Assembly: GCA_024875585.1 (NCBI GenBank)
Contig: GCA_024875585.1_4107.1
Direction: 5' to 3' (one strand)
Length of the DNA: 64,000 nucleotides
Source of the DNA: a phage
Shown: positions 1 to 64,000 of the stretch, piece after piece
Position numbering within the stretch: the first letter of the stretch is position 1
How the letters are laid out: the number at the start of each line of letters is the position of its first letter
Translations under genes and position numbers: made by a program
Notes under the pieces: model-generated
What the model was told of the DNA's origin: nothing
The model's database searches: none
The model's input: only the letters and a program-made list of their open reading frames with translations

Positions 1-92
1 AATTGAATCATATAATGTACAAGAACTTGATGTGAACAGTATTAAGTAGTATAATAAATAATAATATATTATATGTTAAAGGAGGGCACACG

Positions 93-1334
93 ATGCCTAG
101 TGATTATAATAATGGTGATATGAAGCACAGAAATGGTGCAATTGTTCAACATTCAAAACGCAAGTCGGAGTACCGCCCTGCTGGAAACTATCATAGTGGT
201 AGAAAAATGAGTCGTAACCAAAGCACTGGTGCACAAGGTGTAGAAAATGCAAAGCCAGGTGAAGTAACAGATACTTCCAAAATGAATCAACATGAAAAAT
301 TAAAATACATGAATGCTTTGGGATTACTTAATGCTCATCAAAAAGAGCAACTAGCTGCAATGGATAAAGCACAAGAACGACCAGAAGCAGCAGAAGCCCC
401 CGCACAATCAAAAGCGACTAACCCTGTCAAAGAACTGTCTGATAAGTTAGGTAAGATCTTTGCAAATAAACCCCAACTTATTCAAGGTATTGTCAAAGAA
501 TTGCAATCTGTACCTAAAGAAGAATTAAAAGTCAAAGCACAAGCTGTTCTGGATGCAATGAAAGGAAACACCAGTACTGAACCAACCGAAGTATTCAGTA
601 CTATTATGCGTGCACTGGAAGGTAAACAACAAGGTGAAGAACGTGGTGATGAAGTAAGTCTTGAACGTGTTCTTAAAACATTTGATAGTATTGGGAAAGA
701 AGACCGTGTTAATGCACAACAGGTTAAAAATGTACTAGCAAAATTGGAAAACCGTCTAGAAGGTAAAGATGATAAGATTAAATTGGTATCCGATGCAGTT
801 GAAAATGCACTTAAATCTTATGTACAAGGTGAAAAGAGTCGTTTTGTAACTGCTATGGATGCTGCATTCAATACTATGAAAAAGTACGAAGCGGATCATG
901 GAGAGAAGGTAACACGAGATGGTTATTTGATGCGTGATGATGAAGAAGGTGCAGTGGAACAGAATGATGTTCATTCTGACGAAGATATTGATGACATGGA
1001 AGCAGAACTGTCACAGGACCGCCAAATGACTGAAAAATCTCACAATGAACTAAAGAAATTAATGCAGTGGGTTGCAGACGTAGGTGAAAAGGCGGGTGCT
1101 GACAAGAAGAGTATCAACCGAAACCTAAGTTGGATTAAAGATAAGGTTGGTAATAACGCTCGTAAACTACAAAAAGCATGGACTGATGTAGTGAATGGTG
1201 CAGTAGATATTGACGTTGAATCTGGTGAAGCATATGATTATGCATTGATTACACTTGATGATTCTTTTCGTGACTACGAAAAAGGAAACGTGACTCCTTG
1301 GGAAAAAGACATAATGAGCAAATACGGTAAATGA
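93..1334 (+). CDS. hypothetical highly charged protein (413 aa)
   Basis: long ORF; SD AAGGAGGG 7 nt before ATG; terminator hairpin follows stop. Confidence 0.7.
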   Translation: MPSDYNNGDMKHRNGAIVQHSKRKSEYRPAGNYHSGRKMSRNQSTGAQGVENAKPGEVTDTSKMNQHEKLKYMNALGLLNAHQKEQLAAMDKAQERPEAAEAPAQSKATNPVKELSDKLGKIFANKPQLIQGIVKELQSVPKEELKVKAQAVLDAMKGNTSTEPTEVFSTIMRALEGKQQGEERGDEVSLERVLKTFDSIGKEDRVNAQQVKNVLAKLENRLEGKDDKIKLVSDAVENALKSYVQGEKSRFVTAMDAAFNTMKKYEADHGEKVTRDGYLMRDDEEGAVEQNDVHSDEDIDDMEAELSQDRQMTEKSHNELKKLMQWVADVGEKAGADKKSINRNLSWIKDKVGNNARKLQKAWTDVVNGAVDIDVESGEAYDYALITLDDSFRDYEKGNVTPWEKDIMSKYGK

Positions 1335-1343
1335 TAACAAAAA

Positions 1344-1367
1344 GGTTGACTTCGGTCAGCCTTTTTT
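1344..1367 (+). terminator. rho-independent terminator (GGTTGAC-UUCG-GTCAGCC hairpin + T6)
   Basis: stem with UUCG tetraloop then TTTTTT just after stop of 93..1334; stem contains TTGACT. Confidence 0.65.
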
Positions 1368-1375
1368 GTTATCAT
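1346..1375 (+). promoter_or_regulatory. candidate promoter with -35 TTGACT inside terminator stem, -10 TATCAT
   Basis: TTGACT-N18-TATCAT; same architecture repeated at other terminators. Confidence 0.35.
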
Positions 1376-1400
1376 AGCTTTCCTAACTACAAAGGATGAC

Positions 1401-2045
1401 GTGATGACTAAGCAAGAAATATTCAAAACATTAATTGACATTTTACGTTCATCTAAAACTCGTTGTGCAATGGAGTTTGATATTCCTTACGCTGAACGAG
1501 TCATCTTTCCACAAGTAAAAGAGGCAGGGCTTACTTTACTTGGTATGGGGATGTACTCTGTAGTAGTTGAACATAAAAACTATCCAGGTCGTGCATTTAA
1601 AGTAACCACGTCACGATGGGATGGTTTTCGTGCTTATGCAAAGTACTGTATTGATAACACAGGAACTAAGTTTCTTCCTGTAATATACAGTGCAAATGAA
1701 CAAGGAAACTTTGGATGGTATGAAATGGATAAGTACTACCCTATCATTAAACAAAAAAATAATTATGATGACTTTGTTAGTACTAAAATTGGAGATTTGT
1801 ATTCGTATGCACATGCTGGTCAGCACGTAACTTCAGTGAATGAACTGCGTGGAAATTCAGAAGAGATTGCAATTGCAACTGTTGTAGCTAACATAATGAA
1901 AGAGTTTCATGGTCGTTTTGTACCAGACATTCATTCCAGTAATGTAATGATGGATAAAGATGGAAATTTATTCATCACTGACCCTATTTCGTGTGATGTA
2001 CGTCGAGAAATACCAATCACTGAAGAAGACCCAATTTTTTATTGA
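1401..2045 (+). CDS. atypical protein kinase-like protein (214 aa)
   Basis: Gly-rich loop LGMGMYSVV, Lys in RAFKV, catalytic-loop-like DIHSSN, ITD (DFG-like); SD AAGGATGA. Confidence 0.45.
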   Translation: MMTKQEIFKTLIDILRSSKTRCAMEFDIPYAERVIFPQVKEAGLTLLGMGMYSVVVEHKNYPGRAFKVTTSRWDGFRAYAKYCIDNTGTKFLPVIYSANEQGNFGWYEMDKYYPIIKQKNNYDDFVSTKIGDLYSYAHAGQHVTSVNELRGNSEEIAIATVVANIMKEFHGRFVPDIHSSNVMMDKDGNLFITDPISCDVRREIPITEEDPIFY

Positions 2046-2108
2046 CAGAACTTGTGTTCTGGTGTATATTAAGTGAATTATAAACAAATTGTGACACAGG
2101 ATTAAATC

Positions 2109-2390
2109 ATGCGTTCATTTGAAAACTTAATAGGTAAACTTCTTTTATCTGAAATTAGTGAAGACGTTAAGGAATTATGCAAATCAAAAAGTTACATTCA
2201 TTTGGATGAACTGTTTGTTAAGTACGGAGAGATTAGTTTTAAATCATTATTTGTTTTTACTATGAAAGTACATAGTTTAAAGTACTTCGATTTAAGTTAT
2301 AAAAATGGTCAACCAAATCTATATCATATGTATTATCTCAAGAATATAGAAGAAGCTCATATCTTATTTTCTGAATATCTGAAGGTATAA
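2109..2390 (+). CDS. hypothetical protein (93 aa)
   Basis: ORF with ATG start, abuts next gene. Confidence 0.5.
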   Translation: MRSFENLIGKLLLSEISEDVKELCKSKSYIHLDELFVKYGEISFKSLFVFTMKVHSLKYFDLSYKNGQPNLYHMYYLKNIEEAHILFSEYLKV

Positions 2391-2391
2391 A

Positions 2392-2730
2392 ATGGAACAA
2401 TATTTTGAATTAGTTAATAAAGTGTCATTCTATGTAGTGTCATTGGTTTGGGTTTATTTCATGTTTTGCTACATTATTGCATTCTTCCGATATACTACTT
2501 TATATGAACGTATCTATTATGATGCACCAATATCATTCTTGGTGTTCTGTGCATGTACCTGGGGAATATTAGAAGTACTGATATGTGGATATAGTACTGA
2601 TGAATTAAATCTGGTATCGGTATTGACTGGGTTATCACTTGGTGTTATGATATCTTTCTTTCCAGTATGGTTGTTCTTTGAACTGATCCATCGCATTGAT
2701 GTATGGCGTTCTAATATCCCTGAAAAATAA
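2392..2730 (+). CDS. small multi-pass membrane protein, family M paralogue
   Basis: hydrophobic helices; C-terminal RSNIPEK tail shared with family M; SD GAAGG. Confidence 0.6.
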   Translation: MEQYFELVNKVSFYVVSLVWVYFMFCYIIAFFRYTTLYERIYYDAPISFLVFCACTWGILEVLICGYSTDELNLVSVLTGLSLGVMISFFPVWLFFELIHRIDVWRSNIPEK

Positions 2731-2739
2731 GGATTGATA

Positions 2740-3081
2740 ATGATTTATTACACTAACGTGTTTGCCTATGCTGTTGCTTGCATTTACATTGTTTACTTCT
2801 TATTTGGTGGAGTGCTTTGCTTCTTTAAGTACAAAACACTGTTTAATAGGATGTATCCAAATCATCCTATTGTAGTTGTACTTTTGATTCTTTCTCTTTC
2901 CCAAATAATCGTTGAAACTACATTGGGTATCAGTAGTGTACATTATAGTTTTGGCACTATAGTAATTATTACTATGCTTATTGCATACATTTTAGTACTT
3001 GGATATGGTATATTTGGTAATGTTGGAATGAAAATGTATCATCGAATTAAAACCTTACGTGATAATCTACCGGAGCGTTAA
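2740..3081 (+). CDS. small membrane protein, family M paralogue
   Basis: first ATG after SD AAGGATTGA (track start 2734 is TTG); C-terminal RDNLPER. Confidence 0.6.
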   Translation: MIYYTNVFAYAVACIYIVYFLFGGVLCFFKYKTLFNRMYPNHPIVVVLLILSLSQIIVETTLGISSVHYSFGTIVIITMLIAYILVLGYGIFGNVGMKMYHRIKTLRDNLPER

Positions 3082-3082
3082 G

Positions 3083-3427
3083 ATGTATAATTTAAACCTA
3101 ATCTCATATATTATAACAACCCTGTTTACATTTTATGTCTATGTTGGTATAATCCTACTGTACTTTAAATTTTATAAAGTGTTTAACCGTTTCTATCCTT
3201 CAATGGAGAATGAGTTCTTCTTTGTGTTGTACGTCTGCTACACGCTAATGGCTACTTGTTTCACTGTAGTTGATGGTATCATTGGTATTAAAGCAGATGG
3301 ACCAAATGGTAGTACGCTGGTTGCATTTATTCTTACCGGATTCTTGGCAACTTATATTACCTTCATTTCAACATGGTCAGTGGTTGAATTTCTCTTACGA
3401 CTACGAAAGAATATGCCGAATCGATAG
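3083..3427 (+). CDS. small membrane protein, family M paralogue
   Basis: ATG after SD GGAG, just past upstream stop (track start 3059 is GTG); C-terminal RKNMPNR. Confidence 0.6.
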   Translation: MYNLNLISYIITTLFTFYVYVGIILLYFKFYKVFNRFYPSMENEFFFVLYVCYTLMATCFTVVDGIIGIKADGPNGSTLVAFILTGFLATYITFISTWSVVEFLLRLRKNMPNR

Positions 3428-3436
3428 GAGACATAT

Positions 3437-3694
3437 ATGTTTGCATTGCGTAACAAAAACACTAAAGAATTATTATGTATTGATACAGTATGGGATTGTG
3501 CGGGTTCAACTACTGTTCTTGAAGAAGGTACTGGATATTGCGTGTTTGTTGTTCATGATAGGAATGAACTCGAATCATTGCTTGCTGAGTTTAATGCTGG
3601 TGGTAATCCTAACAGTACTAAATTCCCTGTGATTGTTAATCCAGCACCACCTGGTTCTTATGAAATTCTAACACTATGTGAGATGGATAAGTAA
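3437..3694 (+). CDS. hypothetical protein (85 aa)
   Basis: SD GGAGAC before ATG; TAATG junction with next gene. Confidence 0.55.
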   Translation: MFALRNKNTKELLCIDTVWDCAGSTTVLEEGTGYCVFVVHDRNELESLLAEFNAGGNPNSTKFPVIVNPAPPGSYEILTLCEMDK

Positions 3695-4074
3695 TGCGTC
3701 AAATGTACAAAGTGACCGAGCTAAACAAGCGTCTAGTTAAACAATCAATGTTCGAGGATAAAGAGTCTTATTATAACTTTAAACGTGCTGTAGAGGCTGC
3801 TATCCACATTCAGAAGCTTAAAGAACGTGGTTGTATTATTTTGGAAAATGGATCGGAAGTTGTATCGGATGACTTTAGTGTAGCGTTTGATGTTTCACCT
3901 GATGGGACGCTATCAATGCCCCGCTTAGGAACTGGAAACATGACTGTTTGGGTTGGCTTCACTATGGGTAATGTACCAGGCACAGTGTATGTAGATGATA
4001 TGGAGTTGAAAGAAAGCTTCAAAAACTTATCTTATCTTGAACCACAATACGCACATGAAATGAATTTATTTTGA
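3694..4074 (+). CDS. hypothetical protein (126 aa)
   Basis: ORF start overlaps upstream stop (TAATG). Confidence 0.55.
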   Translation: MRQMYKVTELNKRLVKQSMFEDKESYYNFKRAVEAAIHIQKLKERGCIILENGSEVVSDDFSVAFDVSPDGTLSMPRLGTGNMTVWVGFTMGNVPGTVYVDDMELKESFKNLSYLEPQYAHEMNLF

Positions 4075-4075
4075 G

Positions 4076-4103
4076 TTGACAAACACATTCAGTACTGTAT
4101 AAT
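4076..4103 (+). promoter_or_regulatory. sigma70-like promoter TTGACA-N16-TATAAT
   Basis: consensus -35/-10 hexamers; leader hairpin GGGATGA/TCATCCC at 4114..4132. Confidence 0.55.
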
Positions 4104-4150
4104 GCTTATCAAGGGGATGAACTTCTCATCCCTACAATCGAGGAACGACC

Positions 4151-4705
4151 ATGATTACTTTTAAGAAAACTGCTAACCACATCCATGAAATCTACATTAA
4201 CGGTCACAAAGCTGGCCTTCTTCGTTTACTCAGCCATCATCCTGATGTTATTGTATCTGATAATGAACCCAAAGATTGGCGTGTCTTTTTCTTTGGGAAG
4301 TACAGTGATTTTCAAGTATCAAATCTGAAGAACATTCGTTCAGTATGCACGTTAACTGAAATTAAAGAAAAGTTAGTAAAAGCATTGAAAACTAATCCAG
4401 ATGCAGTTCTTCCACCAGATAACTTTGTAGAGAAAGGTTATGCCTTAGCTCATTTCAAAGATGGCACTATTCAATCTATCAGCACTGCATATGAATATCA
4501 ATGGACTGAGTACTTCACTTATGGCTCCCGTGAAACTTTGATGGCTTCACGTAGTGAATTGGAAGAAGTAATAACTATTATAAATGAACGTGAACGTCAT
4601 TTATATGATAAACCTGAAATGTGGAGTTCAAATTACATTGACCGTATTGACTATGTTATTATGACTCCAATCTTTGACACTGCTTACTATGATTCTTTGA
4701 AATAA
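4151..4705 (+). CDS. hypothetical protein (184 aa)
   Basis: ORF downstream of promoter 4076..4103; SD GAGGAA. Confidence 0.65.
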   Translation: MITFKKTANHIHEIYINGHKAGLLRLLSHHPDVIVSDNEPKDWRVFFFGKYSDFQVSNLKNIRSVCTLTEIKEKLVKALKTNPDAVLPPDNFVEKGYALAHFKDGTIQSISTAYEYQWTEYFTYGSRETLMASRSELEEVITIINERERHLYDKPEMWSSNYIDRIDYVIMTPIFDTAYYDSLK

Positions 4706-4716
4706 GGATAACTTAT

Positions 4717-4893
4717 ATGAAACTACGTACTCGTAATCGTTTGATGGATGCACTGTACCACGAACAATGTACAATGAATGATGTAAAGCGTCAGTTAATG
4801 TATACATATCAGTTACCAGCCCGTGCTGCGAAACAACGTTCCAAAGAATTACTGAAAGAAGCTATCGAGTACTGGGAATCTGATTCGTACTAA
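4717..4893 (+). CDS. small hypothetical protein (58 aa)
   Basis: ORF below track cutoff; SD AAGGATA 7 nt upstream. Confidence 0.4.
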   Translation: MKLRTRNRLMDALYHEQCTMNDVKRQLMYTYQLPARAAKQRSKELLKEAIEYWESDSY

Positions 4894-4932
4894 TATTACG
4901 TGATATGTCACGTTAATTAAGTGAGACTATAA

Positions 4933-5193
4933 ATGAAAATTTTATTAGTTCTAATACTACTAATACTACTAATTGTTTTACCATTTACTTTAGTATCTCC
5001 TGAACTTGCATGGAATGTGTTTGTGTACTTAGTATGTACTATTGCGGTAAATGGTATCTTGTTCTTAGTTCTATTCATAAATGGAATAGGACACGGGGGT
5101 GGGTGGACCAGTACTGCTGATATTGTACATAAAACCACTATGTCTTTATTTGTAGTGTGGAATTTATTCTGGACTTGGTTTGTGTTCTTCTAA
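4933..5193 (+). CDS. small hydrophobic membrane protein (86 aa)
   Basis: two long hydrophobic segments; SD GAGACT. Confidence 0.55.
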   Translation: MKILLVLILLILLIVLPFTLVSPELAWNVFVYLVCTIAVNGILFLVLFINGIGHGGGWTSTADIVHKTTMSLFVVWNLFWTWFVFF

Positions 5194-5577
5194 ATGAAAA
5201 AAAATATGAATATAGATTTGAAAGGTGCAACCAGAACTGTTATCCTCATTGGTGAATACGCTATCAAGATTCCAACCTTCAAAAGCTGGAAGTTATTCTT
5301 AACGGGAATGATAGCTAACCTAAATGAACGTTCGTGGATGCAGTACTCCAATCGTAGTGACAGTAGTATCTGTCCTACGTTGTGGTCATCATGTACTGGA
5401 CTAATAACTGTACAGAAACGTTGTAAGCCAGTACAACATAGGGGTTTATTTTGGGTGGAGTTGTGTGCTTTAGCATTGAATTCTGAGTTAAGTATTGACT
5501 TCTTCTATTCAGATGCGAAGCCAGAAAACTTTGGGTATCTGGGTGGTAAGTTAGTTAAACTTGATTATGGAGATTAA
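5194..5577 (+). CDS. minimal protein kinase-like protein (127 aa)
   Basis: Lys in EYAIKIP, catalytic-loop-like DAKPEN, KLDYG (DFG-like); ends right after DYGD. Confidence 0.4.
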   Translation: MKKNMNIDLKGATRTVILIGEYAIKIPTFKSWKLFLTGMIANLNERSWMQYSNRSDSSICPTLWSSCTGLITVQKRCKPVQHRGLFWVELCALALNSELSIDFFYSDAKPENFGYLGGKLVKLDYGD

Positions 5578-5578
5578 T

Positions 5579-5848
5579 ATGTACGCATTGTATAATAAAG
5601 AAAAGAAACAATTTGCTAAGGTTGAAATTTCGATTGATACATTTGATATGTTGGAGTACTGTATTGTAACGGACCCATGTGCTAACTTGTATTACGTTCA
5701 TGATGACGTATCAGTACTGCAACGATTGCTTGAGAGTTCAAAAAGTCAATGTCAGGGAATCCATGATGGTTCATCCTATGAAACTCCTGAGTGTTCATAT
5801 GGCTGTCTGGATGGATATGAGATTGTTAAGTTAGGGATCGTTGAATAA
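5579..5848 (+). CDS. hypothetical protein (89 aa)
   Basis: ATG after SD GGAG (track start 5561 is TTG); followed by terminator. Confidence 0.5.
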   Translation: MYALYNKEKKQFAKVEISIDTFDMLEYCIVTDPCANLYYVHDDVSVLQRLLESSKSQCQGIHDGSSYETPECSYGCLDGYEIVKLGIVE

Positions 5849-5854
5849 AGAAAA

Positions 5855-5880
5855 GGGTTGACTTTAGTCAGCCCTTTTTT
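5855..5880 (+). terminator. rho-independent terminator (GGGTTGAC-UUUA-GTCAGCCC + T6)
   Basis: 8 bp stem, T-tract; contains TTGACT. Confidence 0.65.
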
Positions 5881-5887
5881 CTATAAT
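5858..5887 (+). promoter_or_regulatory. candidate promoter TTGACT-N18-TATAAT embedded in terminator
   Basis: -35 inside hairpin, perfect TATAAT at 5882..5887. Confidence 0.45.
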
Positions 5888-5915
5888 CATTTCATCGGAA
5901 CGGAAGGATGTTGAA

Positions 5916-6398
5916 ATGAACTATTTAGATTTAATTAATACGTATGTCATCAGCCCATATCTTAACGATGAAAGTATCAAATGTGTAGTATCTGTTGATA
6001 ATCATCCAAATGGTGCATTAGAACTATTCGGTGCAGGACAGATTAACAATCGTTGTGGGTATACTTTTGAGTACTTACCAGAAAGAGATGTATTTGGTTG
6101 TTATGACCACAAAATCAAAAAAGGTGCTATATGGGGTAATCACAAAGATATTGCACAATCTTCACTTTTCGAAGATCATAATGGATATATGTGGCGTTCT
6201 CTTGGTGCAGTCCTACTTGATATCGCCCGTAGATATAAAAAGCGTATAACTCTTACTTATACACATACAGTTGAATATAAAAATGAAGTACAAGTAGAAG
6301 ATGAAGAATTTTTTAAAAGTATCCCGTACATTGAATTCAACTTCCAAAACGGGTATGCTATATATCCTGATGATTTTATTGGTGAAAAATATTTTTAA
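5916..6398 (+). CDS. hypothetical protein (160 aa)
   Basis: SD GGAAGGATG; ORF after terminator/promoter cassette. Confidence 0.65.
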   Translation: MNYLDLINTYVISPYLNDESIKCVVSVDNHPNGALELFGAGQINNRCGYTFEYLPERDVFGCYDHKIKKGAIWGNHKDIAQSSLFEDHNGYMWRSLGAVLLDIARRYKKRITLTYTHTVEYKNEVQVEDEEFFKSIPYIEFNFQNGYAIYPDDFIGEKYF

Positions 6399-6405
6399 AA
6401 AATAT

Positions 6406-6433
6406 TTGAAAAGAAAAGAATAAGTGCTATAAT
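6406..6433 (+). promoter_or_regulatory. candidate promoter TTGAAA-N16-TATAAT
   Basis: hexamers upstream of 6490 gene. Confidence 0.4.
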
Positions 6434-6489
6434 TATTACATCAAGACAACAAACACTAACATGTAAACGCTACTAATTAGGAGACACAC

Positions 6490-6900
6490 ATGATTAACAA
6501 ACATTTCGCAGTTTCTAAAACAGTAACCATCGATAACGAATGGGAAATTACTATTCTTAATGATCCTGCTCGTGGGTTGCTTGCAGAGAATCTTGTACAG
6601 AAATACATCGACTGTAAGTCTGAATTGATTATTCACGACCGTACCAAATTTCTTCTCATCAATGGCAAGAAGTGTAAAGTATTAGTATTCACGGATAAAA
6701 TGAGCCGTGCAGACATTATCACCAAATTGGTAAGTTCTTCACGTCACCGCCCAGGAGTTAACAAATCTATCGAAGAAGTTAAAGATATGAAGCCTGGTGA
6801 TTTATTCATTATTGCGGGTTTTGATTCTAAAACAAGAGAAATGTACATTTCAGAAATGTACACTAATGCTGAAATGCGTAACAAATTCTTCTCTAACTAA
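6490..6900 (+). CDS. hypothetical protein (136 aa)
   Basis: SD AGGAGA before ATG. Confidence 0.65.
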   Translation: MINKHFAVSKTVTIDNEWEITILNDPARGLLAENLVQKYIDCKSELIIHDRTKFLLINGKKCKVLVFTDKMSRADIITKLVSSSRHRPGVNKSIEEVKDMKPGDLFIIAGFDSKTREMYISEMYTNAEMRNKFFSN

Positions 6901-6931
6901 TCAACCTAATTATGTATTATACAAATCTATA

Positions 6932-8149
6932 ATGGATAAAAATATGATCTTCGAAACAGAAAAAACTTTACTTGAAACTTATACTTTAGAAAATCTTGTA
7001 CAACTTAATCTGGCCCGTCCTGATATTCAACGAAACTGGCAATGGAAAAGTAATAATCAAAATAATCTTATAATTTCTATTCTAAAGAATTCACCAATTG
7101 GACAATTTTTGGTATGGAATGAAACTTCTTCAAATACAATGTACATTACTGATGGACGCCATCGTTATACTGTAATTTCAAACTTCATTAATAATAAGTT
7201 CCCAGTAACAGTTAAAACCGAAAGTGGAACCAAAGATTATTATTATGGTTCTGACGATCCAATCGAAGAAGAAAACATTTCACTAAAACTTGGTGGTAAA
7301 AGTAAGACTTGGAATTTCTTATCAAAAGAAGAGCGTAATGCTTTTCGCAATAAAGAAGTATCAGTAACATTTGTTCATACAGATGATGCTGAGAAGATTT
7401 CTGAAATGTTTATGGCTATCAACACTGCTTCATCTAATTTGTGTAAAGTAGACTTGCTGGTATGCAAGCACCACAAAAATGCATACATGAAACGTATTGA
7501 TAAACTATTTTCAATTGAGATTGAAAAAGATGACCAAATGGCAGTTCTAGTTAGCGATTTCTATCGTGCAATCGGACACTGTAATGTCAACGGTAATTAC
7601 GAGAAACATTTAGCTAAACTTAAAGCTAACCCAAAAGTTCAGAAGCGTGAATTTTTTGAGATGTATTTTATGGTACGAGCCTTCACCAAATTGTGTCGTG
7701 ATGCTTTAAACGATACATTGAATTCATATCGTATGCCTAAGATGAATAAACAAATTGAAGATGCTATTATTAGTACTGAATCACTGAGTGAACAGCAAGC
7801 TAACGCCGATTTTGTTCAGTTCGTGAATGCAGTTCGTGAGATGAACCTTGTATCTCCAATAAAAGATTTACAAAAGTTTCAATTCATCCACGAAGATATG
7901 AAGAATACCTTTAACAAGCGTCTTTTTTGTATCTTAATGGGATTATATTATGCTTACGGTACACGTTTACCATTGCATTTTCGTGATGTTTGGTGTGCCA
8001 TTTATAATGAAATGTCAGAAAAAAGTACTGAACTACCAACAAACGGGACTGATAGTTCTTCTGCTATTGTAGCTGGTATCCAATTGATTGAACCGTACTT
8101 TAGTTCAGCCTTTAATAATATTTCATTGAGTGCTCGCGTGGGAAAGTGA
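6932..8149 (+). CDS. DUF262 / ParB-like nuclease-domain protein (GmrSD N-terminal-like)
   Basis: motifs RPDIQRNWQW, SPIGQFLVW, ITDGRHRY (DGQQR-type); start uncertain (first ATG after upstream stop; track start 6797 overlaps previous gene). Confidence 0.6.
   Translation: MDKNMIFETEKTLLETYTLENLVQLNLARPDIQRNWQWKSNNQNNLIISILKNSPIGQFLVWNETSSNTMYITDGRHRYTVISNFINNKFPVTVKTESGTKDYYYGSDDPIEEENISLKLGGKSKTWNFLSKEERNAFRNKEVSVTFVHTDDAEKISEMFMAINTASSNLCKVDLLVCKHHKNAYMKRIDKLFSIEIEKDDQMAVLVSDFYRAIGHCNVNGNYEKHLAKLKANPKVQKREFFEMYFMVRAFTKLCRDALNDTLNSYRMPKMNKQIEDAIISTESLSEQQANADFVQFVNAVREMNLVSPIKDLQKFQFIHEDMKNTFNKRLFCILMGLYYAYGTRLPLHFRDVWCAIYNEMSEKSTELPTNGTDSSSAIVAGIQLIEPYFSSAFNNISLSARVGK
8140..8146 (+). other. 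candidate -1 ribosomal frameshift heptamer G_GGA_AAG
   Basis: X_XXY_YYZ pattern one codon before DUF262 stop; -1 slip enters HNH frame. Confidence 0.3.
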
Positions 8150-8358
8150 AAAATCGTGGAATACTAAATATTTCACAAAAACAATATATTTTGAAAAAAT
8201 ATCCCGTTTGTTATCTTTGTAAACAATTTATATTAGATACAGATAAACCACACTTTGATCATGTACAGTCATTGAAAAATGGTGGTAGTAATGACCTAGA
8301 AAATATTAGACCAACGCACCCCATTTGTAATTTACGCAAAGGTGCTAAAAGTATGTAG
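8146..8358 (+). CDS. HNH endonuclease motif ORF (70 aa, no ATG start)
   Basis: CYLC...HFDHV...GGSNDLEN...HPICN; GTG at 8146 overlaps upstream TGA. Confidence 0.5.
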   Translation: MKNRGILNISQKQYILKKYPVCYLCKQFILDTDKPHFDHVQSLKNGGSNDLENIRPTHPICNLRKGAKSM

Positions 8359-8407
8359 AATAAAGACTCCCATTGACTGGGAGTCTTGTTATATTAAAAG
8401 GATTTAT

Positions 8408-9244
8408 ATGAGTATTAAAAATAAATTAGATCAGTATTATACAAAACCAGAGTATGCTGTAGATTGTTATACTAAATCATTAGAATTAATTTCTGAACGT
8501 ATGGATATTAGTTCATCGTATTTTATGGAACCATGTGTCGGTACTGGTTCATTTTATCTACAATTTCCTGAAGAACGTCGTTTTGGTTGTGATATCGAAC
8601 CAGTACATCTTGATGAAAATGTTATACATTCTGATTTTTTGCTTGAGTTCGGGATTAATGCAAGAAGTAAAGGTGAGCCAATAATTGTTATAAGTAATCC
8701 ACCATTTGGTAAGATTTCTTCTTTGGCTATCAAATTCTTTAATAAATGTGCATCTATGCCTGAAGTGAAATATATTTGTTTTATTGTACCTAAGACATTC
8801 CGTAAAGTTGCAACACAGAATAAACTAAACGAGATGTTCCATCTTGTTCTTGATGAAGATTCACCACATGATGCTTTTATTCTGCATGGCGAACCGCATC
8901 ATGTACCATGTGTATTTCAGATATGGGAGCGTAGAGATGAAGTTCGTGAACAACACGAAATTAAAAATAAATCAAACTACTTCCAGTTTTGTACTAAGGA
9001 TGAAGCGGATATTTACATTAAGCGTGTAGGAACTAAAGCTGGTGAGTATGCTGCACCTGGTAAAGAACACAAAGATGCAAGTATGTACTACATTAAAACT
9101 GATTATGTTGATGAAATTATTAGAATTTTGCAAAGTGAAGACTACATTGACGAGATTAAACGTATACGCAAAACCACCGCTGGTGTATTCTGTGTATCTA
9201 AATCTGAACTTGTACTGAACATTGAAAAACGTTTGAATTTTTAA
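8408..9244 (+). CDS. N6-adenine DNA methyltransferase (gamma-type motif order)
   Basis: DQYYTKPEYA (motif X), EPCVGTGSF (motif I), ISNPPFG (motif IV); SD AAAGGATT; track start 8342 is GTG. Confidence 0.65.
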   Translation: MSIKNKLDQYYTKPEYAVDCYTKSLELISERMDISSSYFMEPCVGTGSFYLQFPEERRFGCDIEPVHLDENVIHSDFLLEFGINARSKGEPIIVISNPPFGKISSLAIKFFNKCASMPEVKYICFIVPKTFRKVATQNKLNEMFHLVLDEDSPHDAFILHGEPHHVPCVFQIWERRDEVREQHEIKNKSNYFQFCTKDEADIYIKRVGTKAGEYAAPGKEHKDASMYYIKTDYVDEIIRILQSEDYIDEIKRIRKTTAGVFCVSKSELVLNIEKRLNF

Positions 9245-9250
9245 AATACA

Positions 9251-9275
9251 GGGTTGACTTAGGTCAGCCCTTTTT
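9251..9275 (+). terminator. rho-independent terminator (GGGTTGAC-UUAG-GTCAGCCC + T5)
   Basis: hairpin + T-tract after MTase stop. Confidence 0.65.
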
Positions 9276-9283
9276 GCTAAAAT
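9254..9283 (+). promoter_or_regulatory. candidate promoter TTGACT-N18-TAAAAT embedded in terminator
   Basis: same cassette architecture as 5858..5887. Confidence 0.4.
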
Positions 9284-9311
9284 TCTTTCATCGAAACGTG
9301 AGGATGAATAC

Positions 9312-9827
9312 ATGACACGCATTAACTTAGTACACGTTAAAGAACTTGCAGACCAACATCTGATGGCTGAATATCGTGAACTACCACGTGTATTTGGTGC
9401 TGTACAAAAACACGTTCAAGCATGTAAGCGTGTACGTGATTTCAAAATTAACAGTACTTATCTGTTAGGTTCAGGTCATGTGACATTCTTTTACGACAAG
9501 TTGCTGTACTTACAGAAGCGTCATATCGATATTGTCAACGAATGTTTGCGTCGTGGTATGAAGATTCAAAATACTGAAGTAAACGACATTAGCAGCTTCC
9601 CTGCTGAGTTTTGTAATGACTATGTACCATCGGAGTCAGAGATTGAAATGTCTCGTAAGCGTTTGATTGAGAAGCTTCAGATGAAGCCTACGTGGTATAA
9701 GTTTACTGATGTTGAATGTCCACAGTACGTTACAGATATGCTGAACGTAAGTAGTAAGTTCGAATATAGTACGGCTATGTTAGACGAAATTGAAGAACAA
9801 ATCAAAGATGAAATGAATAATTATTAA
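9312..9827 (+). CDS. denV: pyrimidine-dimer DNA glycosylase / endonuclease V (T4 DenV homologue)
   Basis: N-terminus [31 protein letters not shown] nearly matches T4 DenV as I recall it; [14 protein letters not shown]. Confidence 0.85.
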
Positions 9828-9865
9828 AGGAAAGGATTGACTTCGGTCACATAAAGGAACATAAC

Positions 9866-10060
9866 ATGTTATTAGTATATTCAAAGCGTTTCTGGATTTC
9901 TTTTATTGTACTATCGCTAATCGGCTTCGGTGTGAGTATACTCTTTTCGTGGGATGAATTGGGCACATGGTATTATGAAGTCCCGTGGTACATGAAGATA
10001 GCTCCTTGTTACGCGGCATTGTTCGTATCATTCCTTATTGTTGTCTTCAGCGAGGATTAG
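9866..10060 (+). CDS. small membrane protein (64 aa)
   Basis: two hydrophobic segments; SD AAGGAA. Confidence 0.5.
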   Translation: MLLVYSKRFWISFIVLSLIGFGVSILFSWDELGTWYYEVPWYMKIAPCYAALFVSFLIVVFSED

Positions 10061-10112
10061 TTGATGTAGTATGTTCTACATCAAAAGTATTTGGATATTT
10101 GAGATATAAACA

Positions 10113-10141
10113 TTGACACATGTTCTATCTTTCTGTATTAT
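10113..10141 (+). promoter_or_regulatory. sigma70-like promoter TTGACA-N17-TATTAT
   Basis: hexamers upstream of 10168 gene. Confidence 0.5.
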
Positions 10142-10167
10142 GTACATCACCAAATGAGGAATACAAC

Positions 10168-10527
10168 ATGGCATCTTTAAGTGAAATCGCGGAATACAAT
10201 CCACTAACAATCTCAACAATTCAACGTACAAAAACTTTTTATTTCCGTCCTGTTGATGGATGGAAACGTGGAATGAATAGTGACTATCGAGTACTGGAAG
10301 ATTCACTCATCGAGCGTATCAACTCTGAACTACAGAAGTATGAAGGTGTTAAAGTTGTACGTTCAACTTCTCGTTATTTTGAGTACTATATTGAGTCTTT
10401 AACAGTAAATGAAAACTCATCATCATCTGTGGATAACACTGATATTCTTCGTAATGCAGTTGGTCTGTTATGCAACATTGCAGAAGAAATGGGATTAACT
10501 ATCACAACAATGAGTGAAATAGAATAA
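10168..10527 (+). CDS. hypothetical protein (119 aa)
   Basis: ATG 7 nt after SD GAGGA; track start 10120 lies in promoter. Confidence 0.6.
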   Translation: MASLSEIAEYNPLTISTIQRTKTFYFRPVDGWKRGMNSDYRVLEDSLIERINSELQKYEGVKVVRSTSRYFEYYIESLTVNENSSSSVDNTDILRNAVGLLCNIAEEMGLTITTMSEIE

Positions 10528-10534
10528 CAAAAAA

Positions 10535-10559
10535 GGGTTGACTTTAGTCAGCCCTTTTT
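10535..10559 (+). terminator. rho-independent terminator (GGGTTGAC-UUUA-GTCAGCCC + T5)
   Basis: hairpin + T-tract. Confidence 0.65.
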
Positions 10560-10567
10560 GCTATAAT
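10538..10567 (+). promoter_or_regulatory. candidate promoter TTGACT-N18-TATAAT embedded in terminator
   Basis: perfect TATAAT at 10562..10567. Confidence 0.45.
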
Positions 10568-10595
10568 CATTTCATCAACTGATGAGGATAACGAA

Positions 10596-11369
10596 ATGAA
10601 CCGTACAGAGAAAGCACTCCAAATTGAAAAGAACTTCAACTCCATGATGGCAGCACTGGAATGTCTTCTTGATACACAAACTAACTCGATCAACTCGCTG
10701 ATCGTTTCTGGTAAAGGTGGTGTTGGTAAAACTTACAATGTTGACCAACGGTTACAGAAAGCTGATGACAACTTTGAAATCGACTACAAGAAAATCAGTG
10801 GTAAAGTAACTACTGTAGGTCTGTACGAAGCACTGTATCGTTCACGTCATGCTGCTTCAGTACTGTTACTTGACGACGTTGATATCTTCTCTGATGAAAC
10901 GAATATTGATTTGCTTAAAGCTGTATTGGATACTTCTGAGAAGCGTGTAGTGTCTTATGCTACATCTGCGAAGTACCTGGAACAGCAGGGTATCCCTAAA
11001 CAGTTTGAATTCCGTGGTAAAGTAATCTTTCTGACTAACAAAAATCTGTCACAGATTGCTAAAGGTAAAAGCAGTTTAGCACCACACATTGATGCACTGA
11101 TTACTCGTAGTATCTTTGTTGACCTGCAACTGTTCACCAACGAAGAAGTTATGATTCACATTGAGAATATCATGAACAAAACTAACATCCTTGAGAACAA
11201 TGGTGTTAACAAAAATGGTTGTAAAGCAATTTTGAACTGGATGTTGAGTAATGAAGATCGTCTGCGTTCACCTTCACTGCGTATGCCAGTACTGATCGCT
11301 GGACTGTATAATAAATTCCCATATGATTGGGAGTCAATGGCAGAGAATATGTTCCTTGAGAAAAATTGA
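10596..11369 (+). CDS. P-loop NTPase, AAA+-like (257 aa)
   Basis: Walker A GKGGVGKT, Walker B LLLDDVD about 50 aa later, sensor-1-like FLTNKN. Confidence 0.55.
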   Translation: MNRTEKALQIEKNFNSMMAALECLLDTQTNSINSLIVSGKGGVGKTYNVDQRLQKADDNFEIDYKKISGKVTTVGLYEALYRSRHAASVLLLDDVDIFSDETNIDLLKAVLDTSEKRVVSYATSAKYLEQQGIPKQFEFRGKVIFLTNKNLSQIAKGKSSLAPHIDALITRSIFVDLQLFTNEEVMIHIENIMNKTNILENNGVNKNGCKAILNWMLSNEDRLRSPSLRMPVLIAGLYNKFPYDWESMAENMFLEKN

Positions 11370-11425
11370 TCACGAGCATTAACCGAACTAACAATGTGTA
11401 GTATTTAATTTACTGGAGACACCCA

Positions 11426-11767
11426 ATGTGTGAGTTTTTTGAATCTAATATAATGCTTGGTATTACATTGATATACATGTATGTATTCTTGTTTTATCAT
11501 TCAATTGTAATTAGTCTTTGGTATTTTAAAAGGAAAATGGTTTTTAAATTATATTCATATGATAATGTATTCTTAGTTATATATAGTATCATACAAGGTG
11601 GGTTTGTTCTATTTGGTATTATGACGTATGTGATTTATAGATTACAAATTGATAACACACCATACATTACACAATATGTTGTGTTTTCAGGACTAATCGT
11701 ATGGTTATTGGTGTGTATAATTTATTTTATAATTAAAGCTCGTGATAAAATTAAAGGGGATTTCTAA
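11426..11767 (+). CDS. small membrane protein, family M paralogue
   Basis: LWYFKRKMVFKLY core; C-terminal ARDKIKGDF. Confidence 0.6.
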   Translation: MCEFFESNIMLGITLIYMYVFLFYHSIVISLWYFKRKMVFKLYSYDNVFLVIYSIIQGGFVLFGIMTYVIYRLQIDNTPYITQYVVFSGLIVWLLVCIIYFIIKARDKIKGDF

Positions 11768-12105
11768 TGTTAGAATTTTTTAAATCAGATGTGATGCTTA
11801 GTATTACATTGATTTATATGTTTGGTTTTTTATTTTATCATCTACTAGTTGTAGTTCTATGGTATTTTAAAAAGAAAATAGTTTTCAAACTGTATCCACC
11901 TAGTAACATTTTATTGTTTCTTTACACACTTATTCAAGGTATGTTTGTTATTATTGGTGTTATCACACACTTAATCTATTGTTATAATCCACATTTAAAA
12001 TCAATAACACAATATATTGTTTTCTTTGGGTTGTTCATTTGGTTAATTATATACTTAATTGAACTCATTATTCATAGTAGAGAAAAAATTCGTGGAGACT
12101 TCTAA
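11767..12105 (+). CDS. small membrane protein, family M paralogue
   Basis: near-duplicate of 11426 gene; TAATG coupling; C-terminal REKIRGDF. Confidence 0.65.
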   Translation: MLEFFKSDVMLSITLIYMFGFLFYHLLVVVLWYFKKKIVFKLYPPSNILLFLYTLIQGMFVIIGVITHLIYCYNPHLKSITQYIVFFGLFIWLIIYLIELIIHSREKIRGDF

Positions 12106-12452
12106 TGTTTGAAGCTTATCTTGATTTTTTAAGAAATAGTCCAGTTGCACATTCACTTGCAGGAATTATACTAACAACTTATATCACATTTTGGGGAGTT
12201 ATGTTTCTAGGATGGTATTTTAAACGACAATTCTATAAACGTAATGGCGAACATTTTATGAATTCTGTCATTAATCAATCGTTGTTTGCATCAACATTTA
12301 TAGCATCTATTTTAGCCATACTCACAGGAAAGGTTCTGCCAGCGTATTCAGTAACTTACGGAACACTTTGGATGATATGTTTAACTTTTATATTGACCAT
12401 TAAAATTTGTTGTGTTATGATTGAACTTCGAAATAAGATACCGGAGGAATGA
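12105..12452 (+). CDS. small membrane protein, family M paralogue
   Basis: TAATG coupling; C-terminal RNKIPEE. Confidence 0.6.
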   Translation: MFEAYLDFLRNSPVAHSLAGIILTTYITFWGVMFLGWYFKRQFYKRNGEHFMNSVINQSLFASTFIASILAILTGKVLPAYSVTYGTLWMICLTFILTIKICCVMIELRNKIPEE

Positions 12453-12787
12453 TGGAGTATTTTATTGATTTACTGCCGTGGTATATGAAAGTGAGTATTT
12501 TATACTATATTATTAGTACTGGATTCTACTTCCTGATGTGGTTTTTTAAACGACCAATTTCAGTGTACATTGCTAATAACATGCTGCAATTAAAATTACA
12601 CGCATGGTTTTTTATGGCGATGTTTATGCCTATTATTCACTACTCAATGATTAGTATAGGTTTACGTTCTAATGGTGAACCAATTGTATTAGTATTCTAT
12701 TGGGGTTCAACTATAGTATATTTCGGTTTGCTATTGTTCCCCATCATTCATAAATTACGTGCTAAAGTTCCTGATGCGAGGTATTAA
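12449..12787 (+). CDS. small membrane protein, family M paralogue
   Basis: ATGA coupling; C-terminal LRAKVPDARY. Confidence 0.6.
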   Translation: MMEYFIDLLPWYMKVSILYYIISTGFYFLMWFFKRPISVYIANNMLQLKLHAWFFMAMFMPIIHYSMISIGLRSNGEPIVLVFYWGSTIVYFGLLLFPIIHKLRAKVPDARY

Positions 12788-13101
12788 TGGATATCGTAAC
12801 ATTGATCTACACGTTGTATTCATTCTATTTCATTATGTGTTGGGTTGGATTTTTATTTGTACTCAAGATGTTTGATTATGTTGAAAAACAGATAAAAGAT
12901 TTTTGTATTCCTTTTATCGGTTCAACCATTATTAGTGTTTCTTGTGTTTATTTTTTAGTGTTTGATCCACCAGATAACACTGCGATGATTGACTTCATGT
13001 TACTACCAACCACTGTAATTTTTTTATGTAGTCTGATGCCACCTATTAGTCGTGGATTAACTGAATTTAGACGCAAACAAAAGCGTAAAAGAGGGATGTA
13101 A
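12787..13101 (+). CDS. small membrane protein, family M paralogue
   Basis: TAATG coupling; basic C-terminal tail. Confidence 0.55.
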   Translation: MDIVTLIYTLYSFYFIMCWVGFLFVLKMFDYVEKQIKDFCIPFIGSTIISVSCVYFLVFDPPDNTAMIDFMLLPTTVIFLCSLMPPISRGLTEFRRKQKRKRGM

Positions 13102-13469
13102 TGGAAATTGCTCTTATTATCTTAACTGCTATGCTGTTTATTAGTACATTGGTTATAATTGGCAAATTCTTTTGTGTATCATTTTTAGAAACGGTATACG
13201 ATGAAATTGCTGATGATTATGAATTACACGCCGGATTTTTCATTACGTATTGGCTTAGTTTATTTTGTCTAGTCATTGTTTGGATTTTACATATCTTTAA
13301 ATGGGGTATGGTGGACGGTGATCCTATCATGGCAATTATTGTTCTAGTGTTTGGTATCCTAGGTGGTGCAGTACATAATATGATGGTTATTTGGCAAACT
13401 GTTCAATGTGTATTGGTTCCTTATTTCGAAAAAATGCACAGTACAATTAAAAAACGTAAACGAGGTTAG
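13101..13469 (+). CDS. small membrane protein, family M paralogue
   Basis: TAATG coupling; basic C-terminal tail KKRKRG. Confidence 0.55.
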   Translation: MEIALIILTAMLFISTLVIIGKFFCVSFLETVYDEIADDYELHAGFFITYWLSLFCLVIVWILHIFKWGMVDGDPIMAIIVLVFGILGGAVHNMMVIWQTVQCVLVPYFEKMHSTIKKRKRG

Positions 13470-13470
13470 T

Positions 13471-13833
13471 ATGAACGGGATTGAATTATCTTTCATTGGT
13501 CAAATACTAGTAATGGTGAATACTTTCTTTTTCTCACTTATTGCATTAATGTGCATTGGAAAGTATTTTCATAAACAACCATTCTCAAATTTATATGATG
13601 TAATAAAAAAGAAATATAGTCCTGCACATAGTGTACTTATTTGCAGTTTCAATTTTGGTTTTGTTGTATTAATAATTGGATTGTTAACATCAACGTCAAA
13701 TGTAATGATCTTCGGTCTTATGATCTGTTCATTGGTATTAGCAGTAATTGTATGTTGTTTAGTACTGCACCTTGTAGTACTATTATATATAAAGCTCGTT
13801 GAAATCCATCAACGTTTAGGTATGAGGAAATAA
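13471..13833 (+). CDS. small membrane protein, family M-like
   Basis: ATG after SD GAGGT (track start 13408 is internal to previous gene); hydrophobic. Confidence 0.5.
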   Translation: MNGIELSFIGQILVMVNTFFFSLIALMCIGKYFHKQPFSNLYDVIKKKYSPAHSVLICSFNFGFVVLIIGLLTSTSNVMIFGLMICSLVLAVIVCCLVLHLVVLLYIKLVEIHQRLGMRK

Positions 13834-13834
13834 T

Positions 13835-14206
13835 ATGAGTTACCGTGAGATATTTTCCATTATTTCAATTATTATGTTCAGTGCTGGGACATTGGTGTGG
13901 GTATTATATTTTTTCTGTGTATCACCAGTGTATAATATGTTATGTAATATTAAATCAAGTTCTGGATATATGACTTTTATGATCTTTATGGGATATTATT
14001 GTCTAAGCATTTTAGGTGTTGTTTTGGTTGTTATATTTGATGTAGGGCCAAATAAGGATGGTCTGAAAATGTATGAGTTAATAACTATGTTTGGGTGTAT
14101 GATACCAACTGCACTAATGTTTGTAGCTATTGGTGCTGGATGTATAAAGTTATACAATTATTTAAAATCCATTCATCATTCCATTCATAATAAACGTATG
14201 TCATAA
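13835..14206 (+). CDS. small membrane protein, family M-like
   Basis: SD GAGGAAA; hydrophobic; basic C-terminus. Confidence 0.5.
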   Translation: MSYREIFSIISIIMFSAGTLVWVLYFFCVSPVYNMLCNIKSSSGYMTFMIFMGYYCLSILGVVLVVIFDVGPNKDGLKMYELITMFGCMIPTALMFVAIGAGCIKLYNYLKSIHHSIHNKRMS

Positions 14207-14247
14207 TAAAAATCCAGTACTGAATAGTACTGGACTAATAAGGAGTT

Positions 14248-14898
14248 ATGATGAAATCAAAATTAGGTTTGTTTTATGGAAACTACTTCATTAAACAGCG
14301 TAAATTCATAAAAAAATACTTCTCCACAGAGAAATCTAGTCCTATAATTTTTAAAAGACCAAAATATAATTTTTACTTAGCAGGTGCTAAACAGTCTAAG
14401 AAATTCATTACATTTTTAAATAAAAACAAAATTAAAGCTTCTTATGTTGAAACTAGAAAGAACTCATCGATAATTCCTGGTGATTTCATTGAATACGGAT
14501 GTTTCAATATTAAGTACAATGATAGCACATACTGTATGGATATTGATTGCAATACATCAAATCTTTTTAACATTGTAATAAATCCATCGAAACAATATAA
14601 TGTTTATGGTGATTCAATTATCAAATTAATAAAAAACAAAGATTGGTTTGATTTTGAAATAAATGTTTTAGATGAAAATTATGATGAAGTTCCAGTTAAC
14701 CCTGAAATATGTGATATATTAAACAGTTTAAAAGGTAGTAGCTACAATATACCATCTGATTTAATGTTTCAGTACTCTTTAATACATAAAGATATTGAAC
14801 ATTATATTGTGTGTGCTAAAATCTTGAATTATCTGTATGATGAATTTAAAATGAGTTCTAAAATAACAGCATATACTCTTTATAATATTTCTATATAA
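14248..14898 (+). CDS. hypothetical protein (216 aa)
   Basis: SD AAGGAG; basic N-terminus. Confidence 0.6.
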   Translation: MMKSKLGLFYGNYFIKQRKFIKKYFSTEKSSPIIFKRPKYNFYLAGAKQSKKFITFLNKNKIKASYVETRKNSSIIPGDFIEYGCFNIKYNDSTYCMDIDCNTSNLFNIVINPSKQYNVYGDSIIKLIKNKDWFDFEINVLDENYDEVPVNPEICDILNSLKGSSYNIPSDLMFQYSLIHKDIEHYIVCAKILNYLYDEFKMSSKITAYTLYNISI

Positions 14899-14911
14899 TT
14901 TAAAATATTAA

Positions 14912-14938
14912 AGCCAGTACGAGAGCACTGGCTTTAAT
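14912..14938. terminator. bidirectional terminator hairpin between convergent genes
   Basis: AAAGCCAGT-ACGAGAGC-ACTGGCTTT flanked by A/T runs. Confidence 0.5.
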
Positions 14939-14939
14939 A

Positions 14940-16085
14940 TTATTTTTTCCAAGGAAGTAACGAAGTTGGAATCTTGATAGGTATATTTGATGCAACAACA
15001 TCAGGAAAATTTGCATCTCCACAAACATACAAATTATCGATTTCGTCTATCAATAATGTATAGTTGTAACTTCTACAAAAACCACTTAAGACTCTTCCCT
15101 CTAATGCAGATAAATTCATTTCAGTGAATTGAGTGATATATGTTTCATTTGAACCAACACCACATTGACCATTAGCATTTATACCACAAGTAAGCAATTT
15201 ATTATTGTTTTGAATTACACATGATGGTCCAGCAAGGTTCGTACCTAGTTCACCTACAACATTAACTTCACCTTTTAATGATAAATTTGGGATCACTGTA
15301 CTCATTGGGACTCGAGATGTATTTCCGACACCTGCTTGCCCTGAGCCATTAGTGGATGCTACTTTAACAGTACCGTCATTAAGAAAAATATAAGATGTTT
15401 CGATTGTATTAACTGCTTGAGTAGCTGATGTTATTGACGTATCCTGTTTGAATTTAAGTACATTTGTCGTTGTTGAACCAGAGATAAATGTAGCACCTGC
15501 GTACCAATATGTTCCATCCTGGAGTACTAAACCAGTACTTCTAATTGAACACCCAGCACTTCGAACATTTTCTATATGACTATATGTAAAGGTTGATACG
15601 ATTGAAGATTCACCATTACCGAACACCCCACCAGTACCTGCACCACAGAAAAACCATTTACCGTTTTTCAAAAATACACGCATACAAGCAGAAATAACCA
15701 CACTATCAATATCACTTGCAGTTACACCAAAATCGGTAAAGAAATGAGTTATATCAATCCAATTACCACCAGTATTTGATGGGAGATGTGGAATTACAAC
15801 TCTAGTCCCTGTGTACCAGATTGTATCATCATCTTTAATAACAAGCGTACCTTGAACACCACCCCAATACCTGGTTACATTAGTATTAACAAGTGTCCAC
15901 TCATTAGATGATTCCGTTGAGCCATTACCACCTTGACCATATGATGATGAACCGCACCAGTATAAATTGCCATTTTTATTTAAATAAAATTTTGCATCAG
16001 CCGAACATTGTAATCTGTATTTGAATACAGTTTTTGGTGCTGGTGCAATATTTGCATACTTAATCATTCTTCCAAAAGGTAACAT
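14940..16085 (-). CDS. RCC1-like 7-bladed beta-propeller protein, paralogue 1 (381 aa)
   Basis: N-terminus MLPFGRMIKYAN; repeats YGQGGNG, FGNGES, GQAGVGN, GQCGVGS. Confidence 0.7.
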   Translation of the reverse strand: MLPFGRMIKYANIAPAPKTVFKYRLQCSADAKFYLNKNGNLYWCGSSSYGQGGNGSTESSNEWTLVNTNVTRYWGGVQGTLVIKDDDTIWYTGTRVVIPHLPSNTGGNWIDITHFFTDFGVTASDIDSVVISACMRVFLKNGKWFFCGAGTGGVFGNGESSIVSTFTYSHIENVRSAGCSIRSTGLVLQDGTYWYAGATFISGSTTTNVLKFKQDTSITSATQAVNTIETSYIFLNDGTVKVASTNGSGQAGVGNTSRVPMSTVIPNLSLKGEVNVVGELGTNLAGPSCVIQNNNKLLTCGINANGQCGVGSNETYITQFTEMNLSALEGRVLSGFCRSYNYTLLIDEIDNLYVCGDANFPDVVASNIPIKIPTSLLPWKK

Positions 16086-16110
16086 ATTTTCCTCCTTTAT
16101 TCATTATACT
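16086..16110 (-). promoter_or_regulatory. conserved RBS/-10 cassette (AGTATAATGAATAAAGGAGG)
   Basis: near-identical upstream block shared by all five paralogues; no clear -35. Confidence 0.45.
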
Positions 16111-16133
16111 GTATTTAACCCAATTAAGAAAAG

Positions 16134-16150
16134 CCAGTATCAAGTACTGG
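16134..16150 (-). terminator. intergenic hairpin CCAGTA-loop-TACTGG with flanking T-tract
   Basis: follows stop of 16158..17507. Confidence 0.45.
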
Positions 16151-16157
16151 TATTTTA

Positions 16158-17507
16158 TTATTGTAATGGAATTTCAGTGAGTGTTTTATATGTACTTCCG
16201 TTATACACCCCTCTCCAATATACTTTACCATCAGTACTAACCACTAATAATCCATATGTTGTAAACCCAAGAGTACCACCAACATACATAGCATCTTTGA
16301 TTCTAATACCAATGTCTTCATATGTAAATGACGCGACTGCACCCGCTTGCCATGACGGACTAGCGTAGTAATCACTATAAACACCATGTGCTTTATATAT
16401 TGATGTTGTTCCTGGTTCAAAAATTACAGTTCCACAGTAGTTCATTCGTATTTTAGTACTGGATGAAGTTGGTACATTTATACCCACGTCATCTTTTATC
16501 CCTGTGGTTAGAACGTTAAAACCCCCCGCCACACGGTTGACATCATTCTCACCGATTGAATACATACCAACGTTGTAGCCCATATAATACACACTAGAAC
16601 TTCCATTCCAGAAAGAAAAACCACCACCATTACCACAGCGATATAGTTGTGAATTTGAGCAGTACATCATACCTTCGTTTGTTGCATCAAATTCATCTGC
16701 TGTTCCGATCACAGCCACTGTAGTCCATGTTTTAATCACTTGGTTTGCACTAGCGGGTTTTTGAATACCATATCGTATATTATATCCTTTACCGACTATT
16801 GTACCATCTTCTAATTTGGCATAAAGTACAGGTCTATTACCAACAAAATACATATTATTGTGTGACATGTCTATTGTACGTCTTAATGAAACTACTTTTT
16901 TTGTCAATTGATTATCTTTAGTAAAAGACGTAAAGTAGTAATCCGATGTTGAATTGTTTATTAAACCTTGTATTGACAACCCCATATACCAGATTTCTCC
17001 CTTACTATTCAAAGATGCCAAAATACAACTATATTTTGAAGTGTATGTTGGGTTTACTGAAGTTGCTGGTCCTTTGTCATATCCACCACAGAATACCATC
17101 TCCACAACTTCACCTACGTTAGCAAAATAAGAAGATACATTGATAAAACCATTTGTTATAAAAGGTGCTGTATTTATACTTGAATGTGTGAATATCCCAT
17201 TTGCATATACACCACAAAAATGATATGAACCATCATTATCTTGGACTATTATTCCATTTGATAGTAACCAAAAATTGTTTACATTTTTTCTTACTAATTC
17301 GATTCCTGCCCCATTAGTTGGCGTTATACCAAAAGAAACATATTTTGTTTGACCAATTCCATATAAATTTCCATTTGATGCTAATATTGCACCAAACCAA
17401 TTACCACCACCATTCTTGTTATGACCCATACCTATAGAATCAAATTTCTTAACAGTAGGAGCTTGTACTTTGTTCCCATAATTCACCATTCTTCCAAAAG
17501 GTAACAT
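16158..17507 (-). CDS. RCC1-like beta-propeller protein, paralogue 2 (449 aa)
   Basis: N-terminus MLPFGRMVNYGN; Gly-rich repeats. Confidence 0.7.
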   Translation of the reverse strand: MLPFGRMVNYGNKVQAPTVKKFDSIGMGHNKNGGGNWFGAILASNGNLYGIGQTKYVSFGITPTNGAGIELVRKNVNNFWLLSNGIIVQDNDGSYHFCGVYANGIFTHSSINTAPFITNGFINVSSYFANVGEVVEMVFCGGYDKGPATSVNPTYTSKYSCILASLNSKGEIWYMGLSIQGLINNSTSDYYFTSFTKDNQLTKKVVSLRRTIDMSHNNMYFVGNRPVLYAKLEDGTIVGKGYNIRYGIQKPASANQVIKTWTTVAVIGTADEFDATNEGMMYCSNSQLYRCGNGGGFSFWNGSSSVYYMGYNVGMYSIGENDVNRVAGGFNVLTTGIKDDVGINVPTSSSTKIRMNYCGTVIFEPGTTSIYKAHGVYSDYYASPSWQAGAVASFTYEDIGIRIKDAMYVGGTLGFTTYGLLVVSTDGKVYWRGVYNGSTYKTLTEIPLQ

Positions 17508-17532
17508 ATTTCCCTCCTTTATTCATTATACT
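17508..17532 (-). promoter_or_regulatory. conserved RBS/-10 cassette
   Basis: TATAAT about 18 nt upstream of ATG, SD GGAGGGA. Confidence 0.45.
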
Positions 17533-17554
17533 ATATTTAATACTAAAAGAAAAA

Positions 17555-17573
17555 GCCAGTATCAAGTACTGGC
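17555..17573 (-). terminator. intergenic hairpin GCCAGTA-UCAAG-TACTGGC + T-tract
   Basis: follows stop of 17580..18689. Confidence 0.5.
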
Positions 17574-17579
17574 ATTATG

Positions 17580-18689
17580 TCATTTTGGTAAATTAATTTT
17601 AGTAAAGACTGCAACATCCTCGATTGCACCAGGAATTGCGTAATACGATCCAGTACTATATACATCTCCGTCTTTGGTTAATATTGATGTTAAACCATCA
17701 CTAAAAAGAACATCCCTAATCTCACTAACTTCAACGGGTAATTGTAAATTAGTAGCACTATATATTGCACCAGTTTGAGAATTGTTTAATCCCAAACCAC
17801 GGTTCGCCCCAACACCCTTCTGATATGTACTAGTAATTACCATTTGTGTAGCAGTATTTAAGGCAGGTGAATTCGTCATAAACAACGGTGAACTATTAGG
17901 CAAAGTACTTGCAGGAACTGCACGAAATGTAGTTGTATCTGAACTAAGAAAGTTTGGCGTTTGACCACATACGAAATATGATGTACCATTATAGTAATTA
18001 AATGCATTACCACCAATGACTGCATCGATTACACCAGAGCTACGTAATCCCCACGTGTTAATTTGTGTTCGGTTCCCCGTGCCATGCTGACCCCTGTCAT
18101 TCCACCCAGAACTATATAACTTATTATCTAATGTAATATACATACTGTCATTTGCATTCGTCATTACTTTACGCACATTAGTAGCACATTGAGTTAATGT
18201 GTAAATTGATGATGAACCAATACCTAAAGCACCACGATATCCATTAGCTCCTGCACCATAGAGTACTGAACTAGTGCTAAGTACAAATATTAAACCATAC
18301 GAACATACAATATTAGCAATTTCACTCACTGGTATAGCACTGGTAAACCAATTAGTTCTTTCAACTAATACTGTGCTGTAAGAAGTAGTTGTAGACGATG
18401 TGAACCAATATGTTTCCCCTGATGTCCATATAGTATTATCATTTTTAATAATAACAAGTGCACGATCACCTACGAAAAAATTAGAAACATCTGCACTTAC
18501 TAATATCCATGAAGATACCGTGTTTTTATTACCATTTCCAGATTCACCACCTTGATTTCTACCTATGTAATATAAATCATGTGAATCAGTTAATAAGAAT
18601 TGACCCTGTGTAGATGCACCAACTTTAATTATATTTTTAGGACCAGGTACAATATTCCCATAATCAAACATTCTTACAAAAGGTAACAT
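17580..18689 (-). CDS. RCC1-like beta-propeller protein, paralogue 3
   Basis: start set at conserved MLPFVRM (SD GGAG upstream); repeats GESGNGN, GALGIGS, GQHGTGN. Confidence 0.7.
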   Translation of the reverse strand: MLPFVRMFDYGNIVPGPKNIIKVGASTQGQFLLTDSHDLYYIGRNQGGESGNGNKNTVSSWILVSADVSNFFVGDRALVIIKNDNTIWTSGETYWFTSSTTTSYSTVLVERTNWFTSAIPVSEIANIVCSYGLIFVLSTSSVLYGAGANGYRGALGIGSSSIYTLTQCATNVRKVMTNANDSMYITLDNKLYSSGWNDRGQHGTGNRTQINTWGLRSSGVIDAVIGGNAFNYYNGTSYFVCGQTPNFLSSDTTTFRAVPASTLPNSSPLFMTNSPALNTATQMVITSTYQKGVGANRGLGLNNSQTGAIYSATNLQLPVEVSEIRDVLFSDGLTSILTKDGDVYSTGSYYAIPGAIEDVAVFTKINLPK

Positions 18690-18718
18690 AACTAAAATCT
18701 CCATATAATAATTATAAT
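18690..18718 (-). promoter_or_regulatory. RBS/-10 cassette variant
   Basis: TATAAT on minus strand about 22 nt upstream of ATG. Confidence 0.4.
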
Positions 18719-18732
18719 GTATTTACAAAAAA

Positions 18733-18760
18733 ATACCAGTACGTATTTCAGTACTGGTAT
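18733..18760 (-). terminator. intergenic hairpin ATACCAGTAC-loop-GTACTGGTAT + T-tract
   Basis: 10 bp stem after stop of 18764..19945. Confidence 0.55.
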
Positions 18761-18763
18761 CAT

Positions 18764-19945
18764 TTATGGTAAAATGATAGATTGTAACGAACTCATACCC
18801 AATGCTGGAACACTAGCCTGTGGTGCTGGAGAATTCAATTTTGGTGATGAAACCGCATATGACATTCCTGAACCCAAATCTGGATCAAAAACTACAGCAC
18901 AATAATTCCCACTATATATAAGTCCATTCTTGTATCCTTGTGCACTTTGAATGCATTTCGTGAACGTACCAATATCTGTCGTGGCATTTATTAAGTTCCT
19001 CCCACGATAACCGCAGGTGTATATGAAATTATCATCGCCTATGTACATACTAGAATCCCCAGAAGAACTACATAGATACGACATATAAGCACGCATGTTT
19101 TTAGGAGCAACTGACAATGTACCTGCATAGAATTTATTATTCGAACCCGTAATATCACCATCACCCAATGCACCAAAACTTCCCCAGCCAGTACCGTAAT
19201 ATCTCTTATCACTCAAAAATATAATACAGTTGTTATTACACATCTTGATTTGATATATCAATGAAGGATCAACCCCAGGGAATGATTCAGTGAATGTTAG
19301 AACAGCCGGATCAGTACTAGCATTACATTGATGATATGTATTAGTACCAGCGGACAAGATTGTTCCATTAGCTAACAGAATTCTCGCAGTACCAGTACCA
19401 GCAGTACAAGCAACTGCACTTCCTGCACTTCCGGTGTATATTTGTCTGAAAGTAAAGAAACCAACAGTTTTACTTCCCTGCCCACTCCAACCAGTATTAT
19501 CAACTCCACACGCCCATACTGAACCATCTTGCATGATCATCATTACACCAAAGCGTTCTATTGAAATATAAACAATCTTCGTTGTATCAACTGCACTAAA
19601 TCTAGAAGTTATATCAGTCCATACCTTAACACTTACCGCCGTCGCACTGGAAGTAGGATCTTCACCAGCTATCATTATCCTCCCATTGTTAGTAAGATAC
19701 ATTGTCTGACTATAACCAGTACTACAAAACTTAACACTATCAGTCTCTGGAACTTTTAACCACTCGTTGTAACGTGTTACGTTAGTGTTATTACCTAACT
19801 GATAATAGTTATTCATCCCAGATACATATAACACACCATCCTTTATTAAACTATAAGTCGCACTATAGTCACTACAGGTATAACGTGTACCCACAGGTCG
19901 CTCAACGACGTTCCCGTACTTAACCATTCTCCCAAAAGGTAACAT
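18764..19945 (-). CDS. RCC1-like beta-propeller protein, paralogue 4 (393 aa)
   Basis: N-terminus MLPFGRMVKYGN; repeats YQLGNNT, GSFGALGDGD. Confidence 0.7.
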   Translation of the reverse strand: MLPFGRMVKYGNVVERPVGTRYTCSDYSATYSLIKDGVLYVSGMNNYYQLGNNTNVTRYNEWLKVPETDSVKFCSTGYSQTMYLTNNGRIMIAGEDPTSSATAVSVKVWTDITSRFSAVDTTKIVYISIERFGVMMIMQDGSVWACGVDNTGWSGQGSKTVGFFTFRQIYTGSAGSAVACTAGTGTARILLANGTILSAGTNTYHQCNASTDPAVLTFTESFPGVDPSLIYQIKMCNNNCIIFLSDKRYYGTGWGSFGALGDGDITGSNNKFYAGTLSVAPKNMRAYMSYLCSSSGDSSMYIGDDNFIYTCGYRGRNLINATTDIGTFTKCIQSAQGYKNGLIYSGNYCAVVFDPDLGSGMSYAVSSPKLNSPAPQASVPALGMSSLQSIILP

Positions 19946-19970
19946 ATTTTCCTCCTTTATTCATTATACT
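19946..19970 (-). promoter_or_regulatory. conserved RBS/-10 cassette
   Basis: same block as 16086..16110. Confidence 0.45.
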
Positions 19971-19990
19971 ATATTTAATACAAAAAGAAA

Positions 19991-20011
19991 TGCCAGTATC
20001 AAGTACTGGCA
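19991..20011 (-). terminator. intergenic hairpin TGCCAGTA-UCAAG-TACTGGCA + T-tract
   Basis: follows stop of 20019..21167. Confidence 0.5.
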
Positions 20012-20018
20012 TATTAAT

Positions 20019-21167
20019 TCATTGTATAAATGACATATCTACTTCTGTATAATTAAGAACGTTCTGTCCAGAAATACCACCCATTACTACTATTGCAAGG
20101 CCACAATAATATAATTTTCCAGTATCCGTAAGTATAAGTGATCCAGATGGACTGCGTACCAAATCACACGAACTATTAAAAGAAGTATAAGAAGGAGTAT
20201 AGGAGTACTGATTATTATTATTACCAACACCTAATTGCCCAAACCCATTCGATCCAGAAGCATATAGAACTTCATCTGCTTTGACAATATGTGATGCCAT
20301 GTTACCAACACAAGTATATAGAGTATAAACTCCTGAACTCAATAATGTCGGAGTTTTATATTGTATATCTGTAGATGTAGAAGTACCACCTGTACCAAAT
20401 TCGTTCCCATATTGTGCACCGAACTGTTTACCACAAGCGTACAAATTATTATCCGATTTGATAAAAAATGTACTCTGATAACTTACATTAAAATCTATAA
20501 CATCCGAAGAAATCATCGTCACCCCAGTAATAGAAGTTTGATTACCCGTGCCCAACTGGTAGTAATAGTTAAAACCACAACCCCATAAAGTATTATCTTC
20601 TCGCAAATAAATGTTACCAACTGCCTTTTTAACCGAAGTTATAGTATCTACTCTTTTGAATGTGTTAAAAGAATTAATGTTTGTACCATCACCAAATGAT
20701 GATATGTTCGATATATTGTTAACTCCACAACAATACAATGTACCATCTTTTGTTATCAAATTCACCTTCATATCATAAAAACTACTCATGTATTTTATAT
20801 CAGAAACATTAACACCACTTGATGTTATCCACGTAGTACAGTCCGTCCACAAAGTTTTTCTATCAGTTACACCAGTGAATGCCTTCGTGTTACCAGTGAT
20901 AAAAACTTTTCCAGTACCTTTCTCTTCATACAATTGACAATCACTACTGTTATCTTCCAATAGAACTCGTTTAACATTCTCCGCACAAAGAATAAATTTA
21001 CTCGATGCTACACCTGTACCAGTACCCCAATTCGTCGCAGAAGATGCATACAACTTATCAGTATAAGTATCATGAAGATACATAGAATCACTGGAATATA
21101 TTTTAAAACGCCCTTCTTTCTCAGGTATAATATTCCCGTACTTAACCATTCTCCCAAAAGGTAACAT
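20019..21167 (-). CDS. RCC1-like beta-propeller protein, paralogue 5 (382 aa)
   Basis: N-terminus MLPFGRMVKYGN; repeats YYQLGTGNQ, GFGQLGVGNN. Confidence 0.7.
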   Translation of the reverse strand: MLPFGRMVKYGNIIPEKEGRFKIYSSDSMYLHDTYTDKLYASSATNWGTGTGVASSKFILCAENVKRVLLEDNSSDCQLYEEKGTGKVFITGNTKAFTGVTDRKTLWTDCTTWITSSGVNVSDIKYMSSFYDMKVNLITKDGTLYCCGVNNISNISSFGDGTNINSFNTFKRVDTITSVKKAVGNIYLREDNTLWGCGFNYYYQLGTGNQTSITGVTMISSDVIDFNVSYQSTFFIKSDNNLYACGKQFGAQYGNEFGTGGTSTSTDIQYKTPTLLSSGVYTLYTCVGNMASHIVKADEVLYASGSNGFGQLGVGNNNNQYSYTPSYTSFNSSCDLVRSPSGSLILTDTGKLYYCGLAIVVMGGISGQNVLNYTEVDMSFIQ

Positions 21168-21190
21168 ATCCCCTCCTTATTCATTATATC
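21168..21190 (-). promoter_or_regulatory. conserved RBS/-10 cassette (TGATATAATG)
   Basis: same block; extended -10-like TG. Confidence 0.45.
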
Positions 21191-21209
21191 ATATTTACCC
21201 AAAAAACAC

Positions 21210-21238
21210 TTGACACCCTTTCAGTACTGTTGTACGAT
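21210..21238 (+). promoter_or_regulatory. sigma70-like promoter TTGACA-N17-TACGAT
   Basis: divergent from minus-strand cluster; precedes family Y array. Confidence 0.45.
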
Positions 21239-21263
21239 AGAAGGAATATTAGGAGAACTACAC

Positions 21264-21491
21264 ATGACAAATACCCTTAAGTACTACCTCAATACTCTGC
21301 CCGACCTAGAGTACGGGAAGTTTCTCGCAGATAGTTCGTGGCTGATTGAGCTAAAAACACATAACAGCCCTGGATGCACCCTTATGATGAACAATGCAAT
21401 TGATACCCTTATAGTGAGTATTTTACATAGCAATATCTACGAGGATAACAATAAACAATTAACAAAAATCTTAGTACTGCTATCTCTATGA
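21264..21491 (+). CDS. family Y small protein (75 aa)
   Basis: ATG after SD AGGAGA; MTNTLKYYLNTL start; track start 21210 is TTG in promoter. Confidence 0.5.
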   Translation: MTNTLKYYLNTLPDLEYGKFLADSSWLIELKTHNSPGCTLMMNNAIDTLIVSILHSNIYEDNNKQLTKILVLLSL

Positions 21492-21700
21492 ACACTATGA
21501 GCACTGAACAGTTCTACATCAATGCACTACCAACTAAAAGTCTTCAAGAAAGCTTACTGTATACACAAAAGAATTTTAAAAACTTCAAACGTTGCCCTAA
21601 ACTACTGAACTCGTACAGGAATAATATTATAAGAAATGTTTTACAAGGAGAAGAAAGTATGCAATACTATCACATCCTTATCCTTATATTGGAGTACTAA
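21488..21700 (+). CDS. family Y small protein
   Basis: ATGA coupling; TEQFYINAL...ILILEY. Confidence 0.5.
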   Translation: MNTMSTEQFYINALPTKSLQESLLYTQKNFKNFKRCPKLLNSYRNNIIRNVLQGEESMQYYHILILILEY

Positions 21701-21701
21701 T

Positions 21702-21911
21702 ATGAATACTGAACATAAAGAATTCTACACCAAATACCTCAGTAACGAAGAACAATTGTTTCTAAGAAGTGTATCACCTGTAAGTACCAATACTCAATTC
21801 GGTAGAGATTGCTTTAATAATTGTATACGTAGTACCCTAGAAGCTATCGAATACAATAACAAAAATATTATGTACTCAGGTTTAATAGGACTAATATTCT
21901 TCTATGAATAA
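21702..21911 (+). CDS. family Y small protein
   Basis: MNTEHKEFYTKYL...LIFFYE; TAATATG junction. Confidence 0.55.
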   Translation: MNTEHKEFYTKYLSNEEQLFLRSVSPVSTNTQFGRDCFNNCIRSTLEAIEYNNKNIMYSGLIGLIFFYE

Positions 21912-22098
21912 TCATAAAGATTTCTATGGTAGTAAACTACACAAACATGAACAGCTATCATTCTCTTTAGCACCACCTATGAGAAAGGATAATCTATATT
22001 ATAATTACGATTTCAGGATGGCGACACGTTATGCAATAGAACATCAGTTCCCTGAAACTAAGTACCGCTCTATCCTGAACCTCATCTTTAAGTTCTAA
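21904..22098 (+). CDS. family Y small protein
   Basis: MNNHKDFYGSKL...LIFKF. Confidence 0.55.
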   Translation: MNNHKDFYGSKLHKHEQLSFSLAPPMRKDNLYYNYDFRMATRYAIEHQFPETKYRSILNLIFKF

Positions 22099-22145
22099 AA
22101 ACCGCACCAGGGTCCGAGTACTTTAACATAGTAAGGCTAATTACA

Positions 22146-22331
22146 ATGAATCACATAAGCTACTACTACCAACAACTATCCGACAGAGACAAGTACAGCC
22201 ACAATTCCCATGTATGGTACTACAAACGCGGCAGTATAAGAGACAAACAACATTACTTCTGTATTTCTATTAAAGAAGCACTAACAACTAAGTACACGTA
22301 CAGAGCAGTACTTAAACTAATCTCTATCTAA
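22146..22331 (+). CDS. family Y small protein
   Basis: MNHISYYYQQL...LKLISI. Confidence 0.5.
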   Translation: MNHISYYYQQLSDRDKYSHNSHVWYYKRGSIRDKQHYFCISIKEALTTKYTYRAVLKLISI

Positions 22332-22339
22332 GGAATACT

Positions 22340-22519
22340 ATGCAAGAATTCTATATAGAACATATAACCATAAAAGACCGTTTCATGTACGACACCTTCG
22401 TGAAATACTACAAACTGGGAACAAAAAGTACTAAAAATATAAATCTCAATAGCTGCATTCATTCTGCACTAACAAAAGAAAATCCCTTCAGGGAAATCCT
22501 TGCACTTGCATCTGTATAA
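22340..22519 (+). CDS. family Y small protein (59 aa)
   Basis: MQEFYIEHI...; below track cutoff; SD AAGGAAT. Confidence 0.45.
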   Translation: MQEFYIEHITIKDRFMYDTFVKYYKLGTKSTKNINLNSCIHSALTKENPFREILALASV

Positions 22520-22529
22520 AGGAATTCAA

Positions 22530-23189
22530 ATGAAACTTAATCCACACAGTAAACAATACCTTAAGCACTTTAAATACCTCAACAGTATTCAAGCAGAATC
22601 AGTTACATCATCTTATACGTATCACCCGAATATACTAAAGAAACGAAATAAAAAGAAAAAATCCAGACCTGTTCTCGTATCTAAGAACCTCAAATCGTAC
22701 TTGAAGAAAAATAATATAGCTCTTGCTTTTATTAGTATCTATAATACTGATTTAAAAGTATTGAGTACTAATACCAGCACAAAAGCACTAAAGAATGCAT
22801 CTATCTATATACACATGGATAATATCCCGTGCACTATAATTCTATCTTTCGGGAATGTATACTTCTTCGGGAATTGTAATAGCACCCATGATATCAGTAC
22901 TGCACAATTCCAAATCGGAGATATGTACTGCATGGGTTCAGAAAAAATACACGATAACATGCACTTCTTCCAAAAGCAACGTACTAACGAAACTGATACA
23001 GTACTGCAATTCCTCAAAGAATTACAAAACAAAGAATTATCCGAGGAAGAAGAATTCATGTACAGTACTGTAATCGATAATCCAGGACTCTATAAAAACG
23101 CGTACAAACTAACAAAACATGTACAGGAACTTATCAGTACTGATAAGAAATTCCATCACCTCATTACGTATATTTCAAACTATGTATAA
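22530..23189 (+). CDS. hypothetical protein (219 aa) inside family Y array
   Basis: ATG after SD AAAGGAATT; track start 22500 overlaps previous ORF. Confidence 0.55.
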   Translation: MKLNPHSKQYLKHFKYLNSIQAESVTSSYTYHPNILKKRNKKKKSRPVLVSKNLKSYLKKNNIALAFISIYNTDLKVLSTNTSTKALKNASIYIHMDNIPCTIILSFGNVYFFGNCNSTHDISTAQFQIGDMYCMGSEKIHDNMHFFQKQRTNETDTVLQFLKELQNKELSEEEEFMYSTVIDNPGLYKNAYKLTKHVQELISTDKKFHHLITYISNYV

Positions 23190-23364
23190 AGAATTCTACA
23201 AAGATAAAATCCCAATGCATCTACAACACCATATACCAAACGTTGCATTGGGCATAAAAGATCACGCAAAGATAATGTTCCAACAATGTACTAAGTACAC
23301 GCTCATATACGATGATAATCCATATATGCTGTACTACGTAGTAATGCTAACATTCAGGTACTAA
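23182..23364 (+). CDS. family Y small protein (60 aa)
   Basis: MYKEFYKDKI...MLTFRY; overlaps upstream stop. Confidence 0.55.
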   Translation: MYKEFYKDKIPMHLQHHIPNVALGIKDHAKIMFQQCTKYTLIYDDNPYMLYYVVMLTFRY

Positions 23365-23365
23365 T

Positions 23366-23545
23366 ATGCACAAATATAAAGAATTCTACCTCTCGTACCT
23401 TAATTCCGATATAGTAACATCCAATACCTTCAGTACTAAAATTATCTATAATGAAGTAATGAAAGAATGTATTAAAGGTGCTATTAACCCTAAAGATACG
23501 TATGACTTGTACTATGCAGTACTAACCCTTGTTTTCACGAAATAA
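23366..23545 (+). CDS. family Y small protein (59 aa)
   Basis: MHKYKEFYLSYL...TLVFTK; below track cutoff. Confidence 0.5.
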   Translation: MHKYKEFYLSYLNSDIVTSNTFSTKIIYNEVMKECIKGAINPKDTYDLYYAVLTLVFTK

Positions 23546-23553
23546 CACATAAT

Positions 23554-23742
23554 ATGAATAACCACAAAGAATACTACATACAATTTCTCCCCAGTATTTT
23601 TGAACACTACGCCAGATATAAAGTCCCCCTGGATAACGATTTGGCAGTACTGGGATTCAATCACTGCATAGAACGAAGTATAGAAAATAGTAATAGCTAT
23701 GAACAATTATATAACACTATCCTACTTATATTCAGGTACTAA
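23554..23742 (+). CDS. family Y small protein
   Basis: MNNHKEYYIQFL...LLIFRY. Confidence 0.6.
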   Translation: MNNHKEYYIQFLPSIFEHYARYKVPLDNDLAVLGFNHCIERSIENSNSYEQLYNTILLIFRY

Positions 23743-23743
23743 T

Positions 23744-23932
23744 ATGCACAAAGAATACTACGCAAAATATTTCCCAATGTATCTCAGAACTAATCTATTA
23801 GATAAACCTCGCGATATCAATGCACAAAACGATAAAGTGTACTTTATTATGTGCACTAAAGCATGTATACTAGATCATGACAGCTACCATCGAGTACTGT
23901 ATCATACACTGTACCTAGCTTTCGTATTCTAA
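23744..23932 (+). CDS. family Y small protein
   Basis: MHKEYYAKYF...YLAFVF; TAATATG junction. Confidence 0.6.
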   Translation: MHKEYYAKYFPMYLRTNLLDKPRDINAQNDKVYFIMCTKACILDHDSYHRVLYHTLYLAFVF

Positions 23933-23941
23933 GAGAACAAT

Positions 23942-24127
23942 ATGCATAAAGAATTCTACTTAAGCCATCTGGATCTAAACTCCCAAATGCTTATACCACT
24001 AATCCCAATAGATATCAAGGATAAGAAAAATACCGAACAATTCATTTACCATACACAGTGTGCGATCACCCCAAATTACATTCCATATGAATTGTACTAC
24101 ATTCTCGCCCTAATATATAGGTACTAA
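23942..24127 (+). CDS. family Y small protein
   Basis: MHKEFYLSHL...LALIYRY. Confidence 0.6.
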   Translation: MHKEFYLSHLDLNSQMLIPLIPIDIKDKKNTEQFIYHTQCAITPNYIPYELYYILALIYRY

Positions 24128-24128
24128 T

Positions 24129-24314
24129 ATGCATAGAGAATACTACACACAATTTGTTAAAGGGAACTACAAACATGCCGTACCCAGAACCCCTTTAAAT
24201 TCTCATGACCCAAGTACTATATTCCTGTTTAATGACGCAATACGTACAGTACTCAATACTAAAGATGAACAAGTGCAGTACGTATTCTTACTTTTACTTA
24301 TATACAGACACTAA
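24129..24314 (+). CDS. family Y small protein
   Basis: MHREYYTQFV...LLLIYRH. Confidence 0.6.
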   Translation: MHREYYTQFVKGNYKHAVPRTPLNSHDPSTIFLFNDAIRTVLNTKDEQVQYVFLLLLIYRH

Positions 24315-24336
24315 CTAATATACAGACACTAACTAA
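24301..24336 (+). repeat. 18 bp perfect tandem duplication (TATACAGACACTAACTAA x2)
   Basis: spans stop codon of 24129..24314 and reaches the next start codon. Confidence 0.8.
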
Positions 24337-24337
24337 T

Positions 24338-24520
24338 ATGAATAAAGAACATAAAGACTTCTACATAAGAAAACTAACATTCGTCCCCGTAAGAATATAC
24401 AAAGAATGCGACCCAAGATTATACCTATGGCACTTCAATGAGTGCATAAAAGATTCTATATACCCTAAGAACTATAAAGAACAATTGTGCTCAGTACTAA
24501 CACTAGTACTATCATATTAA
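24338..24520 (+). CDS. family Y small protein
   Basis: MNKEHKDFYIRKL...LTLVLSY. Confidence 0.6.
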   Translation: MNKEHKDFYIRKLTFVPVRIYKECDPRLYLWHFNECIKDSIYPKNYKEQLCSVLTLVLSY

Positions 24521-24533
24521 TAGAGATAATACT

Positions 24534-24725
24534 ATGTATAAAGAGTACTATATAAGTAAACTCAAAGAGAATGAACAAGCATGGATTAAATCTATAATAG
24601 CACTTGCATTTAATAGATATGCATTTAACAGATGCACAGAGATTGCTATAGAACCTTGTCCTATTAAAGAGAAGGCACAGTACAATCAGTACTACTATAT
24701 GTTAATGCTTATATATAGAAAGTAA
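24534..24725 (+). CDS. family Y small protein
   Basis: MYKEYYISKL...MLIYRK. Confidence 0.6.
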   Translation: MYKEYYISKLKENEQAWIKSIIALAFNRYAFNRCTEIAIEPCPIKEKAQYNQYYYMLMLIYRK

Positions 24726-24847
24726 TTCAACATAGAGACAGGGGAAGCTCCGCAGGGTAAGCATTGGACAGGCTTTAACATATGTTATATATGTTAAAAT
24801 TCAGCCTGGACAAATGCGATCACTAGGATTCTCCCCAGGCTAAACCC

Positions 24848-25088
24848 CGTAATCATATATAAACATTTAAGTAATCATTTATAATCATTGTGGTGATCAG
24901 TAGTGATTAGTATTGAGTACTAGAGTGTAATAGAGTACAGGAATGTGCACGTTTAATCAAGAACGTAGCAGTACTGATATGCCACTAAGTAGGCAGAGGA
25001 AGTCTGCCGTACTTTGTAGTTTCCAAGCTCCTTTTCCATTTTGCAAATTACATCAAATGTAATCAAAAGTAATCACGTAATGATTAGT
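24848..25088. repeat. cluster of at least 9 short (G)TAATCA / TGATTA(G) motifs
   Basis: motif recurs in both orientations in non-coding DNA; candidate protein-binding array. Confidence 0.4.
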
Positions 25089-25135
25089 ACTGAAATATTA
25101 GTTTCATCTTTTTTCAAATACCTTTTTACCCTTCG

Positions 25136-25158
25136 GGATAAATGTATTTTTATCCATT
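25136..25158. promoter_or_regulatory. inverted repeat GGATAAA-N6-TTTATCC with DnaA-box-like TTATCCATT
   Basis: 7 bp perfect inverted repeat; loose match to TTATCCACA consensus. Confidence 0.25.
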
Positions 25159-25198
25159 TACCTTTGGGGTAAAATCCCATTACCCCTTGAGGCTCCAG

Positions 25199-25300
25199 CA
25201 AAAAGTTGGAAAGTACTCCATCGTAAATATGGATCGTAAAAATTTTGGAGTACCTATGAAATAAAAGTTGGATCTTCGAAAGTTGAAATTTACGTTGGGA
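25199..25300. repeat. AT-rich repeat block (AAAGTTGGA direct repeats; GTACTCCA/TGGAGTAC inverted repeat flanking ATCGTAAA x2)
   Basis: nested direct and inverted repeats in non-coding DNA. Confidence 0.4.
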
Positions 25301-25381
25301 CATTGATGTTTTTTGGGATATAATGAGTTTTGTAGTGATGAAGTTTGTACGATTACAGTACTGAATAATGAAAGAAAGCTA

Positions 25382-25409
25382 TTGACATTATGATTCAGTA
25401 CTGTATAAT
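25382..25409 (+). promoter_or_regulatory. sigma70-like promoter TTGACA-N16-TATAAT with no obvious ORF downstream
   Basis: consensus hexamers; may drive a non-coding transcript. Confidence 0.45.
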
Positions 25410-25789
25410 GTTCTACATAGAGAGATGAGTTGCCGCAAACAATTCATTCACTCTACCTCCTGTCGTGAGACAGTACAGAAAAGATAGTTCCTCCTATGCG
25501 TGGTACATCTTTTTATAACCTCTTTTTTAGTAATATAAACAGTACTGGTATTAACAGAATGGTATCAGTACTGACTTTAATCTAATACATTATACCACCA
25601 GCACAAGCTGGTGGATTCCCTCTAACAGTATTCAGTACTACATGATAGTCTTCATCCTCCTAGGGTAACATAGTGAGGGCTATTGTGGGAGTACTGAATA
25701 CTCCTTTCAAAAGATAGAATAATGGTATAGTACCGACGGATTTTGGGCGTAGTTACCCTGGGTGGATTTTGGACGTAGATATGTCTAGC

Positions 25790-25926
25790 CCTCCAGAAGT
25801 CTGGAAGTAAAGATGGCTATCCATCTAGACGGCTAAACGGATAGATTTCTAGATGGCTGTATGGCTAGACGTTTGGATGGCTAAACGGCTAGATGGTTAC
25901 ACGTCTGGAAGTATAGACGGCTAAAT
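25790..25926. repeat. iteron-like repeat cluster (GGCTAAAC / CTAGAYGG / TCTGGAAGT units)
   Basis: at least 5 GGCTA-containing units and 2 TCTGGAAGT units in about 140 bp. Confidence 0.5.
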
Positions 25927-26104
25927 CAAAATTTTTATTTTGTTTTTCCAATAGTTCCCCTACCGCGTGAGGATATTTTTCCCCGCAGTATCTGGAGTTA
26001 GATTTTTCTGAATCTGGAATCATTATCTAATAAACTGGGGGCAATGTCAACCGCCTGGATGAATATTTTTAAAAATAATCTAGTACTGAATTTTGGGCGT
26101 AACT

Positions 26105-26126
26105 ATGCACCCGGTGGGCTTGAGTC
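26105..26126. repeat. dispersed intergenic repeat, orientation B (GCACCCGGTGGG core)
   Basis: preceded by AATTTTGGGCG box; copies at 28244, 30397. Confidence 0.45.
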
Positions 26127-26265
26127 TTTCTCGACTTGATGAAACTATTATACAGTACTAGAAAAATAAAGCAATACCCTAAACGCAAAAAAATTTAATT
26201 AATTTGCTTGCTATCCTGGGCCGTAATATGGTACTATTAGTTCAGTACTGAGAAAGTGCTTTAAC

Positions 26266-26289
26266 CTGCTAGGGTGCGGGAGTGTATCC
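26266..26289. repeat. dispersed intergenic repeat, orientation A (GGGTGCGGGAGTGTATC)
   Basis: copies at 28188, 34916, 38327, 41334, 43624. Confidence 0.45.
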
Positions 26290-26320
26290 TTTTTAAATTA
26301 TATGAATTTTGGGCGGATCT

Positions 26321-26342
26321 CGGCACCCTGTGGGTCAGTGCC
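26321..26342. repeat. dispersed repeat variant (GCACCCTGTGGGTCAGTG)
   Basis: preceded by AATTTTGGGCG box. Confidence 0.4.
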
Positions 26343-26628
26343 TTGTGTCCGGCTTATGTAGTAATTATACGCTTTTTCAGTACTGAGTCAATAGCTAAAA
26401 ACAAAAATAATTGAAAATAATTTAACGCGTTTAAACGGCCCGTAAAGCCCTGGAGTGATTGGAATGGTACAAATGTATAGCTTAGGTGTATTAATGCGTT
26501 AGAATGCGATTGAGGCCGTTTTATGGGGTGTAGTGGTGATTTGATTGATTCAGTACTGAATAATAGTACTGAAAGATAGTTCCCCTATATAGAAAGAAAA
26601 CTATTTTAAAAGTACATGTAGAAAGTAC

Positions 26629-26656
26629 TTGCAAACTATCTCAATTGGCGTATAAT
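26629..26656 (+). promoter_or_regulatory. early promoter AAAGTACTTGCAA-N16-TATAAT
   Basis: A-rich upstream, TTGCAA -35, TATAAT -10; leader hairpin at 26670..26688. Confidence 0.6.
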
Positions 26657-26669
26657 GTTTTACATCGAG

Positions 26670-26688
26670 AGCGGGAACACTTCCCGCT
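26670..26688 (+). promoter_or_regulatory. 5' leader hairpin AGCGGGAA-CAC-TTCCCGCT
   Basis: perfect stem a few nt after predicted TSS. Confidence 0.5.
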
Positions 26689-26711
26689 GCACATAAAGAG
26701 AGATTAAAACG

Positions 26712-27074
26712 ATGGCTACTCAAATCAATAAAATTATTGCTAACCTGGTTAACTTCCGCGACGAGATGAAAGGTCTTCCGGCTGAAACGGTAAAAATTCA
26801 CATTTCAGCTTATCGGGAACTTATTGCAATGTTACCGCTTAAGCGTGAACAATACGCCGCTACCGTGATGCTTGATGCGATGATCCATAAGATGATCGCC
26901 AGTGATTTAACGATGGTTTATCAGTACATGGGCGAAAATTTCGCGGTGTCTGGTAAGCCAGTACCAGGGATGGCAACTACTGAGGAATTGCACGGTTTAA
27001 ATTTAAAACAAGATGCATGGGATAATATGCCTCGTTTCCTGGTATGGGCTGACAGTGGCAAAATTTACAAATAA
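26712..27074 (+). CDS. hypothetical early protein (120 aa)
   Basis: promoter + hairpin + SD AGAGAG upstream. Confidence 0.65.
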   Translation: MATQINKIIANLVNFRDEMKGLPAETVKIHISAYRELIAMLPLKREQYAATVMLDAMIHKMIASDLTMVYQYMGENFAVSGKPVPGMATTEELHGLNLKQDAWDNMPRFLVWADSGKIYK

Positions 27075-27088
27075 GTTTAATAAAGTAC

Positions 27089-27116
27089 TTGCATACTAAG
27101 TTAAAACAAGTATAAT
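27089..27116 (+). promoter_or_regulatory. early promoter TTGCAT-N16-TATAAT
   Basis: AAAGTACTTGCAT...TATAAT. Confidence 0.55.
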
Positions 27117-27135
27117 ACTTTCTATCAGGTGCAAC

Positions 27136-27174
27136 GGGAAGTTTTTAAACTTCCCTATAGGGGAATAGTTCCCC
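27136..27174 (+). promoter_or_regulatory. conserved double leader hairpin (GGGAAGTTT-loop-AAACTTCCC + GGGGAATAGTTCCCC)
   Basis: near-identical element also at 35486, 37580, 41762. Confidence 0.55.
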
Positions 27175-27195
27175 ACTATATAAGAGGATTAAAAA

Positions 27196-27435
27196 ATGGC
27201 TAAATCAAAAATGTTCTTAGGTCACAAAAACAAAACTCATTGGAATGTAAGCCTTTGGATTAATAACGATGAGTCATTGTACCGGTTGGCCCAGGACTTT
27301 ATTGCCGCCAACACTAATCGCAATGATGCGGCCCGTCATATGATGTTATTTTTAGAACAGACTGGACAAGATAAAACACCGGACGGATTCAAATATAGCA
27401 CTACTGCGATCCGTGCGGCGATGGTTGGAATGTAA
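27196..27435 (+). CDS. hypothetical early protein (79 aa); paralogue of 29228..29467
   Basis: shared GHKNKTHWNVSLWINNDESLYR...STTAIRAAMVGM. Confidence 0.65.
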   Translation: MAKSKMFLGHKNKTHWNVSLWINNDESLYRLAQDFIAANTNRNDAARHMMLFLEQTGQDKTPDGFKYSTTAIRAAMVGM

Positions 27436-27520
27436 TAGAATTTATTTAAAGTACTATCGCAAAAAATGATAGTACTTTATAATAGTGTTTTATTCATACA
27501 CCAACGATAAGGGCAACAGC

Positions 27521-27787
27521 ATGAATATTAAGTATTTTGCGACGCGTGAACAAGCTCGGAAGGCGGCGAAAGTGGAAGGTGCAACGTTTAAAGATATGGG
27601 CATACAATCGGAACGTGGTAAACGTTGGGCCATTGTAAAGCGTAGTACAGCCAGATCATTACAGTACTGGCTATCAGCTTTAAAAAGTCCTGATAGTGTA
27701 TCGCGTCGAGTGGTAGAAATAAAGCTCGACCGTAAGGGGAATCGTGTTACCGTGTACCGTACTAAAAAGATTGCAGTGCTTGAATAA
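27521..27787 (+). CDS. hypothetical early protein; paralogue of 39641..40036
   Basis: ATG after SD AAGGG; shared KYFATREQAR...RKGNRVTVY. Confidence 0.6.
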   Translation: MNIKYFATREQARKAAKVEGATFKDMGIQSERGKRWAIVKRSTARSLQYWLSALKSPDSVSRRVVEIKLDRKGNRVTVYRTKKIAVLE

Positions 27788-27794
27788 AAAGTAC

Positions 27795-27822
27795 TTGCAA
27801 ACTATGTTTAATGGCGTATAAT
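27795..27822 (+). promoter_or_regulatory. early promoter TTGCAA-N16-TATAAT
   Basis: same consensus as 26629..26656, with GCGGGAA hairpin after it. Confidence 0.6.
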
Positions 27823-27873
27823 GTTTTACATCGAGAGCGGGAACACTTCCCGCCTATAACCTGGAGTAATAAA

Positions 27874-28104
27874 ATGACTAATATGTATATGACTGAAGTT
27901 AAAACCGTAAAAGATACTACCACTAATAAAACTACTTACTTACAGCGGATCTGTGGTGTATGGCAACGTATCAGCAAATCAAAGTACTTTAAATTAACAT
28001 CATATGCCAATCGTTCGGATTCATTCAGTACTGAAATAAAAGGTAATAAAGTACACCAATACGGCACTTATTATTATTATAGCCTGGCCGCGATTGCAGT
28101 ATAA
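27874..28104 (+). CDS. hypothetical early protein (76 aa)
   Basis: ATG after SD GGAGTAA; track start 27811 lies inside the promoter. Confidence 0.55.
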   Translation: MTNMYMTEVKTVKDTTTNKTTYLQRICGVWQRISKSKYFKLTSYANRSDSFSTEIKGNKVHQYGTYYYYSLAAIAV

Positions 28105-28187
28105 GTAGTTTACAAATCTTTACAATTGCCGGTATTGACTTAAAATGTCAGTACTGGCATAATGTATCTATTGAAACGAACAATTTG

Positions 28188-28214
28188 GCCCACGGGGTGC
28201 GGGAGTGTATCTAT
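28188..28214. repeat. dispersed intergenic repeat, orientation A
   Basis: GGCCCACGGGGTGCGGGAGTGTATCTAT. Confidence 0.45.
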
Positions 28215-28243
28215 AGAAAAAGTAGTTTAGTACAGTTACAATT

Positions 28244-28269
28244 GTGCACCCGGTGGGTTAGCTGTTGTC
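28244..28269. repeat. dispersed intergenic repeat, orientation B
   Basis: GTGCACCCGGTGGGTTAGCTGTTGTC. Confidence 0.45.
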
Positions 28270-28352
28270 ATGGGATATATTATACCAGTACTGGATAGTG
28301 CTGTCAATACCTTTTTACTATTCAGTACTGAAAACTATTTGATAAAAAGTAC

Positions 28353-28380
28353 TTGCAAACTATGTTTAAAGGCGTATAAT
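28353..28380 (+). promoter_or_regulatory. early promoter TTGCAA-N16-TATAAT
   Basis: consensus; followed by conserved 83 nt leader element. Confidence 0.6.
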
Positions 28381-28386
28381 GTTTTA

Positions 28387-28469
28387 CATCAGGACGGGGA
28401 ATGAAATAAGTAACTTCCCGTTAAGTAGCCCAGGAGTAAGGCATACGAAAAACTCCCCTGATAAAATAG
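28387..28469 (+). ncRNA. conserved leader element / candidate small RNA (about 83 nt)
   Basis: near-identical copy at 38447..38529; sits between two promoters; no ORF. Confidence 0.25.
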
Positions 28470-28470
28470 T

Positions 28471-28498
28471 TTGACAATTGTTTTTAAAAGCGTATAAT
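28471..28498 (+). promoter_or_regulatory. early promoter TTGACA-N16-TATAAT
   Basis: consensus hexamers before 28531 gene. Confidence 0.6.
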
Positions 28499-28530
28499 AC
28501 TTACATCAACTACTGAATGAGGGTTACAAA

Positions 28531-29142
28531 ATGAAAACTATCACTACTACTACTTATGTTATGGATTTTTCTGAATTGAACGCAGAACAAAAAACGTCAG
28601 CTATCGAACTGGTTCGGGAACGTGAAAAAAACTTAAACGACGATTATTTTTCTGAAAGTGAAATTGAATACTATAAAGAAACAGTATTGCCGGAATATGG
28701 CATTAATGAAGCTGAAATACAATTCAGTGGTTTTTGGTCGCAGGGTGACGGTGCATCAATTAGTACTGACCACGTTGACGCAGTGAAGTTTTTACGTAAG
28801 GTAAGAGCATTAACTAAGTATCGCTCAATCCGTCACCTGCTGAATGAAGATGATTTGGCGATGAGTGTAAAGCGTTCTCACTCCCGCTACTCACATGAGA
28901 ACACTGTAAGCGGGTACATTGAATCGGCTTACACTGATTTAACCGCAAAACAAGAAACGTTAGTTAATGAGCTTGAGGAACTACTCACTGATACTATTCG
29001 TGAATTATCCCGCAAGTTGTACCGTGATTTAGAAAATGCATATGAGGATCAATTCACTACTGAAAACATCGTATCACTGATTGAGGGTAACGAATATCAA
29101 TTCAATGTTATTGATGGCGTAGTAGAATCAATTGCATATTAA
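28531..29142 (+). CDS. hypothetical acidic protein (203 aa)
   Basis: ORF after tandem promoters; SD GAGGG. Confidence 0.65.
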   Translation: MKTITTTTYVMDFSELNAEQKTSAIELVREREKNLNDDYFSESEIEYYKETVLPEYGINEAEIQFSGFWSQGDGASISTDHVDAVKFLRKVRALTKYRSIRHLLNEDDLAMSVKRSHSRYSHENTVSGYIESAYTDLTAKQETLVNELEELLTDTIRELSRKLYRDLENAYEDQFTTENIVSLIEGNEYQFNVIDGVVESIAY

Positions 29143-29227
29143 AAAGTACTTGCAAACTAAGTTTAAAAGCGTATAATACTTTATATCGAGGCGGGGAATG
29201 GTTCCCCGCTCAAACGAGGATTTAAAA

Positions 29228-29467
29228 ATGGCTAGTACTAAAACTTACAACGGACACAAAAACAAAACTCATTGGAATGTAAGCCTTTGGATCAATAACG
29301 ATGAATCATTGTACCGGATTGCTCAAAATTGCATCGCTCAAAGTAAAACGAAAGATATTGCAGCGGAATTTATGTACCGCAGATTAAAAGCCAACGGTAT
29401 TACTACAACGCCGGACGGATTCAAGTATAGCACTACGGCGATCCGTGCTGCAATGGTTGGAATGTAA
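29228..29467 (+). CDS. hypothetical early protein (79 aa); paralogue of 27196..27435
   Basis: ATG after SD GAGGA; track start 29198 lies in the leader hairpin. Confidence 0.6.
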   Translation: MASTKTYNGHKNKTHWNVSLWINNDESLYRIAQNCIAQSKTKDIAAEFMYRRLKANGITTTPDGFKYSTTAIRAAMVGM

Positions 29468-29524
29468 TATTCAGTACTATAACAATGGCGGGGAATAGTT
29501 CCCGCCTTTACTAAGGGTTATCTA

Positions 29525-29806
29525 ATGAGTAAAGTAATAAAGTACAATGTGTTAAGCAAATCATTGTCTATCAGTGAATGCACCGATGGTTTTTGGCTGT
29601 ACGATGAAACGCGTGGCATGAATTTAGCTATGCAGGAGAAAACTGCTGATGCGGCATATCTTAAAGCACTGGAATACTACCAGAAGCGTTTAACGGAAGT
29701 AGAAAACGATTATAATAACCTTAAAGCGAAAGTGGATAATTTCGTTGGTCAATTCGTTGACGATGACGAGGGGCACTACTGCGACCGTTGTGGATCTTAC
29801 AGTTAA
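29525..29806 (+). CDS. hypothetical protein (93 aa)
   Basis: leader hairpin GGCGGGGAATAGTTCCCGCC upstream; SD AAGGG. Confidence 0.55.
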   Translation: MSKVIKYNVLSKSLSISECTDGFWLYDETRGMNLAMQEKTADAAYLKALEYYQKRLTEVENDYNNLKAKVDNFVGQFVDDDEGHYCDRCGSYS

Positions 29807-29823
29807 GTACTAAGGATTATATA

Positions 29824-30027
29824 ATGAGTGATTTAATTGAACGTATCAAAGAGCTTGAAGAAAAAGAATTGCAGTTGATCGGTTTACAGAATAAAATCTA
29901 TCATGATTTGGGGAGTTTTATCAATGCGTGGGATAATGGCGATCCTGATGCGTTACCTGCTAACCGCCAGGCAATGATCAATGATGTGCGTGGTGTCTTT
30001 GAGTATGTTTTAAAGCAATTAAATTAA
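29824..30027 (+). CDS. hypothetical protein (67 aa)
   Basis: ATG after SD AAGGATT; track start overlaps previous gene. Confidence 0.5.
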   Translation: MSDLIERIKELEEKELQLIGLQNKIYHDLGSFINAWDNGDPDALPANRQAMINDVRGVFEYVLKQLN

Positions 30028-30036
30028 AAAAAGTAC

Positions 30037-30064
30037 TTGCAATTAGTTTTTAGTACTGTATAAT
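30037..30064 (+). promoter_or_regulatory. early promoter TTGCAA-N16-TATAAT
   Basis: consensus; leader hairpin GGGAGAAATGGTTCTCCC at 30078..30095. Confidence 0.6.
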
Positions 30065-30114
30065 GTTTTACATAGAGGGGAGAAATGGTTCTCCCTGGTA
30101 ATGAGGAAAATACA

Positions 30115-30336
30115 ATGGCTAATATCACTACTCTTTCTCAACTGGAAGCACTGGTTAAATCTATGCGGGAACATGCCGACAAAATCGGCGTAAAAGATCC
30201 AGCCGTTTGCTTCTGCGACGAAATGAATGATGATACATTGGTAATAGCAGAAGTTCAGGACGTTTCTAACTATTCATCGCGTTACACTGGCGGCGTAGCA
30301 AATAAAGGTGACTTCTGTTTATACCTTACAAAATAA
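30115..30336 (+). CDS. hypothetical early protein (73 aa)
   Basis: ATG after SD GAGGAAAA; track start is the ATG inside the hairpin loop. Confidence 0.6.
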   Translation: MANITTLSQLEALVKSMREHADKIGVKDPAVCFCDEMNDDTLVIAEVQDVSNYSSRYTGGVANKGDFCLYLTK

Positions 30337-30342
30337 CAACGA

Positions 30343-30369
30343 GGGGATCAATTGATCCCCTTTCTTTTT
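30343..30369 (+). terminator. rho-independent terminator (GGGGATCAATTGATCCCC + T-tract)
   Basis: palindromic stem followed by TTTCTTTTT. Confidence 0.65.
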
Positions 30370-30396
30370 CAGTACTGAATAATTTAATAGACGGAT

Positions 30397-30429
30397 CTAT
30401 GCACCCGGTGGGTTAGTGACTGTTTCGTC
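30397..30429. repeat. dispersed intergenic repeat, orientation B
   Basis: CTATGCACCCGGTGGGTTAGTGACTGTTTCGTC. Confidence 0.45.
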
Positions 30430-30502
30430 TTTATGTAGTAATTATGCCAGTACTGGATGCACTTGTCAACAACTATTTTTCAAATACTTTTTATTAAAAT
30501 AC

Positions 30503-30530
30503 TTGCAATTAGTTTTTAAACGCGTATAAT
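30503..30530 (+). promoter_or_regulatory. early promoter TTGCAA-N16-TATAAT
   Basis: consensus; hairpin GGGGGAGCGGTTCCCC follows. Confidence 0.6.
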
Positions 30531-30577
30531 GTTTTGCATAGGGGGAGCGGTTCCCCTGGTAACTAAGGAATAAGAAA

Positions 30578-30814
30578 ATGGTCGAACAAATCAAATCAAC
30601 GTCTTCGAATGTAACGGGAACGGTAGCACACTTTACTTGTGATGAATCGCGGGGCGTTCCCTATTGTGCTGTACATGTAAACACTGAGGGTAACTACTGG
30701 TTTACGGTTTACGGATCATATTCATTTGGACGGCCAGGGCATCAAAAAATTCTGGATAAAGTACAACCAACGGGTAAAAATATCACTGCCGAAATGTTTT
30801 ATAAAAACAAATAA
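30578..30814 (+). CDS. hypothetical early protein (78 aa)
   Basis: SD AAGGAATAAG. Confidence 0.6.
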   Translation: MVEQIKSTSSNVTGTVAHFTCDESRGVPYCAVHVNTEGNYWFTVYGSYSFGRPGHQKILDKVQPTGKNITAEMFYKNK

Positions 30815-30908
30815 AAGTACTTGATAATAGTTTGACTATGTATTACAGTACTGTATAATAGATACATAAGGGGCGAATAGTTTGCCCCTAGTACAAAGGG
30901 GAAACATT

Positions 30909-31139
30909 ATGCCAGGCCGAATAGTTTTACTTAACGCTGGAAGTACTACACAACTCCTTAACGCCGTGTATTATGATATTGAAACGAGCGTCAATCTTAT
31001 CAGTACTGTAGTATTGTTGGACACTGGAAAGGTCGCAAATGATAAAGCGATTGCAGGTATACTAACGGATCTTAAACCAGGTTGCAGTACTCCAATAACT
31101 TTAAATGATAAAGTGTTTAATATTTTACTAACTGATTAA
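30909..31139 (+). CDS. hypothetical early protein (76 aa)
   Basis: ATG after SD AAGGGG; promoter TTGACT...TATAAT and hairpin GGGGCGAATAGTTTGCCCC upstream. Confidence 0.55.
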   Translation: MPGRIVLLNAGSTTQLLNAVYYDIETSVNLISTVVLLDTGKVANDKAIAGILTDLKPGCSTPITLNDKVFNILLTD

Positions 31140-31145
31140 GTACAT

Positions 31146-31174
31146 AGCCCACCTGGTGGGCTTTTTTGTTTTTG
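31146..31174 (+). terminator. rho-independent terminator (AGCCCACC-UGG-UGGGCU + T-tract)
   Basis: hairpin + TTTTTTGTTTTT. Confidence 0.65.
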
Positions 31175-31211
31175 TAGTACTGCATACTTTGAAAATAGTT
31201 TTAAAAAAGTA

Positions 31212-31239
31212 GTTGACATTACCGCAAAAAGGCGTAGAA
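31212..31239 (+). promoter_or_regulatory. early promoter TTGACA-N16-TAGAAT
   Basis: followed by a diverged copy of the conserved leader element. Confidence 0.5.
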
Positions 31240-31363
31240 TGTATTACATCAAGACGGGGAGCACTAAGTAGACCGCCAGTAAGTCGAACGAAAAACTGGA
31301 CACGTCGAGAAAACTTTGATACACTAACTAACATAAACTAAACTTTAATTGAGGATTTATAAA

Positions 31364-31846
31364 ATGGCTAATGTAAAATCATTTCTGAAAGCACTGATTT
31401 CTAACGATACTGCTATTGCTGCTGAATTGCTGGCGGATCTGGATAGCGATACCATGAAAGCGGTACGCAACAATTTTAACATTGCGTACAGTGAAGCTAA
31501 AGAACTGCAAGCCAAAAAGATAGCAGAACTGGAAGAACAGAAAAAAGCCCGTGAAGAAGAATTACAAGCAACTATTGAAAGTATTCAGGCGGCGGTTGCA
31601 GGGTTGGATCTGGATGTAGTTGTAGAAATGGCACATAAAGCCCTGGCAGTTAAGTACGGTGAAGATAAGCCAGTATCTAAACCTAAAAAATGGATTCAGG
31701 AACGCGTAACGGTTGTTCTTGATAATGGCGAGGAACATTTAATTCCCGTGCGTGGTAACTGCATTGCGGTAGTTCTGGATGCTATCAAAGAAAGCGGATT
31801 GACTCGCGAGGAATGGATCGAAGCTCACCGCAAGATTGAAGCATAA
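31364..31846 (+). CDS. hypothetical protein (160 aa), predicted helical
   Basis: ATG after SD GAGGATT. Confidence 0.65.
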   Translation: MANVKSFLKALISNDTAIAAELLADLDSDTMKAVRNNFNIAYSEAKELQAKKIAELEEQKKAREEELQATIESIQAAVAGLDLDVVVEMAHKALAVKYGEDKPVSKPKKWIQERVTVVLDNGEEHLIPVRGNCIAVVLDAIKESGLTREEWIEAHRKIEA

Positions 31847-31867
31847 CAATTAAAGTACTGAATCAAT

Positions 31868-31895
31868 AGCCCACTTTTTATAGTGGGCTTTTTTG
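31868..31895 (+). terminator. rho-independent terminator (GCCCAC-loop-GTGGGC + T6)
   Basis: hairpin + TTTTTTGTG. Confidence 0.6.
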
Positions 31896-32122
31896 TGCTT
31901 ATCGTTTACCATGCCACCAGCACCGCCTAGAATCGATTCTAACGCATTAAACTGATTATCTGATGAATCGCCCTAGCTGGTGGCGTTAATGCCGTTAGAA
32001 CGCGATTGAGGATGTTTAAAGTATTTTTGCAAAAAGTAATAAAAAGTACTTGCACGATTAAGAGATTAGAGTATAATTAATTACATCAAGACAAGACACC
32101 TTAACTAACTGAGGATATAAAG

Positions 32123-32275
32123 ATGAATACTTATGAACTGGATTGTTTTACTTTACAAGTAATGTCAGTATGCAGTAAAAAAGATTGGTCATCAAAGGAA
32201 TTTAAAGCAGTTATTGCGTGTGCAAAACACGGCAAGACTATCAATGAAACGGCATCAATCATTGATAAACTTTAA
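32123..32275 (+). CDS. small hypothetical protein (50 aa)
   Basis: promoter TTGCAC...TATAAT upstream; SD GAGGATA; below track cutoff. Confidence 0.4.
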   Translation: MNTYELDCFTLQVMSVCSKKDWSSKEFKAVIACAKHGKTINETASIIDKL

Positions 32276-32345
32276 AAAATAGTTTGACAATAGTTTTAAG
32301 TACTGCGATAATACATACATCAACTACTGAATAGGAATAAAAACA

Positions 32346-32573
32346 ATGGCTATCGTAATCACTCGCGTAACTGGTACTACTGGCACTGCTTCAACTGTTG
32401 CTGTAATTACTAATAAGAAAGGTGCAGAATTACATTTTGCAATGGATAAATGGGCCGTTAATGAGTTTGGTCAGTGGGCAAGTGTAGAATACATTGAAAC
32501 CTATCAAGTGCCATCGATTAGCTTAACTGATTTAGGTGTAGAACGTATCCTTTGTCTGGATGAATTAAATTAA
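32346..32573 (+). CDS. hypothetical early protein (75 aa)
   Basis: promoter TTGACA...CGATAAT upstream; SD AGGAATAA. Confidence 0.6.
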   Translation: MAIVITRVTGTTGTASTVAVITNKKGAELHFAMDKWAVNEFGQWASVEYIETYQVPSISLTDLGVERILCLDELN

Positions 32574-32660
32574 AAAAGTACTTGCAAAGTAAATCGAATA
32601 AAGTATAATACATTACATCAAGGGGAGAAAATGGTTCTCCCCACTAAGAGGAAACTAAAA

Positions 32661-32804
32661 ATGAAAACTTGTCAATGTGGTAAAAAATCTATTACTGGTT
32701 TGAAACGGGGCGTTTCACTTTGCCAGTACCATTATAATTTACAAGTATGGGGTAAAGAATGGGCCGACCAGGTTGAAGCATCAAAGAAAGCAAAAAGTAA
32801 GTAA
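32661..32804 (+). CDS. small Cys-rich protein (47 aa), possible zinc ribbon
   Basis: CQCG...CQYH; promoter + hairpin + SD AAGAGGAAA; below track cutoff. Confidence 0.4.
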   Translation: MKTCQCGKKSITGLKRGVSLCQYHYNLQVWGKEWADQVEASKKAKSK

Positions 32805-32823
32805 AATTATTATCACAGTACTA

Positions 32824-32852
32824 TTGACATAGATTGATAGTACTGGCATAAT
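32824..32852 (+). promoter_or_regulatory. repeated promoter cassette TTGACA-N17-CATAAT (copy 1)
   Basis: about 80 bp block incl. RBS and ATGGCT repeated at 33119, 35781, 42948. Confidence 0.55.
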
Positions 32853-32885
32853 AGATTTTATCAAGACAACTAAGAGGAAATTAAA

Positions 32886-33098
32886 ATGGCTATCATTATT
32901 AAAAACAAAGTTAATAAGACTATCGTTAAACTGGCAGAAGTGAAAGAAGGTTATAAAGTATCTTGGGAGGGTTTTTATCGGACGTTTACTGATATTGACG
33001 ATGCAATCAATTACTACACTGATACGGTTAAAAACTTTGTTCGTGCTGATGTGGTTATGGCAGTGGCAACATATAAAGCATCAAAAGAAAGTAAGTAA
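32886..33098 (+). CDS. hypothetical early protein (70 aa)
   Basis: MAII... start shared with 35841 gene; SD AAGAGGAAA. Confidence 0.6.
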   Translation: MAIIIKNKVNKTIVKLAEVKEGYKVSWEGFYRTFTDIDDAINYYTDTVKNFVRADVVMAVATYKASKESK

Positions 33099-33118
33099 AA
33101 AATATTATCACAGTACTA

Positions 33119-33147
33119 TTGACATAGATTGATAGTACTGGCATAAT
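33119..33147 (+). promoter_or_regulatory. repeated promoter cassette (copy 2)
   Basis: identical to copy 1. Confidence 0.55.
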
Positions 33148-33180
33148 AGATTTTATCAAGACAACTAAGAGGAAATTAAA

Positions 33181-33525
33181 ATGGCTAACATCAATACTAT
33201 AGCAGCACAAAATATCAACCTGTCTTCTGTTGAAGTTGTACACATTGCCGCCCGGCGTTGGTTCCAGGCGTCTTATGGTAATACGTATTTCTCTTTAACG
33301 GTAGATGTTGAAATCAATGGCGAATTTATTGAAGTAGTAAACGTGCCGTTCCAATATGGCTACGGGGATCATTTTGACACTGTAGCAATGGAAGAATTAA
33401 GCAAGGTTATTAATATGGAAGGTAAAGAGTTTTTACGCGGTTCTTATCTTTCCCGTTTTTGCCGTGATAATAATATTACTGTTTATAGTTCTGTTAGTGA
33501 TGTTAAACGCAAAAAAGATCTTTAA
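33181..33525 (+). CDS. hypothetical early protein (114 aa); paralogue of 39222..39545
   Basis: shared FQYGYGDHF / FTYGYGTQG and C-terminal VKRKKD. Confidence 0.65.
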   Translation: MANINTIAAQNINLSSVEVVHIAARRWFQASYGNTYFSLTVDVEINGEFIEVVNVPFQYGYGDHFDTVAMEELSKVINMEGKEFLRGSYLSRFCRDNNITVYSSVSDVKRKKDL

Positions 33526-33538
33526 TTAGCTTTACTTT

Positions 33539-33567
33539 ATGCAGATACTTTGATACAGTGTCTGCAT
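33539..33567. promoter_or_regulatory. inverted repeat ATGCAGA-N15-TCTGCAT
   Basis: 7 bp perfect inverted repeat after 33181 gene; operator or weak terminator. Confidence 0.3.
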
Positions 33568-33605
33568 AGGGGAAAGAAATTAAATCAACTTAAGAGGATA
33601 GTAAA

Positions 33606-33875
33606 ATGAAAAATATCAGTACTTTAATCGATGCAGGTACACATGTTCGTCGGTCTATGGTTGCAACCAGTTCTACAAAACAAGTAGCGAGCGGTTATCT
33701 TGTATTTGTGCACGATGGTAAACTCCTGGAACGTTCAATCAATTTTGATGTTAAAAACAATTGCCGTTTTATTATCTTTAAGCGTGAGCAATATAAAATT
33801 GATTTACCAGCGAAGCCCATTAGTGGGGCGTACAACGTTCAATCATTGTTTGAGCGTCAACCATACACCTATTAA
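33606..33875 (+). CDS. hypothetical protein (89 aa)
   Basis: SD AAGAGGATAG. Confidence 0.6.
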   Translation: MKNISTLIDAGTHVRRSMVATSSTKQVASGYLVFVHDGKLLERSINFDVKNNCRFIIFKREQYKIDLPAKPISGAYNVQSLFERQPYTY

Positions 33876-33926
33876 TCAAAACAACGTTAGCGGTCGATTT
33901 AGGCCGCTTATACTGGGGATTATATA

Positions 33927-34199
33927 ATGAATACTAATCAAGTACTGAATGAGATTGAAAGCATCATTAAACCGATGAAGCGTACTGATGCTATGTTAAC
34001 ACCGGAAGAATGCCGCCTTTATGAGCGTTACAGCGTCGAACAAGTCCAGGCAATGGCTATGGCTACCCCAGCCGTTAAACAGCCTGAGAACGCGTTACAG
34101 GACGTTACAGGGGATTATATCATCAATCCAGTACTAGGGAAGATGGAAGCAATCACCGAAGAACAAAAAGACTACTTAAGCCAGTACTTAAAAGGTTAA
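33927..34199 (+). CDS. hypothetical protein (90 aa)
   Basis: ORF, ATG start. Confidence 0.55.
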   Translation: MNTNQVLNEIESIIKPMKRTDAMLTPEECRLYERYSVEQVQAMAMATPAVKQPENALQDVTGDYIINPVLGKMEAITEEQKDYLSQYLKG

Positions 34200-34204
34200 T
34201 TAAT

Positions 34205-34414
34205 ATGCTTACTGTACAGGATAAGATCGACATCTTAAAGGTTAATATGTATGTGATTGATGCAGATCCTGAAAAAGTATTTGCATACGATGATTCTAAT
34301 CGTAGTCCTTTTTATTGTAGTCATGTAGTTGGATATGTGCCGTTATCGTATGTTATCGAAAGAGTGGTTGATTCAGCATACAAACATTTTTTAGAAAATA
34401 GTACTTGCAATTAG
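34205..34414 (+). CDS. hypothetical protein (69 aa)
   Basis: TAATTAATATG junction. Confidence 0.55.
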   Translation: MLTVQDKIDILKVNMYVIDADPEKVFAYDDSNRSPFYCSHVVGYVPLSYVIERVVDSAYKHFLENSTCN

Positions 34415-34482
34415 TTTTTAGTACTGTATAATGTTTTACATGAAGGGGGGAAATGATTCTCCCCAATAACAGGAGAAACAAA

Positions 34483-34635
34483 ATGAAACAATACAACGCT
34501 CGGTTTGATGTTACTATCGGCAACGGCAAAGGTCAATTCTCTTTCAGTACTCGTAAGAGTTATACAGAAAACTTCTTGCGTAATTGTGCACTGACCGCCG
34601 CACAAATTAAACATTATTTTCAGGCTAAAAAATGA
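34483..34635 (+). CDS. small hypothetical protein (50 aa)
   Basis: ATG after SD AGGAGAAA; track start 34453 lies in the leader hairpin. Confidence 0.45.
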   Translation: MKQYNARFDVTIGNGKGQFSFSTRKSYTENFLRNCALTAAQIKHYFQAKK

Positions 34636-34721
34636 AATCATTAGCTTATTATAGCTCGGCCCTGGTCGGTGCATTGATCGCGGCATTGTTAGTAGCTTAT
34701 CTATTCTTTATGGTGATTTAA
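34632..34721 (+). CDS. tiny hydrophobic peptide (29 aa)
   Basis: ATGA-coupled; single TM-like segment; speculative. Confidence 0.3.
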   Translation: MKSLAYYSSALVGALIAALLVAYLFFMVI

Positions 34722-34859
34722 ATGAATCCTAACGGTATAATTTACAGTACTCCTAAAACGAAAGCAGATAAAGCGGAAGCACGTAAAGCGAAAGTAAAGG
34801 AGTACATCAAGCAAGGTATGACACGAAAGGCGGCGATTCTAAAAGCTAAAAATAAATGA
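34722..34859 (+). CDS. small basic protein (45 aa)
   Basis: TAAATG-coupled; Lys-rich; speculative. Confidence 0.3.
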   Translation: MNPNGIIYSTPKTKADKAEARKAKVKEYIKQGMTRKAAILKAKNK

Positions 34860-34866
34860 AAAAAAG

Positions 34867-34889
34867 TGGTTGACTTCGGTCAGCCATTT
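34867..34889 (+). terminator. terminator hairpin (GGTTGAC-UUCG-GTCAGCC) with weak T-tract
   Basis: start of a 130 bp repeated intergenic module. Confidence 0.5.
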
Positions 34890-34915
34890 TGCTATTATAT
34901 ATTCATTGAGAGATA

Positions 34916-43352: not shown

Positions 43353-43553
43353 ATGTCTATCGCTATCGCCCTGGTCGAAGTACTGAAAGAAGCTAAAGCC
43401 AACCTTATCGATGTACAGATTAAGGAATTGCAAAATGGCTTAATCGGCTGTACTTGTACCGCTGGTGGCCCGTCAGACTATCGGGAATTCGAATCACTTG
43501 AATCGATGGTCCGTTATCTTACAATCATCGTAGAAGATTGGAGAATCATCTAA
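43353..43553 (+). CDS. hypothetical early protein (66 aa)
   Basis: promoter TTGACA...TATAAT + hairpin GCGGGGGAATAGTTCTCCCGC. Confidence 0.6.
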   Translation: MSIAIALVEVLKEAKANLIDVQIKELQNGLIGCTCTAGGPSDYREFESLESMVRYLTIIVEDWRII

Positions 43554-43572
43554 CAAAAAAAAAGAATAAAAA

Positions 43573-43597
43573 GGGATTGACTCCGGTCAGTCCCTTT
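43573..43597 (+). terminator. terminator hairpin (GGGATTGAC-UCCG-GTCAGTCCC + TTT)
   Basis: same cassette as 41282. Confidence 0.5.
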
Positions 43598-43623
43598 GCT
43601 ATTATATACGCATAGACAAAAAC

Positions 43624-43655
43624 TAGCCCACAGGGTGCATAGGTGTATCTAAAAT
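43624..43655. repeat. dispersed intergenic repeat, orientation A (diverged)
   Basis: AGCCCACAGGGTGCATAGGTGTATCTAAAATAT. Confidence 0.4.
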
Positions 43656-43799
43656 ATATAGTTAATAACGGTGAGTAACCATCTGCTGGTGGAGTGAAAA
43701 CTATTAATAAAAAGTATTGACAAAGTATATCAGTACTGCAATAATGTATCTCGTAGGGCGGCAATGGTGCGACGGCCCACAAAGTTAGGAGATACACAA

Positions 43800-44132
43800 A
43801 TGAGTACTTCAATCGCTATCGTTAAAGCTTTCATCCGTACCAACGTTTCATCTGTATTCATTGACGGATTGGATCGGGAAGTAGAATACTCAATCATTAT
43901 CGCACAAACGGCAAACGGTGCTCGGTACATCCTTAATGATAGTGAAGCAAATCACTACTACTTCACTAAAGCCACTGGCTTTAAACGCATCGATGCTGAT
44001 GTAGTATACGCTAAGATGAATAAGCTGGTAGATAAGATTAACACTAAAGGTACTATCGATTTACAGTACTGGACCGAAACCGATCCAGAATATGGATCTC
44101 ACCGCTACCTGAATCCAGGTATTAAAATGTAA
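43800..44132 (+). CDS. hypothetical protein (110 aa)
   Basis: ATG after SD AGGAGATA; promoter TTGACA...TGCAAT upstream. Confidence 0.6.
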   Translation: MSTSIAIVKAFIRTNVSSVFIDGLDREVEYSIIIAQTANGARYILNDSEANHYYFTKATGFKRIDADVVYAKMNKLVDKINTKGTIDLQYWTETDPEYGSHRYLNPGIKM

Positions 44133-44221
44133 AAAGTACTTGTGTAGCACTTAGATTTAAGTATAATGTTTTTCATAGAGAGGGGGAAATGGTTCTCCCT
44201 CATAAATTAAGGAGTTTTATC

Positions 44222-44623
44222 ATGACCTTCTCAATCACTTCCTTCGCTGACGTTTTAGTACTGGCTCGGACTTTTGGCAAAGCTGGCCTTGAGCACGCTG
44301 TAAGTAATGGTTATATGCACCCGGAATATTGCCGCATTATCGGTAGCTGCAAACGTTGGGCCGTGTCCCGTAATATTGAGATTGAAAACTTCAATGATGG
44401 TAACAACGAATATACAGTTGATGCAGTATTCGAATCCGTTGATCTCGGCGGTATCTATAACACTAACCTGAATGATGTGCGTATCGTTCGCACGGGGTTC
44501 GGTGCTTATGATGTATCTATCCGTGAAGCGATGGACAAGGGATACATTAGCAAGGATCAGTTAGCTTACATTATGCAGCAGACTAAAGAGCGTAATGAAG
44601 CACGCACTATCTTAGGTCTGTAA
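44222..44623 (+). CDS. hypothetical protein (133 aa)
   Basis: ATG after SD AAGGAG; track start lies in the hairpin. Confidence 0.6.
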   Translation: MTFSITSFADVLVLARTFGKAGLEHAVSNGYMHPEYCRIIGSCKRWAVSRNIEIENFNDGNNEYTVDAVFESVDLGGIYNTNLNDVRIVRTGFGAYDVSIREAMDKGYISKDQLAYIMQQTKERNEARTILGL

Positions 44624-44647
44624 GCATTACACATCACTAAACATCAT

Positions 44648-44667
44648 AGGCCGCTCTCTAGCGGCCT
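44648..44667 (+). promoter_or_regulatory. perfect hairpin AGGCCGCT-CUCU-AGCGGCCU (no T-tract)
   Basis: 8 bp GC-rich stem after 44222 gene; weak terminator or RNA stabiliser. Confidence 0.35.
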
Positions 44668-44691
44668 TAACTATATCAGGAGTACATACAC

Positions 44692-44901
44692 ATGATCTAT
44701 ACAGTATACAGCGTTCTAGGCACTATTGCAGGTGTACACGATAACGTCGATGATACTATGAGTACAGTACTGCAACAGGTTCCACTAAAGCCTAAGACAG
44801 TTAAGAAGATGACCGCACGACTAACCAGGGCGACGGCTGGCGTGGAAGTATGGCAGGACTACGGGGATACACAGGTAATCGTAAGCGTAACGAGGGATTA
44901 A
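44692..44901 (+). CDS. hypothetical protein (69 aa)
   Basis: SD CAGGAG. Confidence 0.55.
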   Translation: MIYTVYSVLGTIAGVHDNVDDTMSTVLQQVPLKPKTVKKMTARLTRATAGVEVWQDYGDTQVIVSVTRD

Positions 44902-44929
44902 TACGTAAAATGATTTAGTACTGATTCAG

Positions 44930-44995
44930 AAAAAAGTCAAGGCGTTTTTAAAATTATGCGTTAAAAAAATGCATAGGTAATCCCTTGACTTTTTT
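44930..44995. promoter_or_regulatory. 13 bp inverted repeat AAAAAAGTCAAGG / CCTTGACTTTTTT separated by 40 bp
   Basis: perfect inverted repeat in non-coding DNA ahead of family L array. Confidence 0.4.
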
Positions 44996-45093
44996 GAAAT
45001 AAAAGGGATTGGACTATGGCAAAATGCGTAGGGGGGCTAAAGTGCGGGTAACTTAGCGGCTTCGATAAAGGGGTATTACGAATAAAATGTTAT

Positions 45094-45123
45094 TGACTTT
45101 TTATATAAATCGTATAAAATATG
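45094..45123 (+). promoter_or_regulatory. candidate promoter for family L array (TTGACT...TATGAT)
   Basis: hexamers with about 18 bp spacing; weak. Confidence 0.3.
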
Positions 45124-45150
45124 ATTGATAATAATTTTAAGGGAGTCCCT

Positions 45151-45348
45151 GTGCGTATTTTAACTCAAGCAGAACACCACGAAAGACTTATCAATAACAT
45201 GGCTATGATAATGTATAAGTCCCATGACCGTGGTATTGCCTATAAGCGTGAATTAGTACTGGAACTATTCATTGGAACTAACTTTCAGGAAAGGTATGTC
45301 AACGATTGGATTTGGTATTTAATTGAAGATATAACGAGTAAACTATGA
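45151..45348 (+). CDS. family L small protein
   Basis: GTG start 5 nt after SD AAGGGAG gives MRILTQAEH (family-like N-terminus); motif FIGTNFQERYV. Confidence 0.5.
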   Translation: MRILTQAEHHERLINNMAMIMYKSHDRGIAYKRELVLELFIGTNFQERYVNDWIWYLIEDITSKL

Positions 45349-45539
45349 TCATTTTAAATAAAGAAGAATATCAAGAACTGTTACGTAAAAACTTTGTAAA
45401 GATTTATAATACAGACACACACGTAGAACGAATGGAGTTATACCTTTTGATTACATTGGGAACTAACTATCAGGAAAGATGGGTGATTCAATATATGGAT
45501 ACATTGAAAAATAAAATATTGTCCACGAGGAAACAATGA
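45345..45539 (+). CDS. family L small protein
   Basis: motif TLGTNYQERWV; ATGA coupling. Confidence 0.65.
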   Translation: MIILNKEEYQELLRKNFVKIYNTDTHVERMELYLLITLGTNYQERWVIQYMDTLKNKILSTRKQ

Positions 45540-45745
45540 AAACTATAACACGAACCCAATCATACGGACTTATCTTGAAATACATGGACTTAATGGTGGA
45601 TATCAGCAAAGACCTGCCTAAAACTGCAATTGAAGTTGCAAGAGCAGAGATCCGCATGTTGGCTGTACTGAACACAAACCATCAGGAAGAGTATGTTGAC
45701 GATTGGATTCGATTTTTAATAGAAGATATTAAGAGTAAACTATGA
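45536..45745 (+). CDS. family L small protein
   Basis: motif VLNTNHQEEYV; ATGA coupling. Confidence 0.65.
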   Translation: MKTITRTQSYGLILKYMDLMVDISKDLPKTAIEVARAEIRMLAVLNTNHQEEYVDDWIRFLIEDIKSKL

Positions 45746-45954
45746 TTATATTAACACCTGAAGAATATAAGAAACGTTTTAATTCTGTCCAGACTGAAAT
45801 ATTACTTATATACCTTTCAAATGCAGATCTTAACTTATCAAGGGTAATGGAGAAGGATTTACTTATGGGTGCATTTTTGGATACAGACTTTCAGGAGTAT
45901 TATGTAGGGGAATACTTTATTGCACTTCAGAACCACATTAAGAGTAAACTATGA
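45742..45954 (+). CDS. family L small protein
   Basis: motif FLDTDFQEYYV; ATGA coupling. Confidence 0.65.
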   Translation: MIILTPEEYKKRFNSVQTEILLIYLSNADLNLSRVMEKDLLMGAFLDTDFQEYYVGEYFIALQNHIKSKL

Positions 45955-46166
45955 TTATTCTAGAAAAATCATATCAATATACTGAACGCATCGCTGCCAG
46001 ACAACTTGAAATCCTCATAATATACGAAGAGACTTCTGATTTAAACTTAGCCGAGGTATTGGAAAATGAAATACTTTTGGGTGCATTCTTGGGAACAGAC
46101 TATCAGGAGTATTATGAGGAAAAGTATTTGTCATCTCTTGAGAAATACGTCAGGAGCAAACTATGA
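45951..46166 (+). CDS. family L small protein
   Basis: motif FLGTDYQEYY; ATGA coupling. Confidence 0.65.
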   Translation: MIILEKSYQYTERIAARQLEILIIYEETSDLNLAEVLENEILLGAFLGTDYQEYYEEKYLSSLEKYVRSKL

Positions 46167-46390
46167 AACATTTAAGTAATATAGAGAAGAATAAAATTAT
46201 CATTGCTGTAATAAACAAATATTTTACACTTCCACAAAAAGAATGTTTATCTATAAGGGAACACAGGATAAACACCACCGAGATTCGCATGTTGGCTGTA
46301 CTGGGGACTAACTTCCAAGAAGGCTATGTTCATGAGCACATCGTTGCACTCACTAATTACATAATGGACAAATGTAATGAACATCATTAA
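46163..46390 (+). CDS. family L small protein
   Basis: motif VLGTNFQEGYV. Confidence 0.65.
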   Translation: MKHLSNIEKNKIIIAVINKYFTLPQKECLSIREHRINTTEIRMLAVLGTNFQEGYVHEHIVALTNYIMDKCNEHH

Positions 46391-46601
46391 TAACTTTGAA
46401 TACGAGGCCCGTGCTAAGAGTGCCAGAAAAAAAGAGAACACCATTTACTTCACTATGATGTACTTACAATGGACTGAAATTGAAGAAAAGGTTGCTGAAG
46501 TATGGATGTTGGAATTCATGGGGACGCAGTATCAGAATAGGTTTGCGGGTGAGTATATCAATGTTCTTATGAAACAAATAGAAAGGAAGGAAAAGAACTA
46601 A
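46377..46601 (+). CDS. family L small protein
   Basis: motif FMGTQYQNRF. Confidence 0.6.
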   Translation: MNIINNFEYEARAKSARKKENTIYFTMMYLQWTEIEEKVAEVWMLEFMGTQYQNRFAGEYINVLMKQIERKEKN

Positions 46602-46690
46602 TGGAGGGATGCTGTACTTTATTGGAACTTTTATATATTCATGAACACATAGTTGCCCTCACAAATCTAATAAAGGATAAATGTAAATGA
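46601..46690 (+). pseudogene. family L gene remnant (29-codon ORF matching only the C-terminal third)
   Basis: HEHIVALTNLIKDKCK matches C-terminus of 46163 gene; GTNYQE core absent; still start/stop-coupled. Confidence 0.4.
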
Positions 46691-46944
46691 AACACTTGAC
46701 TGATGATGAACATGAAACTATAATTCGTAAACTAACCCCCATCACAAGGATAGTCTACGGTGATCCCAGCCTCACATGGAACCAAATGCGAGCTAAAGTT
46801 AATGAGCTATGGTTGCTGTACTTTATGGGGACTCAATATCAAGATAAGTTTTGCACAGAATATATCGAACAATTAACGAATGTTATACAGGATAAACTAA
46901 ATGAACGAATTGTGGAAAAATATGAAAACTTTATCAAGCATTGA
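46687..46944 (+). CDS. family L small protein
   Basis: motif FMGTQYQDKF. Confidence 0.65.
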   Translation: MKHLTDDEHETIIRKLTPITRIVYGDPSLTWNQMRAKVNELWLLYFMGTQYQDKFCTEYIEQLTNVIQDKLNERIVEKYENFIKH

Positions 46945-47173
46945 GTATCAGACTGCCCTCTTCTCTCTTCTAAACACCCTCCGCACGAACAATAAACTTT
47001 ATAATTCCCGTGAAGCTGATATTGTCAACGCTGATGTATATCTTAATAAATTTATAGGGACTAACTATCAAGAACTGTTTGTTTTACGATATATCTCTGC
47101 ACTAAGAAACGAAATATCAGATAAAACCCGCCAAGCCAGAAGAGAATGGAAGAGACAATGCAACAAAGACTAA
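46901..47173 (+). CDS. family L small protein
   Basis: motif FIGTNYQELFV; start may be internal ATG at 46922. Confidence 0.6.
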   Translation: MNELWKNMKTLSSIEYQTALFSLLNTLRTNNKLYNSREADIVNADVYLNKFIGTNYQELFVLRYISALRNEISDKTRQARREWKRQCNKD

Positions 47174-47409
47174 ATCACAAAATGTATTGTAAACTATTAC
47201 AGAATCTAGGACAAAAACACTATGATACAGTATCTGAAATATTACCCTATGATATCATGCGTTTAATTCATAGTGAGGCAGAGATGCTTGTACTGATGAC
47301 CGGTACTGATAAAACAGCAATCACCAGATCGATAGAGCAATATATTGATGCACACTGTCAATGTATTAGAACTGAGATATGGAGGCGAGTAAATGAAAGT
47401 ACTGAATGA
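47146..47409 (+). CDS. family L small protein (diverged)
   Basis: motif LMTGTDKTAI. Confidence 0.5.
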   Translation: MEETMQQRLNHKMYCKLLQNLGQKHYDTVSEILPYDIMRLIHSEAEMLVLMTGTDKTAITRSIEQYIDAHCQCIRTEIWRRVNESTE

Positions 47410-47608
47410 GTATCAGTATCATTGGAGGTTACAAACTATAAGAGGGAAAGTTGTTAGTATTTCTTTAGATAAGTCTATTGCACAAGAGGACAAATGTGTT
47501 ATAATAGCTGAAATGAAGTTGGGTGTATTTGTAGGAACAAACTATCAAAACATCTACACTGACGTATTATTAAGTGCCTTACGCAACAAGGTGTTATCCA
47601 GAGAATGA
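47393..47608 (+). CDS. family L small protein
   Basis: motif FVGTNYQNIY; SD GGAGG. Confidence 0.65.
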   Translation: MKVLNEYQYHWRLQTIRGKVVSISLDKSIAQEDKCVIIAEMKLGVFVGTNYQNIYTDVLLSALRNKVLSRE

Positions 47609-47823
47609 GAAAATTAATAGGTTACGAATATGTTAAGCTTCTGAAAACCTGTAGTATTAGCAGGGTAAAGATTCAATCTGATAAGAGTATTCCTGTTGAA
47701 CTAAAGTACGCAATGATGGCTGAACTTTATGTAGGTGCACTATTGGGGACAAACTATCAACAAATGTATGTAGACCTATGGGTTGACGCACTACTGAAAG
47801 AGGTCCAAAGTAAATGCAAATGA
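47605..47823 (+). CDS. family L small protein
   Basis: motif LLGTNYQQMYV. Confidence 0.65.
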   Translation: MRKLIGYEYVKLLKTCSISRVKIQSDKSIPVELKYAMMAELYVGALLGTNYQQMYVDLWVDALLKEVQSKCK

Positions 47824-48035
47824 TTCATTTATCTTACTATGAATATCAAAAACGTTTAAATGCATCAAGGGATATAAGGATTAAAATCTACAATAACAAA
47901 AGATTGAAATCTGAAGCCAAAAAAATCAAAATGATAGAAGCTGAATTATGCAACTTCCTTGGGACGAACTATCAGGATGATAAGGTAACAAACTATCTTA
48001 GAGAACTAATGATTAGTATCAAGAGTAAATGTTAG
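47814..48035 (+). CDS. family L small protein
   Basis: motif FLGTNYQDDKV. Confidence 0.65.
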   Translation: MQMIHLSYYEYQKRLNASRDIRIKIYNNKRLKSEAKKIKMIEAELCNFLGTNYQDDKVTNYLRELMISIKSKC

Positions 48036-48039
48036 GCAG

Positions 48040-48297
48040 ATGTACATGAAAATGATTAAATTATCTCAAGCAAAATATAAAGAACGCCTGGTGAAAATTG
48101 CACCTAGACTTAATGAAATCCATCACGGAGAAGTCATTAAACACGGAAATAAGATGATTATGAAACTTGAGTTAAAGGTGGGTGCATTCATAGGAACAAA
48201 CTATCAGGAGTATTATGTAGATGAATACATAATCGCACTTAAGAGATACATTGGAAGAAAACTATATCTACAAACTAAAGAATTGTATTGCAAATAA
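48040..48297 (+). CDS. family L small protein
   Basis: motif FIGTNYQEYYV. Confidence 0.65.
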   Translation: MYMKMIKLSQAKYKERLVKIAPRLNEIHHGEVIKHGNKMIMKLELKVGAFIGTNYQEYYVDEYIIALKRYIGRKLYLQTKELYCK

Positions 48298-48314
48298 ATG
48301 CAAGGATAATGAAT

Positions 48315-48578
48315 ATGAAAATGATCAATTTAAGTAAAGATGAATATACCGAGCGTATGACAAAAATTACGCACAAACGTAATACAATCTATCACAACCC
48401 AGAAATTCAACACAGTAAGAAAATGATTATGATGCGTGAGTTAAAGATGGGTGTATTCTTAGGAACAAACTATCAAGATACAGAAGTAAATCGCTTAATC
48501 GCGGAGTTACTACTGGAAATCAGAGGTAAGCTGTACTTTCATCAAATGACCCAACCACTGAGGTGTACTAAGAAATGA
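48315..48578 (+). CDS. family L small protein
   Basis: motif FLGTNYQDTEV; ATG after SD AAGGATA (track start 48288 further upstream). Confidence 0.6.
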   Translation: MKMINLSKDEYTERMTKITHKRNTIYHNPEIQHSKKMIMMRELKMGVFLGTNYQDTEVNRLIAELLLEIRGKLYFHQMTQPLRCTKK

Positions 48579-48790
48579 TCAACATCACATTGCAAGAAAG
48601 ATTCATCCGAATCAACTATGCAATTACCAAATTAGATGCTACTATAGGATTCCAAAGTCTACCGTTCCAAACAAGAATGATATTAGAGTGCGAAGCTAAA
48701 TTGGGTGTACTGTTAGGAACGCAACACCAACAACGATATGTGGAAATCTGGATTGATCTTTTAACCCAAAATGTACATGAGAAAATGTAA
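48575..48790 (+). CDS. family L small protein
   Basis: motif LLGTQHQQRYV. Confidence 0.65.
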   Translation: MINITLQERFIRINYAITKLDATIGFQSLPFQTRMILECEAKLGVLLGTQHQQRYVEIWIDLLTQNVHEKM

Positions 48791-49027
48791 ATGAAAAATG
48801 AAATGATATACTTAACGAATGAAGAGTTTCAAGAGAAGATGTTAAAAATCTATGATAATACTCTTGAGTACGTTCCAAATCAATCAATATATGAAGTGTC
48901 TGCGAATGTATTATTTCAGAAGCTACCATACGTTCTTGGAACGGATAAACAAGAATTTATGGTCAAAAATATGATTGAACATCTTATGATGAGTATTAAG
49001 GAAAAAGTGAATGCAAAAGAAAAATGA
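48791..49027 (+). CDS. family L small protein
   Basis: motif VLGTDKQEFMV. Confidence 0.6.
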   Translation: MKNEMIYLTNEEFQEKMLKIYDNTLEYVPNQSIYEVSANVLFQKLPYVLGTDKQEFMVKNMIEHLMMSIKEKVNAKEK

Positions 49028-49274
49028 AATGATATACTTAACACCTGCTGAGTTAACAGAAAGACTAGTTAAATCCAGAAGATATACAAATCAACTTCCT
49101 CACAACCCAAATCAAACCCCAGCGGAAAGGAGTGCAGAAGTTTTATTCCAATCACTACCATACCTTCTTGGAACTAATAGACAAGAGTATCATATCGAAC
49201 GTATAATTAAATATCTTAAAATTACTATTAAGGAAAAAGTAAATGCTCAAGAATTTAAAAATCCTAACAGTTAA
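49011..49274 (+). CDS. family L small protein
   Basis: motif LLGTNRQEYHI; N-terminus near-duplicate of 48791 gene. Confidence 0.6.
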   Translation: MQKKNEMIYLTPAELTERLVKSRRYTNQLPHNPNQTPAERSAEVLFQSLPYLLGTNRQEYHIERIIKYLKITIKEKVNAQEFKNPNS

Positions 49275-49485
49275 TGAATATCATAAGATTGTAATGAAAA
49301 CTAATAGTGCAATTTCTAAAAAATCAAACCCAAAGTACATACTGGAACACACATTTGAAGAACGTCAATTAGCTTTAGTTGAAGCAAAACTTCTTGCACT
49401 ATTAGGAACAAACTATCAGGAAGAATACATCAGAAAACTAATATACCTTTTAACTAAACACATCAGGAAAAGAAAAAAAGCATGA
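49243..49485 (+). CDS. family L small protein
   Basis: motif LLGTNYQEEYI. Confidence 0.65.
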   Translation: MLKNLKILTVNEYHKIVMKTNSAISKKSNPKYILEHTFEERQLALVEAKLLALLGTNYQEEYIRKLIYLLTKHIRKRKKA

Positions 49486-49712
49486 AGCACTTGACAGATG
49501 ATGAACATGGGCTTATAGTAATGGATGTAATCAACATCGAATACAAAAAGTTGATACGCTATCGTTGTTATGAAGATAAGCAACTAGTTCTAGCAGAACA
49601 GAAGTTGTTTCGACTCTTAAACACAAACTTCCAAGCACAATACGAAGAATCGTATATGTACCTTTTGGCGAGGAAAGCAAAAAGAGATTATGAAAATTTT
49701 AAGCAAAGGTGA
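49482..49712 (+). CDS. family L small protein
   Basis: motif LLNTNFQAQY. Confidence 0.6.
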   Translation: MKHLTDDEHGLIVMDVINIEYKKLIRYRCYEDKQLVLAEQKLFRLLNTNFQAQYEESYMYLLARKAKRDYENFKQR

Positions 49713-49911
49713 TTCAGTAATATTACTTATAGAGAGTTCAAATAAATTCTTAAACATAACACTGTCTGATATAGATGAAGATGATAAAGAAGTACTGAGA
49801 GCAGATTTAAGAGTACTGTTACATCTCGGAACAAACCTACAAGAAGAATATGTAGAGTACTACATTGATGAACTTAAAGAATCAGTACTGAGAAGATGCA
49901 AATGCGAATGA
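49690..49911 (+). CDS. family L small protein
   Basis: motif HLGTNLQEEYV. Confidence 0.6.
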   Translation: MKILSKGDSVILLIESSNKFLNITLSDIDEDDKEVLRADLRVLLHLGTNLQEEYVEYYIDELKESVLRRCKCE

Positions 49912-50123
49912 TTACCGACGAAGAATACCTAACAATTATAAATGGATTGTTTTTGAAGTTGTTTGTTATTAACACATCAGATATACCAGATATGGATAAA
50001 ATTATTAAGAGAAATGAAATCTATGTTCTAGCTACCCTGGGAACTAACTATCAAGAATGCAATATTAATGATTATATTAATACACTTAAAGGAGCGATTG
50101 AACTAAAATGCCAAAACCACTAG
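49896..50123 (+). CDS. family L small protein
   Basis: motif TLGTNYQECNI. Confidence 0.65.
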   Translation: MQMRMITDEEYLTIINGLFLKLFVINTSDIPDMDKIIKRNEIYVLATLGTNYQECNINDYINTLKGAIELKCQNH

Positions 50124-50323
50124 GAACAGCAGAATACATTGAACTCATGGGATTACACTTCTCATCCTTTCAGAAACTTATGCGAGAATCAAAGAATGAT
50201 TTAGAATATACCATCAGAGGTTCAGATTTAAGAATGCTTCTCACCCTAGACACAGATTCCCAAGAGAGATTTGTCAATGAGCATATTAGAGCACTTTTAA
50301 TGGAAATTAAAAGTAAACTATGA
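50108..50323 (+). CDS. family L small protein
   Basis: motif TLDTDSQERFV. Confidence 0.6.
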   Translation: MPKPLGTAEYIELMGLHFSSFQKLMRESKNDLEYTIRGSDLRMLLTLDTDSQERFVNEHIRALLMEIKSKL

Positions 50324-50535
50324 AGGTAATATCAAACCAAGAGTACTTGGCACTATTCAGGAAGAATAATCACAAATATATGGCACTTGATTCAAGAACT
50401 GATATAGGGGAACTTGAAAAAAATCTTTTGCGTTCAGAGATGATAGTACTGACACTCTTAGGAACACAACATCAAGAGAGAACTGTTGATTCATATATTG
50501 AGATTCTTAAGAAGCTTATACAGGAAAAACTATGA
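50320..50535 (+). CDS. family L small protein
   Basis: motif LLGTQHQERTV. Confidence 0.65.
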   Translation: MKVISNQEYLALFRKNNHKYMALDSRTDIGELEKNLLRSEMIVLTLLGTQHQERTVDSYIEILKKLIQEKL

Positions 50536-50762
50536 GAATCATAACACAAACAGACATATTTAAGTTAGCAAGGGAACATACATCTGAAATTGATGCTATA
50601 GTATCAAAAAGTTACAATGACCCTTATACACAAGATGTGCACTACAATGAATTATGGGTGTATATACTTTTAGGTACAAATTATCAAGAGCAAGCAGTAC
50701 AGAAGTATTTGGCAGCTTTAAGTACTGCTACTGCTAATAGTATAGGTATTAAAAAATGCTAG
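50532..50762 (+). CDS. family L small protein
   Basis: motif LLGTNYQEQAV. Confidence 0.65.
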   Translation: MRIITQTDIFKLAREHTSEIDAIVSKSYNDPYTQDVHYNELWVYILLGTNYQEQAVQKYLAALSTATANSIGIKKC

Positions 50763-50992
50763 TACTGACAGAACTAGAAATGTATCATAGATTTAATAAG
50801 TACTATCATTTACTTAAGCCTATACAGAGGATTAAATGTCCATTTGAAGAGAAACAGGTATTAATTTATGAGCATAAGTTATTTGTATCATTAGGTACGA
50901 ATGAACAAGAGTATTATTTGAAGTTGTACTTAATTACTTTAATTGAATTGATTAATCACAAAACACAGAAAGCTAAGAAATCTAAAAAATGA
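50756..50992 (+). CDS. family L small protein
   Basis: motif SLGTNEQEYYL. Confidence 0.6.
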   Translation: MLVLTELEMYHRFNKYYHLLKPIQRIKCPFEEKQVLIYEHKLFVSLGTNEQEYYLKLYLITLIELINHKTQKAKKSKK

Positions 50993-51327
50993 AAACTAAT
51001 ATTCAACTCAAGGTATACATATCTTATGAATCTATATACATCAAATGCAGTCTATGTAAAGATGTAATGGATTATAAAGGTAAGCCATTCACAATTACTT
51101 ACAGTCTAACAGGAGGCTTTTATATATCTTTTGTTGATTACGAAAATAAAATATACAAGCACATTGATATTAAAGATTTAAGTACCTTGTCAGATGAGGA
51201 ATACTTTCAAGAATCATTAGTATGGGATTTAGAGTTTCCTATGACATTAGTACACAAAATGATAGTACTAATGAAAGAAACTAAACCTGAGCCGAGTGGT
51301 TATGAAGAATTCATTATTGAGTATTAA
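50989..51327 (+). CDS. family B protein (112 aa) interleaved in family L array
   Basis: motif DEEYFQESLVWD. Confidence 0.6.
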   Translation: MKTNIQLKVYISYESIYIKCSLCKDVMDYKGKPFTITYSLTGGFYISFVDYENKIYKHIDIKDLSTLSDEEYFQESLVWDLEFPMTLVHKMIVLMKETKPEPSGYEEFIIEY

Positions 51328-51339
51328 GAGTACTGATAT

Positions 51340-51555
51340 ATGAAAAGATTATCATACAAAGATTACAGTAAACTTATCAGTACTTTACAACCAGAAATTA
51401 GAAGAATTAATTATCTTCCTATACCCAACGAAGAACGTGTAGTACTGAAAAATGAGTTAATATTAAAACGCACAGTAGGTACTAACTATCAAGATAATAG
51501 TGTTTGCGATTTAATTAGAGGGTTAATGATCACAATAAAGGCCAAGTGCTATTGA
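51340..51555 (+). CDS. family L small protein
   Basis: motif TVGTNYQDNSV. Confidence 0.65.
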   Translation: MKRLSYKDYSKLISTLQPEIRRINYLPIPNEERVVLKNELILKRTVGTNYQDNSVCDLIRGLMITIKAKCY

Positions 51556-51561
51556 CAGTAC

Positions 51562-51590
51562 TTGACGGAGCTTTTCATTACTGATATAGT
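51562..51590 (+). promoter_or_regulatory. sigma70-like promoter TTGACG-N17-TATAGT
   Basis: internal promoter within the array. Confidence 0.45.
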
Positions 51591-51619
51591 ACACTAACGT
51601 TAATCATAGGGTAGAAATT

Positions 51620-51865
51620 ATGTTAAAATTTTTAAATTTCCTTATCGTCTTGTGTATTGTTCTTGGGATTGCACCGTTTGTACTGGTGTATATGGATTCA
51701 GATGAAATGCAAAAGATGAATTGCACAAAGACGGGACAGAGTAGAGAAGAGACGATTCTTATGCCTGTTACTGTTATTGTTAATAATATGCCCATTACAA
51801 ACATGGTCCCTACCCTAACGACAACGTACCAGTACTCTTGTACAGACGGGGAGAGGTGGAGATGA
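51620..51865 (+). CDS. small protein with N-terminal hydrophobic segment (81 aa)
   Basis: MLKFLNFLIVLCIVLGIAPFVLVYM looks like a signal peptide or TM helix. Confidence 0.5.
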   Translation: MLKFLNFLIVLCIVLGIAPFVLVYMDSDEMQKMNCTKTGQSREETILMPVTVIVNNMPITNMVPTLTTTYQYSCTDGERWR

Positions 51866-52182
51866 AATTTAATATAGCAAAAACATCGAATGTATGTATA
51901 TTTGGTTATGCAGAAGAGTTAGGTGATATTGACATTCTTTTGTACAAAAAGGATGGTGTTATGCATTTCAAGTACCAGGATGAAGAGGCAGACAATTATC
52001 TTTTGCCTAATTTAGTACAAATGCAGGAAGAGGAATTATTCCAGTACAGCTTAGTATATGACATTGATATTTGCACGATGCCAGTACTAATTAATATTCA
52101 AAAAGTGATGCTCGATGTGTTTGATAGGCTAATACAAGGCACACAAGGAAGAACCATATATGTCAATGTACAAGACAATTAA
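51862..52182 (+). CDS. family B protein (106 aa)
   Basis: motif EELFQYSLVYD; ATG after SD GGAGAGGTGGAG (track start 51838). Confidence 0.6.
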   Translation: MKFNIAKTSNVCIFGYAEELGDIDILLYKKDGVMHFKYQDEEADNYLLPNLVQMQEEELFQYSLVYDIDICTMPVLINIQKVMLDVFDRLIQGTQGRTIYVNVQDN

Positions 52183-52375
52183 TCAAGAATGGAAGAATCA
52201 AAAGTACAGAGAATTCAATAGGAATTTTACAAAAGACGAATTGAATATAAAAACAACAGAATTTGATATGTTTATTTTTCTCGGAACACGTTCTCAGGAG
52301 CAATTTGTTCATTATTATATAAATTCGTTGCGAGCGGAGATAGTATGCAAAACAAAGGGTATTATAAAAAGGTAA
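52160..52375 (+). CDS. family L small protein
   Basis: motif FLGTRSQEQFV. Confidence 0.6.
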   Translation: MSMYKTINQEWKNQKYREFNRNFTKDELNIKTTEFDMFIFLGTRSQEQFVHYYINSLRAEIVCKTKGIIKR

Positions 52376-52611
52376 ACCAACATTTGTACGCTACAAAGTA
52401 CAGGGATTTTTGTTTAAAGGGTGGTGATGAAGATTTTTCTTTGCGATTATCAGAATTTAATCTGTTATTTTATCTTGGTACATCGGAACAAGAAGAAATG
52501 GCACAGAAATTTCTCAATCACCTTGTACAAAAAATTAATATGCAAATTTTGATGCTTAAGTTACAGGATGAGATAAATGAATATGAACCCAACAATAGTA
52601 CAGGATCTTAA
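52345..52611 (+). CDS. family L small protein (diverged)
   Basis: motif YLGTSEQEEM. Confidence 0.55.
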   Translation: MQNKGYYKKVNQHLYATKYRDFCLKGGDEDFSLRLSEFNLLFYLGTSEQEEMAQKFLNHLVQKINMQILMLKLQDEINEYEPNNSTGS

Positions 52612-52972
52612 ACAAGTAATATTCCTTTTGAATACAAGAAGTGAATTGTATACAGAGTTTAAAGAGATTAATGCATTTTATCAGAATTTTGTAATTCAAG
52701 AGTTCAGTGATTTAATTACAGATGCATTATTTGAATTATCGGAAAAATACAAAGGAACAGAGTTCAGTGTTAAAAATGTATTACGTTCTTTATCAACGCG
52801 TATAATAAAATTAGATCATTTCAAATTTGAAAATAAAGATTTATTCAGTCACAATCCAAGTACAGCTTTATATTTTATTCCTGATTCAGACAAAAATCAT
52901 CCTATTCATTACGGATGGATTTTGTCGTACATAGTACAAGGAAAGGAGTATCCTATTAAATGGAACGATTAG
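52577..52972 (+). CDS. hypothetical protein (131 aa)
   Basis: ORF, ATG start. Confidence 0.55.
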   Translation: MNMNPTIVQDLKQVIFLLNTRSELYTEFKEINAFYQNFVIQEFSDLITDALFELSEKYKGTEFSVKNVLRSLSTRIIKLDHFKFENKDLFSHNPSTALYFIPDSDKNHPIHYGWILSYIVQGKEYPIKWND

Positions 52973-53120
52973 GGCGATTAGATTATTACACAATTAATAC
53001 AAATTATTTGTTGCGTAATATAAAATCCGATTACAAAATATGGATAAAGAACAGAGATAGCATGTGTTATGAATTTTATTTAGATTATGCTATCAAACGA
53101 TTTTTAAGAGAAGAACATTA

Positions 53121-53324
53121 GTGCAAAATAGTAATACGATAACATTAAATGCATTACAGGATTCATTATTAGATAGTATTAAGATGTATTACAATATACA
53201 TTTGAGGGGTGGCATTGATGATTATAATTATTATTTGAGTTTAATTGTAATTGAGCACCTTTCAGTACAGGACAGGATTTTACATCCTACAAATCCTAGG
53301 TATCCATCGATAGGTAAATTATGA
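53121..53324 (+). CDS. hypothetical small protein (GTG start; uncertain)
   Basis: ORF with GTG start; internal ATG at 53184 possible. Confidence 0.3.
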   Translation: MQNSNTITLNALQDSLLDSIKMYYNIHLRGGIDDYNYYLSLIVIEHLSVQDRILHPTNPRYPSIGKL

Positions 53325-53878
53325 ATGAGATAGAGTTATTAGCACACAAGATAAGTACAATAATGCTTATCCTCAATAACAACCATCCTATATCGCAGAT
53401 AGATGGAATCCTGAGTCAGAGGACAGGTGGTAGTTTATATTTGTCCCTAAACGCAAATATCGCAAGGAAATACATTGACATTGGTGATGTTGATGCTGAA
53501 ATCGAATGTGATACAACTGGAATTGTTGATGTAGGTGCATTAATCAGTTCAAATCCTGTATCAGTATCCCCGTTGACCAAAGGTGTTAGTACAGGATTCG
53601 AAGGATATTTGTGGTATAATGCTAATGATAATTATTTTATATATCAGCATTCTAATACAAATTATGATGAAGATAAATTTGAGTTCATTGACCCTTATGA
53701 TGAAGCTGGAGTATTTCAACAATCATTAATCACAAAACCACATCAAATGATGTATCTAATGTTATTCAGTACAATGAATTTGAATCCATTAATTAATGGT
53801 TTAAAGTTTTATATTCAATTGAATTTGGTTCATGTAGTTTATGATTTATTAATGCAAGGATATAGTTATGAAGTATAA
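53321..53878 (+). CDS. family B protein (185 aa)
   Basis: motif AGVFQQSLITK. Confidence 0.55.
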   Translation: MNEIELLAHKISTIMLILNNNHPISQIDGILSQRTGGSLYLSLNANIARKYIDIGDVDAEIECDTTGIVDVGALISSNPVSVSPLTKGVSTGFEGYLWYNANDNYFIYQHSNTNYDEDKFEFIDPYDEAGVFQQSLITKPHQMMYLMLFSTMNLNPLINGLKFYIQLNLVHVVYDLLMQGYSYEV

Positions 53879-54170
53879 AATGATGTATACTCCAGATATG
53901 ATTTATGTTGAATTAGAAGACGATGACGACGGCTGGAATTTGATTTATTCAATTAGTTCAGGTTGGTACATGGCACATTTAAATGATAACAAAGTTACAG
54001 ATTATTTTGTAGATTTCAACACCTTATCCGATGAAGAATTGTTTCAACAACAATTAGTGATTGATACAGGTGGTTATGATGTGTTATTATTAAAAAAGAT
54101 ACAGAAAGCTGTTATTGATTTTAAGCCCAATATGTTGCAAAGGAAATATTATGACATCGAAGTACAATAA
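53868..54170 (+). CDS. family B protein (100 aa)
   Basis: motif EELFQQQLVID. Confidence 0.6.
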   Translation: MKYKMMYTPDMIYVELEDDDDGWNLIYSISSGWYMAHLNDNKVTDYFVDFNTLSDEELFQQQLVIDTGGYDVLLLKKIQKAVIDFKPNMLQRKYYDIEVQ

Positions 54171-54504
54171 TGTATTTGATATTAAGAAATTAAAAGAATG
54201 GGTTTATAGTATTGAAATTGAAGCAATTCCTTATCATAGATACAAACAATATGATTTATGTAATATAGATATTCGTGAGTTGTACGCATATTATCAGAGT
54301 GCATTAGAGATGCATAAGATATTTTTGAGTTCAAATTACATGACACGTTGTAATGATGCTTTTAAAGAATTTAATAATTATAATTTAGTACAAAAATATG
54401 TCGTATCAAAGTACATGTACAATCAAGGAATTAAAGGTTGTATTGAATTCAATTCGGTCTTTGCTTTAGTTGAGATAATTTTATGCAGTACATGTCTGAT
54501 TTAG
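54151..54504 (+). CDS. hypothetical protein (117 aa)
   Basis: ATG after SD AAGGAAA; no family motif. Confidence 0.45.
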   Translation: MTSKYNNVFDIKKLKEWVYSIEIEAIPYHRYKQYDLCNIDIRELYAYYQSALEMHKIFLSSNYMTRCNDAFKEFNNYNLVQKYVVSKYMYNQGIKGCIEFNSVFALVEIILCSTCLI

Positions 54505-54980
54505 AGTTTAGTTTAGATGCTGCTTTTAAATTTGTACACAAGATAGAAACAATATATCGTACATTATGTGCAATACGATTAGTAACATCTGAACTTGATG
54601 TTGGTAAAAGGTATCAGGTATGGAATAACACATTTCTAGACAAAGAGCGTTGTTCAACTGGGTTTAATATTTTATCATTTAATCCAAGTAATTGTTACCC
54701 AGAGAAGCATGAGCGTTATCCGAATGATGACATGTGGTTTGAGTACAAAGAAGATGGTGATATGTCGTTCATTGAAGTTCCTGATGATTTTAATGCACAA
54801 GATTTAACAGAAGAATGGTGGTTCCAGCAGAATTTAGTCCACGATGATATTGATTTATTTTTTTATGTAGTATTTAAAATGCTTTATCACAACAAGATAG
54901 TACAAGATAGTGTATTTTTTTCATGTCTATATATTGATGATTTGTACAATGAAATTCAAATCAACATGCCTGTATCGTAA
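54483..54980 (+). CDS. family B protein (165 aa)
   Basis: motif EEWWFQQNLVHD. Confidence 0.6.
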   Translation: MQYMSDLEFSLDAAFKFVHKIETIYRTLCAIRLVTSELDVGKRYQVWNNTFLDKERCSTGFNILSFNPSNCYPEKHERYPNDDMWFEYKEDGDMSFIEVPDDFNAQDLTEEWWFQQNLVHDDIDLFFYVVFKMLYHNKIVQDSVFFSCLYIDDLYNEIQINMPVS

Positions 54981-55005
54981 GATATGGGCTTTTTTTGTTT
55001 TGGTA

Positions 55006-55034
55006 TTGACATAGAAGTACAAAACTGTTATCAT
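55006..55034 (+). promoter_or_regulatory. sigma70-like promoter TTGACA-N17-TATCAT
   Basis: precedes 55061 gene, which has strong SD AAAGGAGGA. Confidence 0.45.
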
Positions 55035-55060
55035 GGGTAATCATTTTAAAGGAGGAATTT

Positions 55061-55594
55061 ATGGCGAGTTTTATGGTTCCAAGTACATACGAAGATGCAT
55101 CAAGTGCAGTGCATAAGGTTCATCATATTTTTAATTTAATTATTAATGCATCAAAAAATAAAATGTATGCACCTCTAGTGAAATTTAATAAAAATGAGGA
55201 AATTTTTGTTAGTACAGAACAAACGATTTTTCCATATTTCAATAAAGATAGATTATGGTTCATGCATTCAGTTGCATTACAAAGATATAATATAACAAGA
55301 TCCAACGAAAATCATAATCCAGGATATTTGCATATATCGTTATACCATCCCGATATTGGAGAGGATGTATATTTTCAGTACAGCACAGTACACTGCCATG
55401 AAGATATCTTTGCTGCTATGCTTATTGCTAAACTGAACACCGTTGATTTGGAGTACCACAAATACAATAATAAATCATTTAAGATCATAATCCCTGCATT
55501 CATAGCTCTTTATGATTATGTGGTGCATAACAAAAAAGATGATACATATGCTTTCAATGAAGAGTATTTGGATTTTTTTAAGGAGAACATATGA
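55061..55594 (+). CDS. family B protein (177 aa)
   Basis: motif DVYFQYSTVHC. Confidence 0.6.
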   Translation: MASFMVPSTYEDASSAVHKVHHIFNLIINASKNKMYAPLVKFNKNEEIFVSTEQTIFPYFNKDRLWFMHSVALQRYNITRSNENHNPGYLHISLYHPDIGEDVYFQYSTVHCHEDIFAAMLIAKLNTVDLEYHKYNNKSFKIIIPAFIALYDYVVHNKKDDTYAFNEEYLDFFKENI

Positions 55595-56136
55595 GCAGTA
55601 CAACAGTACAGAAAGCAATGACATTCAATGAAATTGGTGCATTTAAAGATAAGATTATTGATAGTATTGAATATTTGATTTGTTGTAACATCAATAAGAT
55701 AGATGTATATAACAAGGTAAATGGTTCATATCACACAATGTACATGACAAACAACAATGGAACTATTCCATTTATTTCGGATAGTACAATATGGTACGCA
55801 TGTGATACAACAAAATACACAGCAGGTTCGTATGTGTTAGGGACACATAAGGAATTAATTATTCCTGAGCATTGTATACAAGAAGAAGAATATTTTCAAA
55901 TGCAGTTAGTACACGCACCATTAGAGATGGTTGCTTTATATATGATACCTTATATCTCTAAATGTGTTCATGAGAATAAAGCTCCATGGAATCATGAATT
56001 TGGTTCGTTGAAGTTATTGTATAATGTTTTAGCACAATATTATGATTACAGACACGAGGGTACAATCAGCGATGTATGGGATTTTGAATCACTAAGGGTG
56101 AAAACATACACAGGTGAATTATATGTCCAGAATTAA
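55591..56136 (+). CDS. family B protein (181 aa)
   Basis: motif EEYFQMQLVHA; SD AAGGAGAA. Confidence 0.6.
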   Translation: MSSTTVQKAMTFNEIGAFKDKIIDSIEYLICCNINKIDVYNKVNGSYHTMYMTNNNGTIPFISDSTIWYACDTTKYTAGSYVLGTHKELIIPEHCIQEEEYFQMQLVHAPLEMVALYMIPYISKCVHENKAPWNHEFGSLKLLYNVLAQYYDYRHEGTISDVWDFESLRVKTYTGELYVQN

Positions 56137-56737
56137 AATGTGTGATTTGATGCAGTACAGTAAAATTGCAATTCCAGTACTTAATAAAGTTCTTGATGCA
56201 TTCATTGCAAAATACCCTGAGAATTCAGAATTACGTATTCCGTTTCGTGTACCAGACATAGATGATACATTCTATGTAAATGTCAGTACACGTGGTATTA
56301 CATTGCAGCAGAAATACAGGGATACAGAATACTATGGAATAAAGTTGGATTCGGGGCAGGGTTCTAAATCATCCTATGATTTTTTTGTTCCTAATAATAT
56401 AGAGTCATGGGAAACAAACATTTCAAAGAAAGATGAAAATGATGTTCCTATTAGTGGTGAATTAAGCAATAAAGTTTTTTATTATTACGAAACTGATAAA
56501 TTCCCTGAAGAGTTATATTACAATTCAGAAATGAGTGAAGATGTAGATGCATTCATGTTTCAATTATCTTTAGTACAGGATATAATTAATGTTCAAGAGT
56601 TAAGAGCAGAAATCAATTTAGCTAAAGAGTTGTCGGACATGTTGCCACCGTTTAGTATGATTTTTTGTGAAGGAGGTTATTTTACAAAAGAAGTGTTTGA
56701 ACATTTCGTAGATGTTGTAAAAGGGTTGGATATATAG
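56123..56737 (+). CDS. family B protein (204 aa)
   Basis: motif DAFMFQLSLVQD; first ATG (track start 56114 is GTG). Confidence 0.55.
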   Translation: MSRIKMCDLMQYSKIAIPVLNKVLDAFIAKYPENSELRIPFRVPDIDDTFYVNVSTRGITLQQKYRDTEYYGIKLDSGQGSKSSYDFFVPNNIESWETNISKKDENDVPISGELSNKVFYYYETDKFPEELYYNSEMSEDVDAFMFQLSLVQDIINVQELRAEINLAKELSDMLPPFSMIFCEGGYFTKEVFEHFVDVVKGLDI

Positions 56738-56738
56738 T

Positions 56739-56969
56739 ATGCTTACTGATGATATTAAACAAAAATACCGTAAGTTTGATTGGTTCACCGACAGTTTCCA
56801 GCTTGAATTACTGTATTTGAATATAAGTGAGACATTATGTGCAGAAACACAAGATGAATTTGATGACAGAGTTCTTAACATAGTAATGCTTTCTTGCTTT
56901 AAACACTTTGGTTATTTTTCGAACAGGATTAAGGTACAAAATGCATCAACACAAGCATCATTCATATGA
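56739..56969 (+). CDS. hypothetical small protein (76 aa)
   Basis: weak family B-like DSFQLELLY. Confidence 0.4.
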   Translation: MLTDDIKQKYRKFDWFTDSFQLELLYLNISETLCAETQDEFDDRVLNIVMLSCFKHFGYFSNRIKVQNASTQASFI

Positions 56970-57456
56970 TTTTGCAATTAACATTATGAAGTTCATTCGA
57001 GCGTTGGAGGATGGGAAGCTTAGTCATAAGTACAGGAAAGAGGGTAACAATTGGTTCAGAAATGATTCCGAGTTCAGGAGTCATAACATCGTGTATAGCA
57101 ATCAGTACAGTGCTAATTACCTACAAGATGTAGTGATGTGTTTTGAATATGTATTGCAGTTCAGGGGTACAATCCAGAATGAATTAATGGATCACATGTA
57201 CATCCGATACCTTCCAATGCATAAAGATGAAAATGCATTATTAGGTTCAATATACCAACGAGTAAGGGAAATTGAGTGCAGGGATATATTAGATACAGAA
57301 GAATCGTATTTCCAGCAATCTCTTATTACTGCACCTGATTCATTACAGGCACATAATTTGTTTAATACATTACGTCAGAACATCAGTACAGACATATTTT
57401 TGTCATTATTGGATTATGATACATTTGTCAAAGATTTAGAGGAAATAGGTTTATGA
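56941..57456 (+). CDS. family B protein (171 aa)
   Basis: motif ESYFQQSLITA; first ATG (track start 56908 is TTG). Confidence 0.55.
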   Translation: MHQHKHHSYDFAINIMKFIRALEDGKLSHKYRKEGNNWFRNDSEFRSHNIVYSNQYSANYLQDVVMCFEYVLQFRGTIQNELMDHMYIRYLPMHKDENALLGSIYQRVREIECRDILDTEESYFQQSLITAPDSLQAHNLFNTLRQNISTDIFLSLLDYDTFVKDLEEIGL

Positions 57457-57809
57457 GTATATTTTCGGTTTATATAGTAAACGTCCACAACGATGGTAGT
57501 TTAATTGAATTTGATCTAGTTGATAACGATGATAATGCATATGGTATTAAAGTGCAGGGAGATGAAGTGCAGTTCACTACAAGAACAAATTTTGAAAATC
57601 CAGTCCAAGTTCCTAATTTCATAGAAGATGAAGCTGCACGATTCCAATACGAAACGATATACGAGAATGTACATATGCATACTGTTATGCAACAAAGTTT
57701 AGTTCAATTAGTTCCTTTGTTTAAACAAAATATATATGTACATGAATTGTCGATTAATGACGTTCGCAGTTCCGTTTTGTTCGGTTCCAGGGATACCGAT
57801 GATATGTAA
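57453..57809 (+). CDS. family B protein (118 aa)
   Basis: motif ARFQYETIYEN. Confidence 0.55.
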   Translation: MSIFSVYIVNVHNDGSLIEFDLVDNDDNAYGIKVQGDEVQFTTRTNFENPVQVPNFIEDEAARFQYETIYENVHMHTVMQQSLVQLVPLFKQNIYVHELSINDVRSSVLFGSRDTDDM

Positions 57810-57818
57810 GGAAGTGTT

Positions 57819-58367
57819 ATGAGTTTATTAGATACATTAGAAAAAGACCGAAGTGCAATTAAACGATTAAAAAAGCAAATTCAAAAGATTGTATACAACG
57901 TTGATAAGTTTGAGGTTCCTGGGAGAGTAGGTGATATTTCCCATACTGAGATCAAATCCCTTAAGTCAGATTTGTTGGTTAAAAATAAAAATGAGTTGAT
58001 TTTAGTTTTGAGTTCAGATATGATGGGGGTAAGATATGGTTTTAATTCAGTATCAGTGCATCCTAAGAGTGAAGGGATATATCTATCACAGGGTTTCAAT
58101 AGCAACGAGCAGAAGTGTTTTTACGATGCTGTACATGAACCTTTGAAGTTTACGAGAAGTGAAGCTCAAGCGTTATTAGAGCTATCAGACGAGAGTTTGT
58201 TTCAGTACAGTACAATGTACGACAATGACAAGCTTCGTTGTATGTACGCAGTGAAGCATTATGCACATGAGTTCTCTGGATTTGAATACCTTTTAGTTAG
58301 AACCAATACAATGTATCTTGATATGTTAGAAGAATACATCGATAAAGTTGTTAATGAGTATCACTAA
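57819..58367 (+). CDS. family B protein (182 aa)
   Basis: motif SLFQYSTMYDN. Confidence 0.6.
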   Translation: MSLLDTLEKDRSAIKRLKKQIQKIVYNVDKFEVPGRVGDISHTEIKSLKSDLLVKNKNELILVLSSDMMGVRYGFNSVSVHPKSEGIYLSQGFNSNEQKCFYDAVHEPLKFTRSEAQALLELSDESLFQYSTMYDNDKLRCMYAVKHYAHEFSGFEYLLVRTNTMYLDMLEEYIDKVVNEYH

Positions 58368-58528
58368 TGAAAGAGTTATTTGAAGATCAGTTCAATACCT
58401 ATGTGGATAATATTCTTTATTCCAATCGTGCCAGTCAACGAGGAAATCGTGCTTACAATATTGATTACCTATTAGTGGTACTGAGTTCACAGTACACACA
58501 CGCTGTACAGAGGATGTATTATGAATAG
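58367..58528 (+). CDS. small hypothetical protein (53 aa)
   Basis: TAATGA-coupled ORF below track cutoff. Confidence 0.35.
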   Translation: MKELFEDQFNTYVDNILYSNRASQRGNRAYNIDYLLVVLSSQYTHAVQRMYYE

Positions 58529-58724
58529 TTATCACGATATTGCAAAGGAGAAGTTGGAGTGTAGTTTAGATTACGGTTTAAATAATTTTCTTACATGCAC
58601 AATGTACAGGGATGAAGATTATGAACAATCCGTAATTTCGTTGCATAGATATTTCGAAATAATTTACGCAAGATATCTTAGAAGGTTAAACGGGATAGGG
58701 GATTGGAATTATGATTACGTTTGA
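58521..58724 (+). CDS. hypothetical small protein (67 aa)
   Basis: ORF, SD AGAGGATG. Confidence 0.45.
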   Translation: MNSYHDIAKEKLECSLDYGLNNFLTCTMYRDEDYEQSVISLHRYFEIIYARYLRRLNGIGDWNYDYV

Positions 58725-58965
58725 AGAACCAGAAACAATGAGTCCATATACGATGAAAGGTTTTGAATTCATGATGGATTCGATTTTGAAGAATTCGTGT
58801 TTAGTACACAATCCTGGATGTGCTACAGTGAGGGAATATCAGGACAATGCATTGCATCGTGTAATGAATATGTACAGGAATACGAGCCGTAAGCTTTGTG
58901 CGATTAAAAGGATTAAAGAAATCAAGGCTTCTAAGATGAATAAAATCAATCCGTGTGATTTTTGA
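58711..58965 (+). CDS. hypothetical small protein (84 aa)
   Basis: ORF overlapping upstream stop. Confidence 0.45.
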   Translation: MITFEEPETMSPYTMKGFEFMMDSILKNSCLVHNPGCATVREYQDNALHRVMNMYRNTSRKLCAIKRIKEIKASKMNKINPCDF

Positions 58966-59001
58966 AATCTTCGTATTCATATATCATAAGGTTTAATAAA
59001 A

Positions 59002-59730
59002 ATGAAATATAAAGAATTTTGTATAAAAACATGGATGTACACTGGTGAATTGCTTACGTGCTGTAATTTGTACAAGCGTGATGTAAACTTCACAAAGGAC
59101 AAAGTTATCAAGTATGAAAATTCTCAATTTTATTTGATGGATTTTAGTACTGGGTTTCATGGTAAATCAACCGAGATGCTGGATTATACATTAATGGATG
59201 AGGCGGCACTATTTCAAGAATCATTAGTATTTGATAAGAAGTACATCTGTACATTAGAAGAGATGATTGAAATTCAGAATAAAATTAAATGTGTTCACAG
59301 GGAATGTATTGATAAATGGTGTAAAACGGGTGAAACTGATTTTAGTAATCATTTTAATCTAGGAGAAAGAGTGATGGAATTTGATTTTTTAATATCAGTG
59401 CATACATTCAAGAATACACATCAGTACTTTTGTAATTTAAACAAAGGTGATTTAATGCACAGTGCGAATGAGTATATTCATTTTATGGATGGTAAATTCA
59501 CATTCATTGATTACAGTTCATTACAATATCCACATCAAGATATGCCGGACTATACAATAATGAATGAGGCTGAACTATTTCAAGCTTCATTAGTATTTGA
59601 CAAGAAGTACATCTGTACATTTGAAGAAGTAATTACTATACAAAATGAAATGAAGGAGTATGCATCTTTGAATAAACCCAATGAAGGTATTAATCAAGAA
59701 TACAAATTCAATATAGAGATTCCAAAATGA
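59002..59730 (+). CDS. family B protein with internal tandem duplication (242 aa)
   Basis: two copies of ...LFQ(E/A)SLVFDKKYICT(L/F)EE...IQN(K/E)(I/M)K module. Confidence 0.65.
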   Translation: MKYKEFCIKTWMYTGELLTCCNLYKRDVNFTKDKVIKYENSQFYLMDFSTGFHGKSTEMLDYTLMDEAALFQESLVFDKKYICTLEEMIEIQNKIKCVHRECIDKWCKTGETDFSNHFNLGERVMEFDFLISVHTFKNTHQYFCNLNKGDLMHSANEYIHFMDGKFTFIDYSSLQYPHQDMPDYTIMNEAELFQASLVFDKKYICTFEEVITIQNEMKEYASLNKPNEGINQEYKFNIEIPK

Positions 59731-60086
59731 CATATGATTACTCTATGTACTATTATAAGTTACCTAAAGGATGGGACTTGTGCTGTAATCTTATTAAGGG
59801 AGACTCGGAACATGAGTTGAATTTATATATGCACTACAAAGATTCTTGTTTTAAATTTATTCATGTATCACATGATGACTATGACTATGAATCTGAGAGT
59901 CTTATAGATTATACAGTACTGGACGATGGCGAACTATTTCAGGAAGCATTAGTGTTTGATAAGAATAAGTACTCCTGTACATTTGAAGAAATGGTTTCTT
60001 TGCAAACTGAAATGAAGAGATTTGAAAAAGAAAACGTATTTAATCCATCCCCATCAAGAACGAATAATTATTATTTCAATATATGA
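59727..60086 (+). CDS. family B protein (119 aa)
   Basis: motif GELFQEALVFD. Confidence 0.6.
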   Translation: MTYDYSMYYYKLPKGWDLCCNLIKGDSEHELNLYMHYKDSCFKFIHVSHDDYDYESESLIDYTVLDDGELFQEALVFDKNKYSCTFEEMVSLQTEMKRFEKENVFNPSPSRTNNYYFNI

Positions 60087-60095
60087 GATTATAAA

Positions 60096-60578
60096 ATGAC
60101 ATTACAGAGTTCATTGGAAAAAGCAAAGAAGATCCATGAGTACATGAATATGGCAAAAGAAGGTTCAGTTTACGGTGTTTTCAAAGACACAAGTACTCAA
60201 TATTTTGTGCCGGATAACCTCCTTTATAATGACTACTCAGATACAGAAACGTGCGTACTGGATACCGACCCTAAAGATTATGAATGTTTCATTGATATGC
60301 ATTATGAGTACATGGTCTATATTAATGATGCAGATATTACCATCTACAGTACTGACTGCAATTCCGATGATATTATAATTCCTAGTGAAGTTCTGAATGG
60401 CCCGTGGGATAGTGAAGAGTATTACTTCCAACAAAGTACTGTATACAATGAAGAAGTACTTGATGTTATTATAATTATGTGGTACTTTAAAAATATTGGT
60501 TCTGATAACTTCTATTTCGATTACAGATACGTAAAGAAAGCTATAGATAACGATATTAATAAACCACACGGGGGTTGA
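60096..60578 (+). CDS. family B protein, MSLQSAL subfamily (160 aa)
   Basis: N-terminus MTLQSSLEKAKKIHEYM; C-terminal GPWDSEEYYFQQSTVYNEEVLD...MWYFKN. Confidence 0.65.
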   Translation: MTLQSSLEKAKKIHEYMNMAKEGSVYGVFKDTSTQYFVPDNLLYNDYSDTETCVLDTDPKDYECFIDMHYEYMVYINDADITIYSTDCNSDDIIIPSEVLNGPWDSEEYYFQQSTVYNEEVLDVIIIMWYFKNIGSDNFYFDYRYVKKAIDNDINKPHGG

Positions 60579-60579
60579 A

Positions 60580-61050
60580 ATGAGTTTAGAAAGAGCATTA
60601 GAGATTGCGAAGTTAATTGATTTATGCAGCAAAGAAATTGTATCAAATTGTCTCAATGGATATCTATTCAAGGAAGGTAAATCATATTGTCGAATGAGAT
60701 ACGATGACAGTAGTGAGTATATTCACATGTATGAAGAAGACCTTGATGATTCCGAAATAACACTGAATGGGTGTGATGTTAATCTGGAAGATAATTACAT
60801 TTACTTCAGTCGTGGTGCTGATATTTTAATACAAGAAACATCAATTCAACATGTGAATCCAGATGTATATCTTCCATATTCAGTACTGGATAATGACTGG
60901 GGAAGTGAAGAGGTTTACTTTCAGCATAATACTATCTACGATGAAGATGTGCTTGACAAGCTTGTCATTCTGTGGTACTTTAAGAACACTGATACTCCCA
61001 ACTTCTATATGGATTTGGATCTACTACGAGTTATAAAAGAGGATATATGA
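60580..61050 (+). CDS. family B protein, MSLQSAL subfamily (156 aa)
   Basis: motif EEVYFQHNTIYD...LWYFKN. Confidence 0.65.
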   Translation: MSLERALEIAKLIDLCSKEIVSNCLNGYLFKEGKSYCRMRYDDSSEYIHMYEEDLDDSEITLNGCDVNLEDNYIYFSRGADILIQETSIQHVNPDVYLPYSVLDNDWGSEEVYFQHNTIYDEDVLDKLVILWYFKNTDTPNFYMDLDLLRVIKEDI

Positions 61051-61490
61051 GTTTAGCAAGTGCACTTAAACTGGCACACAAAATACATCACTTCCACGAT
61101 AACATAAAAAGTGGGTTCTATGGTGATAAAGTAAGTGCATTGGGTAATGAGTATTATCTATCAGGTATAAAGACATACTCTGATGATATTTTACTTATGG
61201 GACATGATAAAGACAATACTATACAGTACTCTTCATGTAGTCAATATACTAGTTTTATGGTATATATTCCAGGTACTAAGATTACGTTTGACACATCAAA
61301 TTCACCTGTTGACTTCGGGGTACTTGATGGCCCGTGGGGTACTGAAGAGTATTACTTCCAACAGAGTCTTATTTTCAACCAAGAAATTCTTGATTCCTTG
61401 GTTGTTTTGTGGTACTTTAAGGAATTGAATTTTGAACCATTCTTTCTTGACTGGGGAGCATGTGAGTATTTAAGTACAGGGGATTTGTAA
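61047..61490 (+). CDS. family B protein, MSLQSAL subfamily (147 aa)
   Basis: motif EEYYFQQSLIFN...LWYFKE. Confidence 0.65.
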   Translation: MSLASALKLAHKIHHFHDNIKSGFYGDKVSALGNEYYLSGIKTYSDDILLMGHDKDNTIQYSSCSQYTSFMVYIPGTKITFDTSNSPVDFGVLDGPWGTEEYYFQQSLIFNQEILDSLVVLWYFKELNFEPFFLDWGACEYLSTGDL

Positions 61491-61978
61491 TGTCGTTACA
61501 AAGTGCATTAAAAGAAGCAAAGAAAATCCATGAGTACATGATTATGGTACAAGAAGGTTCAGTCCCAGGTGTGTATAAAACATCTGATACTGAATTTTTT
61601 GTAAAAGACCGTGACGATTATGATGAGTCAGAGATATGTGCAGAAACGTTAGTACTGCACACTGATACTGGTGATAGTGATAACTGTGAATATCATATGT
61701 ACAATCAGTACATTAGTTATTGCCGTAATGAAGATATTACCATCTACAACACAGATATTGATGCTGATGACACTATCATTCCGTATTCAGTACTGGAAGG
61801 TCCGTGGGATAGTGAAGGGTATTACTTTCAGAATAGTACTATCTACAATGAAGAAGAACTGGATGTTATTGTGATTATGTGGTACTTTAAAAGTATTGAC
61901 TCCAGTAGTTTCTATTTTGATTATGAATATGTAGAGAATACAGTAGGAGAAGGTAATGTCATTACAAAGTGCTCTTGA
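61490..61978 (+). CDS. family B protein, MSLQSAL subfamily (162 aa)
   Basis: motif EGYYFQNSTIYN...MWYFKS. Confidence 0.65.
   Translation: MSLQSALKEAKKIHEYMIMVQEGSVPGVYKTSDTEFFVKDRDDYDESEICAETLVLHTDTGDSDNCEYHMYNQYISYCRNEDITIYNTDIDADDTIIPYSVLEGPWDSEGYYFQNSTIYNEEELDVIVIMWYFKSIDSSSFYFDYEYVENTVGEGNVITKCS

Positions 61979-64000: not shown

What the first reader, a model, noticed from the sequence alone, without database searches (positions are those of the whole stretch)
21210..24725. Family Y: 14 tandem 59-75 aa paralogues with M(H/N)KE(F/Y)Y... N-termini and ...L(I/L)(Y/F)R(Y/H) C-termini
Fourteen small genes, mostly coupled by overlapping or adjacent stop/start codons, share an N-terminal M-(N/H)-(N)-(H)-K-(E/D)-(F/Y)-Y-x-x-(L/F) and a hydrophobic C-terminus ending (L/I)(I/V)(Y/F)R(Y/H). 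Their central regions differ. Several were missed or mis-started by the ORF track (22340..22519, 23366..23545, 23182, 23744). An 18 bp perfect tandem duplication spans the stop of one member (24301..24336), and an unrelated 219 aa gene is inserted mid-array. I cannot assign any function.
Basis: seen in the sequence. Interest (0 to 1): 0.65.

Follow-up and report, generated by a model that had tools for sequence, protein, structure and literature searches.

The report
Tandem small-protein gene family, jumbo phage
A 3.5-kb stretch of an E. coli jumbo phage (Asteriusvirus, 121Q/PBECO4 group) encodes 13-14 diverged copies of one ~60-residue helical protein in a single, probably early-expressed operon; the genes are real and confined to this phage genus, related phages carry different sets of copies, and the function is untested, most plausibly host take-over or counter-defence.

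Summary
Window 21264-24725 carries 14 head-to-tail small ORFs (59-75 aa) around one unrelated 219-aa gene, and the 18-bp tandem duplication at 24301-24336 is exact.

- **Coding:** the ORFs are protein-coding. Orthologue dN/dS is 0.14-0.65, third-codon-position changes are about twice as frequent, and AlphaFold2 gives a confident four-helix model (pLDDT 90).
- **Membership:** thirteen members are demonstrably homologous. Member 1 is only weakly similar.
- **Corrections:** coordinate 21210 is the -35 box of a conserved sigma70-type promoter, not a start codon. The centres are not unrelated, because they share an F-N-x-C-(I/T)-x-x-x-(I/L) helix.
- **Distribution:** the family matches PHROG 11711 (function unknown) and was found only in Asteriusvirus phages, always at this locus. 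Copy number ranges from 14 to 22, with cassettes gained and lost, in-frame fusions and mosaicism between relatives.
- **Fold:** no solved or predicted viral structure resembles it.
- **Virion:** the proteins are absent from the phAPEC6 virion proteome.

Best reading, by inference only: an early, translationally coupled accessory operon of diversified binding modules aimed at host or defence targets. It is a new member of a known kind (hyperplastic small-gene arrays of large lytic phages). Interest is moderate.

The parts
21210..21238 (+). Sigma70-type promoter of the array: TTGACA, a 17-nt spacer containing the palindrome TCAGTACTG, then TACGAT
   Evidence: Found by the consensus scan. The -35 box, the palindrome and the -10 box are almost invariant in 9 loci, including a divergent metagenomic contig. 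It is one of 8 promoters of this type in the window.
21264..21491 (+). Y1, 75 aa; doubtful member, first gene of the operon; AGGAG lies 8 nt upstream
   Evidence: Leave-one-out E = 1.0. hhalign probability is 18%, but the alignment is co-linear over the full length. dN/dS = 0.27.
21488..21700 (+). Y2, 70 aa; its start overlaps the Y1 stop (ATGA)
   Evidence: hhalign of its subfamily against the core gives 94% probability, E = 1e-7. dN/dS = 0.44.
21702..21911 (+). Y3, 69 aa
   Evidence: PHROG 11711, E = 9e-13. Leave-one-out E = 5.5e-11.
21904..22098 (+). Y4, 64 aa; overlaps Y3 by 8 nt
   Evidence: PHROG 11711, E = 2e-22. Leave-one-out E = 2.7e-6.
22146..22331 (+). Y5, 61 aa; subfamily ending in ...LKLISI
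   Evidence: hhalign of the Y5/Y6-type subfamily against the core gives 96% probability, E = 6e-9. dN/dS = 0.14.
22340..22519 (+). Y6, 59 aa; subfamily ending in ...LALASV
   Evidence: Leave-one-out E = 1.3e-3. hhalign as for Y5.
22530..23189 (+). Unrelated 219-aa gene (PHROG 29152), a fixed component in the middle of the array in all relatives
   Evidence: PHROG 29152, E = 7e-114. Found only in Asteriusvirus. No relation to the family. AlphaFold2 failed, pLDDT 37. Its codon usage resembles the array's.
23182..23364 (+). Y7, 60 aa; overlaps the end of the 219-aa gene by 8 nt
   Evidence: PHROG 11711, E = 2.6e-22. Leave-one-out E = 4.8e-10.
23366..23545 (+). Y8, 59 aa
   Evidence: PHROG 11711, E = 3.7e-6. 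Leave-one-out E = 1.4e-9.
23554..23742 (+). Y9, 62 aa
   Evidence: PHROG 11711, E = 4.8e-23. Leave-one-out E = 1.4e-12.
23744..23932 (+). Y10, 62 aa
   Evidence: PHROG 11711, E = 4.4e-26. Leave-one-out E = 5.1e-6.
23942..24127 (+). Y11, 61 aa; the sequence that was modelled
   Evidence: AlphaFold2 pLDDT 90.3, with helices at residues 2-7, 12-16, 28-42 and 47-60. Nucleotide sequence is 100% identical to the 121Q orthologue.
24129..24314 (+). Y12, 61 aa
   Evidence: PHROG 11711, E = 2.9e-9. Leave-one-out E = 6e-9.
24301..24336 (+). Exact 18-bp tandem duplication (ATATACAGACACTAACTA, two copies) covering the Y12 stop codon and the spacer; it lengthens the spacer from 5 to 23 nt
   Evidence: Exact repeat. 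Absent from 121Q, SP27, JP4, SD-6, BF17 and EC.P1. UE-S1 has a different 8-nt insertion at the same point.
24338..24520 (+). Y13, 60 aa
   Evidence: PHROG 11711, E = 2.2e-6. Leave-one-out E = 7.4e-9.
24534..24725 (+). Y14, 63 aa; last gene of the array
   Evidence: PHROG 11711, E = 2.7e-20. Leave-one-out E = 2.5e-11.
24741..24836 (+). Long imperfect hairpin directly after the last gene; possible 3' end or processing element of the operon transcript (uncertain)
   Evidence: RNA fold -39.2 kcal/mol, z = -3.2. The 3' half is invariant in relatives, the 5' half comes in alternative versions, and there is essentially no covariation. Rfam has no match.
24992..25018 (+). First terminator-like site downstream of the array (GGCAGAGGAAGTCTGCC followed by a weak T-rich tail)
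   Evidence: Found by the consensus scan. No terminator-like site lies inside 21210-24725 on the + strand.

Best explanation
**What is shown.**
- The stretch is one polycistronic operon of 13-14 anciently diverged paralogues. Median identity between paralogues in the window is 25%.
- Each paralogue is a soluble protein of about 60 residues that does not appear in the virion.
- All share one small four-helix scaffold. The conserved residues lie on one face of each long helix: N-terminal H-K-E-(F/Y)-Y, L10, P22, F34, C37, I/L42 and C-terminal Y-x-x-(I)L-x-L-I-(Y/F)-R-Y.
- The loops and outward-facing positions vary, and they carry all the length differences.
- Related phages differ by whole cassettes.

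**What is inferred.**
- Host sigma70 RNA polymerase transcribes the operon early in infection from the conserved promoter at 21210.
- The genes are translated by coupling. Four junctions read (A/G)GG-TAC-TAA-T-ATG or GAG-TAC-TAA-T-ATG, so the last codons of one gene supply the ribosome-binding site of the next.
- The conserved 5' and 3' coding ends therefore do three jobs: protein core, translation signal, and short homology for unequal recombination. That recombination adds, removes and fuses cassettes between co-infecting relatives.
- Each paralogue binds a different host or host-defence protein, so the array acts as an accessory host take-over or counter-defence toolkit whose composition is tuned by cassette exchange.
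For: **Coding and under constraint.**
- dN/dS is 0.14-0.65 for every member, and third-position changes dominate.

**One fold.**
- AlphaFold2 gives pLDDT 90.3 and pTM 0.72 from the paralogues alone.
- An independently predicted family member in BFVD superposes with TM 0.86-0.88.
- Conserved columns 34/37-38/41-42 and 51/54-55/57-58/61 follow an i, i+3/4, i+7 spacing.

**Soluble, with mixed charge.**
- pI ranges from 5.3 to 9.6, and the highest 19-residue hydropathy is 1.18 or less.

**Single operon.**
- There is one conserved sigma70-type promoter.
- No terminator-like site lies inside the array.
- Gaps between family genes are 47 nt or less, and six are 1 nt or less.

**Early expression (indirect).**
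- The promoter belongs to a class of eight TTGAC(A/T)...CAGTACTG...TAnnAT promoters in the window.
- In relatives, RpoD-like promoters precede blocks of short hypothetical genes proposed to be early in CBB (PMC5259590). PA5oct relies on host RNA polymerase, and its early genes are mostly uncharacterised (PMC7318152).
- The array uses C-ending Tyr and Phe codons (TAC 63 to TAT 29; TTC 34 to TTT 12). The C-ending fraction of NNY codons is 0.50, against 0.22-0.30 in the larger-gene blocks of the window, including the RCC1-like (virion-protein) cluster.
- The T4-type late motif TATAAATA is absent from the array.

**Not in the virion.**
- None of phAPEC6 gp540c-gp548c is among the 62 virion proteins detected, although the neighbouring gp549 and gp551 and a 4.7-kDa protein were detected.

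**Accessory and shuffled.**
- Copy number is 14 to 22, with 52 sequence types in 12 loci on a shared framework.
- Three in-frame fusions occur at the conserved N-terminal segment: the UE-S1 last gene, SD-6 'q' and EC.P1 'w'.
- The window array is a mosaic. Y1-Y10 are 97-100% identical to UE-S1, and Y11-Y13 are 98-100% identical to 121Q or SP27.

**Restricted lineage.**
- Only 29 clusters were found among 1.84 billion representative proteins.
- All 34 phage records with a tblastn match are Escherichia or Salmonella phages with genomes of about 310-390 kb, and every one examined is an Asteriusvirus.
- Metagenomic members sit in the same synteny.
- No member was found in the sister-genus stretches that were fetched.
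Against: - No experiment or database annotation bears on function. Pfam, NCBIfam, PADLOC and PDB sequence searches are all empty.
- Early timing rests on a consensus match and on analogy. The -10 box is imperfect (TACGAT or TACTAT), and the promoter scan as a whole finds no more sites than shuffled sequence does.
- There is no sign of fast diversifying selection between orthologues. dN/dS is about 0.3, and substitutions are spread fairly evenly outside the C-terminal helix. That fits stable, specialised functions at least as well as an arms race.
- Half of the array genes were not annotated in phAPEC6, so the negative proteome result is incomplete.
- Y1 may not belong to the family.
Confidence: 0.4

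Rival explanations
1. The proteins are packaged internal head proteins, like the T4 internal proteins (IPs). The conserved N-terminus would be a capsid-targeting sequence, and the variable bodies would be injected with the DNA to block host restriction.
For: - The Rak2-like group is distantly related to T4-like phages (PMC5259590).
- The IP locus is shuffled between relatives (PMC4122927).
- 121Q and phAPEC6 heads contain an inner body (PMC7247149).
- The family has a strongly conserved N-terminus.
Against: - None of the annotated array proteins (gp540c-gp548c) is in the phAPEC6 virion proteome, although a 4.7-kDa protein was detected there.
- Homology runs the full length and includes a conserved C-terminus, not only an N-terminal tag.
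- The N-terminal residues are modelled as an integral helix with pLDDT 91.
- No conserved (L/I)-x-E cleavage motif follows the N-terminal segment. This rests on reading the alignment; the T4 cleavage rule is from my own knowledge.
Confidence: 0.07
2. The proteins serve a phage-internal role rather than targeting the host. For example, they could be dedicated partners (chaperones, adaptors or regulators) of the neighbouring multi-copy RCC1-like virion proteins, or small regulators of the phage's own transcription programme.
For: - The array is always divergently adjacent to the tandem RCC1-like cluster.
- That cluster is itself multi-copy. 121Q has 13 such genes (PMC5259590), and several are virion proteins.
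- Purifying selection on every member fits stable, specific partners.
Against: - Sister genera keep the RCC1-like cluster, and no family member was found in the stretches fetched around it. One side of the Yersinia cluster runs off the end of the record.
- The array is on the opposite strand, behind a sigma70-type promoter, and has different codon usage from the RCC1-like genes (C-ending NNY 0.50 against 0.22).
- Cassette content differs between phages that are otherwise very similar.
Confidence: 0.15
3. The array is a recently amplified 'genomic accordion', meaning copy-number gain of one gene under acute selection, as in poxvirus K3L or the evolved T4 tifA region.
For: - Tandem arrangement, variable copy number (14-22) and a private 18-bp slippage duplication.
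- T4 is reported to acquire counter-defence rapidly through recombination (PMC9391042 abstract).
Against: - Paralogues in the window are only 11-41% identical, with a median of 25%.
- Each type has orthologues in most relatives at the same position in the array, so the duplications are old and the copies are individually maintained.
Confidence: 0.03
4. The conserved ends belong to a structured non-coding repeat, and the ORFs are not translated. This is the refuting alternative the first reader named.
For: - The junction sequences recur as 48-64-nt direct repeats at 60-77% identity.
- GTAC and AGTACT are strongly over-represented at the DNA level.
Against: - dN/dS is well below 1 for all 14 ORFs, and third-position changes predominate.
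- All frames stay intact across 12 loci, and the fusions between cassettes are in frame.
- The protein model is confident.
- Rfam has no match.
- AGTACT excess is a clade-wide property, not specific to this array.
Confidence: 0.01

Closest known systems
Hyperplastic regions of T4-like phages and their PeSL-mediated modular shuffling (Comeau, Arbiol and Krisch 2014, PMC4122927)
   Same: - Blocks of small, mostly uncharacterised accessory genes driven by sigma70-type early promoters lie between conserved modules.
- Close relatives differ by insertion, deletion and exchange of whole genes at short conserved sequences (compared).
   Different: - Here all cassettes are homologues of one fold.
- There is a single promoter and no stem-loop between the genes.
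- The recombination substrate appears to be the conserved coding ends and the stop/start junction, not an intergenic promoter plus stem-loop element.
- Promoter plus stem-loop units do occur elsewhere in the window.
T4 internal-protein (IP) locus with its capsid-targeting sequence (PMC3012670)
   Same: A polymorphic set of small proteins with a shared N-terminal segment, shuffled between relatives. In T4 they neutralise host restriction.
   Different: - Family Y is conserved along its full length and is all-helical.
- It is absent from the one available virion proteome.
- It lacks an evident protease site.
Lineage-specific expansions of small proteins in jumbo phages, for example about 35 zinc-ribbon copies in Bacillus phage G (Iyer et al. 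2021, PMC7824862)
   Same: A single small domain is multiplied many times in one jumbo-phage lineage, and its role is unknown.
   Different: - The fold is different: no metal-binding motif and no recognisable relatives.
- The copies are strictly tandem, in one operon, at one locus.
PHROG 11711 (function unknown)
   Same: Ten of the 14 members match it over the full length, with E from 4e-6 to 4e-26.
   Different: The Y1, Y2, Y5 and Y6 types are not captured by the PHROG. The Y2 and Y5/Y6 types are joined to it here only by profile-profile comparison.

Membership tests
PHROG 11711 | Significant full-length match to the 62-position profile | tested here: met
   Y3, Y4 and Y7-Y14 match with E from 3.7e-6 to 4.4e-26. 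Y2 scores E = 0.16. Y1, Y5 and Y6 have no match, and are linked, or in the case of Y1 not linked, by hhalign.
T4-type internal proteins (capsid-targeting sequence family) | Present in purified virions | tested here: not met
   phAPEC6 gp540c-gp548c are absent from the 62-protein virion proteome. About half of the array ORFs were not annotated in that genome, so the test is incomplete.
T4-type internal proteins (capsid-targeting sequence family) | Only a short N-terminal targeting peptide is shared, it is followed by a prohead-protease site, and the bodies are unrelated | tested here: not met
   Homology is full-length and includes a conserved central helix and C-terminus. The N-terminus is modelled as part of the fold. 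No conserved (L/I)-x-E follows it in the alignment.
T4-like hyperplastic region with PeSL elements | Variable gene content between close relatives, flanked by conserved genes | tested here: met
   There are 14-22 cassettes between the conserved RCC1-like gene and the conserved downstream 120-aa gene.
T4-like hyperplastic region with PeSL elements | Composite early-promoter plus stem-loop elements in the intergenic spaces between the shuffled ORFs | tested here: not met
   There is only one promoter, at the 5' end, and no terminator-like hairpin inside the array. Most spacers are 1-13 nt.
Genomic accordion (recent tandem amplification) | Near-identical neighbouring copies | tested here: not met
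   Pairwise identity between paralogues is 11-41%.
Colicin-type four-helix immunity proteins (Im7/Im9-like) | Structural similarity to the Im four-helix fold | tested here: not met
Known anti-defence proteins | Sequence or structural match to a characterised inhibitor, or a demonstrated inhibitory activity | not testable with these tools
   No anti-defence library was available. The PDB and BFVD searches gave no such match. Activity needs an experiment.

The most novel reading that the evidence does not exclude
Family Y is a phage-encoded repertoire built on a previously unseen four-helix mini-scaffold. Each paralogue would be a dedicated inhibitor of a different host immunity or housekeeping protein. 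The conserved gene ends would act together as protein core, translational-coupling signal and recombination handle, so that co-infecting Asteriusviruses can swap inhibitor cassettes in frame. In effect this would be a built-in, evolvable counter-defence library.
Probability: 0.25. Interest if true: 0.7.

Novelty: new member of a known kind. Interest (0 to 1): 0.45.

Why it matters
- **Candidate set.** If the inference is right, the array offers more than 50 natural sequence variants of one tiny, confidently modelled scaffold. These could be screened against E. coli and Salmonella defence systems and essential proteins. That makes it a compact source of new inhibitors and a handle on host range in a group of jumbo phages being considered for therapy.
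- **Evolutionary mechanism.** It also shows a concrete way for accessory genes to be shuffled without intergenic recombination elements, because the conserved coding ends and stop/start junctions double as exchange points.
- **Annotation.** About half of these genes are missing from several deposited Asteriusvirus records. The family profile and the corrected starts would fix that.

Tried and rejected
- **Remote homology.** Pfam, NCBIfam, PADLOC and PDB sequence searches found nothing.
- **219-aa gene as an expanded family member.** I suspected this from its termini. It is rejected: the HMM score is negative and hhalign probability is 0.1-0.8%.
- **Structure of the 219-aa protein.** The model is unusable, pLDDT 37. 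A PDB sequence search gave only a chance-level hit.
- **Wider census.** A single-protein scan of IMG/VR returned only 121Q itself.
- **Sister genera.** No members were found in the fetched Yersinia and Erwinia stretches around the RCC1-like anchor. The Yersinia record ends at one side of the cluster, so that side was not examined.
- **Hairpin after the array as a conserved structured RNA.** There is no covariation and no Rfam match, so it is left open.
- **Literature.** I found no paper that describes this family, and no transcriptome of an Asteriusvirus.
- **Positive selection.** No signal is seen at the resolution available.

Full report
**Identity of the window.** The region is 90-98% identical to Asteriusvirus genomes: E. 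coli and Salmonella jumbo phages of about 350 kb, such as 121Q, PBECO4, SP27 and JP4. UE-S1 is the closest. The window contains no tRNA genes.

**The observation.**
- Fourteen small ORFs lie head to tail on the + strand between 21264 and 24725, and all end in TAA.
- One 219-aa gene (22530-23189) sits between the sixth and seventh ORFs.
- Spacers between family genes are -4, +1, -8, 47, 8, 1, 8, 1, 9, 1, 23 and 13 nt. The 219-aa gene starts 10 nt after Y6, and Y7 overlaps its end by 8 nt.
- A family HMM recovers exactly these 14 from the 967 six-frame ORFs of the window. The next best hit has E = 0.27.
- The 18-bp tandem duplication at 24301-24336 is exact.

**How many are truly homologous.**
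- Leave-one-out profiles secure Y3, Y4 and Y7-Y14, with E from 5e-6 to 1e-12. These are the same ten that match PHROG 11711.
- Y6 is marginal, and Y1, Y2 and Y5 fail on window data alone.
- With subfamily alignments from 12 loci, hhalign joins the Y2 type (94% probability, E = 1e-7) and the Y5/Y6 types (96%, E = 6e-9) to the core over their full length.
- The Y1 type reaches only 18% (P = 1.3e-3). Controls against the 219-aa family give 0.1-0.8%.
- So thirteen members are solid and Y1 is doubtful.
Besides H-K-E-(F/Y)-Y at the N-terminus and Y-x-x-L-x-L-I-(Y/F)-R-Y at the C-terminus, there is a conserved central F-N-x-C-(I/T)-x-x-x-(I/L) motif.

**Coding or not.**
- For each of the 14 ORFs, comparison with orthologues in up to nine other loci gives dN/dS of 0.14-0.65, about 0.3 pooled.
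- Differences by codon position are 455, 425 and 857.
- Frames are intact in all 12 loci.
- Rfam finds nothing above noise.
- The non-coding-repeat alternative is therefore rejected.

**Structure and properties.**
- AlphaFold2, given only the 14 paralogues, returns a confident model: pLDDT 90.3, pTM 0.72, helices at residues 2-7, 12-16, 28-42 and 47-60.
- Conserved columns follow a helical i, i+3/4, i+7 spacing. Length variation falls in the predicted loops. This indicates a conserved core with variable surfaces.
- The proteins have no transmembrane-grade hydrophobic stretch. Their pI ranges from 5.3 to 9.6, and up to 15% of residues are Tyr.
- PDB sequences, Pfam, NCBIfam and PADLOC give no match.

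**Distribution.**
- An exhaustive profile search of 1.84 billion representative proteins finds 29 clusters.
- The word-indexed search of 5.8 billion finds 45 proteins. The sources that name them are Asteriusvirus phages or E. coli assemblies with contigs of about 350 kb.
- tblastn finds the family in 34 of 50,697 phage records, all Escherichia or Salmonella phages with genomes of about 310-390 kb. Every record examined is an Asteriusvirus.
- The most divergent metagenomic members lie in arrays of the same kind around a ~220-aa gene. A 69.7-kb JGI contig shows the full synteny: RCC1-like genes on the opposite strand, the array around the ~220-aa gene, a gap of about 2 kb, then a 120-aa gene.
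- The stretches fetched around the RCC1-like clusters of Yersinia fHe-Yen9-04 and Erwinia Hallingskeid contain no member.

**Array dynamics.**
- Copy number is 14 in the window and UE-S1, 15 in SD-6_S16 and 16 in 121Q.
- A4 scores 16, plus one annotated Y1-type gene that the profile missed.
- SP27 and the JGI contig have 19, JP4 and EC.P1 have 21, and BF17 has 22.
- At 62% identity the members fall into 52 types.
- Arrays share a framework, A B C D E ... F | G H s I J K L ... M N. Blocks such as k-n-a-p, s, u-j, w and T are present or absent.
- Three in-frame fusions at the conserved N-terminal segment coincide with loss of the intervening genes:
  - the UE-S1 last gene, which has an M-type head on an N-type body;
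  - SD-6 'q', which has a G-type head on an s-type tail;
  - EC.P1 'w', which has an M-type head.
- The window itself is a mosaic. Y1-Y10 are 97-100% identical to UE-S1 at the nucleotide level. Y11-Y13 are 98-100% identical to 121Q or SP27 and only 62-93% to UE-S1.
- The 18-bp duplication is private to this window and lies in the spacer after the Y12 stop codon. UE-S1 has a different 8-nt insertion at the same point.
- Paralogues within the window are 11-41% identical, so the family is old rather than a recent amplification.

**Expression context.**
- The TTG at 21210 that the ORF listing uses as a start codon is the -35 hexamer of TTGACA-N5-TCAGTACTG-N3-TACGAT. The relatives have TACTAT or TACAAT as the -10 box.
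- This element is almost invariant across nine loci.
- It is one of eight sigma70-type promoters in the window that carry CAGTACTG in the spacer.
- No terminator-like site lies inside the array. A long hairpin (24741-24836, z = -3.2) and a weak terminator-like site (24992) follow it.
- Four junctions read ...(A/G)GG or GAG, then TAC TAA T ATG, so the penultimate Arg or Glu codon provides a Shine-Dalgarno-like AGG or GGAG for the next gene. Other junctions overlap as ATGA or ATGAATAA.
- Codon use differs from the rest of the window. C-ending NNY codons make up 0.50 in the array, 0.47 in the 219-aa gene and 0.41 in the downstream small-gene block. They make up 0.22-0.30 in the other gene blocks, which include the RCC1-like virion-protein cluster. 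In the array TAC outnumbers TAT 63 to 29, and TTC outnumbers TTT 34 to 12. This explains the anomalous negative GC skew of a + strand gene block seen.
- That C-ending Tyr and Phe codons are the ones favoured in highly expressed E. coli genes is established knowledge, not something tested here.
- In related phages, RpoD-like promoters precede runs of short hypothetical genes proposed to be early (CBB, PMC5259590). PA5oct depends on host RNA polymerase and has TTGAC/TATAATA promoters (PMC7318152).
- Early expression of the array is therefore a reasonable inference, but it has not been shown.

**Location of the proteins.**
- In phAPEC6 the array is gp540c-gp548c.
- None of these is among the 62 virion proteins found by mass spectrometry, although the adjacent RCC1-like gp549 and gp551 and a 4.66-kDa protein were found.
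- This argues against a T4-IP-like packaged role. The caveat is that about half of the array ORFs were not annotated in that genome.

**Interpretation.**
- *Shown:* a genus-restricted tandem family of real genes, under purifying selection and shuffled as cassettes. They encode a small helical protein with no recognisable relatives, sit in one operon behind a conserved sigma70-type promoter, and were not detected in the one available virion proteome.
- *Inferred:* early expression by host RNA polymerase, translational coupling, and recombination at the conserved coding ends.
- *Most speculative:* that each paralogue binds a different host or defence target.
- The closest described phenomenon is the hyperplastic accessory regions of T4-like phages, where short conserved elements mediate modular exchange (PMC4122927). 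Here the conserved elements are the gene ends themselves, and all modules share one fold.
- The lack of elevated dN/dS and the age of the paralogues temper the arms-race picture. They leave room for a phage-internal role, for example with the neighbouring RCC1-like paralogues.

**Verdict.** The feature is real, correctly spotted and, as far as I could find, not described in the literature. It belongs to a familiar category. Function remains open, and the experiments listed under next steps would decide it.

Noticed in passing
whole window; densest at 21200-45000: The palindrome AGTACT occurs 225 times against 21.6 expected, and CAGTACTG 46 times against 0.64. It appears in all three reading frames, and 42% of copies lie in the 18% of the window that is non-coding. 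Density follows the small-gene blocks (5.6-8.6 per kb) and drops to chance level in 52-59 kb. The same excess is seen in 121Q, A4 and the sister genera (Yersinia fHe-Yen9-04, Erwinia Hallingskeid). I found no description of this motif in the searches run.
   Followed up: partly
+ strand 4076, 21210, 25382, 28135, 30832, 43717; - strand 28307, 26391: There are eight near-consensus sigma70-type promoters with CAGTACTG in the spacer, usually abutting the -10 box. Several are followed by a GC-rich stem-loop, which resembles the promoter plus stem-loop (PeSL) units of T4-like phages. The palindrome could be an operator or a phage-specific promoter element.
   Followed up: partly
24726-26711: A ~2-kb ORF-poor stretch follows the array. 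It corresponds to a gap of about 2 kb that is left unannotated, or carries only tiny ORF calls, in every relative examined. It holds convergent and divergent strong promoters, repeated ATTTTGGGCG...GCACCC.GTGGG units (25741, 26090, 26306), and short hairpins. It may encode small RNAs or be a regulatory or replication region. Rfam finds nothing.
   Followed up: partly
25813-25924: Iteron-like direct repeats in roughly 8-nt phase (GGCTA[A/G]ACGG and TAGATGGCT) are followed by an AT-rich run. This could be a protein-binding array or an origin of replication (family D1).
   Followed up: no
whole window: The T4-type late-promoter motif TATAAATA occurs once (17171-17178, - strand), against 15.0 +/- 3.6 expected from shuffles. 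It is strongly avoided.
   Followed up: no
14940-21167, - strand: Five tandem RCC1-like (beta-propeller) paralogues of 374-449 aa lie divergently next to the array. Homologues are virion proteins in phAPEC6 (gp549, gp551) and are multi-copy across the Rak2-like group.
   Followed up: partly
11767-14206, + strand: Seven consecutive, tightly packed genes encode small proteins of 104-141 aa with strongly hydrophobic stretches (maximum 19-residue hydropathy 2.0-3.1), so they are probably membrane proteins. They show no BLAST-level similarity to each other. Genes annotated as membrane proteins of similar size lie next to the RCC1-like cluster in Yersinia phage fHe-Yen9-04.
   Followed up: partly
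L007 (Salmonella phage SD-6_S16) 4455-5054; P0091, P0092: In the Salmonella-infecting relatives the ~220-aa mid-array gene is truncated or split into products of 120-137 aa. It therefore appears dispensable there, unless these are assembly errors.
   Followed up: no
relatives' records (BF17, EC.P1, phAPEC6, PBECO4, Sharanji): About half of the family genes are unannotated in several deposited genomes. For example, BF17 is annotated with 13 of its 22 members and phAPEC6 with 8.
   Followed up: partly
P0021, P0070, P0078, P0085, P0087 clusters: Array proteins and the 219-aa protein also appear under 'Escherichia coli' in NCBI, on contigs of 126-384 kb. Whole Asteriusvirus genomes therefore sit inside some bacterial assemblies, either as a carrier state or as contamination.
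   Followed up: no

What the first reader, a model, noticed from the sequence alone, without database searches (positions are those of the whole stretch)
24726..26600. A 1.9 kb non-coding island packed with iteron-like and other repeats: candidate origin, packaging site or small-RNA locus
Between the family Y array and the next early genes there is no convincing ORF. The island contains (i) at least 9 (G)TAATCA/TGATTA motifs at 24848..25088; (ii) an inverted repeat GGATAAA-N6-TTTATCC whose arm TTATCCATT loosely matches a DnaA box (25136..25158); (iii) AT-rich AAAGTTGGA repeats and a GTACTCCA/TGGAGTAC inverted repeat flanking ATCGTAAA direct repeats (25199..25300); (iv) a consensus promoter with no ORF (25382..25409); (v) a 140 bp iteron-like block of GGCTAAAC, CTAGAYGG and TCTGGAAGT units (25790..25926); (vi) three AATTTTGGGCG-N-CACCCNGTGGG elements. 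This density suggests a replication origin, a terminase recognition (pac) region or a cluster of small RNAs.
Basis: partly seen in the sequence, partly recalled or inferred. Interest (0 to 1): 0.65.

Follow-up and report, generated by a model that had tools for sequence, protein, structure and literature searches.

The report
Non-coding leader at jumbo-phage chromosome end
The gene-free island is real and spans the left physical end of a giant E. coli phage chromosome, and its "iteron" block is a run of about 14 binding sites for the host methionine repressor MetJ, which I found reported for no phage.

Summary
All six repeat classes are present at the stated coordinates. The window comes from an Asteriusvirus-type jumbo coliphage (PBECO4/121Q/G17 group). 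The island (24726-26711) has no conserved ORF, tRNA or Rfam match.

- **Chromosome end.** Termini published or deposited for three relatives (fEgEco12, vB_Ec-M-J, G17) all map to window 24987|24988. The island is therefore 262 bp of unique-region tail plus a 1.7 kb untranslated leader of a 20,066 bp direct terminal repeat (24988-45053).
- **TAATCA boxes.** They flank the cut site on both sides.
- **"Iteron" block.** It is 14 in-phase 8-bp MetJ boxes (98 bits). Natural E. coli operators have 4.
- **Same arrays elsewhere.** They lie beside terminal-repeat boundaries in other jumbo-phage genera and in T5-like phages, and near the record start of a T7-like phage. Hosts are almost all from MetJ-bearing orders.
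- **Chi sites.** A Chi/anti-Chi hairpin lies 0.6 kb from the end, inside a terminal repeat about 40-fold enriched for Chi.
- **DnaA-like repeat.** It sits in a lineage-specific indel and is not a consensus box.

The origin reading is not supported. The packaging-end reading is supported. Small RNAs remain possible. MetJ binding and its purpose are predicted, not shown.

The parts
24737..24838 (+). Nested imperfect inverted repeats (GGGGAAG..CAGGCT..AACATATGTT..AGCCTG..TTCTCCCC) directly after the last ORF of the unique region. Candidate transcription stop or insulator.
   Evidence: Sequence. About half the columns are invariant in close relatives.
24849..24960 (.). Upstream cluster of GTRATYA/TAATCA boxes (24850, 24872, 24882, 24904, 24954), partly in 10-11 bp phase, 34-138 bp before the cut. 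Candidate terminase recognition boxes.
   Evidence: The sequence turns over between genomes, but 3-5 boxes are kept in every genome with this terminus.
24988..25058 (+). Left physical end of the virion chromosome (cut between 24987 and 24988; the end reads AGTAGGCAGAGG...) with a terminal hairpin GGCAGAGGAAGTCTGCC at 24992-25008.
   Evidence: fEgEco12 nt 1 maps here. The vB_Ec-M-J DTR start is the same base. The G17 record end is 80/80 identical. Hairpin. Invariant columns jump from 32% before the cut to 85% after it.
25059..25086 (.). Downstream TAATCA boxes at +72, +82 and +93 from the end.
   Evidence: The same offsets occur in 7 of the 9 relatives that share this terminus; the same trio is offset in vB_Ec-M-J and CMSTMSU, and A4 keeps one box.
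25137..25156 (.). Lineage-specific and probably not functional.
   Evidence: It lies in a 31-bp indel present only in the window and ph0011. It is not a TTWTNCACA box.
25188..25300 (.). Conserved block: AAAAGTTGGA x3, and GTACTCCA/TGGAGTAC arms around ATCGTAAA repeats. Function unknown.
   Evidence: 57% of columns are invariant across 10 genomes including EJP2, in which one unit is duplicated.
25382..25409 (+). P1: perfect sigma-70 promoter (TTGACA-16-TATAAT) with no ORF downstream. It is the leftmost promoter of the terminal repeat, 394 bp from the end.
   Evidence: Conserved in all 11 genomes.
25416..25620 (+). Untranslated, strongly structured stretch downstream of P1. It includes a 14-bp CAGTACTG...CAGTACTG hairpin (25540-25573).
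   Evidence: MFE -61.1 kcal/mol, z = -5.5. A few compensatory changes occur in EJP2.
25595..25614 (.). Hairpin CCACCAGC-ACAA-GCTGGTGG, i.e. Chi in both orientations. The bottom-strand copy faces RecBCD entering at the left end, 607 bp away.
   Evidence: Kept in 8 of 11 genomes, with the loop flipping between ACAA and TTGT. Annotated as a terminator in G17.
25738..25781 (+). Two GGATTTTGG(G/A)CGTAG direct repeats immediately before the array.
   Evidence: The same ATTTTGGG motif precedes the array in CBB.
25795..25922 (.). Tandem 8-bp MetJ-box array: 14 uninterrupted in-phase boxes at 25811-25922 (98.4 bits, mean 7.0 bits per box) plus one more box at 25795-25802. It lies +824 to +935 from the left end.
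25950..25985 (+). CCCCTACCGCG motif plus a small hairpin just after the array. It resembles CCCTCCTGCGCC after the arrays of T5-like phages and the T5 7.9% nick site (gCCCTGCGc).
   Evidence: comparison by eye; inference.
26022..26050 (-). P3: leftward sigma-70-like promoter (TTGACA-17-GATAAT, 11/12) pointing into the array.
   Evidence: Conserved in 10 of 11 genomes.
26088..26118 (.). AATTTTGGGCG-N8-CACCCGGTGGG element, copy 1 (small ACCC-NNN-GGGT hairpin).
   Evidence: The 26086-26300 stretch is the most conserved part of the island (80-86% invariant columns) and is partly alignable to Klebsiella phage Muenster.
26271..26295 (+). Terminator-like hairpin AGGGTGCGGGAGTGTATCCT followed by TTTTT. 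Its 5' arm can also pair with GCACCCT at 26323-26329.
26304..26334 (.). AATTTTGGGCG-N8-CACCCTGTGGG element, copy 2.
26364..26391 (-). P2: leftward sigma-70-like promoter (TTGACT-16-TATAAT, 11/12).
26629..26656 (+). Promoter of the first early gene (TTGCAA-16-TATAAT, preceded by AGTACT). The first ORF of the repeat is 26712-27074.
24988..45053 (+). Direct terminal repeat (20,066 bp) of which the island's right 1.7 kb is the leader. It is dense in early promoters and rich in Chi.

Best explanation
The island is the non-coding control region at the left boundary of the ~20 kb direct terminal repeat (DTR) of an Asteriusvirus-type jumbo phage. What is shown by homology, what is shown in silico, and what is inferred are kept apart below.

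**Shown by homology to mapped relatives.** Terminase cuts concatemeric DNA between 24987 and 24988. So 24726-24987 is the tail of the unique region, and 24988-26711 is the untranslated start of every packaged chromosome. The same 1.7 kb is repeated about 20 kb from the right end.

**Shown in silico.** The leader is built from sites for host machinery:
- a perfect sigma-70 promoter with no gene, plus two leftward promoters;
- a hairpin carrying RecBCD's Chi octamer in both orientations, 0.6 kb from the end, within a DTR that is about 40-fold enriched for Chi;
- 14-15 phased MetJ boxes, about 0.8-0.9 kb from the end.

**Inferred.**
- The phased TAATCA boxes on both sides of the cut, and the terminal hairpin, are the terminase recognition elements.
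- Chi limits RecBCD degradation of the entering ends and feeds RecA-mediated recombination between the two repeats, giving circles or concatemers as proposed for P1.
- Host MetJ-SAM coats the array. Either it is titrated away from the met regulon as phage DNA multiplies, or it forms a fixed nucleoprotein block used in end biology (transcription or replication barrier, DNA-entry pause, or terminal-repeat duplication).

Overall, the region is the jumbo-phage counterpart of T5 'Repeat Region 3'.
For: **Termini.**
- fEgEco12 has a 20,993-bp DTR determined by PhageTerm and restriction digests (PMC13070987). Its nt 1 maps to window 24988.
- The DTR of vB_Ec-M-J (21,525 bp) starts at the same base.
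- Both G17 record ends match window 24988 and 45053, and the left end is 80/80 identical.
- Sharanji has a DTR of 20,668 bp.
- Conservation jumps at the cut.

**Non-coding status.**

**TAATCA cluster.** It is the window maximum and flanks the cut; the +72/+82/+93 trio keeps those offsets in 7 of 9 relatives.

**MetJ array.**
- With the published matrix and thresholds (PMC3228920), the window has exactly one qualifying site: 14 boxes, 98.4 bits. Shuffles give runs of at most 4.
- The same code finds only the metJ/metB and metF operators (4 boxes each, 25-31 bits) in 10 kb of E. coli K-12.
- Per-position base use in eight phage arrays reproduces the published primary and secondary preferences.
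- Arrays are present in all 10 Asteriusvirus loci, and in CBB, fHe-Yen9-04, three T5-like phages and T7-like PGT2. Where a repeat boundary is annotated (Asteriusvirus, CBB, Providencia PR1) the array lies within about 1 kb of it.
- Hosts of 95 of the 96 BLAST-matched phages belong to orders that have MetJ.
- tblastn with E. coli MetJ finds no homologue in any genuine phage genome of the collection.

**Chi.** 8 (+) and 2 (-) copies in the DTR, against 0.14-0.27 and 0.03-0.06 expected. Chi ranks first of 168 same-composition octamers. Only 1 copy lies in the 44 kb outside the DTR. The sites are orthologous in fEgEco12. P1 is a precedent.

**Promoters.**
Against: - The ends were not measured for this phage itself. 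They are transferred by homology.
- The left and right junctions share no significant motif, so the recognition logic is unknown, and the TAATCA role is a guess.
- The sequence left of the cut is poorly conserved.
- The array lies 90-230 bp from the nearest promoter rather than over one, unlike natural MetJ operators.
- Because the array is a tandem repeat, its length inflates the statistics. The real test is that 12 distinct units all fit the matrix.
- Klebsiella phage Muenster and T5 lack the array and carry Fur-box-like repeats at the same place. MetJ itself is therefore not essential to whatever the module does.
- The Chi hairpin is replaced by non-Chi hairpins in A4 and EJP2, so that hairpin may serve mainly as a terminator.
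- The Chi strand bias is what base composition predicts.
Confidence: 0.7

Rival explanations
1. Replication origin. Either the repeats are iterons and DnaA boxes that recruit an initiator, or the orphan promoter P1 makes a persistent R-loop that primes leading-strand synthesis, as at T4 oriF/oriG.
For: - The cumulative GC skew has its minimum at 24-25 kb.
- P1 is a perfect promoter followed by about 200 nt of untranslated, structured sequence.
- Rak2-like phages are T4-superfamily myoviruses according to the CBB paper's portal-protein phylogeny (PMC5259590).
Against: - The island has no consensus DnaA box, and the DnaA-like repeat is in a non-conserved indel.
- The 'iterons' are 8-bp MetJ-type boxes, and no adjacent initiator gene is present.
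- The skew switch coincides with a change of gene family and composition, and the genes on both sides are on the + strand.
- The same module lies in the T5 terminal repeats, whereas T5 origins are reported near the genome centre (Davison preprint).
Confidence: 0.12
2. A cluster of small non-coding RNA genes. P1 would drive a ~200-nt structured RNA. P2 and P3 would drive leftward RNAs through the CACCCNGTGGG elements and the array. A ~50-nt + strand RNA would end at the 26271 hairpin and overlap the P2 transcript in antisense. This does not exclude the main explanation.
For: - Three promoters at 11-12/12 with no ORF.
- Significant folding: z = -5.5, -4.6 and -2.4.
- A few compensatory changes in the divergent EJP2.
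- All four + strand CACCCNGTGGG copies lie 40-60 bp downstream of a leftward promoter.
- The 26086-26300 stretch is more conserved than the neighbouring genes.
Against: - No Rfam family matches, even at E<5.
- The covariation term is near zero (-0.16), because most sequences are close relatives.
- The folds are driven by DNA palindromes (CAGTACTG, Chi) that could equally be protein sites.
- There are no clear intrinsic terminators with U-tracts apart from 26271-26295.
- No expression data were available.
Confidence: 0.25
3. A T5-style DNA-transfer pause signal. If the right end enters first, the copy of the module in the right repeat would be the last part of the ~20 kb early region to enter. 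This is the position T5 Repeat Region 3 occupies at the inner edge of the first-step-transfer DNA. Host proteins bound to the arrays would take part in the pause or restart.
For: - The module architecture is shared with T5-like phages: array, then CCCT..GCG motif, then dispersed repeats including ATTTTGGG.
- In T5 this region is the candidate injection stop signal.
- The jumbo-phage DTR, like the T5 repeat, is packed with host-promoter-driven early genes (PMC5259590).
Against: - Two-step transfer has never been reported for Rak2-like phages.
- Which end enters first is unknown.
- Gene and module orientations are not mirror images of T5.
- The role of the region is unproven even in T5 (PMC10644984).
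- The DnaA boxes central to Davison's model are absent here.
Confidence: 0.15
4. The 8-bp array is bound by a phage protein, not host MetJ. Candidates are a terminase small subunit or a ribbon-helix-helix protein with similar specificity. The array would then be part of the packaging signal.
For: - The arrays lie beside terminal-repeat boundaries in jumbo and T5-like phages, and near the record start of the T7-like PGT2.
- In IMG/VR, about half of the matching stretches lie within 1.5 kb of a contig end.
Against: - Unit divergence follows the MetJ matrix, including its second-choice bases.
- Host range tracks the orders that have MetJ.
- T5 and Muenster substitute Fur-box arrays at the same place. 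That pattern fits interchangeable host-factor sites, not one phage protein.
- No phage MetJ homologue was found.
- Three unrelated virion types would need the same specificity.
- Tandem repeats break assemblies, so proximity to contig ends is weak evidence.
Confidence: 0.2
5. A decayed or mis-sequenced coding region whose repeats are translated in a longer frame.
For: fEgEco12, G17 and vB_Ec-M-J carry a 99-aa minus-strand ORF over 26028-26326, annotated once in fEgEco12 as g614.
Against: - That ORF changes frame between lineages through a 1-nt indel, and is interrupted in the window, ph0011 and UB, and truncated in A4.
- It is annotated in only one of the two identical DTR copies of fEgEco12.
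- Indels across the island are not multiples of three.
Confidence: 0.03

Closest known systems
Bacteriophage T5 'Repeat Region 3' (large untranslated region at the terminal-repeat boundary; candidate injection stop signal; Heusterspreute 1987, Wang 2005, Davison bioRxiv 10.1101/866236)
   Same: - It is a kilobase-scale gene-free region packed with direct and inverted repeats that straddles a terminal-repeat boundary and is conserved more than the neighbouring genes.
- In T5 relatives (Aeromonas AhSzq-1, Vibrio Pontus, Providencia PR1) it contains the same 8-bp array, followed by a CCCT..GCG motif and dispersed repeats including ATTTTGGG.
   Different: - It lies at the left (outer) boundary of the repeat here, and at the right (inner) boundary in T5.
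- It has no DnaA boxes and no Fur-like boxes here.
- T5 itself has no MetJ array.
- Two-step DNA transfer and nicks are not known for jumbo phages.
E. coli MetJ operators (tandem 8-bp met boxes, consensus AGACGTCT; metJ/metB, metF, metA, metC...)
   Same: - The 8-bp phasing is exact.
- Per-box scores are the same (7.0 bits here, 6.2-7.8 in metF and metJ/B).
- Primary and secondary base preferences are the same.
   Different: - There are 14-15 boxes here (up to 28-36 in other phages or viral contigs), against 2-5 in natural operators.
- The array does not overlap a promoter of a methionine gene.
- It sits in phage DNA beside a chromosome end.
- Binding is untested.
Chi-rich terminal redundancy of phage P1 and relatives (Subramaniam & Smith, bioRxiv 10.1101/2021.07.08.451572; PMC12315714)
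   Same: - Chi is strongly over-represented specifically in the terminally repeated DNA of a linear virion chromosome that must recombine its ends.
- Chi is present in both orientations.
   Different: - P1 has headful packaging with variable ends and a temperate plasmid lifestyle.
- Here the ends are fixed, the repeat is exact, and the phage is virulent and encodes its own RecA-like recombinase (reported for the relative phAPEC6).
- RecBCD dependence is untested.
pac/cos-type terminase recognition regions with phased boxes on both sides of the cut (SPP1 pacL-pacC-pacR, lambda cosB; my own knowledge), and the T7 repeat arrays SRL/SRR next to its terminal repeat
   Same: - Short boxes at about one helical turn spacing lie on both sides of a fixed cleavage position.
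- Repeat arrays lie just inside the terminal repeat.
   Different: - No binding data exist.
- Box sequences are unrelated.
- The second cut, 20 kb away, shares no motif with the first.

Membership tests
Terminase cut / packaging-end region of a DTR phage | A fixed physical end of virion DNA maps inside the region | tested here: met
   By homology only. The ends of fEgEco12, vB_Ec-M-J and G17 all map to window 24987|24988, and G17 is 80/80 identical.
Terminase cut / packaging-end region of a DTR phage | The end is demonstrated for this very phage (read-start pile-up, restriction fragments) | not testable with these tools
   No reads or virion DNA were available.
Terminase cut / packaging-end region of a DTR phage | The small terminase subunit binds defined boxes next to the cut | not testable with these tools
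   The TAATCA boxes flank the cut, but binding is unknown. The left and right junctions share no motif.
MetJ operator | At least two adjacent 8-bp boxes, each >=1/4 of the consensus score and together >= the consensus score (criteria of PMC3228920) | tested here: met
   14 adjacent boxes totalling 98.4 bits, against a threshold of 12.6. It is the only such site in 64 kb. The positive control behaved correctly.
MetJ operator | The host encodes MetJ | tested here: met
   E. coli metJ is at b3938. MetJ is restricted to five gammaproteobacterial orders. Hosts of 95 of 96 array-bearing phages fall in them.
MetJ operator | It overlaps the promoter of a methionine or SAM gene and represses it | tested here: not met
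   The nearest promoter (P3, 26050-26022) is 90-230 bp away, and no met gene is adjacent. The array is operator-like DNA, not a met-regulon operator.
MetJ operator | MetJ-SAM binds it | not testable with these tools
   This needs EMSA, footprinting or ChIP.
Chi recombination hotspot | Exact 5'-GCTGGTGG-3', oriented so that RecBCD entering from the nearby end meets it from its 3' side | tested here: met
   The bottom-strand copy at 25595-25602 faces the left end (607 bp). The top-strand copies at 43685, 43461 and others face the right end. The orientation rule is quoted.
Chi recombination hotspot | Over-representation beyond what composition predicts | tested here: met
   10 copies in the DTR against about 0.2-0.3 expected (Markov orders 1-4). 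Chi is first of 168 same-composition octamers.
Chi recombination hotspot | RecBCD-dependent effect on phage DNA survival or recombination | not testable with these tools
   This needs genetics (recC Chi-recognition mutants, recA, recB).
Iteron/DnaA-type replication origin | Consensus DnaA boxes (TTWTNCACA) | tested here: not met
   None lie in 24726-26711. The DnaA-like repeat is in a lineage-specific indel.
Iteron/DnaA-type replication origin | Iterons of about 17-22 bp with a cognate initiator gene nearby | tested here: not met
   The period is 8 bp. The flanking genes are small early ORFs and were not searched for an initiator.
Iteron/DnaA-type replication origin | Replication initiates here | not testable with these tools
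   The only hint is a GC-skew minimum at 24-25 kb.
T5-type Repeat Region 3 / injection stop region | A kilobase-scale untranslated repeat region straddling a terminal-repeat boundary | tested here: met
T5-type Repeat Region 3 / injection stop region | Paired DnaA boxes in IRD'/IRC'-type inverted repeats | tested here: not met
T5-type Repeat Region 3 / injection stop region | Two-step DNA transfer that stops at the region | not testable with these tools
   This has never been examined for Rak2-like phages, as far as the searched literature shows.
Known RNA families (Rfam 15) / tRNA | A covariance-model or ARAGORN match | tested here: not met
   No hit at gathering score. The best E-value is 2.8 at 19 bits.

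The most novel reading that the evidence does not exclude
Long arrays of operators for cooperative host DNA-binding proteins form a conserved, interchangeable 'host-factor landing pad' next to the terminal-repeat boundaries of unrelated phages with exact terminal repeats. The arrays are MetJ boxes here and in many T5-like, Rak2-like and phiKT-like phages. They are Fur boxes in T5 and in Klebsiella jumbo phages, and they are accompanied by DnaA boxes in T5-like phages.

The phage would either sponge the repressor as its DNA multiplies, or use the protein-coated DNA as a fixed block. Sponging MetJ would de-repress methionine and SAM synthesis; sponging Fur would de-repress iron uptake. A fixed block could serve DNA-entry pausing, end protection or terminal-repeat duplication. 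If the block reading is right, it would also name the long-sought host component of the T5 injection stop region.
Probability: 0.3. Interest if true: 0.85.

Novelty: new variant of a known kind. Interest (0 to 1): 0.68.

Why it matters
- **Annotation.** The finding places the chromosome ends and the 20 kb terminal repeat in this window and explains why 2 kb carries no genes.
- **A new kind of phage element.** The "iterons" become a precise, cheaply testable prediction: a 14-box MetJ super-operator. Equivalents occur in other jumbo-phage genera and in T5-like and T7-like phages (and one Vibrio phage I did not classify), and relatives carry Fur-box arrays at the same position. I found no paper linking MetJ boxes to phages.
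- **Two possible consequences.** If MetJ binds, this is either a new kind of host take-over (a transcription-factor sponge that raises methionine and SAM supply) or a host-protein roadblock used at chromosome ends.
- **An old question.** What the T5 injection-stop region actually is has been open since the 1980s. This gives a concrete handle on it.
- **Recombination.** The Chi-rich repeat extends the P1 idea of Chi-assisted end recombination to virulent jumbo phages that are being developed for therapy.

Tried and rejected
- **tRNA and tmRNA.** ARAGORN found none.
- **Rfam.** Nothing at gathering score over the whole window, and nothing meaningful at E<5 over the island.
- **Conserved ORFs.** The only recurrent ORF (minus strand, 26028-26326, 99 aa in three genomes) shifts frame between lineages and is broken in the window. 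I rejected it as coding.
- **DnaA boxes and Fur boxes in the island.** None.
- **Shared motif at the two cut sites.** The local alignment score was 23, against 19.6 +/- 2.5 for shuffles. A short ACTnAG..GGC resemblance is not significant.
- **MetJ arrays in T5 itself.** Only chance-level 2-box sites.
- **A phage-encoded MetJ.** tblastn against 50,697 phage records found only bacterial contamination.
- **RNA covariation for the P1 transcript.** The helices are kept, but the covariation term is about 0 because the genomes are too similar.
- **Chi strand bias as evidence for which end enters first.** Dropped, because both orientations are equally enriched relative to composition.
- **Contig-end proximity of arrays in IMG/VR.** Noted but not used, because tandem repeats break assemblies.


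Full report
**What the window is.** The island and its flanks match 43 phage records at 85-93% identity. They are Escherichia, Salmonella and Klebsiella phage records, and every listed match is to a ~310-385 kb jumbo genome, those with a genus assigned being Asteriusvirus (PBECO4, 121Q, G17, phAPEC6, fEgEco12...). In every annotated relative I inspected, the same ~1.9 kb is free of genes or carries only an isolated, unsupported call.

**Checking the observation.** All six sub-features are present at the stated positions.
- The region 24726-26711 has no ORF above 76 aa, no tRNA and no Rfam match, even at E<5.
- In an 11-genome alignment, indels are not multiples of three.
- The only recurrent ORF (minus strand, 26028-26326) changes frame between lineages and is broken in this window.
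- The island is therefore genuinely non-coding. Yet parts of it (26086-26300: 80-86% invariant columns across 10 genomes) are more conserved than the adjacent genes.

**The island contains a chromosome end.**
- The fEgEco12 paper reports a linear 374,733-bp genome with 20,993-bp direct terminal repeats, found by PhageTerm and confirmed by restriction digests. It lists 21,525 bp for vB_Ec-M-J (PMC13070987). Sharanji has 20,668 bp (PMC11895373).
- The two fEgEco12 repeat copies are identical, and its nucleotide 1 (AGTAGGCAGAGGAAGTCTGCC...) aligns to window 24988.
- The stated repeat of vB_Ec-M-J begins at the same homologous base.
- The G17 record, which carries a 20,668-bp repeat at both ends, ends in a sequence 80/80 identical to window 24988-25067. 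It starts at the homologue of window 45053.
- By homology to three independently deposited genomes, the left end of the packaged DNA is therefore 24987|24988 and the right end is 45053|45054. The repeat in the window is 20,066 bp.
- The island is 262 bp of unique-region tail plus a 1,724-bp untranslated leader of the repeat.
- Conservation changes sharply at the cut, from 32% invariant columns (47% gapped) before it to 85% after it.
- Klebsiella phage Muenster has the same layout: a PhageTerm repeat at 1-20,030 whose first ~1.3 kb is gene-free.

**TAATCA boxes.**
- Eight strict TAATCA/TGATTA hexamers lie in 24850-25086. This is the densest 256-bp stretch of the window.
- They sit on both sides of the cut, at -138 to -34 and at +72, +82 and +93.
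- The upstream set turns over in sequence between genomes but is always present. The downstream trio keeps those offsets in 7 of 9 relatives; it is offset in vB_Ec-M-J and CMSTMSU, and A4 keeps only one box.
- A 6-bp hairpin (GGCAGAGGAAGTCTGCC) starts 5 nt from the end.
- This resembles terminase recognition regions with phased boxes flanking the cut (SPP1 pac, lambda cosB; my own knowledge). That is an inference: the right-end junction shares no significant motif with the left one.

**The "iteron" block is a MetJ super-operator.**
- The block has a strict 8-bp period, and array length differs between genomes in 8-bp steps.
- Read in one phase, the units are AGACGGCT, AAACGGAT, AGATGGCT, AGACGTTT, ACACGTCT and so on. 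These are variants of the met box AGACGTCT.
- I used the published matrix and thresholds of Augustus & Spicer (PMC3228920). The window has exactly one qualifying site, 25811-25922, with 14 adjacent boxes and 98.4 bits. In 200 shuffles the longest run was 4. One further box lies at 25795.
- The same code on 10 kb of E. coli K-12 finds only the metJ/metB operator (4 boxes, 31.2 bits) and the metF operator (4 boxes, 24.9 bits).
- Only 0.13% of all 8-mers score at least 7 bits. The 12 distinct units of the array average 7.0 bits.
- Pooled over eight phage arrays, base use per position matches the published operator frequencies, second choices included:

| Position | Phage arrays | Published operators |
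|---|---|---|
| 1 | A .80 / G .20 | A .76 / G .16 |
| 2 | G .85 | G .67 |
| 3 | A .79 / C .21 | A .87 / C .10 |
| 4 | C .63 / T .29 | C .69 / T .26 |

**Distribution of the arrays.**
- They occur in all 10 Asteriusvirus loci (12-21 boxes).
- They occur in Pectobacterium phage CBB (13 boxes at nt 685-804 of its terminal repeat) and Yersinia phage fHe-Yen9-04 (11 boxes).
- They occur in the T5-like Aeromonas AhSzq-1 (28 boxes, 221 bits), Vibrio Pontus (15 boxes) and Providencia PR1 (9 near-perfect boxes, 800 bp before its repeat end).
- They occur in the T7-like coliphage PGT2 (9 boxes at nt 38-109).
- One IMG/VR contig has 36 boxes.
- A BLAST search with the AhSzq-1 array hits 96 of 50,697 phage records. 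Their hosts are Escherichia, Vibrio, Erwinia, Aeromonas, Salmonella, Providencia, Pectobacterium, Cronobacter and Serratia, plus one Xanthomonas phage (XbC2), which matches at about the same record position as the Erwinia jumbo phages. MetJ exists only in Enterobacterales, Vibrionales, Aeromonadales, Pasteurellales and Alteromonadales.
- tblastn with E. coli MetJ finds no homologue in any genuine phage genome of the collection.
- I found no paper connecting met boxes with phages. Davison's analysis of the T5 region mentions neither MetJ nor Fur.

**Relation to T5.**
- In T5-like phages the array lies in the large untranslated 'Repeat Region 3' at the repeat boundary. This is the candidate injection stop signal, and its function is still untested.
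- The order there is DnaA boxes, an optional Fur-like palindrome, the MetJ array, CCCT(C)CTGCGCC, then dispersed repeats including ATTTTGGG.
- The window has ATTTTGGGCG repeats, the array, CCCCTACCGCG, then CAGTACTG and ATTTTGGGCG repeats.
- T5 itself and Klebsiella phage Muenster lack the array. At the equivalent place they carry clusters of near-consensus Fur boxes: 4 and 9 sites at >=14/19, against 0.2-0.4 expected.
- In T5 the motif after the boxes is the annotated 7.9% nick site. The resemblance of CCCCTACCGCG to it is by eye only.
- The island therefore looks like the jumbo-phage version of this module, but at the outer (left) boundary of the repeat and without DnaA or Fur boxes.

**Chi.**
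- GCTGGTGG occurs 11 times in the window (0.49 expected), and 10 of those lie inside the repeat.
- Against Markov models of order 1-4, the repeat has 8 top-strand and 2 bottom-strand copies where 0.14-0.27 and 0.03-0.06 are expected. Chi ranks first among the 168 octamers of the same composition. The sites are orthologous in fEgEco12.
- Within the island, CCACCAGC-ACAA-GCTGGTGG forms a hairpin 607 bp from the left end. Its bottom-strand Chi faces RecBCD entering at that end, and top-strand sites start 1.36 kb from the right end.
- The hairpin is kept in 8 of 11 genomes (the loop flips between ACAA and TTGT) and is replaced by other hairpins in A4 and EJP2. G17 annotates it as a terminator.
- P1 and its relatives concentrate Chi in their terminally redundant DNA, where it is proposed to aid RecBCD-dependent circularisation. 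This is the closest precedent.

**Promoters and possible RNAs.**
- P1 (25382-25409) is a perfect consensus promoter, conserved in all genomes, with no ORF.
- The 210 nt after it fold with z = -5.5. A few compensatory changes are seen, but the covariation term is essentially zero.
- Two leftward promoters at 11/12 (26050-26022 and 26391-26364) point into the array and through the CACCCNGTGGG elements.
- The repeat as a whole carries 19 rightward promoters at >=11/12, ten of them perfect. This fits the early-gene character reported for CBB.
- Small RNAs, a T7-like role of transcription in pulling DNA in, or a T4-like R-loop origin all remain open.

**What is rejected.** The DnaA-like inverted repeat is in a 31-bp indel present only here and in ph0011, and it is not a consensus box. 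The iteron-origin reading is therefore not supported.

**Verdict.** The region is a terminal-repeat boundary control region of a known general kind, whose main repeat array is a predicted MetJ super-operator. That feature appears to be undescribed and is shared with unrelated terminal-repeat phages. MetJ binding, Chi function and the role of the TAATCA boxes are predictions.

Noticed in passing
whole window; densest at 24726-26711: The palindrome AGTACT occurs 225 times against about 22 expected from base composition. CAGTACTG occurs 46 times against 0.75 expected. Density is 8.6 per kb in the island, 5.6 per kb in the rest of the terminal repeat, and 2-2.7 per kb elsewhere, coding regions included. 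It is built into the early promoters (AGTACTTGCAA at -35; AGTACTGTATAAT at -10), and also fills the leaders of Klebsiella phage Muenster and Yersinia phage fHe-Yen9-04. It may be the site of an unknown phage regulator or DNA-binding protein.
   Followed up: partly
window 24988-45053: The whole 20 kb terminal repeat is about 40-fold enriched for Chi. Sites are at 25595(-), 25607, 31914(-), 31976, 36288, 37430, 38365, 41884, 43461 and 43685. Only one Chi lies in the 44 kb outside it. The sites fall in coding and non-coding DNA and in two hairpin stems.
   Followed up: yes
window 44905-45150: This is the right boundary of the terminal repeat (cut at 45053|45054...GGGGGGCTAAAGTGCGGGTAACT|TAGCGGCTTCG) in a 250-bp gene-free gap. 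GGCTAAAG lies just before the cut. It has no significant similarity to the left junction.
   Followed up: partly
L011 (T5 9470-9650) and L007 (Klebsiella phage Muenster 780-910, 1073-1325, 2422-2447): Clusters of near-consensus Fur boxes (up to 16/19 to GATAATGATAATCATTATC) occupy the position that the MetJ array holds in other phages. They are not mentioned in the T5 literature I could read.
   Followed up: partly
L020 (coliphage PGT2 nt 38-109); L032 (IMG/VR contig, 7257-7544): MetJ-box arrays also occur 38 nt from the start of a T7-like (Autographiviridae) genome record. A 36-box, 356-bit array lies near the end of a 17-kb viral contig.
   Followed up: partly
window 26712-45053: The repeat carries 19 rightward sigma-70 promoters at >=11/12 (10 perfect). 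Many are followed by a GC hairpin at the RNA 5' end. A recurring terminator GGGATTGACTCCGGTCAGTCCC-TTT overlaps a promoter-like TTGACT...TATTAT. It is a highly modular early region.
   Followed up: partly
window 21900-24725 and 45150-47000: Tandem arrays of small paralogous ORFs (~60 aa) flank the terminal repeat on both sides. The left family has negative GC skew although it is on the + strand. The cumulative skew minimum falls at 24-25 kb.
   Followed up: no
window ~16140, 17565, 18750, 20000: A module is repeated after minus-strand genes: attatac..atttaa...aaagCCAGTAtcaAGTACTGGc (a palindrome containing AGTACT). It is probably a shared terminator or late-promoter cassette.
   Followed up: no
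L002 4760-5059 (fEgEco12 g614): A 99-aa minus-strand CDS is annotated in only one of the two identical terminal-repeat copies of fEgEco12. Its frame is not conserved, so it is probably a spurious gene call.
   Followed up: yes
window 25603-25606: The 4-nt loop of the Chi hairpin is ACAA in some genomes and its complement TTGT in others, as if the palindrome centre inverts.
   Followed up: no

What the first reader, a model, noticed from the sequence alone, without database searches (positions are those of the whole stretch)
27089..27195. Stereotyped early transcription units: AAAAAGTACTTGCAA-N16-TATAAT promoters followed by G-rich 5' leader hairpins, including a double hairpin conserved at four loci
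More than 20 small genes between 26.6 and 44.9 kb are each preceded by an A-tract, a -35 TTGCAA or TTGACA, and a -10 TATAAT. A few nucleotides after the predicted start site comes a hairpin with a G-rich stem (GGGGAA-loop-TTCCCC, GCGGGAA-CAC-TTCCCGC, GGGAGAA-ATGG-TTCTCCC). Four loci carry an almost identical double hairpin (27136, 35486, 37580, 41762). The conservation goes beyond what simple 5'-end protection needs, suggesting a sequence-specific partner such as an antiterminator, a processing nuclease or a translational regulator. Several ORF-track starts (MVLP..., MILP...) are the ATG inside the hairpin loop and are rejected here.
Basis: partly seen in the sequence, partly recalled or inferred. 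Interest (0 to 1): 0.6.

Follow-up and report, generated by a model that had tools for sequence, protein, structure and literature searches.

The report
Early promoter plus leader-hairpin cassettes
The roughly 20-kb terminal-repeat region of this E. coli jumbo phage is tiled with near-identical strong host-type promoters, about half followed by a short G-rich RNA hairpin a few bases into the transcript. This is a real, selected structure, most likely a generic mRNA 5'-end protector carried on a reshuffled regulatory cassette, not a site for a specific binding protein.

Summary
The window comes from a 121Q/PBECO4-type (Asteriusvirus) jumbo phage. Positions ~24.95-45.1 kb match the ~21-kb direct terminal repeat annotated in relatives. 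They hold 46 sigma70-type promoters, all on the + strand. Twenty-two of them carry a 6-9 bp GGG…CCC hairpin starting 8-19 nt after TATAAT (21/46 versus 1.3 in shuffles).

Pairing is under selection:
- Compensatory changes exceed shuffles.
- Thirteen of 14 internal mismatches are G·U.
- Stems diverge at 3.2% against 12.6% for loops.

Position and structure are conserved in other genera (fENko-Kae01, RaK2), but the stem sequence is not, and loops vary freely. That argues against a sequence-specific partner.

The "double hairpin" is not deeply conserved. Its first hairpin is a 28-29 nt palindromic insertion at the 5' edge of the ancestral hairpin. It occurs only in this phage (four copies) and once in its closest relative.

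Synteny breakpoints between relatives cluster in the cassettes, as with T4-type PeSLs, except that here the stem-loop is transcribed and has no U tract.

Most likely function (inferred): a 5'-proximal stem-loop that limits 5'-end-dependent decay. Verdict: new variant of a known kind, moderate interest.

The parts
24950..45100 (+). Early region equivalent to the ~21-kb direct terminal repeat of Asteriusvirus phages. About 55 small genes, 46 sigma70-type promoters, all rightward. Boundaries are approximate.
   Evidence: Collinear with the annotated DTR 1-21525 of vB_Ec-M-J. Genes after 45.1 kb overlap and lack their own promoters. Promoter list.
27089..27116 (+). Promoter of the flagged unit: A-tract/GTAC, -35 TTGCAT (27089-27094), 16-nt spacer, -10 TATAAT (27111-27116). 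Predicted start is A27124.
   Evidence: The start site is inferred from the conserved CAT 7-8 nt after the -10 and has not been mapped.
27132..27159 (+). The 28-29 nt palindromic insertion caacGGGAAGTTtttaAACTTCCCtata, which forms hairpin 1 of the double hairpin (stem 27136-27155).
   Evidence: Absent from the orthologous leader in ph0011, vB_Ec-M-J, 121Q and SD-2_S15, which read caGGTGGGGAAtagTTCCCCACT.
27160..27174 (+). Hairpin 2, GGGGAA-tag-TTCCCC. This is the ancestral leader hairpin of this unit.
27182..27198 (+). Shine-Dalgarno AAGAGGA and ATG of a 79-aa DUF7249 protein (27196-27435).
35486..35527 (+). Double hairpin after promoter 35439-35466: inserted hairpin 35486-35506 and ancestral hairpin 35511-35527. 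This is the only copy shared with ph0011.
37580..37621 (+). Double hairpin after promoter 37533-37560 (37580-37599 and 37604-37621).
   Evidence: Orthologues in 121Q and SD-2_S15 carry a single GGGGAGAAatgaTTCTCCCC.
41762..41803 (+). Double hairpin after promoter 41715-41742 (41762-41782 and 41787-41803).
26670..26688 (+). Single leader hairpin AGCGGGAA-cac-TTCCCGCT after promoter 26629-26656.
27837..27853 (+). Single leader hairpin GCGGGAA-cac-TTCCCGC after promoter 27795-27822.
29190..29210 (+). Single leader hairpin GGCGGGGAA-tgg-TTCCCCGCT after promoter 29150-29177.
29487..29506 (+). Hairpin GGCGGGGA-atag-TTCCCGCC with no intact promoter (a degraded cassette). The 121Q orthologue still has its promoter.
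30077..30096 (+). Single leader hairpin GGGGAGAA-atgg-TTCTCCCT after promoter 30037-30064.
30539..30558 (+). Single leader hairpin TAGGGGGA-gcgg-TTCCCCTG after promoter 30503-30530.
30869..30889 (+). Single leader hairpin AGGGGCGAA-tag-TTTGCCCCT after promoter 30832-30859.
32622..32642 (+). Single leader hairpin GGGGAGAA-aatgg-TTCTCCCC after promoter 32582-32609.
   Evidence: The same gene and cassette occur in a Vequintavirinae phage.
34445..34464 (+). Single leader hairpin GGGGGGAA-atga-TTCTCCCC (contains one G.U pair) after promoter 34405-34432.
35047..35061 (+). Weak leader hairpin GGGAAA-cgg-TTTCCC after promoter 35003-35030.
37301..37319 (+). Single leader hairpin AGGGGAA-acatc-TTCCCCT after promoter 37262-37289.
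37902..37918 (+). Single leader hairpin AGGGGAA-tag-TTCCCCT after the promoter ending at 37888.
38913..38931 (+). Single leader hairpin GAGGGGAA-tgg-TTCCCCTC after promoter 38871-38898.
39181..39200 (+). Single leader hairpin GAGGGGAA-acgg-TTCCCCTC after promoter 39139-39166.
41450..41467 (+). Single leader hairpin GGGGGAA-atgg-TTCTCCC after promoter 41408-41435.
42335..42355 (+). Single leader hairpin GAGGGGAAA-tgg-TTTCCCCTC after promoter 42295-42322.
42668..42686 (+). Single leader hairpin GGGGGAG-atatc-CTCCCCC after promoter 42630-42657.
43310..43330 (+). Single leader hairpin GCGGGGGAA-tag-TTCTCCCGC after promoter 43270-43297.
44180..44201 (+). Single leader hairpin GAGGGGGAA-atgg-TTCTCCCTC after the promoter ending at 44167.
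4076..4133 (+). The same architecture outside the repeat: TTGACA-N16-TATAAT followed by GGGGATGA-acttc-TCATCCCT (4113-4133). The stem resembles the RaK2 type.

Best explanation
Each unit is a self-contained early-expression cassette in the terminal-repeat region of a Rak2-like jumbo phage. That region is probably the first DNA to enter the cell.

A cassette consists of:
- an A-rich/GTAC upstream element;
- a near-consensus sigma70 promoter (16-nt spacer, TATAAT);
- a conserved initial transcribed sequence (…CAT…);
- in about half of the units, a stable 6-9 bp stem-loop (5'-GGG…loop…CCC-3', -9 to -16 kcal/mol) starting 10-14 nt after the -10, which is 1-7 nt from the predicted 5' end;
- an unstructured A-rich stretch of ~18-23 nt holding the Shine-Dalgarno sequence and the ATG.

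Shown: the hairpin is on the transcribed strand and its pairing is selected, while its loop, and across genera its stem sequence, are free to change.

Inferred: it acts as a generic 5'-proximal stem-loop that restricts access of 5'-end-dependent decay enzymes (RppH, the RNase E 5' sensor). The initiating ribosome covers the rest of the short leader. Early phage mRNAs therefore expose little naked 5' RNA.

Because the ~100-bp cassettes are repeated dozens of times, they also serve as recombination sites that insert, delete and swap the small genes between them. This resembles T4-type PeSLs.

The double hairpin is a derived state. A 28-29 nt palindrome was inserted at the 5' edge of the ancestral stem at one locus in the common ancestor with ph0011. 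In this phage it was copied to three further leaders, probably by gene conversion or template switching between paralogous leaders.
For: Identity and context:
- 94.5% identity to ph0011 and other Asteriusvirus records.
- A DTR is annotated in vB_Ec-M-J and fENko-Kae01. DTRs were confirmed experimentally or by PhageTerm (PMC13070987, PMC11895373).
- PA5oct DTR genes are early and the phage is rifampicin-sensitive (PMC7318152).

Enrichment: 21/46 promoters with a hairpin against 1.3 in shuffles.

Pairing is selected:
- Cells with a change on both sides number 25 against 9.9 +/- 3.4 in shuffles (0/500 reach it).
- Covariation score is 0.304 against 0.189.
- Four of the nine pairs show compensatory changes, for example column 8/23: AU 16, GC 10, GU 9.
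- In a detection that does not favour G.U, 13 of 14 internal mismatches are G.T and 1 is A.C.
- Orthologue divergence: stems 3.2%, -35 3.5%, CDS 6.7%, initial transcribed sequence 7.9%, loops 12.6%.

Position is fixed. There are 10-14 nt between the -10 and the stem in nine genomes, with a mode of 12 in Asteriusvirus and 10 in fENko-Kae01, RaK2 and two metagenomic relatives.

Same architecture, other stems: RaK2 uses GGGGATAC/GTATCCC, GGGAATGA/TCATTCCC and GGAGGT/ACCTCC.

Not a terminator. No U tract follows the stems, none is called as a + strand terminator, and true terminators with T runs exist nearby.

Leader geometry:
- Hairpin leaders are 40-48 nt.
- In most of them 18-23 nt separate the stem from the ATG (17 of 26; the full range is 1-23 nt).
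- Eleven of 14 hairpin-less leaders are 21-27 nt in total.
- The SD is never paired.

Shuffling:
- 78/103 synteny junction ends (41/54 distinct) lie in cassette windows that cover 28% of the region.
- vB_Ec-M-J has an extra gene flanked by two cassettes where the window has one.
- Gene-plus-cassette blocks are shared with a Vequintavirinae phage.

Established knowledge: 5'-terminal stem-loops stabilise E. coli mRNAs (Emory 1992, Bouvet & Belasco 1992 and Arnold 1998, as listed in the review PMC3997798).
Against: - No transcription start site has been mapped for any of these phages, so the 5' overhang (1-7 nt) is a prediction.
- From memory of the Belasco work, protection needs a very short overhang. 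Many Asteriusvirus units would have 4-7 unpaired nt.
- The four double-hairpin leaders would have 12 unpaired nt. That fits the protection model poorly.
- RNase E scanning is not blocked by a simple orthogonal stem-loop (PMC9943677). Any protection must therefore act at the 5' end itself.
- About half of the promoters have no hairpin.
- The invariant G-first orientation of the stem is not explained by stability alone.
- The + strand hairpin is only slightly more stable than its reverse complement (42 versus 25 cases, p about 0.01, sequences not independent).
- The covariation alignment was fitted to the model, and the paralogues and orthologues in it are related by descent.
Confidence: 0.5

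Rival explanations
1. Sequence-specific partner. The hairpin would be a recognition site for a phage or host protein, such as an antiterminator, a processing nuclease or a translational repressor, that controls all early mRNAs together.
For: - Within Asteriusvirus the stem core GGGRA/TYCCC and the G-first orientation are very uniform.
- The position relative to the promoter is fixed.
- The stems are more conserved than the coding sequence.
Against: - Loops are the most variable part and range over cac, tag, tgg, atgg, atga, acgg, acatc and aaac.
- RaK2 and the window unit at 4113 use unrelated stem sequences in the same place.
- The identical double hairpin is a recent insertion, not old conservation.
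- No Rfam family matches, including at a relaxed threshold.
- Each gene has its own promoter and terminators are few, so there is little for an antiterminator to do.
Confidence: 0.15
2. Pure PeSL-type element. The stem-loop would exist mainly as a recombination hotspot and/or as an attenuator of read-through from the upstream gene, with no role in its own transcript.
For: - Breakpoints between relatives cluster in the cassettes.
- There are cassette-flanked gene indels.
- A promoter-less hairpin is retained at 29487.
- RB49/phi1 PeSLs also have G(n)-loop-C(n) stems, and one of them terminated transcription in a reporter (PMC2839356, PMC4122927).
Against: - The stems have no U tract and are not scored as terminators.
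- They lie downstream of the -10, at a tightly fixed distance from it. A terminator for upstream transcripts would not need that.
- The G.U over A.C bias and the compensatory changes indicate selection on RNA pairing, not on sequence identity for recombination.
Confidence: 0.15
3. Aid to promoter escape or pausing. The nascent hairpin forming at about +5 to +25 would help RNA polymerase leave these near-consensus promoters, which bind it very tightly, or would set a promoter-proximal pause that couples transcription to the first ribosome.
For: - The hairpin is linked to one promoter class: 16-nt spacer, perfect TATAAT and the conserved initial transcribed sequence.
- Promoters with an extended -10 and a 17-nt spacer lack it.
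- The distance to the -10 is fixed.
Against: - No -10-like pause element lies in the initial transcribed region.
- I know of no established precedent for hairpin-assisted escape from sigma70 promoters (from memory).
- The link to promoter class can equally come from common descent of the cassettes.
Confidence: 0.1
4. DNA operator. The inverted repeat just downstream of the start site would be bound as double-stranded DNA by a dimeric phage repressor that shuts off all early promoters.
For: - The palindrome sits in a classical operator position, about +5 to +25.
- It is present at many early promoters.
Against: - The two halves covary, which independent half-sites would not do.
- Asymmetries are almost all G.T on the transcribed strand (13 of 14).
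- The spacing between the half-sites varies from 3 to 5 nt.
- The sequence differs between genera.
Confidence: 0.05

Closest known systems
PeSLs (promoter-early stem-loops) of T4-type phages RB49/phi1, PST/T4 and nt-1/KVP40 (Arbiol 2010, PMC2839356; Comeau 2014, PMC4122927)
   Same: - Repeated ~100-bp intergenic cassettes with an AT-rich upstream region, a near-consensus sigma70 early promoter, a G(n)-loop-C(n) stem-loop, an SD and an ATG.
- Concentrated among small genes of unknown function.
- Gene indels and replacements between relatives have their ends in the cassettes.
- Rak2-like phages are distant relatives of the T4 group (PMC5259590).
   Different: - In PeSLs the stem-loop lies upstream of the promoter, between -35 and -10, or over the -10, and is described as a terminator for upstream transcription.
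- Here it lies 10-14 nt downstream of the -10, is part of the cassette's own transcript, has no U tract, and shows RNA-level covariation.
- Mini-circle formation was not tested.
- The window also holds classical PeSL-like units, with the hairpin across the -35, at 34863, 38270, 41279 and 43570.
5'-terminal stabiliser stem-loops of E. coli mRNAs (ompA, papA; Emory/Bouvet/Belasco 1992, cited in PMC3997798)
   Same: A stable hairpin near the 5' end of a short leader, followed by an accessible ribosome-binding site. No particular sequence is required.
   Different: - The predicted overhang is 1-7 nt, and 12 nt in the double-hairpin leaders, whereas the classical cases have almost none.
- No half-life data exist for these units.
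- Here the element is used en masse on dozens of phage early genes.
Lambda nut boxB and HK022 put RNAs (promoter-proximal antitermination RNAs)
   Same: Small hairpins, two tandem ones in put, transcribed just downstream of early promoters.
   Different: - boxB depends on a specific purine-rich loop, and put on a conserved ~70-nt two-stem fold. Here the loops vary freely, and the second hairpin is a recent insertion.
- No boxA-like element is present.
- Each gene has its own promoter.
- No Rfam hit.
REP/MITE-like miniature palindromic insertions
   Same: The 28-29 nt palindrome (caac-GGGAAGTTT..AAACTTCCC-tata) appears at four analogous sites and is missing from orthologous sites in relatives.
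   Different: - There are only five copies known in all, every one in the same kind of target (the G-run of a leader hairpin).
- There are no clear target-site duplications.
- No associated transposase was examined.
- No copies occur in E. coli genomes, IMG/VR or metagenome contigs.

Membership tests
PeSL (promoter-early stem-loop cassette) | Repeated intergenic motif with an AT-rich upstream region and a sigma70-like early promoter, ending in an SD and a start codon | tested here: met
   46 such units.
PeSL (promoter-early stem-loop cassette) | Stem-loop placed upstream of, within or over the promoter, acting as a terminator or attenuator for upstream transcription | tested here: not met
   The stem starts 8-19 nt downstream of the -10. 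It has no U tract and is not called as a terminator. Terminator activity itself was not measured.
PeSL (promoter-early stem-loop cassette) | Gene indels and replacements between close relatives have their ends in the cassettes | tested here: met
   41 of 54 distinct junction ends fall in windows covering 28% of the region. There is also a cassette-flanked extra gene in vB_Ec-M-J.
PeSL (promoter-early stem-loop cassette) | Formation of excised mini-circles by recombination between flanking cassettes | not testable with these tools
   Needs inverse PCR on infected cells or virion DNA.
5'-terminal stabiliser stem-loop | Stable base-paired structure maintained by selection | tested here: met
   folding energies of -9 to -16 kcal/mol.
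5'-terminal stabiliser stem-loop | Stem within a very few unpaired nucleotides of the true 5' end | tested here: inconclusive
   The predicted overhang is 1-7 nt for single hairpins and 12 nt for double hairpins, assuming a start at the A of the conserved CAT. No start site has been mapped.
5'-terminal stabiliser stem-loop | Removing the stem shortens mRNA half-life in a way that depends on RppH or the RNase E 5' sensor | not testable with these tools
   Needs rifampicin-chase experiments.
Intrinsic (Rho-independent) terminator | GC-rich hairpin immediately followed by a U tract | tested here: not met
   The sequence after the stems is actaag, ctaaca, ggtaat and the like. None is in the + strand terminator list, which does list true terminators at 30341, 31146, 31868 and 40059.
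Lambda-type nut (boxA-boxB) / HK022 put | Conserved loop sequence or fold, and a covariance-model match | tested here: not met
   Loops vary. No Rfam match at the gathering threshold or at E<=1. I did not verify that put is represented in Rfam.
Mobile miniature palindrome (REP/MITE-like), for the 28-29 nt insert | Many dispersed copies, presence/absence polymorphism, and a dedicated transposase or target duplication | tested here: inconclusive
   Presence/absence polymorphism is met. Only five copies are known and all lie in one target type. None was found elsewhere. No transposase was searched for.

The most novel reading that the evidence does not exclude
The G-started 5' hairpin could be a dedicated self-mark on the early mRNAs of Rak2-like jumbo phages. 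A phage or host factor would read it, for example to exempt phage transcripts from a phage-induced, 5'-end-dependent destruction of host mRNA, or to switch off all early messages together. On this reading, the 28-29 nt palindrome spreading among leaders would be a miniature element that targets this mark.
Probability: 0.12. Interest if true: 0.7.

Novelty: new variant of a known kind. Interest (0 to 1): 0.4.

Why it matters
If the hairpins are 5'-end protectors, this phage group has standardised a promoter, stabiliser and ribosome-binding-site cassette and placed it in front of about 20 host-takeover genes in the terminal-repeat region, which is probably the first DNA to enter the cell. That would be a natural counterpart of synthetic expression cassettes. 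The units would be compact, strong and portable parts for E. coli.

The finding also extends the PeSL concept, regulatory cassettes that double as recombination sites, from T4-type phages to Rak2-like jumbo phages and to exchange with Vequintavirinae. It shows that the stem-loop can sit inside the transcript.

It corrects gene starts: ATGs inside hairpin loops have been taken as starts. It also dates the double hairpin as a very recent event.

None of the phage genome papers I could read describes these elements.

Tried and rejected
- **Rfam.** The whole window at gathering threshold and the repeat region at E<=1 gave nothing relevant. No tRNA or tmRNA genes were found.
- **Whole-leader folding on both strands.** Comparing 55-nt leader MFEs gave no + strand advantage. 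I dropped it as uninformative because the SD region dominates. The hairpin-only comparison is only weakly asymmetric.
- **Source of the 28-29 nt insert.** The phage collection holds one other copy, in ph0011. IMG/VR holds none. Metagenome contigs gave four unrelated chance matches. Complete E. coli genomes gave none.
- **Loop ATG as a real start or leader peptide.** Rejected for four reasons. The SD-like GGAG is only 2 nt from the ATG and is sequestered in the stem. The frame is not conserved in orthologues. Many loops have no ATG at all.
- **N4-type single-stranded hairpin promoters.** Considered and rejected. The hairpins follow complete sigma70 promoters, and the related phage PA5oct needs host RNA polymerase from the start (PMC7318152).
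- **RNase III site.** Rejected because the stems are only 6-9 bp.
- **Alternative pairing between the 3' arm and the SD.** No good complementarity on inspection, and the SD is unpaired in every MFE fold.
- **RNase E scanning obstacle.** Weakened by PMC9943677, which reports that orthogonal stem-loops are bypassed.
- **Pfam on the downstream proteins.** The four double-hairpin genes share no common function: one is DUF7249 and three have no hit.
Full report
**What the window is.** A 4-kb query around the finding matches E. coli jumbo myoviruses of the 121Q/PBECO4 group (genus Asteriusvirus). The best match is ph0011 at 94.5% identity.

In vB_Ec-M-J the homologous DNA is annotated as a 21,525-bp direct terminal repeat (DTR) holding 53 small genes. 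Directly after it the genes overlap and have no promoters of their own. The window is collinear with that record (window coordinate is about record + 24,950). The promoter-dense stretch at ~24.95-45.1 kb therefore corresponds to the DTR.

DTRs of about 20-21 kb were confirmed by restriction mapping or PhageTerm in fEgEco12 and Sharanji (PMC13070987, PMC11895373). In the related phage PA5oct the DTR genes are the highly transcribed early genes, and infection is sensitive to rifampicin (PMC7318152). "Early transcription units" is therefore a reasonable label, by analogy with these relatives.

- GTACTTGCA-N-TATAAT occurs 14 times, all on the + strand, against 0.01 expected.
- A looser pattern gives 46 promoters in the DTR-equivalent region.
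- Twenty-two of them, plus one unit at 4076-4133 outside the repeat, are followed by a 6-9 bp hairpin whose 5' arm starts with a G run and whose 3' arm ends with a C run.
- Such a hairpin lies within +6..+45 of the -10 at 21 of 46 promoters. Shuffled leaders give 1.3 +/- 1.05.

There are two promoter classes. The hairpin goes with the class that has a 16-nt spacer, a perfect TATAAT and the initial transcribed sequence gtttt(a/g)CAT. Promoters with a 17-nt spacer and an extended -10 (TGnCATAAT) lack it.

**Pairing is selected, and at the RNA level.** I built a covariance model from 17 ungapped hairpins. It found 54 strong + strand hits in the window and six relatives, 35 of them distinct. On that alignment:
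- 88.6% of cells pair, against 83.8% in shuffles (0/500 shuffles reach the observed value);
- 25 cells carry changes on both sides, against 9.9 +/- 3.4 (0/500);
- the covariation score is 0.304 against 0.189, and against at most 0.153 for slid partners;
- four of the nine pairs show compensatory changes.

This alignment is fitted to the model and the sequences are related by descent, so I added two independent checks.
- **Mismatch type.** I detected promoter-proximal inverted repeats using Watson-Crick pairs only, allowing one internal mismatch of any kind. Of 56 distinct repeats, 14 have a mismatch. Thirteen of those are G.T and one is A.C. That is expected if the + strand RNA must pair. It is not expected for a double-stranded DNA site.
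- **Divergence by region.** Across 57 orthologous unit pairs, per-site divergence is 0.6% in the -10, 3.5% in the -35, 3.2% in stems, 6.7% in coding sequence, 7.9% in the 5' tail and 12.6% in loops.

A direct comparison of hairpin energies on the two strands favours the + strand only weakly (42 versus 25 cases).

**Position and structure are conserved across genera; the stem sequence is not.** The distance from the -10 to the first paired base is 10-14 nt in nine genomes. The mode is 12 in Asteriusvirus and 10 elsewhere.
- Klebsiella phage fENko-Kae01 belongs to a different genus-level cluster (~29% ANI; PMC13070987). Its DTR has the same AAAGTACTTGCAA-N16-TATAAT followed by GGGGGAAacatcTTCCCCC. 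Two metagenomic jumbo-phage contigs show the same.
- RaK2 keeps the promoter, the distance and the GGG start but uses other stems: GGGGATAC/GTATCCC, GGGAATGA/TCATTCCC and GGAGGT/ACCTCC.

Together with the free loops, this argues against a partner that reads a particular sequence.

**The double hairpin is a recent insertion.** In 121Q, vB_Ec-M-J, SD-2_S15 and, at three of the four loci, ph0011, the orthologous leaders carry one hairpin, for example caGGTGGGGAAtagTTCCCCACT. The window reads caGGTG-caacGGGAAGTTtttaAACTTCCCtata-GGGGAAtagTTCCCCACT.

The extra 28-29 nt sit at the 5' edge of the ancestral G-run arm in all four cases. Each second hairpin matches its own orthologue. The insert occurs four times in the window and once in ph0011, at the locus orthologous to 35486. 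It was found in no other phage record, IMG/VR contig, metagenome contig (four unrelated chance matches) or E. coli genome.

Its near-identity therefore reflects recent copying between paralogous leaders, not long-term constraint. The copying mechanism is not resolved. It could be gene conversion, template switching at the hairpins, or an autonomous mini-element.

**What the hairpin is not.** It has no U tract and is not scored as a + strand terminator, while canonical terminators with T runs are present nearby. It matches no Rfam family. The loop ATGs are not conserved starts.

**Most likely mechanism (inferred).** I assumed initiation at the A of the conserved CAT, the eighth nucleotide after TATAAT.
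- Single-hairpin leaders are then 40-48 nt, with 1-7 unpaired nt at the 5' end.
- In most of them (17 of 26) 18-23 unstructured nt run from the stem to the ATG; the full range is 1-23 nt.
- Eleven of 14 hairpin-less leaders are only 21-27 nt in total.
- The SD is never paired.

In both classes almost no RNA would be left uncovered by either the stem or the initiating ribosome. This fits the established role of 5'-proximal stem-loops in blocking 5'-end-dependent decay (references in PMC3997798).

The weak points are real:
- No start site has been mapped.
- Many overhangs would be 4-7 nt.
- The double-hairpin leaders would have 12 nt.
- Simple stem-loops do not stop RNase E once it is scanning (PMC9943677).

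I put this function at about 0.5. That the element is a selected, transcribed RNA hairpin inside a conserved promoter-leader cassette I put at about 0.9.

**Evolutionary role.** When the window is compared with four relatives, 78 of 103 synteny junction ends (41 of 54 distinct) fall within -60..+65 of a -10. Those windows cover 28% of the region. vB_Ec-M-J has an extra gene bracketed by two near-identical cassettes where the window has a single one. A promoter-less hairpin survives at 29487. A 141-kb Vequintavirinae phage carries homologous small genes with the same cassettes, one of them with a compensated stem, GCGGCA/TGCCGC.

This is the behaviour described for PeSLs in T4-type phages (PMC2839356, PMC4122927). 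There, however, the stem-loop lies upstream of or within the promoter and is treated as a terminator. Here it is transcribed. I therefore file this as a new variant of a known kind.

**Literature.** The Asteriusvirus/Rak2-like genome papers I could read mention RpoD-like promoters at most and do not describe leader hairpins.

**Verdict.**
- Observation: confirmed.
- Interpretation: partly supported. Transcribed, selected leader hairpins, yes. A sequence-specific partner inferred from the double hairpin, no.
- Interest: moderate, 0.4.

Noticed in passing
whole window; e.g. 22895-23645, 25356-25573, 59914-63554; in promoters at -32 and -12/-13 relative to the end of the -10: The palindrome AGTACT occurs 225 times against 18.4 +/- 3.7 in shuffles, and CAGTACTG 46 times against 0.75. 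In promoters it sits at two fixed places: overlapping the 5' edge of the -35 (17 promoters) and abutting the -10 (19 promoters). Many copies are inside genes and outside the repeat. The motif also appears in the same place in several fENko-Kae01 and RaK2 promoters (not counted there). It is unexplained; it could be a regulator binding site or a GTAC modification target.
   Followed up: partly
window 26230-26300, 28135-28250, 34863-34960, 38270-38360, 41279-41380, 43570-43660: A six-copy repeat. A weak promoter is embedded in a terminator-like hairpin (AAAGGGATTGACtccgGTCAGTCCCTTTgcTATTAT). About 60 nt follow with an invariant GGGTGCG…GTGTATC core, no ORF and no Rfam hit. Similar units occur in fENko-Kae01 and RaK2. 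This is a candidate small RNA, and the hairpin-over-the-promoter arrangement is the classical PeSL layout.
   Followed up: partly
window 28353-28470 and 38413-38530 (31213-31340 is similar): A strong promoter is followed by ~95 nt without an ORF (caggacggggaa…cccaggagtaaggcatacgaaaaactcccctgataaaatag) and then immediately by a second consensus promoter. This may be a short non-coding transcript or a tandem-promoter arrangement.
   Followed up: no
L131 (Escherichia phage vB_EcoM-LTH01, Vequintavirinae) 1195-2360 against window 26624-27435, 32449-32799 and 35159-35818: A 141-kb non-jumbo phage carries several of the same small early genes with the same promoter-hairpin cassettes at 76-85% identity. 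Gene-plus-cassette modules are therefore exchanged between phage families.
   Followed up: partly
window 14000-24000, minus strand: Upstream of the repeat lies a long run of leftward genes. The GC skew reverses at ~14-24 kb. In 121Q these genes are annotated as many paralogous RCC1-like 'DNA condensation' proteins.
   Followed up: no
window 36569-36826, 36891-37247, 40683-41267: Among the small early genes are a DksA/TraR-type zinc-finger protein, a GNAT acetyltransferase and a weak protein-kinase-like protein. These look like host-takeover functions.
   Followed up: partly
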